Part shown: piece by piece, positions 1 to 32,000 of the stretch
How positions within the stretch are numbered: the stretch's first letter is position 1
Layout of the letters: each line of letters starts with the position of its first letter
Assembly: GCA_048939465.1 (NCBI GenBank)
Contig: JBHLPL010000007.1
Location: forward strand, 897 to 32,896
Direction of reading: 5' to 3'
Source of the DNA: Promethearchaeota archaeon
GTDB lineage: Archaea; Asgardarchaeota; Odinarchaeia; Odinarchaeales; JBHLKK01
DNA: 32,000 nucleotides
The notes under the pieces: model-generated
Told to the model about the DNA's origin: nothing
Seen by the model: only the letters and a program-made list of their open reading frames with translations
The model's database searches: none
Made by a program: the position numbers and the translations under genes

Positions 1-618
1 CGATGGACAGCAATCGAATATTGCGGTAGGATGCCTGGAAAGGTCTTCTCCCCCTCCTAGAGCTGTTGAGAGCATGTTTTTCATAACAAGCGTCCCGTCG
101 ACTGTAAATGTTCCAGTAATTATTGGCTTTATGGAATGTTTCAAAACGAGATATAACCTGTAACGGTCAGCAATATCTGAAGGAATGTCACTGCAGACCA
201 GAGACGTGCTCTGTGCGTGAATGTTGGACAAATTCTCAGCCACCTTTATGAACTTGATAAAATCTCCTGTAACAGGTTTCCGAGTGGTTCCTGATTTACT
301 GTCCAAGAAGTTGAGAGCAGCTGAGCCCGGATTAAAGTACACATTGTTATTGCCAATGTCAAGTCTCCCTCTACCATCGCGTGAGTAAAGAGCGAACGAA
401 GTTGGGCAACTTTTGAGGCTTTTCGAAACAAGATCTTCTGGGAATTTGACTACTCCACTCCTATTATCAACTTTGGCACCAGCTTGAGCAAGTATCTTGA
501 TGGCTCTCTTGCTCTGGAATATTATCCCCGTCGTTGACAATATCTTTAGTGAAGCCTCGTAGATTCTTTCCATGTCTTCAATTGAGAGTGCACGTACTGA
601 GAGTCTAGATTGCACCAT
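1..618 (-). CDS. mttB: Trimethylamine/glycine-betaine:corrinoid methyltransferase family protein (MttB/MtgB superfamily), N-terminal 206 codons; runs off the left edge
   Basis: Not in the ORF track because it has no stop in the window. Translated by hand from ATG at 618 (GGGGAGGG RBS upstream): MVQSRLSVRALSIEDMERIYEASLKILSTTGIIF...VKFPEDLVSKSLKSCPTSFALYSRDG...YFNPGSAALNFLD...HAQSTSLVCSDIP...DRYRLYLVLKHSIKPIITGTF...PTAIFDCCPS, open to base 1. This pattern is typical of the MttB family. Confidence 0.88.
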   Translation of the reverse strand, partial: MVQSRLSVRALSIEDMERIYEASLKILSTTGIIFQSKRAIKILAQAGAKVDNRSGVVKFPEDLVSKSLKSCPTSFALYSRDGRGRLDIGNNNVYFNPGSAALNFLDSKSGTTRKPVTGDFIKFIKVAENLSNIHAQSTSLVCSDIPSDIADRYRLYLVLKHSIKPIITGTFTVDGTLVMKNMLSTALGGGEDLSRHPTAIFDCCPS

Positions 619-660
619 TTCAAAGATCCCTCCCCGTAACAAATATCAATATATTTGAAA

Positions 661-1431
661 TCAGAGTGTGTTTCTTCTTATTTCACTTTTTCTTTTCAGT
701 CCGTGCTCCATTATCCATGAGACAAAAACCGGAACAAAACTAATGGCAAAATAGTCGAATCGTATGCCGCCCCACCCCAGTGTAGTGAGTATTACGAGTA
801 GTGGAATGATGGACCAGAAGACTGTTACGCCAAGCTTTGCTTTATCCTCTTCTAAAACCTTCATCAGGTTTCTTCTCAAGATGCGGGATAATAGAAGAAA
901 GCCGATCAGGAAGAGGACTGTACCGAATATGATTGCCAAAATAGGTGTGATGAATCCATGCCCAATTAGCCACCAGATATCTCCGAAGGGTCCAAGCCCG
1001 CCCATAATCAGATAACCAGAGCCATTGACCAGACACCAAAAAGCTAACCAGAAGAGTGATAATTCCACCCACGTATGCTTGATTCTTTTAATTGAGAGCA
1101 ATCCCTGTACTATGAAGGACACTGTAAGGCAAGCCACAATTCCACCGCTCATAACTAATGCGAGTTGGATTTCAGAGACTCCCCCAGGGAAGTCGTAGAA
1201 TATCCCAGATAATTCATATGGCCATAACAGGCTTATGTAAATTCCTCGAATTACTCCTCCAAAGGCAACTATGAAAGTCCCATGTCCCACTAACTCATGA
1301 ACCACTTCAGCTAAGATCTTCATTATGAAGCCAGCGGCCACAAAAAGAATGATAAATAGAAAAACCCGTTTTCTCTCTGACCTCATAACACTCACTTCGC
1401 GATGAGTCTCTGGTTGCGGGATACTTATCAT
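661..1431 (-). CDS. Membrane-embedded zinc metalloprotease, M50/M50B-like; start either 1431 or 1386
   Basis: About 6-7 hydrophobic segments, an HELVGH (HExxxH-type) motif in a TM segment and a downstream GPFGD with a candidate third Zn ligand. Confidence 0.65.
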   Translation of the reverse strand: MISIPQPETHREVSVMRSERKRVFLFIILFVAAGFIMKILAEVVHELVGHGTFIVAFGGVIRGIYISLLWPYELSGIFYDFPGGVSEIQLALVMSGGIVACLTVSFIVQGLLSIKRIKHTWVELSLFWLAFWCLVNGSGYLIMGGLGPFGDIWWLIGHGFITPILAIIFGTVLFLIGFLLLSRILRRNLMKVLEEDKAKLGVTVFWSIIPLLVILTTLGWGGIRFDYFAISFVPVFVSWIMEHGLKRKSEIRRNTL

Positions 1432-1747
1432 CCAGACTTGGCTTTGGGGTGAGTGGTGCTCATATTTAAGTGAGCGAGCAAGCCTAGCTCTCTCAAATCA
1501 TTTAGGTTGTCCATTCCTCTTGTGACACATTCATGAAATGATGGAATTCATCTATTCCCTTTATGTACATAGCTGAGTAATCGTACCCTTTAAACACTCC
1601 TGCAATAGTACGCTCATAAACTGCTGCAAGCAAAGCTCCATCTCCGAACCGGCGCTCACGTCCAGTTCCTTGATTCTCAGCATCTGCATAAGCGCCCATA
1701 AGGTGCAGAAGCCTCCGTTGGTCTTCTTTTATTTCTATTTCTGACAT
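1428..1747 (-). pseudogene. Small hypothetical gene apparently interrupted by a 1-nt frameshift near 1515-1519 (or a sequencing error); 81-aa ORF 1502..1747 plus an out-of-frame tail
   Basis: The ORF ends ...FMNVSQEEWTT*. Adding one G gives ...NVSQEGMDNLNDLRELGLLAHLNMSTTHPKAKSG*, whose TGA (1430-1428) overlaps the ATG at 1431 of the next gene (ATGA coupling). Confidence 0.5.
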
Positions 1748-1767
1748 ATGTTTTTGATCACATGTTC

Positions 1768-1789
1768 AAAGGGAAGGGTAAGGGGTGGG
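1768..1789 (-). terminator. Pyrimidine-rich tract after the acyl-CoA dehydrogenase stop; possible archaeal terminator
   Basis: Minus strand reads CCCACCCCTTACCCTTCCCTTT just after the stop at 1794. Confidence 0.25.
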
Positions 1790-1793
1790 CTGA

Positions 1794-2939
1794 TTAGCCT
1801 TTTAGTAGTCTTTTTGCAATAACTAGCCTCTGAATCTCAGATGTCCCTCCGTAAATGGATGTTATTAAGGAATCCCTCAAGAATCGTTCAACAGGAAATT
1901 CTCGTGTATATCCATAACCGCCGTGTATCTGGACTGCCATCCTGGCTGTCCTAACTGCGGTCTCTGAGGCGAAGAATTTTGCCATGGCCACCTCTTTGGT
2001 AAATTTCTTGTTTTGATCTTTCAGAACGGCAGCTCTGAGGGCAAGGAGACGTGCTGCTTCAATTTCTGTGGCTAGCTCTGCTAGTGTGAATTGGATATAT
2101 TGAAAATTGGATATAGTTTTTCCGAATTGCACTCTTTGTTTGGCGTATTCAATGGTTTTGTCTAAGGCTGCCTGCGCGATACCTACTGCTTGAGCGGCAA
2201 CACCCATTCTTACGTTATCAATACTCTTCATTGCTAGCTTGAATCCTTCTCCTTCTTCCCCGAGAAGGTTTTCCTTTGGCACCCTGCATTCTTCGAAGAC
2301 TAGTTCTGCAGTAGGCGACCCCCTGATTCCGAGTTTCTCTTCAAGAGATCCTACGGAAAATCCAGGAGTCCCTTTCTCAACAATGAATGCACTGATGCCC
2401 TTATGTGGTTTCTCTCCCTTTGACGTTCTTGCAAAAACAATGACCGTATCTGCTTCGCTTCCTTGACTGACAAACAGCTTGTTTCCAGATATGACGTATT
2501 CATTGCCATCCAAGGTTGCCTTGGTTTGAATTGCTGTAGGATCAGATCCGGCGTTGGCTTCGGTCAATGCAAAAACGCCTAGTTTTGCCCCTTGTGCGAG
2601 AGGTTTTAGAAATTTCTGTTTTTGGTCCTCTGTCCCAAACATGTTGAGTGGTTCACATACTAGGCTATTGTTTACCGACATAACAACGGAAACCGATGCG
2701 CTAACCTTCGATATCTCTTCTACAGCCAATAGGTAACTCACCGAGTCTGTGCCTGCGCCCCCATACTCGGGCGGCACAGTCATTCCCAGCAGATTTAATT
2801 GTCCCATTTTCTTGACGGCTTCTGCAGGATACATCTCTTCTTTGTCTATCTTGTCAGCTATGGGTGCTAGTTCTTTCTCCGCGAATTCCTTAACCATATT
2901 TTTTATCATTTCCTGTTCAGGAGTCAAACTAAAATCCAA
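1794..2939 (-). CDS. Acyl-CoA dehydrogenase family flavoprotein (SCAD-like scaffold, catalytic Glu apparently absent)
   Basis: Motifs FALTEANAGSD, GNKLFVSQG, KLGIRGSPT, RVQFGK, QIHGGYGY and IYGGTSEIQR. TTG start at 2939 is preceded by GGAGGT (2951-2946); the ORF-track start at 2984 is probably too long. Confidence 0.93.
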   Translation of the reverse strand: MDFSLTPEQEMIKNMVKEFAEKELAPIADKIDKEEMYPAEAVKKMGQLNLLGMTVPPEYGGAGTDSVSYLLAVEEISKVSASVSVVMSVNNSLVCEPLNMFGTEDQKQKFLKPLAQGAKLGVFALTEANAGSDPTAIQTKATLDGNEYVISGNKLFVSQGSEADTVIVFARTSKGEKPHKGISAFIVEKGTPGFSVGSLEEKLGIRGSPTAELVFEECRVPKENLLGEEGEGFKLAMKSIDNVRMGVAAQAVGIAQAALDKTIEYAKQRVQFGKTISNFQYIQFTLAELATEIEAARLLALRAAVLKDQNKKFTKEVAMAKFFASETAVRTARMAVQIHGGYGYTREFPVERFLRDSLITSIYGGTSEIQRLVIAKRLLKG

Positions 2940-3007
2940 CTCTAGACCTCCTTTAGGCTTGAGGCGGGAAGACTCTCCCAACACTTCCTTGTTCTTGAAT
3001 TGGAGAA

Positions 3008-3024
3008 CAGTTGTGTTCCAACTG
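3008..3024. promoter_or_regulatory. Palindromic candidate operator CAGTTG-N5-CAACTG (CAGTT-N7-AACTG)
   Basis: Perfect 6-bp inverted arms immediately downstream of the minus-strand TATA box of the acyl-CoA dehydrogenase gene. Confidence 0.5.
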
Positions 3025-3025
3025 A

Positions 3026-3040
3026 ATTATATATTTTTTT
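3026..3040 (-). promoter_or_regulatory. Archaeal promoter (A-rich BRE + TATA) for the acyl-CoA dehydrogenase gene
   Basis: Minus strand reads AAAAAAA-TATATAAT about 90 nt upstream of the start codon. Confidence 0.65.
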
Positions 3041-3146
3041 ACGGGTTATCCTTCTGCATTTATCTGTTCTGTGGAATCTCTTTTCAGGTTTGTGTCCCGT
3101 CTCCGGTAGTGAACGACCTGCTATCTTCATATTAATTACTCTTCTA

Positions 3147-3575
3147 TTACTCTCCCATGATTTGGACCATCAATCTTCTATTCCTGGGTCTTACATCTAA
3201 TTCAACGAAAACTATCTGTTGCCACGTTCCTAGAGTGAGTCTCTTGTCAACAAACGGAACAGTCAGACTAGGCCCAAGTATAGCTGCCCTACAGTGGCTA
3301 TGCCCATTTCCATCGTGCCATCTTAGCTCATGTTCGTACTGCATCCCCTTTGGGGAAATCCTCTCCAATATCGCTGGAAGATCTTTCAGAAGTCCGGGCT
3401 CGTATTCGATGGTTGTTACTGCACCTGTCGCTCCGGGCACAAAGACTGTGGCAATTCCTTTTGAAACACCAGACTGCGAGACTGTTTTCTGAACTCTGTC
3501 GGTAATGTCCACGATGTGGACCTCCCCGTCAGTTGAGAAATCTATTGTCTTTGCCTCAACTGTCAATATTATCAC
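3147..3575 (-). CDS. yjbQ: YjbQ/UPF0047 family protein (secondary thiamine-phosphate synthase-like)
   Basis: Motifs GATGAVTTIEYE, HDGNGHSH and LGTWQQIVFVELD..R.R. The GTG start overlaps the upstream stop (alternative TTG at 3566). Confidence 0.9.
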   Translation of the reverse strand: MIILTVEAKTIDFSTDGEVHIVDITDRVQKTVSQSGVSKGIATVFVPGATGAVTTIEYEPGLLKDLPAILERISPKGMQYEHELRWHDGNGHSHCRAAILGPSLTVPFVDKRLTLGTWQQIVFVELDVRPRNRRLMVQIMGE

Positions 3576-4339
3576 CTCTCCGATTCCCGAATTGTTTTAT
3601 ATAACCAGCTTGTTGCACTTCGGTATTTCTCCTGTAGGTCCTTTTCATTTTTGATGAAGTAAAGCTTCAGGAGCTTGCCGATCGTCTCTGGGGGCAATTC
3701 GTAGTGTACATAATGCATTTGGAAATCATAATGAATTGGATGGTGTTTGATCCGGAGAATCTCAACTAACGTGCCAAGCGTAAGGCGATAGTACAGGTCT
3801 AAGGCCTCGATATAATTGCCTCTATTGATCTCTTTCTGCACAAAACAATTAAACATCCTAATCCTCTCTTGAAGCTTTTTCAGCCTTTCATACATTCTCT
3901 TGTCAAAGGATTCCTTGTCGAAAGCAGGAAGCTGGACTTTCCCGGATTTGTTGAAATAAAAAGAAGCTTCGCCATGTACCTTGGGTTCAAGGAGCTTGTC
4001 AGGACTACTGAGTTTAAGAATTGCGAGGTCGATGATAAGATACTCGCTTGCATCTTCCAGTCTGTAGAAGGCCTGATATACGCCCTCCCACCCGGTCTGT
4101 GGTACATCGTACTTCTGTTTGATAGGTGACAGAGATTCTAATGCCCTCTCCACCGCAAGGAATGTATCATCAACTTTCTCATCATCAACAACTATGTAGA
4201 TATCCATATCAGACCACTCATCGACTCTCTTATGAGCAGCCGCACCCCCCTCCCAAAGGGCGTGAACATAATCAAGCGGTTCCAAGGATTTAACAAGCTC
4301 CTTGATTACTTCACCACGAGTTATTGTCTTTCTATTCAT
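3572..4339 (-). CDS. Pol-beta superfamily nucleotidyltransferase with a helical C-terminal domain (aminoglycoside/lincosamide NTase-like architecture)
   Basis: ALWEGGAAAHKRVDEWSDMDIYIV (GG...DxD) plus a third acidic residue in YLIIDL, followed by a helical C-terminal half. Confidence 0.75.
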   Translation of the reverse strand: MNRKTITRGEVIKELVKSLEPLDYVHALWEGGAAAHKRVDEWSDMDIYIVVDDEKVDDTFLAVERALESLSPIKQKYDVPQTGWEGVYQAFYRLEDASEYLIIDLAILKLSSPDKLLEPKVHGEASFYFNKSGKVQLPAFDKESFDKRMYERLKKLQERIRMFNCFVQKEINRGNYIEALDLYYRLTLGTLVEILRIKHHPIHYDFQMHYVHYELPPETIGKLLKLYFIKNEKDLQEKYRSATSWLYKTIRESER

Positions 4340-4407
4340 CAGTAGTGCACCTCTTAAACCATTAGATAGAAACCTTCATAAAGGATTGCCTATCACGGTA
4401 TAAGGAA

Positions 4408-4854
4408 TTGGGGAGTTTCGTGTCTGATGAAAGAAGCAGACCTCTTGGCGTAACTCTCATGGGAATCCTCACGCTTCTATCTGCAGTACTGTGGCTTATT
4501 ATTGGCGCTGGCCTAATCATGTTGCTTGGTGCTACTCTGATTCAAGTCCAACCAATACCTGATCTCCAACCAATGCCTGAATCTGACGCAGCAATGGGAC
4601 CTGTGTTGTTCCTTTGGGGCGTTTTCAATTCCGAGGTGGCATTTGGATTATTTAATATGGAAAGACGGGCATGGGTCTTGGCAGTAATGTCTACGTTAAC
4701 TGGGCTGGCTTTTTCAGCACTTGGAATTAGCATTTTTGCTACAACAATACAAAGCAGCCCTTATGCGTATCAATTGAAAGGAATTCTGATTGCCATCGGA
4801 ATGCTCCAACTACTGTACTTGCTTATTAGCCATGGCAATTTCAAGAAAGATTAA
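4408..4854 (+). CDS. Small integral membrane protein, about 4 TM helices, unknown function
   Basis: RPLGVTLMGIL N-terminal motif and four hydrophobic segments; fills the gap between minus-strand genes. Confidence 0.7.
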   Translation: MGSFVSDERSRPLGVTLMGILTLLSAVLWLIIGAGLIMLLGATLIQVQPIPDLQPMPESDAAMGPVLFLWGVFNSEVAFGLFNMERRAWVLAVMSTLTGLAFSALGISIFATTIQSSPYAYQLKGILIAIGMLQLLYLLISHGNFKKD

Positions 4855-4895
4855 TACTCTTCTCACAGGGCATATTCGGTGCGAAGTTCAACGGT

Positions 4896-5804
4896 CTATA
4901 GATCGAGCAATTCTCGGGCATTCTTTGTCAGGATCTGAACCTTTTCCTTGTTTGTTAAATAGGGAGAGCTTCTGATTTCGGCTATGATTGATTTTATGCT
5001 CACTTCGCCTAGTGCTGGGTAATCTGATCCAAACAGAACATGATCAAAACCTACTTTTTTCCTGATCTTCTCAGAGAAACTCCTTTTTGTAACCAAATAT
5101 GTGACTGCGGAGATGTCAAACCATACGTTATCATAGTCTTCTCCCAACCTCAGGGCCTCGTCAAGCCATATGCCGGGGTATCGCGCACTGTACGATCCCA
5201 TGTGAGCTAGAATTACTGGCACTTTCCTGAATCTTTTGATCATATACTCAATGTATTTTGGGTTTGCATCTTCCGAAAATCGCGGAAATTCCCAGATGTG
5301 TGGGTCACAACCCGAGTGCCACATGACGATTTTTCTCTTCCTCTCACAGAAACCAAAAACCTTTTTCATCTTCTTCTTGCTCTTCAAGGGACTGAAAAAC
5401 TGAAGTGTCGGTATGAGTTTGACCCCTCTGAGACCTAATCGGTCTACTTCCTTTATCTTTTCATCAATATACGGTTCGTCTTTAGACAAGTTCACAGATC
5501 CAAAGCCTAAGAATGTGTGAGGATACTTCATCATTAGATTTGCGACACGCTTGTTATCAATCCTTGAAATCTTAAGAAGATACCTCATGCCATCAATGAC
5601 TTGTGGACCCGCCCAAATGTAGAGGTCCAGCAGACGCTGAAGGACTCCTTCGTATATTTCTGGTCTATCTAGATCCTTCGCGTCCACATCTAGAGCAATC
5701 AAGACTGCGTATTCAATGGCCGCTTCCTTTAATTCAGATAGCATGCGATCCTCGCTTATGTACTTCAAGAAAGGATGTAGATGAAAATCTATGATCCCCT
5801 TCAA
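4896..5804 (-). CDS. Amidohydrolase superfamily protein (Amidohydro_2 type, metal-dependent TIM barrel)
   Basis: IDFHLH metal motif, MWHSG, ILAHMG, FDIS and LFGSDYP. Confidence 0.88.
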   Translation of the reverse strand: MKGIIDFHLHPFLKYISEDRMLSELKEAAIEYAVLIALDVDAKDLDRPEIYEGVLQRLLDLYIWAGPQVIDGMRYLLKISRIDNKRVANLMMKYPHTFLGFGSVNLSKDEPYIDEKIKEVDRLGLRGVKLIPTLQFFSPLKSKKKMKKVFGFCERKRKIVMWHSGCDPHIWEFPRFSEDANPKYIEYMIKRFRKVPVILAHMGSYSARYPGIWLDEALRLGEDYDNVWFDISAVTYLVTKRSFSEKIRKKVGFDHVLFGSDYPALGEVSIKSIIAEIRSSPYLTNKEKVQILTKNARELLDL

Positions 5805-5817
5805 GACCTATGATCCC

Positions 5818-7023
5818 TCATCTGTAAGGAAGAAATTCTCTTCCTAGTATCTCTCTTGCGATTATTAGTCTCATGATGTTTTGGGTTCCTTCAGCACCTA
5901 TGGAGTAAGATCTTACGCCTCTCAGTCCCATTTCGAGTGAACATTCCTTGGTATATGCAAAAGCTCCAACCCATGACATTACATCGTTGATGATATCAAA
6001 TCCCATGAGTGGTGCTTCTAATTTAGTCATGGCTGCCAGCTTCGAAACATCGTGATGAGTAAATCTCTTCTCTTGGTACATTCTATCTATCGTCCAAGCA
6101 GCCTTGTAGCATAACAGTCTATTGGCCTCTAGTCGCGCAGAATTATCAGCCAACTCAAACTGAATCCCCTCGAATTTTCCAATAGGGCGACCGAACGCCT
6201 TTCTTTGCTTGATGTACTCTATGCCATACTCTATGGCACCATCTGCGGCTCCAACACATGTGGCTCCGATCAGGACCCTGGCACACGAAAAGCCCTCCAT
6301 AGCGTAGTAAAATCCCCTATTCATTTCACCGACGATATAATGCTCTGGTAACCTTACATCGTCCATAGTAAATCCGCCAGTGGAAATCCCCATCCTTCCC
6401 ATATCCTCGAACAGTGTTGTGGTTATCCCCGGAGTGTTTTTCAGGGGCACAAAACAGAAAGTCATACCTCTGTGCTCAAGTTTGGGTTCTGTCTTAGCAA
6501 GAGTAAGATGTCCTCCACCGTTCTTCTCGGCTTCTCTGACTCCGCTTATATAGATCTTTTCTCCATTAATTACGCAGTTCTCCCCCTCTTTCTTCATCAA
6601 TGTTTTTCCTGCGCCCAGTATGTCCGACCCTCCCCCTGGCTCCGTAACTGCAATGCCTATGAATGCTTCTCCTTTGGTTACTCTAGGAAGAACCTCTTCT
6701 TTAGCCTGCTCCGTGCCATACTTGTCGAAGATATAACCCCAGGCCGCTTCCACTAAAAAAAGCACTGGTATTGCTACACTGATATCTGCTCGGCCCAGCT
6801 CTTCGGCGGCGATCGAAGCAAGTGTAAAATCTGCTCCTGCGCCTCCATATTCCGGCGAAACCGTCATGGCCAAGAGATTCAACCTTGCCATACCCTTTAT
6901 AATCTCCTCAGGAATTTCACCTTTAGTGTCCATTTCTCTTACTCTGGGTGTGATCTCCTTTCGGCAGAATTCTCTCACAGTCCTTCTAAACAATTCTTGT
7001 TCTTCGGTGAAGCCGAAATCCAT
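5818..7023 (-). CDS. Acyl-CoA dehydrogenase
   Basis: IAVTEPGGGSD, INGEKIYISG, RKAFGRPIG and IGAEGTQNIMR (catalytic Glu retained). GAGGTGA RBS upstream. Confidence 0.93.
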   Translation of the reverse strand: MDFGFTEEQELFRRTVREFCRKEITPRVREMDTKGEIPEEIIKGMARLNLLAMTVSPEYGGAGADFTLASIAAEELGRADISVAIPVLFLVEAAWGYIFDKYGTEQAKEEVLPRVTKGEAFIGIAVTEPGGGSDILGAGKTLMKKEGENCVINGEKIYISGVREAEKNGGGHLTLAKTEPKLEHRGMTFCFVPLKNTPGITTTLFEDMGRMGISTGGFTMDDVRLPEHYIVGEMNRGFYYAMEGFSCARVLIGATCVGAADGAIEYGIEYIKQRKAFGRPIGKFEGIQFELADNSARLEANRLLCYKAAWTIDRMYQEKRFTHHDVSKLAAMTKLEAPLMGFDIINDVMSWVGAFAYTKECSLEMGLRGVRSYSIGAEGTQNIMRLIIAREILGREFLPYR

Positions 7024-7165
7024 TTTATCACCTCAAATATGAAATCTATAAAGAGCAGTTACATAAATAATCCTTCCTAAAAACATTTGAATAGGTAGCA
7101 ATTCATAGTTTCATCGTGCCCATAGATGGAACTGAAAACTGAGAGAGATTGAGAAGGAATTAGCA

Positions 7166-8095
7166 ATGGCCAGGTTGATAAAAAAGCTGAAAACCAGTGA
7201 GCTGGACTTAATTCAACAATGCACCCTGGGCCCATCAAATAAACCTATAGGGGAGGTCAGTCTGGGAGAAGAACTAATCATTGAAACCTGTGACCGTTAC
7301 GGAGACGTCGTTGGTCGAGAGCACCCGTTGGATGTCATTCATAAGAAGAAACTTCCAATATATGAGAATCCAGTAACCGGTCCTTTGTATATAGTAGGAG
7401 CTGAGCCCGGAGACACCCTTATTGTGGAAATATTGGATATTGAGTTGCCTGATAGGGGAACCGTAACCCTCAAACCCGGTTGTGGAGCTCTTCAACCATG
7501 GCTTGAACAACAACCTACAATAACCAAATCCGTGAGAATCCAGAATGGCAAAATCTATTATGAAACTAATCACGGGAAAATCGTCGAGCTAGCCGCCAAG
7601 CCTTTTATAGGGACAATAGGCGTGGCACCGGCCGTCGAGGCAATTTCAACATTCACGCCTGAAAAGCATGGCGGAAATATGGATTGTGAAGATGTGTGCG
7701 CAGGGAGCAAATTATTCCTGCCGGTGTCAGTTGAAGGTGCACTGTTCGGTCTGGGGGACATTCATGCTTTGCAGGGAGATGGTGAGATTTGTGGCTATGC
7801 GGTGGAAGTCACAGCAAAAGTCAGACTCAGGCTAGGTATCCAAAAGAATAAGACTATCGAGTGGCCACGTATAGAGACAGCTGATGCAATAGCAACGGTT
7901 TGCAGCAGCAAGCCTTTAGAGGACGCTGCTCGTTTGGCATACGTAGAATTGATTAAGTGGTTAGAGGAAGATTACGGATTTGACCGATACGACGCATACA
8001 TGTTCCTCAGCATTGCTGCAAGAGCTCGCATAGCTCAGATTGTGGACCCGTTATATACGGTGGAAGCAATCTTGCCAAAGAGATATTTGACATAA
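7166..8095 (+). CDS. Acetamidase/formamidase family protein
   Basis: NPVTGPLYIVGAEPGDTL, PFIGTIGVAP, HGGNMDC and GDIHALQGDGEICG motifs. Confidence 0.9.
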   Translation: MARLIKKLKTSELDLIQQCTLGPSNKPIGEVSLGEELIIETCDRYGDVVGREHPLDVIHKKKLPIYENPVTGPLYIVGAEPGDTLIVEILDIELPDRGTVTLKPGCGALQPWLEQQPTITKSVRIQNGKIYYETNHGKIVELAAKPFIGTIGVAPAVEAISTFTPEKHGGNMDCEDVCAGSKLFLPVSVEGALFGLGDIHALQGDGEICGYAVEVTAKVRLRLGIQKNKTIEWPRIETADAIATVCSSKPLEDAARLAYVELIKWLEEDYGFDRYDAYMFLSIAARARIAQIVDPLYTVEAILPKRYLT

Positions 8096-8174
8096 GTGCT
8101 CAGATTCTGTTGATCCGACTCCGTTCTTTGGCTCGCTGGATCGATATAAAGCTGTTAGAGGGGGGATTCATTAG

Positions 8175-8618
8175 ATGAAGAATGTAATAATCAGAAAGGC
8201 TAGTAAGAGTGACATATCCGATCTACTTACGCTAGCTGAAGAGTTCATGCCCAAAGAGGCCTCCATAGAATCCAGGACGGCTGCCCTAAACGACGCGCTC
8301 GCCAGCCCGCGTTATGAGATTTTTGTAGCAGACTCGGATGGACAGATTATGGGCTTCATTGATCATTGGATCACTTCGGATTTCACTCATGGAGGAAAAA
8401 CAAGTTTTATACATAATCTCTACATTGGCCCCAATTTCAGGAGAAAGGGAATAGGGTCAAAACTGCTCCAGAGAATAATAGAAAGCTCTATGAAAAAAGA
8501 CGTTGTCGAGATACATGTGGCCACTGAGTTTGAAAACAGACCTGCCATAGCATTATACAAGGGTCACGGCTTGACAAACGAAGCACTTCAACTCGAGAAG
8601 GAACTATCGCGACGATGA
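8175..8618 (+). CDS. GNAT family N-acetyltransferase
   Basis: LYIGPNFRRKGIGSKLL acetyl-CoA binding motif A and N..AIALY..HG motif B. GATATAAA TATA-like element upstream. Confidence 0.9.
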   Translation: MKNVIIRKASKSDISDLLTLAEEFMPKEASIESRTAALNDALASPRYEIFVADSDGQIMGFIDHWITSDFTHGGKTSFIHNLYIGPNFRRKGIGSKLLQRIIESSMKKDVVEIHVATEFENRPAIALYKGHGLTNEALQLEKELSRR

Positions 8619-8697
8619 AGTCTCTATCAGATATCTATTTAAACAAATAGTATATAGCCTCAAAAAAATCGATTCAGGTAGTTGTGAGTGAAAAAGG

Positions 8698-9138
8698 ATG
8701 AAGAAGTACAATTTCACCTTTGAAGAAGCAATTATCGTGATCACTGACGAAAACAACTGCAGGATAGGCGAGTTCATTCCGGAGATCGATTGGGAAAGCA
8801 TCCCTAGGGATTCGTTAGAACTAGGAGAAGCTCCAGTCTTTCAATTTGGGATACTAACTGTTACTGCGATCGCATTTCCTCGTCATTTTGTGGAGGAGTT
8901 ATTCGGTGAAGGTGAAAGCATCTTGAAGCTTAAGAAAACCCTGAAGCACTATCTTAAAGAAGCTGACTTCTGGATCCGGATTCTGAAAGAACACCCAGAG
9001 ATGAGAGTTGTTAGTGACGGATATGCTGATTTTAAGTGCGAAGTCTTTGTAAGCTTCGATGCTCCGACAAACGACATAAGAAAGGTAGGAAAGAGACTGA
9101 CCCAAATTCTAGATGTTCTCCCTAAATATGATAGATGA
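8698..9138 (+). CDS. Hypothetical protein, 146 aa
   Basis: Protein-like composition; fills the gap between the GNAT gene and the convergent gene; TATTTAAA upstream. No family recognised. Confidence 0.65.
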   Translation: MKKYNFTFEEAIIVITDENNCRIGEFIPEIDWESIPRDSLELGEAPVFQFGILTVTAIAFPRHFVEELFGEGESILKLKKTLKHYLKEADFWIRILKEHPEMRVVSDGYADFKCEVFVSFDAPTNDIRKVGKRLTQILDVLPKYDR

Positions 9139-9141
9139 ACT

Positions 9142-10074
9142 CTAAGGCTTAGGAATTGCCAAATCCCTTGGTCCCTTACCGGAGAGCTTGACTTCTGGAC
9201 AATTCTTCTCAACGATATCCCTTATTATTTCTGCATATTTCACCTTCTCTCGAGCCATAAAAGCAAGCCAATCTGGGCTAACCCAAGGTTTGTAAGAATT
9301 ACCCACTGTGGGGCCAGGTTCAATTTTGAAATATACGGGGGCACATGTCCTTGCAATTTCTGGAGTATCATAGAATCTGACAAACCCACCGAAGCTGTCG
9401 AATAGATAGACATGAACATCTATCGGCATGCTGACTGAAGCTCTGATGGCGGCAAGTTGAGGTAGTGACAAGTCTCCCAGTGGATTGAATGTTGATGCAC
9501 CAAGTATTTCAAGGACTTTTCCTCCTGCTGGGTTACCGTGACCTGCGAAAATAGAAACCTTCAGAACCACATCCTTTGGGATTTCCCCAATTTTCTTCAA
9601 TTCGTTCAAGACCCACAAGAGTCCTTCATCGATGACAAGAAAACCTCTAAATCCAAACTCGATTGTTCTTTTAATATCTGCAATCACCTGTGCCAGCTGC
9701 TCTGATCCCCGGAACCGCATCCCTGACAAGGCCCCCTCAGGAGTAACGATTTGTCTTCCGACATCCCACGGGGATCTCGGTCCGGGAGTGATAATTACCT
9801 CCATTTTGGCGTCCGCAGCCGTTTTTGCAAACGCTTGAAGTTCCTCATCTGAAAGAAGTGTCGAACCCATAACCGTTGAGATTAACCTGTGAACAGGAAC
9901 ATCTCGCTTCTCGGCTTCATCGATCAAGGCCTCCAAAGTTGAAGGTCGTTCAACACCACTAATCTCCATTCGGTAATGGCATCCGTCTGGAAAACGTTTT
10001 TCTGAGGACGGAAGATCGTACCTGTCTCTTCCTGGGATTCCAATCTTTTCCAGCGCTTTTCTAACATTCTCCAT
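9142..10074 (-). CDS. TIM-barrel protein of the uncharacterised family often auto-annotated as U32 family peptidase
   Basis: PGRDRYDLPSSEKRFPDG..YRMEISGVE, VIITPGPRSPWDVG, GFRGFLVIDEGLL and PIDVHV. ATG at 10074 follows a GGAGGGG RBS; the ORF-track start at 10161 is likely too long. Family assignment is from recall. Confidence 0.6.
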   Translation of the reverse strand: MENVRKALEKIGIPGRDRYDLPSSEKRFPDGCHYRMEISGVERPSTLEALIDEAEKRDVPVHRLISTVMGSTLLSDEELQAFAKTAADAKMEVIITPGPRSPWDVGRQIVTPEGALSGMRFRGSEQLAQVIADIKRTIEFGFRGFLVIDEGLLWVLNELKKIGEIPKDVVLKVSIFAGHGNPAGGKVLEILGASTFNPLGDLSLPQLAAIRASVSMPIDVHVYLFDSFGGFVRFYDTPEIARTCAPVYFKIEPGPTVGNSYKPWVSPDWLAFMAREKVKYAEIIRDIVEKNCPEVKLSGKGPRDLAIPKP

Positions 10075-10150
10075 TTGCAAGTTATCCCCTCCTACTAAGT
10101 GATAAGCATTATTAATTAGAATGAAGGTATTAATTCTTTTCTGAATTTGA

Positions 10151-10164
10151 TTCATGAACATGAA
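10151..10164. promoter_or_regulatory. Palindrome TTCATG-AA-CATGAA in the divergent promoter region; candidate operator
   Basis: Perfect 6-bp arms between the U32-like gene and the DapA-Fae operon. Confidence 0.35.
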
Positions 10165-10206
10165 GAACTACGCTTGGTGAGGTATGAAGCCCTGAGGGTG
10201 TAAACT

Positions 10207-11640
10207 ATGAAGGAATTCAGACTCAAAGGTATTATGCCGGCGCTTGTTACGCCATTCACCAGAACAGGTGAGGTTGATCCAGGAGCATTCAAAAGACTGA
10301 TTCGGTTTGTGATCGAAGAAGGAGTTACAGGTATCCTGGCTGGTGGTACGACAGGTGAGTTCATAAATCTCTCGTTAGAGGAAAGGAAGGCCACAATCAA
10401 TCTTGCTGTAGACGAATCGAATGGACGTGTTCCTGTCATCGCCGGAACAGGTCATAGTTCCACAAGACAAACAATTGAGCTAAGCAATTACGCCTACGAT
10501 GCTGGAGCTGATGCAGGATTGGTCGTAGCTCCCTACTATCTAGGAGCCGCAGATAAGAGCCTTTATGAGCATTTCTATCGAGTTGCTGAGGCCGTTGAAC
10601 TTCCTCTGATTCTTTATAACATCCCCCAGTGTGCCGGTAATTATATTCCGCGTGAGGTCGTCGAGGATCTGGCCGCCATAGACAACATAGTTGGAATGAA
10701 GGATAGTAGTGGCAACTTCCCCTACTTGATGAGCCTTCTTGAAAAAGTCGGGGACAAGATCAGTATAGTCGTTGGATATGATGAGATTGTTTTTCCTGCT
10801 TTGGTAGCTGGAGCACAAGGTGCCATCCTGGCCAGCGCCAATATTATTCCCGACATCTGGCTAAAGATATATGATGCCGTGCAAAGCAACCATCTAGCTG
10901 AAGCTCGAAAGCTTCAGATGGAGATTCAAAAACTAACCAGGATAATTACCCGTCATGGTGGGGCACTCCCCGTCAAATCTGCTTTAAAAATGATGAATCA
11001 CAAAGTGGGCAAAACCAGGATGCCTATTGTCAGCGGAGGTTCTCTAACCTGGGAAGTCAGAGAAGAAATGAGGTTGGAGCTTGAGAAACTAGGCAAGATT
11101 AGAGCTGCGATGAAAAGGATTGAAAAAGTGGCAGAGCCCGTTAAGGAGCGTTTTAGGGACCTCGGTATAACGGTCGGTGACATTTCATCGCAGAGTCTTA
11201 AGATAGGAGAGGGTTCGGCCGGTGATGGTGCCGAATTCGTTGAAGCAAGCATCGTTGCAGGATCATCTGAAGGAGTTGTTGGAGAAGGATATGCCACTGC
11301 GTTAACTTGCCCAAGACCCGGTTATGAAGCCTTGACTGTTATTCTGGAGCCAAACCTGATGGTGAGGCCTCCAACAATAATCGTTCCGGAAGTCGAGATT
11401 AAAGACATGAGACAGGCAAGTATGATCTATGGTCCCGTACAGGCTGCTGCCGGAATGGCGATACTGGAGAATCTTAGGAATAGGATAATCCCAGAAGATG
11501 CAATTAGCAAGAATGTAATGATCCTAAAGATTTTTGCTCATCCTAGGGCCATTGATCGTTATAGTCTTTACTGGAACTGCTACGAGGCGATAGGAAAAGC
11601 TGTCAAGAGTGCTTGGCAAGGAGGAGAAAAAAATGAGTAA
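10207..11640 (+). CDS. DapA/NAL-family class I aldolase fused to a C-terminal formaldehyde-activating enzyme (Fae)-like domain, copy A (Fae His lost)
   Basis: N-terminal: GTTGEF, PYY, LYNIP and GMKDSSG (Schiff-base Lys165). C-terminal from about residue 331: KIGEG..GDGAE, VILEPNL..RPPTIIVP, Q..MIYGPVQAA, FAHP and Y..CYEAIGKAV, which align by eye to Fae. Confidence 0.85.
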   Translation: MKEFRLKGIMPALVTPFTRTGEVDPGAFKRLIRFVIEEGVTGILAGGTTGEFINLSLEERKATINLAVDESNGRVPVIAGTGHSSTRQTIELSNYAYDAGADAGLVVAPYYLGAADKSLYEHFYRVAEAVELPLILYNIPQCAGNYIPREVVEDLAAIDNIVGMKDSSGNFPYLMSLLEKVGDKISIVVGYDEIVFPALVAGAQGAILASANIIPDIWLKIYDAVQSNHLAEARKLQMEIQKLTRIITRHGGALPVKSALKMMNHKVGKTRMPIVSGGSLTWEVREEMRLELEKLGKIRAAMKRIEKVAEPVKERFRDLGITVGDISSQSLKIGEGSAGDGAEFVEASIVAGSSEGVVGEGYATALTCPRPGYEALTVILEPNLMVRPPTIIVPEVEIKDMRQASMIYGPVQAAAGMAILENLRNRIIPEDAISKNVMILKIFAHPRAIDRYSLYWNCYEAIGKAVKSAWQGGEKNE

Positions 11641-13111
11641 GAGAAAAGGCGGCTGGCTAAAGGGAGTCATGCCCGCTCTCATAACCCCGTTTGATAAGAA
11701 AGGAGAAATCAAGGAGGATTCGTTAAGAACTCTTGTGAACTACACTCTTGAATGTGGGGTTACCGGCGTTGTTCCGGTAGGTACCACGGGAGAATTCGTC
11801 AACCTATCAATCGAAGAACGAGAAAGGGTCTACGATATCGTTATTGATCAAGTGAATGGCAAAGTTCCTGTGATAATTGGTTCGGGTGATAGCGGTACCA
11901 GAGAGGTAATTCAGCTAACAAGGTACGGAAAGGATGCTGGGGCTGACGCAGCGCTTGTTGTCACTCCATACTTTTTGAAGCCAACCTACAAGGAGATTTT
12001 TGAGCATTTCAAGAAAGTCTCTGAAGAAGTAGACTTCCCGATAGTACTGTATAATATTCCTGCCTGTACTGATGTTCATATCGGTTGGTGGACGGTCGAG
12101 GGACTCGCTGATCTTGAGAACATAATTGGTATCAAGGATAGTAGCGGAAACATGTCTTTCATCATGACTCTGATGGAGAAGGTAAAGAAGAAGATTGCTG
12201 TAATGTGCGGCTGGGATGAGATCGGCTTTCCTGCTTTGGCTGCCGGAGCAGATGGTCTAATTTTGGCAAGCGCGAATCTGATTCCGGACATCTGGATCGA
12301 TCTCTATAACGCAGTTAAGGGCGAGGATTATGAGAAGGCCCGAAATCTACAGCTGAAAATACAGAAACTTGTAAGAATAGTCTGTAGACAAGGAGCAACT
12401 GAAGCTGTTAAGACAGGTCTGCAAATGATGGGTTTCGACGTAGGTTTTTCGCGTAAGCCAGTCGTAACGGGAGATATATTCCGCTATGAAGACCGCGAGG
12501 AATTGCGTCTGCAATTGGAAACCTTAAACAAAATAAGATCCAAGAGAATATCAATCTGTATTGACTCAAAAATTACTGAGAGTATGGTTGCTGCTATTCC
12601 TGAAACACCTGATACAATTCAAGATTTCGCTTTGAAAGTCGGTGAAGCTTTGGCAGGCCCCCCTTCGTTTGAAGTTGCCCATATTGACCTTCTTATCGGG
12701 AAAAAAGATGGACCCTTAAAAAAGGCTTGCGATAAGGCATTGTCCAATAAAATAATGGGACATGAACCGAAAGTTGTGCTTCAAAGACCGCTTACTCTTC
12801 TGATACCGACCGTCTCGGTCAGAACAGAGAAGCAGGCAGCACACGTTTATGAGTTTGCCTCAAAAGGAGTAGCAAGAGCTGTAGAAGCAAGCGTGAAGGA
12901 TGGTATAGTTCCTGAAGAAATCTTGGATGAAATACTTCTAATTGCAAATGCTTTCGTGCATCCAACAGCTGTCAATGAGAAGAGGATATATTTTAACAAT
13001 TACAAAGCAATGAGACATGCGATAAGGAAGGCCCTTGAAGAACGGCCGACAATTGATGAGCTTCTCCGCCTAGGTGAAACTGCCCGACACCCCTTCAGAT
13101 ACACTCCCTAG
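11633..13111 (+). CDS. DapA/NAL-family class I aldolase fused to a C-terminal Fae domain, copy B (Fae His retained)
   Basis: ATG at 11633 (GGAGGAG RBS) overlaps the stop of copy A. Motifs GTTGEF, PYF, LYNIP and GIKDSSG (Lys168). C-terminal KVGEAL..EVAHIDLLIGKKDGP, FVHP, NNYKAMRHAIRKAL and ARHPF match Fae. Confidence 0.88.
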   Translation: MSKRKGGWLKGVMPALITPFDKKGEIKEDSLRTLVNYTLECGVTGVVPVGTTGEFVNLSIEERERVYDIVIDQVNGKVPVIIGSGDSGTREVIQLTRYGKDAGADAALVVTPYFLKPTYKEIFEHFKKVSEEVDFPIVLYNIPACTDVHIGWWTVEGLADLENIIGIKDSSGNMSFIMTLMEKVKKKIAVMCGWDEIGFPALAAGADGLILASANLIPDIWIDLYNAVKGEDYEKARNLQLKIQKLVRIVCRQGATEAVKTGLQMMGFDVGFSRKPVVTGDIFRYEDREELRLQLETLNKIRSKRISICIDSKITESMVAAIPETPDTIQDFALKVGEALAGPPSFEVAHIDLLIGKKDGPLKKACDKALSNKIMGHEPKVVLQRPLTLLIPTVSVRTEKQAAHVYEFASKGVARAVEASVKDGIVPEEILDEILLIANAFVHPTAVNEKRIYFNNYKAMRHAIRKALEERPTIDELLRLGETARHPFRYTP

Positions 13112-13192
13112 AATCGTATTCTGATACAAGGTATTTATACGCTGGCAGACATAATGTCTCCAAAGAGTGAATTCTGGGGAGAGTAGCTCATT

Positions 13193-14533
13193 TTGGATAA
13201 GAAAATAGTTGGCATTGCAGTCGCTGCAGTCATAGTGATAGGTGTCGGAGTTTCTGTCTGGTATTTCGTCCTGTTGCCCATGAATCCTCCGGAGAAGTGG
13301 GGTCTTGTTCTTGCCGCATCAAATGACTTCCATGGTGACAAAGATATGAGCATCCCGAATTCAGGTTTTGAGTTAGATCCATATGATCCATCTCCTTGGG
13401 AACCCAATGTATCGAGCGGTACATCTTGGAATATAGATACCACTGAAAGCCATAGTGGTCAGAATTCGTTGAAAATTAACTCATCTAATCCTGCTGGTGA
13501 TTCTGAGGTTTACCTACAGGCTCCTATAATGATAACACCGGGTCTTGAGTATATTCTCCGTGGCTGGATAAAAACTAGCAACGTTATCGGCTTCGCTACT
13601 ATAGGACTATGGTGGCTAAACAGCGGAGCCCCTCCATCACCAGTCAACATTGTTTCCAAGGTTTATTCAACACCTGGACTGAACGGAACAAACGACTGGA
13701 CACTGCTTACACTCTCTGCAGTCGCACCACCTACTGCTACCTTTGTCACTCCTATTCTGAGACTGAAAGGCACCGGAGTTGCTTGGTTTGATGACATTTC
13801 ATTCTTTGGGGTGTTTCAAACTCTTGTAACCGATTCAGATGCTTATCCTTCTCAAGCTCTTCAGGCTTACTATATACTCAAAGGCAATGGCTATGACGAT
13901 AATCACATAATTCTAATGCTCTACCACACAAACGATAGTGTCATAGACATATATGGCACCGGAGCAAACGATCTTACGAATGCTACAGTCGATGTGGAAA
14001 ATGATAATGTGAATAAAAGCAGATTCTCTTCCGAAGTCTTGAGTTTGGCATCCTTGGCTGATATCAACGATGATGTATTGATATATGTTGTGGCACATGG
14101 CTCTCGCACTGGAGACATAGCATCGATTCATTTCGAGTCAGATGGCAGTTCTATGAACGAGACGGAGTTCTCAACTCTTATAAACCAATTTAATTGCAGC
14201 AGGATGACCATTCTGGTTGATGGTTGCTACACTGGCAACTTCATAAGTTCTCTGAACGCTCCAGGTGAAAGTAGGATATCAATTTCAGCTGCAAGTAATA
14301 TCACGGCATGGTACTGGACTTCTTCAAATGCTAGCCACTATGCTGGCTCGTGGTTCTTCCATCCATTCTGGGAGAGACTCAAAACTGGAGTTAGCATAGG
14401 CTCTGCGCATCAATATGCGATTGGAACTATTCCGACGACAGTTGGACCATTTGCAAACACCACTGTGGATGATATTCAAAGCCCGATTCTGCAGGACAAC
14501 GCACTTGATGCGAACACCTACACATTCCTCTGA
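13193..14533 (+). CDS. N-terminally membrane-anchored clan CD cysteine peptidase (caspase/legumain C13-like) with an inserted CBM4/9-like beta-sandwich
   Basis: TM anchor at residues ~5-27; KWGLVLAAS strand; CBM-like segment (NSGFE...W...DTTESHSGQNSLKI...PGLEYILRGWIKT...WFDDISF); catalytic dyad VVAHG (His302) and LVDGCYTG (Cys345). Confidence 0.75.
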   Translation: MDKKIVGIAVAAVIVIGVGVSVWYFVLLPMNPPEKWGLVLAASNDFHGDKDMSIPNSGFELDPYDPSPWEPNVSSGTSWNIDTTESHSGQNSLKINSSNPAGDSEVYLQAPIMITPGLEYILRGWIKTSNVIGFATIGLWWLNSGAPPSPVNIVSKVYSTPGLNGTNDWTLLTLSAVAPPTATFVTPILRLKGTGVAWFDDISFFGVFQTLVTDSDAYPSQALQAYYILKGNGYDDNHIILMLYHTNDSVIDIYGTGANDLTNATVDVENDNVNKSRFSSEVLSLASLADINDDVLIYVVAHGSRTGDIASIHFESDGSSMNETEFSTLINQFNCSRMTILVDGCYTGNFISSLNAPGESRISISAASNITAWYWTSSNASHYAGSWFFHPFWERLKTGVSIGSAHQYAIGTIPTTVGPFANTTVDDIQSPILQDNALDANTYTFL

Positions 14534-14535
14534 CA

Positions 14536-14550
14536 CTTCCCCTTTTTTCT
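14536..14550 (+). terminator. Oligo-T/pyrimidine tract, candidate archaeal terminator
   Basis: CTTCCCCTTTTTTCT directly after the stop at 14533. Confidence 0.4.
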
Positions 14551-14650
14551 ATTCTGCCGGTCTCAACTTTTCAAAAGTAAGTTCTAGCAAAAGAAGGATT
14601 CTGGCAGAAGACAAAACTTAAGAACGGGAAAGACTCTAGTCATCAATTGT

Positions 14651-15142
14651 ATGGAGAACTCAATAGAGGGGAAGAGTCAGTTTTCGAATCCGCTGTTTGT
14701 GAGGGCTCTAGTCTTCAGTCTTGCTTTGGGATTTATTCGTGGTATTCAAGGAGTACTCATTTACCTGTTTATGTTCGGTGGGCTTGATTTCGCTTCATAT
14801 TCTGTACTCGTTCAGGTTCCAGGGATTATTGCATTTCCCATAATCAACCCTATTCTGATCATGCTAGGGTTCTATAAATTAGGAGGAAATGTCTATCCGA
14901 AGATATCTCTTGCCTTAGTGGCCCGCTTGACAATTGCTGGCAACTTCGTTGGCTATTTCTCCGCCCGCTTGCTAACACAGCTAATCATTCCAGAATCGCT
15001 TATTCTTTACTTCTCAAATTTCCAATCTGATTTGTATACCCCATTCAGCCTGTTCTTCATAGAGTTTACAGCCTTTGCAATAGCATGGATAAAGCTTTTG
15101 AAGAGAAGCACTCCTCAGGAACCTGGATCTATGCCTGCATAA
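14651..15142 (+). CDS. Integral membrane protein, about 4 TM helices, unknown function
   Basis: Four hydrophobic segments; no competing ORF in the gap. Confidence 0.65.
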   Translation: MENSIEGKSQFSNPLFVRALVFSLALGFIRGIQGVLIYLFMFGGLDFASYSVLVQVPGIIAFPIINPILIMLGFYKLGGNVYPKISLALVARLTIAGNFVGYFSARLLTQLIIPESLILYFSNFQSDLYTPFSLFFIEFTAFAIAWIKLLKRSTPQEPGSMPA

Positions 15143-15280
15143 AACTACTGGCTATTGCTGTTTCCTGTGGGGACTGTTCAATTCCCCGTATGGAATTCGA
15201 CATTATTTGATGCTTTATGTTGACGCTACCATCAAGGGCTTTGCACTTCCATCTTTAGTTTCGGTAAAGTCCTAGAACGA

Positions 15281-15288
15281 TTTATAAG
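15281..15288 (+). promoter_or_regulatory. TATA box of uvrA
   Basis: TTTATAAG about 35 nt upstream of the start codon. Confidence 0.5.
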
Positions 15289-15323
15289 CTCAAACATAGT
15301 TCACCTTTTATTAGGCGACGGTG

Positions 15324-18170
15324 ATGGGGAAGGACTACATATTTGTTAAGGGAGCAAAAGTTCATAACCTCAAAAACATCGACGTGAGAATCCCTAGGAA
15401 CAATCTGGTTGCCATAACTGGCGTAAGCGGAAGTGGCAAAAGCTCGCTGGCATTCGATACCATATATGCTGAAGGTCAGCGTAGATACGTTGAGTCTCTT
15501 TCTGCTTACGCAAGGCAATTCCTTGAGCAAATGGAACGTCCCGATGTAGAGTACATTGAGGGCCTTTCTCCTGCTATAGCCATAGATCAAAAAGCTGTAA
15601 GCAAGAATCCACGTTCAACCGTGGGGACTGTTACCGAGATTTACGATTATCTGCGTTTACTTTTTTCAAACATTGGAATTCCCCACTGCTGGGTGTGTGG
15701 AAGAGAAATATCGCCTCAAAGTCCACAGGAAATAGTCGGCCAAATAATGGCTCTGGGAAAAGACAGAATTCTGATACTATCTCCTGTGGTAAGAGGAAAA
15801 AAAGGGCATTATCAAACCCTCTTTAGCGATCTGCAGAAGGAAGGATTTGTTAGAGTCCGGGTTGATGGGAGTGTATTCACTCTAGGCAAAGATGAGATTG
15901 AACTTGAAAGATACAAGAAGCACACTATTGAAATCGTGGTTGATAGAATAGCATTGGGTCAGGAAAGCTCCCAGCTGAGAAGCAGGATTGCAGACTCAGT
16001 GGAAACCGCTCTCCGATACTCGGAAGGTTTGGTAGGTACAGTCTCCACGGATTCTGGTAAAGAACAGCTGTTCAGCACCGCAATGGCGTGTTCAAGCTGT
16101 GGAGTTAGCTTGGAGAAACTAACACCCCGTATGTTTTCATTCAACTCTCCCTATGGAGCTTGTCGAACATGTGACGGTCTTGGAGTAATAATGAAGGTCG
16201 ATCCAAATCTAATTGTTCCAGACAAGACAATCTCTGTTTCTGAAGGGGCGGTATTGCCGCTAAGGAATATGAACAGCTATTACTACAAGATGCTTAGGTT
16301 AGTCGCAGAACATTATCGTTTCAGTCTTGATATTCCCTTTAAAGATATACCAGAAGAATGTCAAAAAATCGTCTTTTACGGCAGCAAGGATCCTATCAAA
16401 TTCACCATAAGAAGCACCTACGGGACAAGTGAGTGGAGCACATACAGGCCCTACGAAGGAATAGTAAACAACCTTGAAAGAAGATATCGCCAGACTAAAT
16501 CCTCCTACATTAGGTCTGAAATACAAAGGTACATGGCAAACCTACCGTGTCCAGAATGTGGTGGACATAGACTCAAACCAGAAAGCTTGGCAGTAACCAT
16601 AGGCGACAGAAACATTGCTAGGGTTTCTGAAATGTCAATAAAAGATGCCTACAAGTTCTTCTCTGAGCTGAGATTAACCGAAAGAGAGTCAATAATTGCG
16701 AAGAGGATACTAAGAGAGATTAAGGCTCGATTAGAGTTTTTGATTAATGTTGGCTTGGACTACCTTACAATCGACAGGTCCGCCTCGACATTGGCGGGCG
16801 GAGAAGCTCAGAGAATCAGGCTTGCAACCCAAGTAGGTTCCGGTCTCATGGGAGTCATCTATATACTTGATGAACCTAGTATCGGTCTTCATCAGAGGGA
16901 CATAGCCCGTCTTCTAGCAACGCTGAAGAGGTTGCGAGATCTTGGAAACACAGTGATCGTCGTTGAACACGATGAGTCCACCATAAGATCTGCCGATTAC
17001 ATAATTGATATGGGTCCCGGCGCCGGAGACTATGGAGGACGAATCGTCACGGCTGGAAAACTTGATAAGATTATTCGCAATGGGAATTCACTGACTACCA
17101 AGTACTTGAAGGAAGAAATCAAGATTCCTGTTCCCCCAACCCGACGAAAGAGCAAGTCTCATCTCACAATCAAAGGTGCAAGAGAGCATAATCTGAAGAA
17201 TATCGACGTTAAAATCCCTCTTGGGGTTCTTGTGTGTATTACGGGGGTTTCCGGAAGCGGCAAAAGCACTCTCATAAATGAGATCTTGTACAGGGGCCTG
17301 GCAAGGATCTTTTACAGATCAGGGTTAGCTCCCGGCGTTCACGACGGACTCAAAGGAGTCGAAAACATCGATAAGGTTGTTATTATTGATCAGTCTCCAA
17401 TCGGAAGAACTCCCCGTTCTAATCTAGCTACCTACACAGGAGCTTGGACTCCTATAAGAGAACTCTTCGCAAACACAACTGAGGCAAAAGGAAGAGGATA
17501 TTTCCCAGGGAGATTCAGCTTCAACGTCAGGGGCGGTAGATGCGGCGCCTGTGCGGGTCAGGGCATGATTAGGATTGAGATGCACTTCCTGCCGGACATC
17601 TACGTCACCTGTGACGTATGCAAGGGGAAGAGATTCAATCAAGAGACATTGGAGGTAACTTACAAAGGAAAGAACATAGCCGAAGTTCTTGATATGAGTG
17701 TCGACGCAGCTTTTGGATTCTTCAAGAATATACCTACCGTCAAAAGAGTCTTGCAGACCGTAAGGGACGTAGGTCTTGGCTATGTCAAACTCGGTCAGAC
17801 TGCACCTACGTTATCGGGTGGAGAAGCTCAGAGAATAAAACTGAGTCGCGAACTGAGCAAAAGGGAGACCGGCAACACCCTCTACATCTTGGACGAACCG
17901 ACCACCGGTCTTCATTTCGCGGACATTCACAGATTACTCGATGTTCTTAGCCGTCTGGTCGACGGGGGAAACACAGTTTTGATAATTGAGCATAACATGG
18001 AAGTGATCAAGAGCGCAGATTACATAATTGATCTAGGGCCCGAAGGAGGAGACGAAGGAGGGTGGGTAGTGGCTGAAGGAACACCAGAAGAGATAGCAAA
18101 ACGCCCCGATTCTTACACAGGTCAGTATCTGAGACGAATCCTGGACGCGGGAACAGACCGTCCTAATTAA
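15324..18170 (+). CDS. uvrA: Excinuclease ABC subunit A (start GTG 15321 or ATG 15324)
   Basis: [12 protein letters not shown], two Walker A motifs ([18 protein letters not shown]), [12 protein letters not shown], zinc fingers, [12 protein letters not shown] / [11 protein letters not shown] and LDEP motifs. Confidence 0.99.
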
Positions 18171-18194
18171 ACCTTGATTACGGTTAAAGGGTGT

Positions 18195-18220
18195 TCTGTT
18201 AGAACATATGTTCTAACAGA
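18195..18220. promoter_or_regulatory. Perfect 26-bp palindrome with a GAAC-ATAT-GTTC (SOS/Cheo box-like) core upstream of uvrC
   Basis: TCTGTTAGAACAT|ATGTTCTAACAGA, extendable by GGTG/CACC with a 1-nt bulge. Lies about 25 nt downstream of TAATTAAA (18164-18171). Confidence 0.7.
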
Positions 18221-18287
18221 CACCGAAGTCGAGAGATGCGGTATCGATAGAAGGATGAAGATCAAAAATTGGGTTGGAGGACTACAC

Positions 18288-20123
18288 TTGACCCTCAGAG
18301 ATGAAATCAACAAGACTTTTCCTAACAAGCCAGGAGTGTATTTCTTGAAAGACTCCAAGGGAGACATCATCTACATAGGGAAAGCTAAGGCTCTCAAGAA
18401 GCGAGTGCTTCAACATCTCGGGAGCAGAGATCCCAAAGAGAGCAATATTCGTAATAACACGACAGATGTTGATTTCATCACCACGGATACTGAAGCTGAG
18501 GCTCTGGGTCTTGAGATCGAGATGATAAAGAAGAATAGACCACGATTCAATGTCTTTTTCAAAGATGATAAGTCCTACCCATATGTCAGGGTGACTCGGG
18601 AAGAAGAATATCCCCGCTTATTCATAGCACGAAAGCTCAAGACCAAGAAAGATAAATCAGAGTACATCGGGCCTTATAGCGGTGTCCCAGCTCTCAAAAG
18701 AACGCTGAACTTCCTAAGAAAGAGCTTTCCAGTAGCCAGCTGCAAATCAAAGATTATCGTAGGTAAAAGGAAACGTCCTTGTCTTGAGTACAACATCAAA
18801 AGATGCCTTGCACCATGTGTCAAACCCGTTAACACGGCGGAATATCAAAAATTGGTAAATCAGTTTACGTTCTTTTTAGAAGGCCGAGACAAGCAACTGA
18901 TTGGCGAATTAAAAAGAGAAATGAGTAACGCATCAGACAAGCTAGAGTTTGAGCGAGCTGCTCTTCTGAGGGATAGACTGGAAGCTGTTGAAAGGACGAT
19001 TGAGAGACGCATGATTTCTTTGGATATCGGAGACCACGATTTCCTTGGACTGTCAAAAGAAGGTGGTTTAGCATGTTTGACTTTGCTTTCGGTAAGAGAG
19101 GGAAGAATGACAGAGCAAAATAGTTTTGTACTGAGGGTGCCAGAAGGAAGCTCAAAAGAAGATGTTTTGGAAAGCTTCATCGAGCAATATTACTATCAGT
19201 CCACACACATTCCTGCTGCAGTGATCATTCCCTTCAAGATCAAAAGCGATGAGGCCCTTGAGGCATTGCTCTCCTCTCTCCGTGGCAATATTGTGAGAAT
19301 CAATAAACCTAAGGAAGACATTGAACTGAAATTGCAGCGGTCAGTAACTGAAAACGCGGAGACAACTCTGAAACGAACGATCTTAAGGCAGCAACTCGAA
19401 GCTCAAAAGGCCCAGCTGATCGTAGAGGACCTAAAAAAGCATCTACCAGTCGGACTGAAGTTGGACGAGCTGGAGGTAGTTGAAGGATTTGACGTTTCTG
19501 CCTTGATGGGGGCTAATGCTGTTGGATCCTGTGTTGTCTTTAAAGATTGCAAACCCAAGAAAAGCGATTATCGCCGATTCAAAATAAAATGGATTAAAGG
19601 ACAAGATGATTTTGCTATGATGGAAGAGATTGTTGAACGCAGGCTGGAGCAGCTTCTCAACGATGGCGAGAAGCTGCCAGATCTGATTCTCGTGGATGGT
19701 GGAATAGGTCAGCTGAATGCCGCGCTCAAGGCAGAGCAGAGAACCGCTGTAAGAACTCCTACTATTGCTTTGGCCAAGGAACATGAGGAAATCTATGTTC
19801 CGGGGTTTAGAAGTCCAGTTAAACTACCTGAAGATTCACCTGCTCTGCTGTTCCTGCGTAGAGTTAGAGACGAGGCTCATAGGTTCGCTGTATCCTACCA
19901 TCGCAAGTTAAGAAAAGACAAGATGGTAAGATCTTCCCTGGATGAGATCCCCGGAGTTGGACCTAAGACAAGGAATAAGCTTCTGAAGCATTTCGGGAGT
20001 GTTGAGCGTATAGCTGTGCTAAATGTTGAAGAGCTACGTTCTATTTCTATAGGTAAGAAACTCGCTGAAAGGATTTTAAAACACCTGCGCAACCGCTATC
20101 CCAAAAGGCCTGGAAATGAATAA
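18288..20123 (+). CDS. uvrC: Excinuclease ABC subunit C
   Basis: GIY-YIG domain (PGVYFLKD..IIYIGKA), Cys cluster, FERAALLRD UVR domain, EGFDVS, PDLILVDGG..QL, RDEAHRFA and a C-terminal HhH. TTG at 18288 follows GGAGG; the ORF-track start at 18174 would read through the palindrome. Confidence 0.98.
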   Translation: MTLRDEINKTFPNKPGVYFLKDSKGDIIYIGKAKALKKRVLQHLGSRDPKESNIRNNTTDVDFITTDTEAEALGLEIEMIKKNRPRFNVFFKDDKSYPYVRVTREEEYPRLFIARKLKTKKDKSEYIGPYSGVPALKRTLNFLRKSFPVASCKSKIIVGKRKRPCLEYNIKRCLAPCVKPVNTAEYQKLVNQFTFFLEGRDKQLIGELKREMSNASDKLEFERAALLRDRLEAVERTIERRMISLDIGDHDFLGLSKEGGLACLTLLSVREGRMTEQNSFVLRVPEGSSKEDVLESFIEQYYYQSTHIPAAVIIPFKIKSDEALEALLSSLRGNIVRINKPKEDIELKLQRSVTENAETTLKRTILRQQLEAQKAQLIVEDLKKHLPVGLKLDELEVVEGFDVSALMGANAVGSCVVFKDCKPKKSDYRRFKIKWIKGQDDFAMMEEIVERRLEQLLNDGEKLPDLILVDGGIGQLNAALKAEQRTAVRTPTIALAKEHEEIYVPGFRSPVKLPEDSPALLFLRRVRDEAHRFAVSYHRKLRKDKMVRSSLDEIPGVGPKTRNKLLKHFGSVERIAVLNVEELRSISIGKKLAERILKHLRNRYPKRPGNE

Positions 20124-20411
20124 TTGCGTCTCAGGCTTGTGAACCAGCCCTTTCCTGGCTCTTGAATCTCCTTCAGGATTTTGGCAGAGGAGCACACTGA
20201 TCCTTTGATTTCTTCAGTTCTTATTAGCAAATTTCTCCAGGAGTCCAATCGTCGTACTTTTGTCAACACTCACATATCCAGAACTTTCACACAATCAGAA
20301 CTCACTCCAGACTCTGGACATGTTGAATACGAGTACTTATATATTCTATCGTAATTTTTAAAAACTTGAACGTGATTCTTTTAGTCTATTTGAAGATCGC
20401 GAGGGAAAGGT

Positions 20412-20654
20412 GTGATTAAGATTCGCTGCGACAAATGCAAAACAGAGTTCAGAACGGTCATAATGATTCCAAAATCCGTCCCGGAATCTAACATGATGGG
20501 AATTGTTAGTTGGACTCAAGAAACTAGATGTCCAAAATGTCAGACAGTTATTAAGGTCAAACCTTGGTATGACGTAAACGATTTTTTCTATGGGGTTGAT
20601 GTTGAGCACGGCGTCTTGACGTCGAAGCTTCCTAAACCCTCTTGGGTACCTTAG
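20412..20654 (+). CDS. Small zinc-ribbon protein (CDKC...CPKC)
   Basis: Two CxxC pairs 30 residues apart; GTG start after GGAAAGG; AT-rich promoter-like region upstream. Confidence 0.6.
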   Translation: MIKIRCDKCKTEFRTVIMIPKSVPESNMMGIVSWTQETRCPKCQTVIKVKPWYDVNDFFYGVDVEHGVLTSKLPKPSWVP

Positions 20655-20671
20655 TCTGGAGGGAGACCTAT

Positions 20672-21652
20672 TTGAGTAAGAAGGAGGACGAAATCGGAAC
20701 TGCAGAAGTGAGGAAGAACATCGCTGAAATACTAAGCTCGGGTAGGAAGAAACTGGGGAGAGGCTTGCTCTTCAAAGTCGCGGAGAATGTTAAGGAATCG
20801 GTTTTCTTGCCGCTAGCGGAACTCGTTGTTTTCTTCTTGATATTCCTATTCCTCGCAAAGCCTTTTTACGGCATCTTTTTTGCATCCTCACTTGACGTTA
20901 ACGTCGCCATTTTAATTTCCTTGTTCTGCAGTTTTTTTGTTGTTTTGCCCTTGAACAGTCTTCTAAGCTTCATCAGCTCCAACAAAGAAAAGAAGGTTTT
21001 CAGAGAAGAAGGGCTAATTCGCGAGGTAGAAAAACTTGCTGAACTTGAGGCCAGAGAGCTTGGTTCTCAACTTGCTGCCAAGGGAGAAGTCTCTGCTCAT
21101 TTTGATTCCAAACTCCTATGGAGCCTTTTAGAGATAAACGAGGGATATGTTATTCGTGGTCCAAGAGGAAGTGAGTATCTCTTCAGCAAAAACGGGGTAA
21201 CTTTTAAGATATCTGATGAAGTTTTCTACCAAGGGAATTGGGGACGTTTTCTTGTGGTACACTGCCAGAAACCACTGCCTGCAGATCTAGTCCGTTTTGA
21301 GCTTTTAATAACGCCTCCTTTTGTAAAAAAATCCCTGAGAGCCAAAGGAAGGAAGGATAATGAGTTTGTGCGTCTTCTACCAGAGGCCAGGGGATATCTG
21401 AGGAAGCTAATTCGTCTTGCAAATAGTCTGTCCAATACAAGGAGGGCAAGATTGCGGGTAACCGACAAGCGGACTGAGCTTATCATAGAAGACTATAAAC
21501 CATTTGAAGAAGTAAAAGAATATGGAATCGTTTTGGACGCATTGAGGGGTTTGGATGTCCTCTTAAGGAGAATCAGCTATGCGCCGTCTAGGTTAGAACC
21601 ACAGTTCGGGCAGAAACGAACATCCTTTATTTCAATCCTTACCCCACAGTAA
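20672..21652 (+). CDS. Hypothetical membrane protein, two TM helices plus a soluble C-terminal domain
   Basis: Long ORF with a hydrophobic hairpin. TTG at 20672 after GGAGGGAG is preferred over 20642. Confidence 0.75.
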   Translation: MSKKEDEIGTAEVRKNIAEILSSGRKKLGRGLLFKVAENVKESVFLPLAELVVFFLIFLFLAKPFYGIFFASSLDVNVAILISLFCSFFVVLPLNSLLSFISSNKEKKVFREEGLIREVEKLAELEARELGSQLAAKGEVSAHFDSKLLWSLLEINEGYVIRGPRGSEYLFSKNGVTFKISDEVFYQGNWGRFLVVHCQKPLPADLVRFELLITPPFVKKSLRAKGRKDNEFVRLLPEARGYLRKLIRLANSLSNTRRARLRVTDKRTELIIEDYKPFEEVKEYGIVLDALRGLDVLLRRISYAPSRLEPQFGQKRTSFISILTPQ

Positions 21653-22215
21653 GGACAGAAATTGACGTCGCTGTCCGATGACTGGACATTAACCTCTGAT
21701 GGTTCTGGTTCAAATTCTTCAATTTCCACAGGTTCGGCTTCAGGTTCAGGTTCAGATTCAAACTCGAACTCGGAAAACGATACTCTTTTGCCCCCTGAAG
21801 TCGAGGACTGTAGACTTCTCATACCATCATATGAAAGATCCAGTTGATTAAGAGCCTCTTTTGGAAGGTTTTTCCATTCCTGTCTTGCGAAGAGATTCTT
21901 GAGGACCTTGACTTTTGGAATAGGACCCTTAAGCTCCATATGATTGCCATTCTCAAGTCCGAACTCCAGCCTGGAGCTTCCATCTGCACGCCACCTTTTG
22001 ACTTTATGAAGGGGGATTACGTATGTTCTCTCTTCCTCGTCTTGATAGTAGATGCGATAATTCGTCAATATGAAGTTCTTCCAGTGGAGAATCCATCTTT
22101 CCCCCCTAAGTTTCGGATATTCCTTTAGGAAGGTTCTTACAAACATGCTGGCACCCTTGATTGGTTCCCATTCATCTTCAATAATACTGGACATACCTGA
22201 TGCCTCCAATATCAT
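21577..22215 (-). CDS. PH-like domain + acidic Pro/Glu linker + C-terminal double zinc ribbon protein (start 22215 or 22194)
   Basis: FILTNYRIYY...IPLHKV...LEFGLENG beta-rich PH-like segment; EFEFESEPEPEAEP linker; CPYCG...FCPNCG. Confidence 0.72.
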   Translation of the reverse strand: MILEASGMSSIIEDEWEPIKGASMFVRTFLKEYPKLRGERWILHWKNFILTNYRIYYQDEEERTYVIPLHKVKRWRADGSSRLEFGLENGNHMELKGPIPKVKVLKNLFARQEWKNLPKEALNQLDLSYDGMRSLQSSTSGGKRVSFSEFEFESEPEPEAEPVEIEEFEPEPSEVNVQSSDSDVNFCPYCGVRIEIKDVRFCPNCGSNLDGA

Positions 22216-22427
22216 ATAATAATATACAATATCTCCGTATTAAATACCAAGCTAAGGTTGCATAGAGTTTCGCAAGTATTTGATTCATGAATTGTGCTTT
22301 CCTCAAAGAAGAAATACCATCCCACATTTATATATCTTGCTTTAATTCACTAGTTTTAAATAATCTTGACTCTTTGAGTGCTTGACTAATAACGTACGAA
22401 GATTCGAACTTAGTTGAGGCCGTTAGG

Positions 22428-23360
22428 TTGCAGCCGGTTGTTAGCGCGATAGGACTGACGAAGGTGTTTGAAAGAACTACAGCAGTCGATCACATAAGTT
22501 TCGGAGTTAAACGTGGAGAAGTATTCAGCCTTTTGGGCCCAAATGGAGCCGGAAAAACAACAACAGTTCGTATGCTGTGCGGGCTACTGAGACCTACCGA
22601 GGGAACTGCAACAGTAGCTGGTTATGATATAGTTCATGAAACGAACAAGGTCCGACAAATCTCAGGTTTTCTTCCCGAGATTCATGGACTCTATGAACGT
22701 CTATCGGCTTATGAAAACTTGGACTTCTACGGTCAATTATACGATGTACCTCAAAATGTACGAAAAACCAAAATAAGAGAATTACTAGAGCTTGTAGGTC
22801 TATGGGAAAGACGCAATGAAAAGATCGGAACTTTTAGTCGGGGAATGAAGCAGAAGATCGCAATAGCAAGATCCCTTGTACATGATCCCGAGATTCTTTT
22901 CTTGGACGAACCAACAAGCGGCCTAGATCCTACGATGTCAAGGAAAGTACGTGACTTCATAACGGAATTATGCAAAAAGCAAAGACGAACTGCGTTTATC
23001 TGTACGCACAGACTGGCAGAGGCAGATGAATTATCCAGCCGCGTCGTGATTATCCATAGAGGAAGAAAGGTTGCAGTTGGGGAAACTGAAAGCATGCGTA
23101 AGAAGCTTTGGAAGTTCCGAAGGTTCAGACTAAGTCTAGTAAGACTTACTGCGAATGTCTCAAAAATCCTGAAGGAAATTCCTGATATTTCAAAAATCGA
23201 AACCAAGGATAATGATGTATTTCTCGAGGTTGAGAATCCGATTCAAACCAATCCCGTTATTGCTAGTGCAGTTGTCAAAGCTGGTGGCCAAATAATCGCT
23301 TTTGAAGAGGTCAAAAGGTCCTTAGAAGAGATTTACCTAAAGATTATGGGGGGGTTGTGA
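22428..23360 (+). CDS. ABC-2 type exporter ATP-binding subunit
   Basis: GPNGAGKTT Walker A, FSRGMKQ signature, LFLDEPTSGLDP and an H-loop. Confidence 0.96.
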   Translation: MQPVVSAIGLTKVFERTTAVDHISFGVKRGEVFSLLGPNGAGKTTTVRMLCGLLRPTEGTATVAGYDIVHETNKVRQISGFLPEIHGLYERLSAYENLDFYGQLYDVPQNVRKTKIRELLELVGLWERRNEKIGTFSRGMKQKIAIARSLVHDPEILFLDEPTSGLDPTMSRKVRDFITELCKKQRRTAFICTHRLAEADELSSRVVIIHRGRKVAVGETESMRKKLWKFRRFRLSLVRLTANVSKILKEIPDISKIETKDNDVFLEVENPIQTNPVIASAVVKAGGQIIAFEEVKRSLEEIYLKIMGGL

Positions 23361-24161
23361 GTGTCTCGGAAGCCGTGGATCATTGCTAGAAAGGAAATCC
23401 GAGAAATAATCATTAGGAGCAAATACATTCTGCTAACAACAGTCGGCATGGCTATTCTTATGGGTGTAGTCTTACCGTTCATTATGACACTTACCTTTAT
23501 GGGAGCCATTCAATCTGCGGAACCAATACCCCCTGAATTTGCAAACATTCCTGAATTCGTTCCTGGTCAAGAGAGCATGACATCAGGGCAAGTCATGTTT
23601 ATTTTTATGATTTACACGATGATTGGGACATTTCACATTATGGTACCTGCAATGTTGCCGATTTATATTGCGGCGGACAGCTTTGCAGGAGAAAGAGAAA
23701 GAAAGACCATCGAACCGTTACTGGCCACACCATTAACGAACAAAGATCTCCTGCTGGGAAAAATCCTCACATCCTTTATCCCATCAATAATTGGAGCATT
23801 TGGCGGATACGGGGCCACAGTTGCCATTGTCAATGTTCTGGCATGGCCAATATACGGAATGATCATATTTCCTAATTCCAGCTACTTTTTGTTAGAGTTA
23901 ATCGGTGCACCACTGATCGCTTTGGCTGGAATACTGCTTATGGTTGTTGTTTCGACCAAAGTACACCGAGTTCGTGAGGCTAGTCAAGTAGGTGGGGTGG
24001 TTGTGATTCCCATTCTGGCACTAATGTTTGGTCAAATGCTTGGTTTTCTTGTCTTCACAATGGTCAACGTACTCTTGATTCTGCTCTCGATCGGAATTGC
24101 TGATGCGTTATTTTACCGACTGGCCGTCGGAATCTTTAATCGAGAAAAGCTTCTCAGCTAG
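23361..24161 (+). CDS. ABC-2 type exporter permease
   Basis: IARKE N-terminus, ADSFAGERERKTIEPLLATPL...GK motif and six TM segments; abuts the ATPase gene. Confidence 0.93.
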   Translation: MSRKPWIIARKEIREIIIRSKYILLTTVGMAILMGVVLPFIMTLTFMGAIQSAEPIPPEFANIPEFVPGQESMTSGQVMFIFMIYTMIGTFHIMVPAMLPIYIAADSFAGERERKTIEPLLATPLTNKDLLLGKILTSFIPSIIGAFGGYGATVAIVNVLAWPIYGMIIFPNSSYFLLELIGAPLIALAGILLMVVVSTKVHRVREASQVGGVVVIPILALMFGQMLGFLVFTMVNVLLILLSIGIADALFYRLAVGIFNREKLLS

Positions 24162-25420
24162 GTATAGCGCCGGGTTCCATCAAATGTATCCAAGCGAGTC
24201 TGTCTCCTGAAAAAATCATACAGCTGGCTTTTCTCCAGCCATTTCTCCAAGGGAATAATAAGACTTCTCCCTGCTGTTTTGAGAGCATCATCAAGATTAG
24301 TATAACGTTTAGGTTTTGTTTTCATTGCGTTGCGGACATTCTCTCTTATCTGCCAGACACCCAATGGCAAAACATAACCTGGTCTTACCTCACGTAGAAT
24401 GAGAGCTGCAGCTTGACGCCTAACACGATTCAGATACTCACCAATAGCCAATCTAGCTGCATAATATGCTCCCGCTACCCTTGAAGCGTAATCTTTCCTC
24501 CCAGAGTAGAATTCGTAGTCATTAACAATTATCGGTTCATGACCCTGAGCTACCCAAGCTGATCCTGGGTACCAAGTCTCAAGCATTTCAAAAGACCAGC
24601 TTGATGGTATTAGTATTATCTTGAAATGATTATCGAGGTAATTAGATTCAAAAAGCATATTTTCACTTATCTCTGGATAGCATTTGATTCCTTGAATGAG
24701 GCTCTTGGATATGATGCTATCAACGGTGGTTATGCTCCATCTCGTTGGAACTAGTCTTCTGTGTTTATGTGTCCCAAGAAGGCCTGCTGATAGGAGTTGA
24801 TTTATCTGGGTTACTGAGAACCCCATCTTATACAGGGATATTGAAGCGGGTCTTGCTTTTAGATCCGTGTCAGAAACAACGTAATCCAGTTTGGGGTGTA
24901 TCTTTGGATTCTCAGCTATGACTACTTTTTCGACCTTGCCAATAGGCCCCATCGGCTGACTATAGCTATCAAACTCCAACCTGAATCTAGGTTCCTTTTC
25001 AAATATCGCTTCAGTATCCACAGGGCTCTTCGCCATGATTATTAGCTGACTAGTCTCCAGAAATCGATTGTCTTGAGGCTTTTTTACGTTTACAGGAAAT
25101 ACCGACCTCACCAAGCTGGTTCGATAATTGACAATAGTATCAATCGGTTTACCGTACCAAAAATCGGGCTCGTTTAATATAAGTGCATTATCGTCCAGAT
25201 AAGGGGGAATAAGTGGCCCAACTGAAACTCGAGGATAGTTGTACCTACCGACGAAAAGCGCAGGCGGACTCGAGCCGAAGATCTCTTTTGACAGTATTAC
25301 CTTCTTGAGGGGAGCTATGGCTAGCTGACGCATTAATACGGGACATGAAGCTTTGCCACAGAGAAGCCTTGATCCCTTACACAGCACGCATAACTCGGAT
25401 GTCGAAGGAGGACGCACCAA
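24158..25420 (-). CDS. nreA: Nre family archaeal DNA repair protein with a C-terminal PIP box
   Basis: LCVLCKG.RLLCG...CP N-terminus, GSSPP..FVGR..YP, RRLVPTRWSITTVD, GAYYAARL, PLGVWQIRE, and PIP box QTRLDTF (24202-24182). Confidence 0.93.
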   Translation of the reverse strand: MVRPPSTSELCVLCKGSRLLCGKASCPVLMRQLAIAPLKKVILSKEIFGSSPPALFVGRYNYPRVSVGPLIPPYLDDNALILNEPDFWYGKPIDTIVNYRTSLVRSVFPVNVKKPQDNRFLETSQLIIMAKSPVDTEAIFEKEPRFRLEFDSYSQPMGPIGKVEKVVIAENPKIHPKLDYVVSDTDLKARPASISLYKMGFSVTQINQLLSAGLLGTHKHRRLVPTRWSITTVDSIISKSLIQGIKCYPEISENMLFESNYLDNHFKIILIPSSWSFEMLETWYPGSAWVAQGHEPIIVNDYEFYSGRKDYASRVAGAYYAARLAIGEYLNRVRRQAAALILREVRPGYVLPLGVWQIRENVRNAMKTKPKRYTNLDDALKTAGRSLIIPLEKWLEKSQLYDFFRRQTRLDTFDGTRRYT

Positions 25421-25501
25421 CTCTCATCGAATATTGCTCAGCTCCCTAACATTTAAAGGTTTTTTAAGGCTTTATGATAATCCCAGGTGTTGTGAGTCAT
25501 A

Positions 25502-26260
25502 ATGACCTTAAGCCAGGGATTCTGGAACAGACTAAAAGAGCTCTTGGAAAAGGCTGATCTGAGAATATATGATTCTATAGAGACTAGAGCCGAAACCGTT
25601 CAAAAGACCTACAGCGACAGGTCAGTATTTTTTGATAAGCTGGGCCGCTATCATTATGACGCACGACGCCATAAAATGAGGGGAGACTATGAAGAAGCTT
25701 TGGAGAATCTTCTGGCTTGCGTACGTATCTACACCAATCTGGGAGCTTATTTTAAGGCAAGTGGACTTATGTTAGATGTCGGCGACTGCTTTGCATCACT
25801 TGGTATGAATGAAATTGCCCTTTACTGCCTTAGGGAATCTTTCAAATGTCTGGCTGGTGAAAGGGATTCTCTTAGTCTTGATTTGACCGCCCTTCATTTA
25901 CTCTTGATCGTTGGAATCTATATTCTTTCAAACGATTTTGAAAAGGCGAGAGACTTCCTCAAAACAAGTAGAGAATCCAATCCCGAAGTTTTCAGGAGAT
26001 TGCAAAGAGAAGACTGCTATAAATTTGCCACAATCCTATTGAGGGCGTTTAGAAAAATGGATATAGAAGTTCTTATGAGTCTGGAGCAAAAGCTTACAAA
26101 AAGGGTATCCGACGACTGGCCCAGCCTGATGTCTCGTTTTCAAGAGTGTGTTGAGCTATATGAAATCCTGCAATCAATAATCGAGCGGTTCCGGAAATCG
26201 GGCAAGCAGCAGGATTTGGGTCAGGGTCCTTCTGGAATGCGAAATATGTCTCAACTCTAA
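25502..26260 (+). CDS. All-helical TPR / SNAP-like repeat protein, unknown function
   Basis: Repeating A/G/Y helical pattern (GDYEEALENLLACVRIY..LG..KA..L..VGDCF..LG..E.AL..L.ES) and a helical C-terminal bundle. Confidence 0.65.
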   Translation: MTLSQGFWNRLKELLEKADLRIYDSIETRAETVQKTYSDRSVFFDKLGRYHYDARRHKMRGDYEEALENLLACVRIYTNLGAYFKASGLMLDVGDCFASLGMNEIALYCLRESFKCLAGERDSLSLDLTALHLLLIVGIYILSNDFEKARDFLKTSRESNPEVFRRLQREDCYKFATILLRAFRKMDIEVLMSLEQKLTKRVSDDWPSLMSRFQECVELYEILQSIIERFRKSGKQQDLGQGPSGMRNMSQL

Positions 26261-26334
26261 ATGATATGGAACCTTTCCTTCCTTTGGTTCTTTTGGCGAA
26301 GCTGAAGAAGACACCCCTATTATGTTTTAGATTG

Positions 26335-26637
26335 TCATCTGCGCTGTGATATGGCCTTCTGCGCCTGATCGTGCCAGGCGTCCAGTATGACTTTTGTAAA
26401 ATCCCTGACTTTGACACCAACTAGAACGGCCTTATTCTCTTTGAAGAATCGGTCTATAGTCTTGTCAACTTCCTTGGCCTTCCTCCCCAAAAGTGTCTCC
26501 TCCAGTCGATCAAGCACATCTTCCGGATGAAGAAAAAAATCTCCAGTTATGATTATTCTCCTGATTTTTCCGTCTTCTGCAGAGACTTGCGCACGGATGA
26601 GTTTTCCACCAGGTATTTTCAGTTCTGCTCTTCCCAA
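26335..26637 (-). CDS. lplB: Lipoate-protein ligase small subunit / C-terminal accessory domain (LplB-like); start TTG 26637 (or GTG 26667)
   Basis: KIPGGKLIR...I.ITGDFFLHPE...LE..L.G motif; directly follows the ligase catalytic gene. Confidence 0.85.
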   Translation of the reverse strand: MGRAELKIPGGKLIRAQVSAEDGKIRRIIITGDFFLHPEDVLDRLEETLLGRKAKEVDKTIDRFFKENKAVLVGVKVRDFTKVILDAWHDQAQKAISQRR

Positions 26638-26648
26638 TATTGGCCCCC

Positions 26649-27416
26649 CTAACGGCGGAAATTCCACTTCTCATTAGAGTATTTCTCGTTTCGCAGTTTA
26701 CGTGCAGATTCCAGCTCTTGATTGCTTAGACTTCCTTCCTTGAAACCGATTTGCAGCGCCTCTCGAAAACCTTTGATAAGGGCCGTCCTAACCTCCCCAA
26801 ACGTGACTCTTCTTCTCAATTCATTTCTAATGGACGTAACCCTTTCTTTTACAGATTGGATCAGCTTATCTGAGATCTTTGCTTTGGATACTTTCAATAC
26901 CTTGAACATCTCCTCAGGATCGAAATCGACAAGGATTGTCCCATGTTGTAGGAATACACTCTGTCTTCTTGTCTGAGCATTCCCTGATATTTTTCTGCCG
27001 TTGACAATAATATCATTTATGGGTTTGAACTCTGCCCTTAAACTAAGATCTCTCAATCCAGCAACAATCCCTTGACCGATTAGTTCATAAGACTCCATGA
27101 TATCTTTCGGAATCTTTGGGTTGTTTTCCTCAACGATTATGCTGTATGTGATTTCTCCGCGATAGTCGTGAAAAACTGCTCCTCCACCTGTTATCCTCCT
27201 AACTACATCCACCTCTAATTCTCTACAGGCTTTCAGATTGACTTCGTCGCGAACACTCTGGAAATATCCCACTGTGACAGTGGAAGGATTCCAACGGTAT
27301 AGTCTCAGAGTTGCTGGAGATTTGCCTCTCGCTACTGACCTGAGAACGGCCTCATCAATTGCCATGGTCATGGGACCTGAAAACACTCCCAAATCAATTA
27401 ATCTCCATTCCTCCAA
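26649..27416 (-). CDS. lplA: Lipoate-protein ligase A catalytic subunit
   Basis: MAIDEA, LRLYRW.P..V.VGYFQ, VRRITGGGAVFHD, NDIIVNGRKISGNAQ and QHGTIL. Confidence 0.93.
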   Translation of the reverse strand: MEEWRLIDLGVFSGPMTMAIDEAVLRSVARGKSPATLRLYRWNPSTVTVGYFQSVRDEVNLKACRELEVDVVRRITGGGAVFHDYRGEITYSIIVEENNPKIPKDIMESYELIGQGIVAGLRDLSLRAEFKPINDIIVNGRKISGNAQTRRQSVFLQHGTILVDFDPEEMFKVLKVSKAKISDKLIQSVKERVTSIRNELRRRVTFGEVRTALIKGFREALQIGFKEGSLSNQELESARKLRNEKYSNEKWNFRR

Positions 27417-27430
27417 TCCTCATCTCCTCA

Positions 27431-28411
27431 TTAAATGCCTAGCTCTTGCTTGATTATCTTGATTTCCCCAAATGTTGGAGGTCTTGGATAATTATAAGGG
27501 GAGCCCCTAGGGCGTTCATTGTAATAAGGTCTATTGCAATCCGGACACCCGCTTGTTAAGAAAGGTTTTCCGCTTTCAACGATTTCCTTTATTCTCTCTG
27601 GACATAGATCGAAATCGCAGAGTCTGCCTTCAGAGTCAAATTGCATTTTGCTATATGCACTCAGATCGTTTGCTATTAAGTAGCTCCCGATCTGGATACG
27701 TCTGTAAGAATCTATCGCAGGTTGAGGTCTATTTTGCAGTTTGGTTCCTTTGATTGGAGTGAAGGCAAAGAGTGCTGGAATTACATCCCTGTTAACCATC
27801 ATCTGGAGGAATCTGATCGCCTCCTCTTCAGTCTCCCCAAGTCCAATAATCAAGTGTGTCGATACTCTTCTTTTTCCGAATATCTTTACTGCGTAATCAA
27901 GCGTTTGAATATGTCTCCTCCAATTGTAGGGCCCTCCAATTTCCTTTCCTTTTATTTCCTTAAAGATTTTTGGAGTAGCTGCATCAATAGGGATGCTTAC
28001 TCTCTCAATACCAGCGTCCCGCATCTCAGTGATTTGATTTGATTTCAGCGGCTGGATTGAAACTGAAACTGGAATTATTTCATCCTTGATTTGGTGAATT
28101 AGGGAAAGCAAATCTTCAAATACTTGGGGATAGTTTAGAGCCTGGATGCATACTCGTTTTACGTTATTTCTACTCTTTAATGATTTCAAAACTTCCTTTG
28201 TGGAGAAAGCAGGCCAAGTAACTCTTGAAAGCATATTCGGAGGGGCATTACTGGTCCTGGCTTGAGGACAAAATCCGCAGTTTGCCGTGCATTTGCCTTG
28301 AGTATATGTCATGAGATAAGCAGTAGTGGGTTTATCACTAAATTTGCAATGAACAAGCCCCAGTACCGCTGCTGTTCCCACTGAAACTCTCACTCTTCTG
28401 GTAGTCATCAT
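27431..28411 (-). CDS. lipS2: Radical SAM protein, archaeal lipoyl synthase LipS2-like (biotin synthase-related)
   Basis: CTANCGFC radical SAM motif, RVSVGTA..LGL, PTTAYLM, LSRVTWP and C-terminal TSGCPDCNRPYYNE (TxGCPxCNRP, recalled as the LipS2 motif); adjacent to lplA/lplB. Confidence 0.75.
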   Translation of the reverse strand: MMTTRRVRVSVGTAAVLGLVHCKFSDKPTTAYLMTYTQGKCTANCGFCPQARTSNAPPNMLSRVTWPAFSTKEVLKSLKSRNNVKRVCIQALNYPQVFEDLLSLIHQIKDEIIPVSVSIQPLKSNQITEMRDAGIERVSIPIDAATPKIFKEIKGKEIGGPYNWRRHIQTLDYAVKIFGKRRVSTHLIIGLGETEEEAIRFLQMMVNRDVIPALFAFTPIKGTKLQNRPQPAIDSYRRIQIGSYLIANDLSAYSKMQFDSEGRLCDFDLCPERIKEIVESGKPFLTSGCPDCNRPYYNERPRGSPYNYPRPPTFGEIKIIKQELGI

Positions 28412-28424
28412 TTACCGCCAACGG

Positions 28425-28441
28425 CAGTTTGAGCTGAACTG
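28425..28441. promoter_or_regulatory. Palindromic candidate operator CAGTT-N7-AACTG upstream of lipS2
   Basis: GCAGTT-TGAGCTG-AACTGC in the 52-nt gap; same arms and spacing as 3008-3024. Confidence 0.4.
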
Positions 28442-28463
28442 CTCTGCTGCTTCAATTGATTAT

Positions 28464-31400
28464 TCATACTTCCTTTTGAATCTTCTTACGTACCTTCAAA
28501 GTAATTGCCACAACCAAAAGAAGGATTATTGGTATAGGAAAGATTGAAACAATCCAGGGCTTCTTACGGATAATCACGACTATCTCATGAGCGATTGGAT
28601 CAAAATTCTTACTCCATGCTTCGATTCTAACTGCAAACTGACCGCTTAGTCCCGAAGTGTTTATAGTGGCTCCATAGACTCCGTCACCGATTTCTTTCAC
28701 AGACGCTTCTACGGTTTCAATATATACTTTCAATGTTACGTTTGCTACGGGCCAGTGGCACAAATCACTTAGAGTGATAGTTATTTCAATTCGATCCCCC
28801 GAGTAGTATGTTAGCACGGAAGACGAGAAATCATAACTTGAAATTGCAAGACCGAGGACATTATGCCAGTCCAATAGATTCCGTATATACGGTGTGTTGT
28901 CATCAACGTCTGGAGCGATAGTCATAACTGTAATCTTCCCGAATCCAAAAGTGGCGGCGAGCCATACTGGTTTCTCATCGCCGTATGCGATGACGTGATA
29001 TGCCGGGTCATAAACCTCAAAATATCCATAATACGGAACATCACCATTTAGGCTGCTTGGCAAGCTTACAAGGGGATGCTCCCTACGCGTTATTGATATC
29101 TCGTTCCCAAATTCAGGTGAAGAATACACTCCAGGAATCCATTCCAATCGGCAATCTGTGACATTTAACACAATTAGTGTTCCCCCCCTGTTCACGTATT
29201 CTCGTATTGTCTCATTATGCATCGATATCCGGGAATCTTCTTTTTGTGACACGCCACTCTCAATAACAACTGTTTGAAATTCAAAAATATCGATCATCAG
29301 TTCATCGATCTGCATCAAGGTCGTATTATAGTAAACATACGTATAATTCAGGTTGTACATTGCATTTAGGTCTGCAATATCGTTCAGTAGGTATCCTTTT
29401 TCCCCAAGAATTGCGATTTTTCCGCGAGCGTGTCCTGGAACATGTTCATCTATGTCCAAAGATAAAGGATCAAGACTTGCCGGTATTGTATGACTACTAT
29501 TAGTCAGGCTAAGATGGGGATCTCCAAAAAGAGTATATTGTAGGGAGAAGTCTCCTTTTCCATGCGCGTAGTCACAGAGAAGATGCTTAGAGTATATGGA
29601 GCTTGTGTTTTCGAGCGCTATTCTGAACGCCTCTCCAAGCGTATATGATTCGCCAATCTTCTGAATTAACTGATACATGAACCACGCTGCTGCTTCAAAA
29701 TCAACTGTTCTGGGAGAAGATACGACAGCTACCGCCCCATGCCTTATAAATACCTCAGCAAAACTGCTTCCAACAAGGCATGCGGCTACTAAGATCAATG
29801 TAGAATGGATATTCTCAAGAGATTCATCAATGCTTTGGGAACTCAGGTAGTAATGATACATCTCTTCTTGGTTCCAATACAGAGGGTCAACAATACCATC
29901 TCCGTTAGCATCAGGGTGTGTCAGATTAGCTCCAGGTTCATACCACCAGCCAGCATCTGTATTTCTGAGAAGCAGCATTGAATTCTCCCTGATGCCCGCC
30001 AGATCTAATACCCCGTGCGTCGACAGTGTCCAGAGCCCTACTCCCGCGTCCAGAGTACTGACTATTTCTTCTACTCCTGTGTGGTTCACGAGGCTTAATC
30101 CGCAGTCTATCATCGCGGCAAAGCCATCATCTCTCTCGTGGATTGTGTGATTGATGCCGGCATTGTCAGTGAAGCCTGTACCATGAAGATAAGCGTAATA
30201 TGTCGATAGAGCGGTAAGTCGACCTGAGTTTACAAAAATAAGCGCATAATACAAGATGCTCCGACATATGTGTGAATCGAGCTCGGGGAATTCCTCGGGG
30301 AATCGACCTACGACAAACTGTCCTACAATTGCCCTATCCAGTGTTTGCCTTATCCTGGCCGAAGGGGCAACTACCGTTAGTGTTTCATTGCCTGTTGCCC
30401 CGTTTTCAAGCAACCACTGACCAAACATATCTGCAACTTCGGTCATGGCGTGATATTGCGGGACTCGCTCTTCCAAATAGCTGCCTTCAAAATAAGCTGG
30501 ATGAGACTCGACGCTTTTAAGATTCGAGGCAACACGCATTCCATAAACTGTCCAAGTTCCTTCAGCCAAATTGCTGCTATTCGTTTCTGATAAGAACAGC
30601 ACGCTCGCTCCTTGATAAGCTGCTATCAAAGAAGCAGGAGCAAAAACCCCTCCTTCGGGACCTGCTGGTACTGTCAATATAATGTCTTCACTGCTTCCGA
30701 TAGACTTGATAAAGGAGAAGATTGCTGATGAATTTGCCAGATGAGTGACTTCCGATATATCCGTTAGAGTACTAAGCATATTCTGCGTGCTCATATTCGC
30801 CACATCCACGAGTATAATCTCATTTACGTCCATGAACTCAAGAGCATCTTTCGTTACGTCTCTTAGTTCATCCGGCTCTACGTACAGAAGAGGAATATTC
30901 TGAAGGGAAGCTATAACTGCTCCATTCGACGCCGATTCAATATATCCTGTCAGATTCTCGTCGTAGGTTGAGATCCTATAGCCGCCACGTACGCTGAGAG
31001 AGCCACTCCCCCTCCACCAGCTCACCAAAATGGTCCAGTTCCCGGGCTGAGGATAGGGAACGCTTACTTCCTCTGACGGGAAAACAGTGTTTGCAGTGAC
31101 AGACCAGTCTATCAATCTTCCTTCTGGATTTATTAGAAATAAGTCAGCATCTTTGTACGGATTGGCCCAGTTGATCGATACGTTAAGCCATTCGGTTGCA
31201 GATGGGACCTCGACATTGTATCGTATTCCAGGACTCTCTTTCATGGTAATTGTGTAGTTCTCTTGAGGAACATCGATGCTTTCATTGAGAATACAGATTG
31301 TCCATGAACCATTTACAACAGCAGGGATTAAACTCACAAGTTTCTGATTACCATGGACTCGAGTGTAATCTGCGGTAAATGCTGTCGTATTATCTATGCA

Positions 31401-32000
31401 GAATCCTGTCGGATCTATTATGCTATGACTCAGAATTGAGTCCCCGCTCCAGTCAACGAATATCTCTACCCAGCCAGTGTCTTCTCCTATTACCACGGTC
31501 TTGTTGTTCCAAGCAAGGGGCATGGTGAAATTGGAGAAAATAGTGGTATTAGTCTGAACATTTGAAAAGATCATCTCAGGTAGTGAGAAATCCATAACCC
31601 GAGGTTGCGAGGGTTGCCCAACTAGGGCCAGTACAGCTTTGCCAGGCCTGCCCCAATCAAATAACGCCATTCTTGCTGTAAGGTCATAAAGATCTCTGCC
31701 TTCCAGTATTGGGAAGACTCGCCTATCAATAAGCGTTTGAACACTGTCCTGCTCTTCCTGAGTCATGTTGCCTATACCGATTGCCTGGTCGATTCCCCCA
31801 TAAATGTCGCAGTATTGCTTCCAGTCCGACAGAAGGGCCTTACTATTCTCATCCATATCTGAGAAGAGTATTGGCGAGGTGAAAACCCTTCCGCTAGCAT
31901 CATGAAAAACTGACATTGGAATAGCTGCCATATAGGCGAATTCGTCAAAATAGGAATTCAGGTCTGACCAGACTATTGTAACACGTCTTAGATCGGAAGA
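28464..32000 (-). CDS. Large secreted, C-terminally anchored multidomain protein with PPC-like domains and a gingipain (C25)-like peptidase domain; N-terminus beyond the right edge
   Basis: The frame stays open upstream of ATG 31931 to base 32000 (SSDLRRVTIVWSDLNSYFDEFAYMAAIP). PPC-like DADLFLINPEG...PQPGNWTILV; LSTHG (His), VAACLVG (Cys) and YTLFGDP; DANGDG Ca-binding loop; Ig-like domain; C-terminal TM plus basic tail. Confidence 0.82.
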   Translation of the reverse strand, partial: SSDLRRVTIVWSDLNSYFDEFAYMAAIPMSVFHDASGRVFTSPILFSDMDENSKALLSDWKQYCDIYGGIDQAIGIGNMTQEEQDSVQTLIDRRVFPILEGRDLYDLTARMALFDWGRPGKAVLALVGQPSQPRVMDFSLPEMIFSNVQTNTTIFSNFTMPLAWNNKTVVIGEDTGWVEIFVDWSGDSILSHSIIDPTGFCIDNTTAFTADYTRVHGNQKLVSLIPAVVNGSWTICILNESIDVPQENYTITMKESPGIRYNVEVPSATEWLNVSINWANPYKDADLFLINPEGRLIDWSVTANTVFPSEEVSVPYPQPGNWTILVSWWRGSGSLSVRGGYRISTYDENLTGYIESASNGAVIASLQNIPLLYVEPDELRDVTKDALEFMDVNEIILVDVANMSTQNMLSTLTDISEVTHLANSSAIFSFIKSIGSSEDIILTVPAGPEGGVFAPASLIAAYQGASVLFLSETNSSNLAEGTWTVYGMRVASNLKSVESHPAYFEGSYLEERVPQYHAMTEVADMFGQWLLENGATGNETLTVVAPSARIRQTLDRAIVGQFVVGRFPEEFPELDSHICRSILYYALIFVNSGRLTALSTYYAYLHGTGFTDNAGINHTIHERDDGFAAMIDCGLSLVNHTGVEEIVSTLDAGVGLWTLSTHGVLDLAGIRENSMLLLRNTDAGWWYEPGANLTHPDANGDGIVDPLYWNQEEMYHYYLSSQSIDESLENIHSTLILVAACLVGSSFAEVFIRHGAVAVVSSPRTVDFEAAAWFMYQLIQKIGESYTLGEAFRIALENTSSIYSKHLLCDYAHGKGDFSLQYTLFGDPHLSLTNSSHTIPASLDPLSLDIDEHVPGHARGKIAILGEKGYLLNDIADLNAMYNLNYTYVYYNTTLMQIDELMIDIFEFQTVVIESGVSQKEDSRISMHNETIREYVNRGGTLIVLNVTDCRLEWIPGVYSSPEFGNEISITRREHPLVSLPSSLNGDVPYYGYFEVYDPAYHVIAYGDEKPVWLAATFGFGKITVMTIAPDVDDNTPYIRNLLDWHNVLGLAISSYDFSSSVLTYYSGDRIEITITLSDLCHWPVANVTLKVYIETVEASVKEIGDGVYGATINTSGLSGQFAVRIEAWSKNFDPIAHEIVVIIRKKPWIVSIFPIPIILLLVVAITLKVRKKIQKEV

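Follow-up and report, generated by a model that had tools for sequence, protein, structure and literature searches.

Tandem aldolase–Fae fusion proteins of Asgard archaea as candidate subunits of one pterin-linked C1 aldolase

Two overlapping genes of a Promethearchaeota archaeon, here called A and B, encode paralogous proteins with an N-terminal class I aldolase domain of the DHDPS family and a C-terminal Fae domain, and the Fae motifs of the two have decayed in a complementary fashion, each protein keeping what the other has lost. The genes lie in the window analysed here, a stretch of 32,000 nucleotides to which all positions refer. We put at roughly 0.4 the probability that A and B together form one two-subunit enzyme distinct from DapA, which would transfer a C1 unit reversibly between a reduced pterin and C3 of pyruvate. 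The association of the proteins into a heteromer, like its substrate, its carrier and the direction in which it works, is what we infer from these data.

Results

Gene A (10207..11640, + strand) encodes a protein of 477 residues and gene B (11633..13111, + strand) one of 492 residues, counted from its ATG. The assignments are based on the ORF call, on Pfam and NCBIfam profiles and structure-database alignment for A, and on profiles and an AF2 model (pLDDT 86.6) for B. The two proteins are 42% identical over their full length. The stop codon of A lies over the start of B in an overlap of 8 nt (ATGAGTAA, 11633..11640, + strand), and AGGAGGA, 7 nt ahead of the ATG of B, provides B with a ribosome-binding site of its own; together, these features suggest translational coupling of A and B. 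The sequence GAGGGTG is found upstream of the ATG of A. An earlier note on this DNA had described the pair as tandem fusions of a DapA-family aldolase and Fae joined by this overlap, an architecture that is borne out by the open reading frames and by the Pfam matches to DHDPS and Fae. Several studies have metagenome runs, of sediment and of mangrove, that contain DNA of the region, and a search for RNA evidence of the region listed no RNA holder.

The aldolase domain spans positions of about 10222-11034 in A (+ strand, residues 6-276; Pfam DHDPS, E = 2.3e-75) and about 11657-12469 in B (+ strand, residues 9-279; E = 1e-75). The class I aldolase motifs, which had been noted as intact, are indeed found in both proteins: GTTGE, YNIP with its Tyr, and KDSSG with the Schiff-base Lys, all of them 100% conserved in 103 family members. 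The fold and these motifs are shared with DapA/DHDPS, NAL, KDG aldolase and YagE/YjhH. Both proteins score above the cut-off (206.15) of the dapA model TIGR00674, with 217.2 bits for A and 226.2 bits for B, whereas they fall far below the cut-offs of the models for the other activities, namely nanA for N-acetylneuraminate lyase (156-164 against 382), Arch_KDGaldase (127-131 against 390) and the HpaI-type TIGR02313 (about 205 against 397).

When the solved DHDPS structure 3PUD was aligned with the two proteins, its PGRTG segment corresponded to PQCAG in A and PACTD in B, so that Cys replaces Arg in both. This Arg corresponds to R138 of E. coli DapA, which binds aspartate semialdehyde. Across the family, Cys occupies the position in 82% of the paired B and 97% of the single forms, and Val or Thr in most A. 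Profile searches of the genome (a MAG, 91% complete) found no DapB (PF05173), DapF (PF01678), Asd (PF02774) or Hom. Nor did they find any DHDPS-family gene besides A and B; the separate canonical dapA that the earlier note had proposed looking for is thus missing, as are dapB and dapF. In related Asgard genomes with DapA, the enzyme is encoded by a stand-alone gene of about 296 aa. Because of the exchange of Arg for Cys in both proteins and the lack of DapB, DapF, Asd and Hom in the genome, it is very unlikely, judging from sequence, that A and B are true DapA enzymes. Neither of the public names, DapA or Fae, suits the fusion proteins.

The Fae domain of B lies at about 12638-13096 (+ strand, residues 336-488) and matches Pfam PF08714 with E = 2.4e-37 and 128.8 bits (cut-off 27) over profile positions 1-158 of 159. 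The degenerate Fae domain of A, at about 11203-11619 (+ strand, residues 333-471), matches the same profile with E = 5.1e-33 and 114.8 bits over positions 1-139. With the Fae model TIGR03126 (cut-off 118.05), B scores 142.1 and A just misses the threshold at 116.8. Alignment with the solved Fae structure 1Y5Y returned E values of 1e-19 over 156 residues for B and 9e-16 over 143 residues for A. The presence of two Fae-like C-terminal domains is thereby confirmed, but that of A is not intact. It retains the ILEPNLxVRP loop and a YGPVQ motif and has lost the His and Asp of the canonical EVAHxD (replaced by EFVEAS) together with the C-terminal RHPF tail of about 20 residues. B, by comparison, retains EVAHIDLLIG (His350/Asp352), FVHP, NNYKAM and the ARHPF tail; its PNL loop has been removed by a 6-residue deletion, and GPxQ has given way to YEFAS. 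In neither polypeptide is the full motif set (EVAHxD, PNL loop, FGPAQ, FxHP and C-terminal HP) present.

This complementary pattern holds across 25 A, 23 paired B and 40 single sequences. Every Fae motif is kept in the single-gene relatives, which occur in Bathyarchaeia and some Asgard archaea, and in the genome's own Fae-Hps. Fae is a homopentamer that converts formaldehyde and H4MPT into methylene-H4MPT, and its active site is reported, from the structure work on 1Y5Y/1Y60, to lie between adjacent subunits. The motif pattern fits a composite Fae site common to A and B; the two paralogues would then be no pair of equivalent enzymes but complementary halves of one Fae site. As the ring is odd-numbered, a strict alternation of A and B in it is impossible. 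Prediction of the A+B complex yielded a score of 0.33 against a mark of 0.34 and is counted neither for nor against a heteromer.

The tandem pair recurs in Asgard archaea, Thermoplasmata, Bathyarchaeia and Chloroflexota, and about 95 of the 201 sampled Asgard genomes carry the fusion. One Asgard family is mixed, with 27 genomes that carry it and 14 that do not. A tree of the family has three clades, and those of A and paired B mirror each other in topology, as expected if both genes are inherited together; on this sequence evidence, A and B are co-inherited. Chloroflexota probably acquired the pair by gene transfer. In a census of 80 loci, only lineage-specific housekeeping genes recur besides A, B and X (see below), such as a tRNA m1A methyltransferase-like gene, kinases and peptidases, and no aminotransferase, kinase or other enzyme using 4-hydroxy-2-oxobutanoate is recurrent. 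An ApgM-like gene of the Asgard genome G032, considered as a homoserine kinase, was rejected as it is a phosphoglycerate mutase by score. Literature searches returned no paper describing a DHDPS-Fae fusion, in agreement with the earlier note, to which no characterised enzyme of this architecture was known.

Mch is a marker of the H4MPT pathway, and RFAP synthase catalyses the committed step of H4MPT synthesis. The genome encodes Mch, and adjoining it is a canonical Fae-Hps (601 bits with NF009833), which had been named as a gene to look for; RFAP synthase was not found in this 91% complete genome. Among the 201 Asgard genomes, every fusion-bearing family has Mch, and no Mch-negative family has the fusion. 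This distribution agrees with H4MPT as the partner, as had been suggested, but five Chloroflexota genomes carrying the pair lack both Mch and RFAP synthase, so that H4MPT is not the carrier everywhere. Given that the proteins of these five are 54-56% identical to the archaeal ones, the carrier would be either flexible or not a methanopterin.

Gene X (9142..10074, - strand) is divergent from A and encodes 310 aa from MENVRK, with an ORF that is readable up to 10161. The 132-nt intergenic region between X and A (10075..10206, no strand assigned) contains the inverted repeat TTCATGAACATGAA at 10151-10164 and may be a shared promoter or operator. X is often found next to the A/B pair and is very conserved, being 68-72% identical to fusion-adjoining genes of Thermoplasmata, Chloroflexota and another Asgard family. 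It has no Pfam or NCBIfam match at E 0.01, including PF01136 (peptidase U32), and its model is a TIM barrel (pLDDT 95). Fold comparison returned CutC (Z = 15.3), the U32 protein Mk0906 (Z = 14.4) and many other barrels (Z = 12-14), and the Atlas clusters nearest to X have PF01136 in 23-55% of their members. The matches from Foldseek (PDB/AFDB) and a wide VIA search, to CutC, U32, class II aldolases and Rubisco-like proteins, are only of the generic TIM-barrel kind, and X is assigned to none of these families. No Cys stands at an invariant or nearly invariant column among 33 X homologues, which leaves no conserved Fe-S ligands of the sort sought as a mark of peptidase U32 / UbiU-UbiV-type proteins.

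Discussion

We propose the following mechanism for a two-subunit enzyme composed of A and B. Each subunit would contribute a pyruvate-type class I aldolase barrel, predicted to be working from its Schiff-base Lys, Tyr and GTTGE. The Fae domains would pair, with B giving the His/Asp face, FVHP, NNYKAM and the C-terminal tail and A giving the PNL loop and the YGPxQ face, and would together rebuild the inter-subunit site that identical subunits form in the single-gene relatives and in canonical Fae. A C1 unit at the formaldehyde level would then move reversibly between a reduced pterin, which in this archaeon would be H4MPT, and C3 of the enzyme-bound pyruvate, so that 4-hydroxy-2-oxobutanoate would be made or cleaved with no release of free formaldehyde.

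A close known parallel is the archaeal Fae-Hps, in which a Fae domain is likewise joined to a barrel of aldolase type, with formaldehyde as the product made or released, and in which a formaldehyde-handling C-C lyase is coupled to a pterin carrier, as we propose here. In A and B, however, the domain order is reversed, with the aldolase at the N-terminus, and the barrel is of the class I Schiff-base DHDPS family rather than the OMP-decarboxylase-like Hps. The NF009833 model for Fae-Hps accordingly matches only the Fae part of A and B (90 and 108 bits against a cut-off of 274), and no Hps domain is present. A and B furthermore come as two paralogues, neither of which has a complete Fae domain although the two complement each other, and the proposed substrate is a 2-oxo acid and not ribulose 5-phosphate. 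Compared with the Fae of Methylorubrum extorquens (1Y5Y/1Y60), B keeps EVAHIDL, and A the PNL loop and an FGPAQ-like motif, but the domains are not stand-alone, neither has the whole motif set, and some hosts, in the Chloroflexota, lack H4MPT markers. From the DapA/DHDPS family, A and B differ in the Cys at the position of the substrate Arg, in the fused C-terminal Fae domain and in a genome devoid of the DAP pathway.

The condensation of pyruvate and formaldehyde to 4-hydroxy-2-oxobutanoate is a known promiscuous aldolase reaction that is regarded as non-native (PMC8879981). The reaction we propose is identical to that of E. coli RhmA in the synthetic homoserine cycle (PMC8879981). RhmA, however, belongs to the metal-dependent class II aldolases and takes free formaldehyde in an engineered pathway, whereas A and B would form a class I aldolase that occurs in nature and has its C1-carrier domain built in. 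That A and B are a natural C1-assimilating or -releasing aldolase acting specifically between methylene-H4MPT-derived formaldehyde, pyruvate and 4-hydroxy-2-oxobutanoate appears rather unlikely.

Several other explanations have to be weighed. A and B might be aldolases for a larger 2-keto-3-deoxy (sugar) acid or for another aldehyde, with a Fae-like domain that is no pterin-dependent catalyst and serves as an oligomerisation scaffold, as a scavenger or sensor of (form)aldehyde, or as a binder of a different nucleophile. The missing H4MPT markers of the pair-bearing Chloroflexota speak for this explanation, as do homologues of X that sit in a sugar-acid cluster with IlvD/Edd, enolase-type dehydratases and a plain DHDPS-family gene, or with a 2-hydroxyacid dehydrogenase and aldehyde dehydrogenases. 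An aldehyde:ferredoxin oxidoreductase gene lies near the fusion in one Chloroflexota locus, and glycerate 2-kinase-like and ApgM genes lie near it in G032. Yet none of these neighbours is conserved between lineages, and the fusion is limited to Mch-positive families in Asgard archaea. Conservation of the complementary catalytic-type Fae motifs in three phyla moreover speaks against a scaffold and for a genuine site of binding or catalysis, and we consider a sugar-acid role unlikely.

A PanB-like hydroxymethyltransferase, which would pass the C1 unit of a methylene-pterin to 2-oxoisovalerate (giving ketopantoate), 2-oxobutanoate or hydroxypyruvate instead of pyruvate, follows the same chemical logic as the pterin-pyruvate C1 aldolase. 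The genome already has a canonical PanB (314 bits), so that a role in ketopantoate synthesis would be redundant. DHDPS-family enzymes characteristically act on pyruvate, and with the GTTGE, Tyr and Lys motifs unaltered in A and B, another acceptor is improbable.

We also screened for Hom, ThrC, ThrB and ThrB2 in 201 Asgard, 121 Chloroflexota and 8 other archaeal genomes, in view of a possible homoserine supply, in which 4-hydroxy-2-oxobutanoate made from methylene-pterin and pyruvate would be converted to homoserine and replace the Asd/Hom route. Hom and Asd, each found in 14/14 control genomes, are missing from this genome, in which a ThrC-like gene nevertheless scores above the TIGR00260 cut-off. 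Hom is present in about 13/95 fusion-positive against about 61/106 fusion-negative Asgard genomes, and in 0/8 fusion-bearing genomes of Bathyarchaeia and Thermoplasmata. None of these eight, however, has ThrC above the cut-off, and homoserine kinase of either type is missing both here and in the fusion-positive, Hom-negative Asgard families (the search for GHMP ThrB matched 15/201 Asgard genomes, too few to inform). The negative association between fusion and Hom is real in archaea, but Chloroflexota keep Hom, which 26/35 of their fusion-positive genomes encode. General loss of the aspartate-family pathway (auxotrophy) fits the Hom/ThrC pattern better than replacement does, and a homoserine role is highly improbable. 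To a genuine DapA with an accessory C-terminal domain, as publicly annotated, we give hardly any credence: the TIGR00674 scores and the position of A and B as the sole DHDPS-family genes of the genome favour it, but it is opposed by the Cys that both proteins have in place of the semialdehyde-binding Arg, by a genome in which searches turned up no DapB, DapF or Asd, and by the separate DapA genes of those related Asgard genomes that have the enzyme.

The family is abundant in widespread uncultured sediment lineages, namely Asgard archaea, Bathyarchaeia, Thermoplasmata and Anaerolineae. Under the name DapA, its members lead metabolic reconstructions to credit these organisms with a step of the lysine pathway that is probably missing and to overlook the actual role of the enzyme. 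The complementary decay of one active site would be a clean example of subfunctionalisation enforcing a heteromer, here a putative one, and a single Fae site split over two fused paralogues would, if true, be a novel design for an enzyme of this kind. If the two-subunit C1 aldolase couples the pterin C1 pool to pyruvate as proposed, it would add a new node to anaerobic one-carbon metabolism and would connect the Wood-Ljungdahl C1 pool with C4 compounds in Asgard archaea, Bathyarchaeia and Thermoplasmata without a carboxylation step. It would also be a natural example of a reaction that has until now been known from the engineered homoserine cycle alone, and a ready natural catalyst where synthetic methylotrophy now borrows promiscuous enzymes.

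Organization of the gene pair

Genes A and B lie on the same strand (10207–11640 for A; for B, from an ATG at 11633 to 13111) and overlap by 8 nt, ATGAGTAA. The purine-rich AGGAGGA stands 7 nt upstream of the ATG of B (492 aa), and GAGGGTG is found upstream of that of A, an ORF of 477 aa. The Pfam DHDPS profile matches both proteins with E-values of about 1e-75 over residues of about 6–279, and is followed by a Fae match in each (2e-37, residues 336–488 in B; 5e-33, residues 333–471 in A, where only profile positions 1–139 of 159 are covered). Since the proteins share these domains and are 42% identical end to end, the observation of two coupled paralogues, each an aldolase with a C-terminal Fae domain, is confirmed. 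Literature searches returned no paper on the DHDPS-Fae architecture.

Complementary loss of Fae motifs

The Fae domains of A and B were aligned with the solved Fae of M. extorquens and with the genome's own canonical Fae-Hps, which scores 601 bits to NF009833. The B domain retains EVAHIDLLIG, FVHP, NNYKAM and the C-terminal ARHPF; its PNL loop has a six-residue deletion and the FGPAQ motif is replaced by YEFAS. The A domain retains GYEALTVILEPNLMVRP and YGPVQ; EFVEAS replaces EVAHxD, and the protein stops short of the C-terminal motif.

We extended the comparison to sequences from 80 loci in GTDB species representatives: 25 of A, 23 of paired B and 40 of single-gene forms, the last being from relatives with one fusion gene in place of the pair. 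On the evidence of these alignments, the complementary loss is a property of the whole family and not peculiar to this genome. In paired B, the His and the Asp are both present in 100%, the tail is kept and the loop is deleted in >90%. In A, the loop, Gly-Pro and Gln are essentially invariant, the His occurs in only 20% (most often it is Gln, 48%), and the tail is deleted in at least about 96%. All Fae motifs are retained in the single-gene forms, which come from Bathyarchaeia and the Asgard genome G032.

According to the 1Y5Y/1Y60 work, Fae reportedly binds H4MPT between adjacent subunits. Together with the complementary motif loss, this makes it the simplest reading that duplication would have split the two faces of the inter-subunit site, one going to A and the other to B, a division that would make an A/B heteromer obligatory. 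We regard an obligate heteromer with a composite Fae site as probable, at roughly 0.65.

A FastTree phylogeny separates the A, paired-B and single sequences into three clades. The branching order of taxa is identical in the A and paired-B clades, as expected if both genes were inherited together, and in both the Chloroflexota sequences are nested within those of Thermoplasmata, which suggests that the whole pair was transferred into bacteria. One Chloroflexota locus (L005:9489–9683) has a Cys-rich ORF of 64 aa (Pfam DUF6485, nine Cys) between A and B, and several others have a gap of 0.3–1.6 kb in the same place; no DUF6485-type gene separates A and B in the window.

The aldolase domain

The NCBIfam dapA model gives A 217 bits and B 226 bits, just over its cut-off of 206, which explains why relatives bear the public names “4-hydroxy-tetrahydrodipicolinate synthase” or “formaldehyde-activating enzyme”. 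Alignment with solved DHDPS enzymes located GTTGE, the YNIP Tyr and the Schiff-base Lys (KDSSG) in A and B, in keeping with the earlier note's description of intact class I motifs; Lys, Tyr and GTTGE are present in 100% of the A, paired-B and single groups. The position of the PGRTG Arg, which in DHDPS binds aspartate semialdehyde, is occupied by Cys in both proteins (PQCAG in A, PACTD in B). A further Tyr, contributed by DHDPS enzymes to the adjacent subunit, is replaced by Phe in 64% of A sequences, though the window's A has Tyr.

A search of the genome (1.96 Mb in 152 contigs, 91% complete) for a separate canonical dapA found no DHDPS gene besides A and B, nor were DapB, DapF, Asd or homoserine dehydrogenase (Hom) found in it. 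The nearest other family of the same order has a plain 296-aa DapA, Fae-Hps and Hom, without the fusion. A and B are very probably not DapA.

Link to H4MPT

The earlier note had H4MPT as the C1 carrier. Of the pathway genes sought, Mch is present and adjoins Fae-Hps, and RFAP synthase was not found in the 91% complete genome. Across 201 Asgard genomes, all fusion-carrying families have Mch, and no fusion occurs in the Mch-negative families f4, f14, f17, f20 and f21 (50 genomes) or in five smaller ones. This distribution favours a connection with H4MPT-type C1 metabolism. Evidence against a strict dependence comes from five pair-bearing Chloroflexota, in which searches for Mch and RFAP synthase found neither above cut-off; the fusion occurs in 35 of 121 sampled genomes of that class. 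The Chloroflexota Fae domain would either accept tetrahydrofolate or need no pterin.

The neighbouring gene X

Gene X (9142–10074, minus strand, 310 aa) is divergent from A and matches no Pfam or NCBIfam family. It is 68–72% identical to fusion-adjacent genes in a Thermoplasmata chromosome, a Chloroflexota MAG and G032, a conservation exceeding that of A or B. Of the 24 paired loci, 15 have X within 6 kb of the fusion, as do 3 single loci. Its AlphaFold model is a confident (β/α)8 barrel (pLDDT 95), for which structure searches returned generic barrels only (CutC, Z = 15.3; U32 Mk0906, Z = 14.4; class II aldolases and Rubisco-like proteins, Z = 13–14). A UbiU/V-type Fe-S protein is ruled out, because the 33 homologues compared have no conserved Cys or His.

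X occurs in 29 of the 201 Asgard genomes (f1, f8, f12, f13, f16, f18 and one f19 genome) and was not found in the fusion-carrying families f6 (0/43) and f9 (0/41); it is not obligatory for the fusion. Distant homologues (34–39% identical) adjoin sugar-acid dehydratases and a plain DHDPS-family gene in one context, overlap a 2-hydroxyacid dehydrogenase with aldehyde dehydrogenases close by in another, or adjoin a ComB-like phosphatase. These contexts make a small 2-oxo, 2-hydroxy or enol acid the probable substrate of X.

In two X-bearing f16 genomes, G029 and G039, the only DHDPS-like ORF stands alone (about 300 aa) and scores 223–241 bits to the fusion profile (about 150 for ordinary DapA); it may represent the aldolase subunit in unfused form. 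An inverted repeat, TTCATGAACATGAA, at 10151–10164, between the divergently transcribed X and A, could be an operator for the X/A-B unit; it is intergenic if X starts at 10074 and falls within the X ORF on the long reading.

Host and genomic surroundings

The window's DNA occurs in sediment and mangrove metagenome runs. Its archaeal Nre repair protein (24158–25420) is 85% identical to that of a MAG labelled Hodarchaeota, the next matches being other Asgard lineages. Tandem bacterial-type nucleotide excision repair genes, uvrA (949 aa) and uvrC (649 aa), occupy 15321–20123 without an adjacent uvrB. Upstream, a cluster at 1794–8618 encodes two acyl-CoA dehydrogenases, an Amidohydro_2 enzyme, a UPF0047 protein, a formamidase/acetamidase-family protein (7166–8095) and a GNAT acetyltransferase; other genomes showed no link of this cluster to the pair. 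At 26649–28411 a radical SAM protein adjoins a lipoate-protein ligase (LplA-B catalytic domain); in one Bathyarchaeia locus the fusion likewise has a lipoate ligase gene nearby (L007:13005–13808), which may be coincidence. A membrane-anchored, legumain-like C13 peptidase (13193–14533) directly downstream of B and, farther on, a 1155-aa PPC and C25 (gingipain-like) protein (28464–31931) fit an extracellular protein-degrading lifestyle.

Proposed reaction and alternatives

The joining of pyruvate and formaldehyde to 4-hydroxy-2-oxobutanoate is a known promiscuous activity, its product being regarded as non-native (PMC8879981). Homoserine supply, in which pyruvate and a C1 unit would yield 4-hydroxy-2-oxobutanoate and then homoserine, was suggested by a ThrC-like gene in a genome without Hom and Asd (contig C83, L095:1345–2757, 471 aa). 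This gene scores 218.6 bits (hmmscan) or 219.8 (genome search) to TIGR00260, cut-off 167, and 411 to NF004170, cut-off 421; no homoserine kinase above cut-off was found in the genome. In related Asgard genomes the long ThrC-like form is a second copy beside canonical ThrC. Hom is scarcer with the fusion, occurring in about 13 of 95 fusion-positive against about 61 of 106 fusion-negative Asgard genomes, in 7/27 against 10/14 within family f9, and in 0/8 fusion-bearing Bathyarchaeia and Thermoplasmata genomes (six being chromosome-level records). However, ThrC above cut-off is likewise found in 0/8 of these, the genomes in which iPGM-type homoserine kinase reaches cut-off are all Hom-positive, GHMP-type kinases are rare, and Hom is present in 26 of the 35 Chloroflexota that carry the fusion. 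The association is thus better read as the fusion co-occurring with loss of the entire aspartate-family pathway in lineages that scavenge peptides than as replacement, and homoserine supply is of low probability. A role as PanB substitute is unlikely in this genome because canonical PanB is present.

The most economical proposal is still the earlier note's chemistry, the interconversion of 4-hydroxy-2-oxobutanoate with pyruvate and formaldehyde, which we hold tentatively, at somewhat under even odds for the statement as a whole. The class I pyruvate enamine would react with, or release, formaldehyde, which would pass to or from the pterin at the adjoining Fae site.

Follow-up and report, generated by a model that had tools for sequence, protein, structure and literature searches.

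Complementary losses in two adjacent aldolase-fused Fae paralogues of an Asgard archaeon suggest a composite pocket shared between them

Two consecutive genes in a stretch of 32 000 nucleotides from a Promethearchaeota archaeon (contig JBHLPL010000007.1; hereafter the window) each encode a DapA-like aldolase fused to a Fae domain, and the two Fae domains have complementary losses: the counterparts of Fae His22 and of the C-terminal arm are found only in the second gene (copy B), those of the PNL loop and Gln88 only in the first (copy A). The original prediction for this locus was that each paralogue supplies one face of a composite site. A modelled interface, the co-occurrence of the two types and face-specific conservation support this reading, and we consider it probable that A and B assemble into a heteromeric enzyme, in which every A·B pair forms a single composite Fae-like pocket. 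Full-text literature searches found no description of this DapA-like aldolase::Fae family.

Coordinates of the genes and motifs are listed in Table 1. The window follows the pattern of the family, in which an A-type and a B-type gene are present in one genome and are usually adjacent; A is located directly upstream of B, an order also seen in 17 fetched loci holding both genes, and 18 pairs including that of the window were analysed. The 492-residue database protein P0001 starts at the ATG that, as read from the sequence, lies behind GGAGG and overlaps the last codons and the stop of copy A by 8 nt. This overlap, together with the GGAGG-like stretch, suggests translational coupling of the two genes.

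Table 1. Positions of genes and motifs, numbered along the window
Feature	Position	Strand	Remarks
Neighbour gene	9142..10161	-	Divergent; peptidase-U32-like features; listed as genomic context
Copy A	10207..11640	+	477 aa; DapA-family class I aldolase aa 6-276, A-type Fae aa ~331-477; Pfam DHDPS 253.5 bits, Fae 114.8 bits
Glu at Fae His22 position	11242..11244	+	Codon GAA, copy A residue 346, in AEFVEASI
EPNL loop, copy A	11347..11358	+	Kept; inside modelled interface
YGPVQ (GPxQ helix start), copy A	11428..11442	+	Aligns with FGPAQ; Gln corresponds to Fae Gln88
A/B gene junction	11619..11640	+	GGAGG-like ribosome-binding stretch, then ATG 11633 within end of A (ATGAGTAA)
Copy B	11633..13111	+	492 aa from ATG 11633 (500 aa from GTG 11609 upstream); DapA-family aldolase and B-type Fae; Pfam DHDPS 254.6 bits, Fae 128.7 bits
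His of EVAHIDL, copy B	12680..12682	+	Corresponds to Fae His22; codon CAT, residue 358 counted from GTG; in modelled interface
VVLQ-RPL, copy B	12773..12793	+	5-residue deletion at PNLPC; PNL loop gone
YEFAS, copy B	12848..12862	+	Stands where Fae has FGPAQ
ARHPF of C-terminal arm	13082..13096	+	Copy B only; contacts copy A in model

Free Fae is a homopentamer whose pocket lies between neighbouring subunits, each subunit supplying both faces. We take His22 to be its acid catalyst, and His22, Gln88 and the C-terminal arm to be its named functional elements. Both copies were compared by HMMER alignment with Methylobacterium Fae (1Y5Y/1Y60, PDB entries of the Methylobacterium extorquens enzyme), and the retained and lost motifs originally described, with their coordinates, proved exact down to the GAA and CAT codons. 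In copy A, Ser replaces Asp two residues after Glu346, ILEPNLMVRP aligns with Fae VIAPNLPCKP, and the alignment stops about 18 residues short of the HPF end, the C-terminal arm being absent. Copy B has lost Gln88, since YEFAS replaces FGPAQ. The Pfam Fae matches (cut-off 27) cover profile positions 1-139 of 159 in copy A and 1-158 in copy B; on the NCBIfam equivalog-domain model TIGR03126 (cut-off 118.05), copy A is a narrow miss at 116.8 and copy B passes at 142.

The same split was found throughout a locus-derived set of 66 Fae domains (21 A-type, 22 B-type and 23 complete, the latter including the canonical Fae of the source genome) with no mixed type among them, indicating that the complementary degeneration is not due to chance. 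The E, N and L of the EPNL loop are invariant in 60 A-type domains, as are the G, P and Q of GPxQ in the A type, for which the full list of invariant residues is E62, N64, L65, R83, Q84, G90, P91 and Q93. Invariant in the B type are E17, H29, R164, H165, Y169 and P171; in its ARHPF motif R and H are invariant and P and F nearly so. In a larger set of 240 protein sequences, including 109 A-like and 120 B-like (B and B') proteins, His22 is kept in all 120 of the latter and in 40 of the former, its substitutes in the A type being Q, R, K, E, Y, G, S, T, I, V or N, and the tree places at least five independent losses in A lineages. The replacement of His by Glu described for copy A stands for the window and is not a family trait; with His22 constant in B-type proteins and lost repeatedly in A, the Glu of the window is a late step, and loss of His on the A side is lineage-specific. 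Loop length, in turn, is retained in 19 of the 120 B-like proteins, though the loop sequence is not. As His22 and loop length both vary, the universal differences are the absence of the arm in A and of EPNL and GPxQ in B.

Among Bathyarchaeia and Loki-type genomes are carriers of a single, undegenerate fusion (S-type); genomes with an A type alongside a B type are found among the Thor-type, Hod-type, Thermoplasmata and Anaerolineae. Exactly two matches were found in ~90% of carrier genomes, some pairs being unlinked. Joint carriage of both types, as anticipated, was evident in an Anaerolineae-like class, where 66 of 73 carriers have exactly two matches, one with and one without the arm and often on separate contigs, and in one Asgard family, where 71 of 79 carriers have two matches and lack a canonical Fae. 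Genomes with a single copy, which might have counted against the prediction, do exist, but the five S-type genomes checked each contained one fusion, complete in every case. Phylogenetic analysis placed all fusions in a single clade separate from plain DapA-like proteins (support 99-100), within which the A and B clades branch congruently; the S-type changed place between trees, joining A at a support of 85 and B at a support of 96.

Complex prediction, which covered the single pairing A-Fae/B-Fae, resulted in an ipSAE of 0.89 against 0.02 for the best control, although the score may partly reflect model memory of the solved Fae homopentamer (1Y5Y/1Y60); among solved complexes 58 of 80 attained this mark, among mismatched pairs 2 of 110. 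Runs had at least 84% of contacts in common, with partner pLDDT of at least 86. The modelled interface comprises residues 35-70, 90, 93-94 and 101-118 on the A side (EPNL loop, Gly90, Gln93) and 12-19, His29, Asp31, 33, 39-58, 68-74, 116, 118 and 141-166 on the B side, that is, the His strand and the arm with its Arg-His-Pro. The His/arm face of B thus docks on the loop/Gln face of A in the model, so that the motifs kept by the two copies occupy opposite faces and are in contact, in line with the expectation that each copy had kept a different face. With faces defined from this model, not from crystal coordinates, conservation of the loop/Gln face was 0.74 in A, 0.56 in B and 0.74 in the S-type, and that of the His/arm face 0.62, 0.79 and 0.80, respectively (A and B from the 18 pairs). 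The contrast survived removal of the defining motifs and the tail (Mann-Whitney p 0.004 for identity and 0.0007 for BLOSUM, values that are rough because alignment columns are non-independent), and beyond those motifs conservation remains only on the loop/Gln face of A and the His/arm face of B.

We suggest that the ancestor was a single DapA-like-aldolase::Fae fusion with a pterin pocket between neighbouring subunits, like that of free Fae; His22, the acid catalyst, would have belonged with the C-terminal arm to one face, and the PNL loop with Gln88 to the other. Following the duplication, copy B would have retained the His/arm face only and copy A the loop/Gln face only, and a complete pocket would exist only where the His face of B meets the loop face of A. 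The reciprocal A/B contact appears degenerate and is probably irrelevant now, and the Fae part would therefore most likely be a heterodimer-type unit, not a symmetrical pentamer; of a heterodimer-type contact and a mixed pentamer, the former agrees better with the conservation pattern. Alternation of A and B is impossible in a closed ring of five, and the quaternary structure of such an enzyme must therefore differ from that of Fae. In lineages where A-like proteins keep His22, the A-side site may still work. The composite pocket would load or unload a C1 unit at the formaldehyde level on a pterin carrier, H4MPT in the source genome, and the unit would be exchanged, in either direction, with the fused lysine-Schiff-base aldolase, which is not DapA, as it has Cys for Arg138. 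The full scheme, in which the pterin site of a homo-oligomer was split between paralogues and a five-fold ring became an asymmetric A·B unit feeding C1 into an aldolase, is put forward tentatively, as a possibility that we hold to be rather doubtful in its entirety.

Alternatively, A and B could associate through their aldolase domains as a DHDPS-like dimer, with A-only and B-only Fae rings and no composite site, for example as two rings bridged by A/B aldolase dimers; one of the rings would serve as a scaffold, and the other would be an Fae that is weakened or altered. Such an arrangement would accommodate the pentameric state of free Fae (five chains per PDB entry), a ring with an odd number of members being unable to alternate two kinds of subunit; a fusion of two-fold and five-fold elements could, on geometrical grounds, give a closed particle of two rings. 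The aldolase fold is known to form dimers, and its catalytic Lys, Tyr and Thr are kept in A and B. However, a B-only ring would need the loop face of B, which carries the 5-residue deletion in its interface segment and is the least conserved B surface, and an A-only ring would need a His face and arm that in A are relaxed or absent. His22 and Gln88 would not be combined in either ring, and the model pairs the A and B Fae domains with high confidence. We regard separate rings as unlikely.

The aldolase domains of both copies retain the Schiff-base Lys161, Tyr133 and Thr44/45 (GMKDSSG/GIKDSSG, LYNIP, GTTGE), and Lys161, Tyr133 and Thr44 are present in all aligned A, B and S members except for one B-type protein with Ser in the Thr44 column. 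Both copies exceed the TIGR00674 (DapA) cut-off and are named DapA in the database. They are set apart from DapA by the replacement of Arg138, the aspartate-semialdehyde-binding residue of DHDPS, by Cys (YNIPQCAG vs YNVPGRTG); across the family, S- and B-type proteins have Cys here and A-type proteins either Val or Cys. A Tyr107-to-Phe change in the B aldolase was considered as a second complementary feature and dropped, as Tyr and Phe vary at this position in all types.

The source genome encodes a separate canonical Fae adjoining Mch, so that the A/B pair is not its general Fae. The presence of Mch and three Ftr genes, with no FolD found in this genome, makes H4MPT a plausible carrier there. 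As a lead only, one candidate for the reaction is the synthesis of 4-hydroxy-2-oxobutanoate, the keto acid corresponding to homoserine: searches for homoserine dehydrogenase found none in the source genome (91% complete), a Thor-type genome and one Bathyarchaeota genome, and detected the enzyme in three pair-carrying genomes, two of Chloroflexota and one of Methanomassiliicoccales. A role as a simple substitute for PanB, transferring a hydroxymethyl group to give ketopantoate, was rejected on the presence of PanB in the source and Thor-type genomes.

Mch was not found in three Anaerolineae genomes and one Methanomassiliicoccales genome carrying the A/B pair, and in these the ligand may therefore not be H4MPT or the pocket may be non-catalytic. 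The latter case extends to a reading of the A·B Fae pair as a pseudoenzyme module, ligand-sensing or structural, that controls or assembles the aldolases and binds a pterin or some other metabolite without C1 chemistry; persistence of pairs in these genomes, and in others without canonical Fae, would agree with it, as would Fae scores of 115-129 bits where canonical Fae reaches 244. The constancy of His22 across the B-type proteins and the invariance of Gln88 and EPNL in the A type are instead the pattern expected for retained chemistry, beyond mere shape, and we judge a non-catalytic module to be improbable. Decay of one copy after a recent duplication, with coincidental complementarity, is highly improbable: although copy A of the window is of the most degenerate kind, with both His and Asp lost, both types are intact, long-lived and co-inherited with congruent trees across Asgard, Thermoplasmata, Bathyarchaeia and Chloroflexota, each has its own invariant residues, and unlinked copies are both retained.

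Each A·B pair shares with M. extorquens Fae the fold and family (PF08714) and has His22, Gln88 and the arm once each; it differs in that the two faces are split over aldolase-fused paralogues and, if the composite-pocket reading is correct, in that the ring has changed size or been lost. Fae-Hps (NF009833) is similarly a fusion of Fae to an aldolase-type TIM-barrel that makes or uses formaldehyde, coupling it to the pterin carrier. In A/B, however, the partner is a lysine-Schiff-base aldolase of the DapA/NAL family, the order is aldolase followed by Fae, and Fae is split over paralogues. No Hps domain was found in A or B, whose matches to NF009833 comprise only the Fae part (2-141 or 2-160 of 392) and fall far below the cut-off; Fae-Hps, encoded in the source genome on contig C57, scores 244 bits on the Fae profile vs 115-129 in A/B. 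Compared with DapA, A and B have the same fold, 35-45% identity to solved DHDPS and the conserved Lys161, Tyr133 and Thr44/45, and are distinguished by Cys for Arg138, the extra Fae domain and a separate clade.

Heteromers of paralogues in which one interface site is live and the other dead are exemplified by trypanosomatid deoxyhypusine synthase, formed by two paralogues, and by AdoMetDC/prozyme, and complementary interface losses have reportedly occurred in the fungal V-ATPase ring. The A/B pair would resemble these in the duplication of a homo-oligomer, in complementary losses that make the paralogues mutually dependent and in having only the hetero-interface functional; folds and chemistry are unrelated, and the A/B family differs in retaining the undegenerate S-type in sister lineages, so that the states before and after the losses can be compared directly. 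If the composite-pocket reading is correct, the family would be one of the rare cases where living lineages preserve the complete single-copy form as well as the complementary degenerate pair, and because the S-type still exists, experiments could retrace how a homomer turned into an obligate heteromer. Hundreds of Asgard, Bathyarchaeia, Thermoplasmata and Anaerolineae genes now annotated as DapA would represent an unstudied enzyme linking pterin-bound C1 units with 2-oxo-acid chemistry, dependent on the pair in many lineages, and metabolic reconstructions should not take either copy by itself for a functional Fae or for DapA.

A profile search gave no Pfam match for the divergent gene upstream of copy A, and neighbours of A/B pairs other than this U32-like gene provided no functional lead. 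The U32-like gene itself recurs beside A/B pairs, and the other conserved neighbours, among them nitroreductase, SAH hydrolase, TrmI and peroxiredoxin genes, are restricted to particular lineages.

The DHDPS/DapA-family domains of the neighbouring, co-directional copies A and B matched Pfam with 253-255 bits, and their formaldehyde-activating enzyme (Fae) domains matched PF08714 at profile positions 1-139 in copy A (114.8 bits) and 1-158 in copy B (128.7 bits). Among named relatives, the closest to copy A (79% identical) comes from a Hodarchaeota MAG. At the junction of the two genes (11619-11640), ATGAGTAA, a GGAGG lies 8-12 nt 5' of the ATG at 11633, which overlaps the final codons and stop of copy A; copy B therefore most likely starts at this ATG and not at the GTG (11609) chosen by the ORF finder. 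A database protein identical to copy B (P0001, 492 aa) begins at the same ATG. As read from the sequence, this layout fits translational coupling.

Copies A and B and flanking genes in the window
Feature	Position	Strand	Content
Divergent gene	9142-10161	-	339 aa; no Pfam match
Copy A	10207-11640	+	477 aa; DHDPS/DapA-family domain, then Fae domain
Copy B	11633 (11609)-13111	+	492 aa from ATG (500 aa from GTG); DHDPS/DapA-family domain, then Fae domain
Gene directly 3' of copy B	13193-14533	+	446 aa; N-terminal hydrophobic stretch

Alignment to Methylobacterium Fae (1Y5Y/1Y60) confirmed the complementary motif losses described in the original prediction, the coordinates of which were exact on re-reading. 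In copy A, Glu replaces His22, Ser replaces the neighbouring Asp, and the final ~18 residues including HPF are missing; the loop (ILEPNLMVRP) and YGPVQ are kept. Copy B keeps EVAHIDL and ARHPF, has lost 5 residues at PNLPC and carries YEFAS in place of FGPAQ. Counted on the alignment, the GPAQ Gln is residue 87 of the chain, that is, Gln88 with the +1 offset that applies for His22. In Fae, His22 is reportedly the acid catalyst, and on coenzyme binding Gln88 is said to flip and the C-terminal arm to become ordered.

For each copy, searches gave hundreds of full-length relatives (50-60% identity), which come from Thermoplasmata/Methanomassiliicoccales, Bathyarchaeia, Asgard groups, Hadarchaeum, Baldrarchaeia and Chloroflexota/Anaerolineae; the A-like and B-like matches were often on contigs of identical size. 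Every Fae-bearing frame was extracted from 80 genome loci, and these sorted into three clean types: S-type (22 single-gene fusion proteins from Bathyarchaeia and Promethearchaeota, with His22, arm, EPNL loop and GPxQ helix all kept), A-type (21 proteins without His and arm, with loop and GPxQ) and B-type (22 proteins with His and arm, loop deleted and GPxQ lost). The S-type proteins and the canonical Fae of the source genome make up the 23 'complete' domains of this census. Gene A was upstream of gene B in 17/17 fetched loci holding both, which together with the window gave the 18 A/B pairs analysed. The two Fae alignments have complementary sets of invariant residues, namely E62, N64, L65, R83, Q84, G90, P91 and Q93 in A-type and E17, H29, R164, H165, Y169 and P171 in B-type.

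A wider set of 240 database proteins included intermediate forms, 40 of them A-like with His and without the arm, and 19 B-like with the arm, without GPxQ and with a normal-length loop of unrelated sequence. The universal differences are therefore the missing arm in A and the missing EPNL and GPxQ in B. All 120 B-like proteins (120/120) had His22; its replacements in A-like proteins were Q (34), R (12), K (6) and E (4), and also Y, G, S, T, I, V and N, with Glu corresponding to the Hod-type clade of the window. A forms with and without His were interleaved in the aldolase-domain tree, the starred branches indicating at least five independent losses, so that the Glu of the window is a late, lineage-specific step within a general trend. 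The fusion aldolase domains formed one clade separate from plain DapA-like proteins (support 99-100), in which the A and B clades branch alike (Thor-type, source genome, Methanomassiliicoccales, Chloroflexota). Placement of the S-type was unstable between trees, which consequently do not fix the order of duplication and loss.

The expectation that homologous genomes carry both types was borne out in two censuses. Among 400 genomes of the window's phylum searched for Fae, family f31 had 79 carriers, with two matches in 71, one in 7 and four in 1; all f31 matches had E ~1e-27 to 1e-36, indicating that these carriers have no canonical Fae, and a named Thorarchaeota locus with an A/B pair gave Fae matches of comparable strength. 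In a sample of 301 genomes from the class of one Anaerolineae carrier, 73 had Fae matches and 66 of these had exactly two; among the matches listed, one stops at profile position ~136-151, short of the arm, and its partner covers 1-158. The two matches were on different contigs or ~30 kb apart in a good number of those genomes, and in the six single-match genomes the match mostly lay at the end of a contig or its frame was truncated. Single copies, a potential objection to pairing, were of the complete S kind: each of five genomes with an S-type gene had exactly two Fae matches, the canonical one (220-238 bits) and one S-type fusion (190-213 bits). Genomes thus keep both degenerate copies even without linkage, and the single copies are complete ones.

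The A-Fae/B-Fae complex, predicted with each domain in its own family alignment, had an ipSAE of 0.89 (three runs, 0.89-0.90) against 0.02 for the best control, a score that may come from model memory, since the Fae homopentamer has already been solved, and that shows likeness to that interface, not binding. The ipSAE mark was reached by 58/80 solved complexes and 2/110 mismatched pairs (rough counts, own alignments used). Runs shared at least 84% of contacts, with partner pLDDT of at least 86. The confident interface on A comprised 35-37, 40-53, 55, 58, 60-68 (the EPNL loop), 70, 90, 93-94 (with 90, including Gly and Gln of GPxQ) and 101-118; that on B comprised 12-19, His29, Asp31, 33, 39-58, 68-74, 116, 118 and the arm 141-166, including Arg-His-Pro. 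In the model, the retained motifs occupy opposite faces and come into contact, which is the geometry that a composite site needs.

Column conservation on these faces, defined by the modelled contact lists, was compared in the 18 same-locus A/B pairs and the 22 S-type proteins. It was 0.74 in A, 0.56 in B and 0.74 in S for the loop/Gln face, and 0.62, 0.79 and 0.80, respectively, for the His/arm face. With type-defining columns and the whole tail removed, the A-minus-B difference was +0.15 for the loop/Gln face and -0.16 for the His/arm face (Mann-Whitney on the reduced columns, P=0.004 for identity and 0.0007 for BLOSUM score, rough values as columns are not independent). Only the contact of the B His face with the A loop face seems to be under selection, and the reciprocal contact looks relaxed. 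With one kind of contact conserved, a heterodimer-type Fae unit fits better than a closed mixed ring; an odd-membered ring could not in any event alternate A and B. The same single conserved contact argues against separate A-only and B-only Fae rings.

Faces, conservation and co-retention, that is, every computational test available, supported the active site shared by A and B of the original prediction, and we regard a heteromer in which each A·B pair has one predicted composite Fae-like pocket as moderately probable. Among known systems, those most similar are free Fae, Fae-Hps and paralogous heteromers in which one interface site is live; a literature search found no paper on the aldolase-Fae fusion or its paired form. 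The A·B pair is a variant of known principles, of note for enzyme evolution and archaeal C1 metabolism, and directly testable.

The source assembly (1.96 Mb, 91% complete) contains a separate canonical Fae (243.8 bits; G000:C57:1532-3200), in a 410-aa frame that is probably Fae-Hps and adjoins an Mch gene of divergent orientation. Three Ftr genes are also present, and a search of the 91% complete assembly for FolD gave no match; the organism therefore looks like an H4MPT user already equipped with a general Fae.

Both aldolase halves keep the Schiff-base Lys (GMKDSSG/GIKDSSG), Tyr133 (LYNIP) and Thr44/45 (GTTGE), and both are above the NCBIfam dapA cut-off. The DapA label was rejected because the aspartate-semialdehyde-binding Arg of DHDPS is Cys in both (YNIPQCAG vs YNVPGRTG); across the family, S and B have Cys at this position, and A has Val or Cys. 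By analogy with Fae-Hps, we infer that formaldehyde could be passed between the pterin pocket and the enamine/Schiff-base chemistry of the aldolase. PanB-like ketopantoate synthesis by the fusion is not needed, PanB being present in the source genome. Homoserine dehydrogenase (PF00742), present in all 14 control genomes, was not found in the source assembly (91% complete), nor in two more genomes with the fusion, one Thor-type and one Bathyarchaeota; it was present in three further carriers. Its absence from the first three carriers is compatible with the fusion making the homoserine keto acid out of pyruvate and C1. Some A/B-pair carriers are without Mch, suggesting that the C1 carrier need not be H4MPT in all of them. 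The pair also occurs in bacterial MAGs without Mch and canonical Fae (L008, a Sandaracinaceae MAG, and L004-L052, Anaerolineae), and the bacterial A and B copies branch inside the archaeal A/B clades beside Methanomassiliicoccales copies, which suggests transfer of the pair as a unit and a carrier there other than H4MPT. Most Anaerolineae A-type aldolases (for example, loci L011, L019 and L021) have QVVDA for QC(T/A)G and ASAQ for ASAN, B staying S-like; from these changes, the aldolase half of A may also be drifting to a non-catalytic role. QCAG is still present in copy A of the window.

The protein encoded directly 3' of copy B matched peptidase C13 (legumain-like) weakly (39.6 bits), and its gene is not conserved beside the pair in other loci. 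For the divergent 339-aa gene, language-model look-alikes were 316-aa 'hypothetical / U32 family peptidase' clusters (score 0.98), and homologues adjoin the A/B pair in 5 loci. Weak similarity (E 1e-4, 26% over 200 aa) links the divergent gene to a 430-aa gene found directly upstream in 19/22 S-type loci (21/23 loci holding a member of the 430-aa gene's cluster), and the divergent gene may be a conserved third partner.
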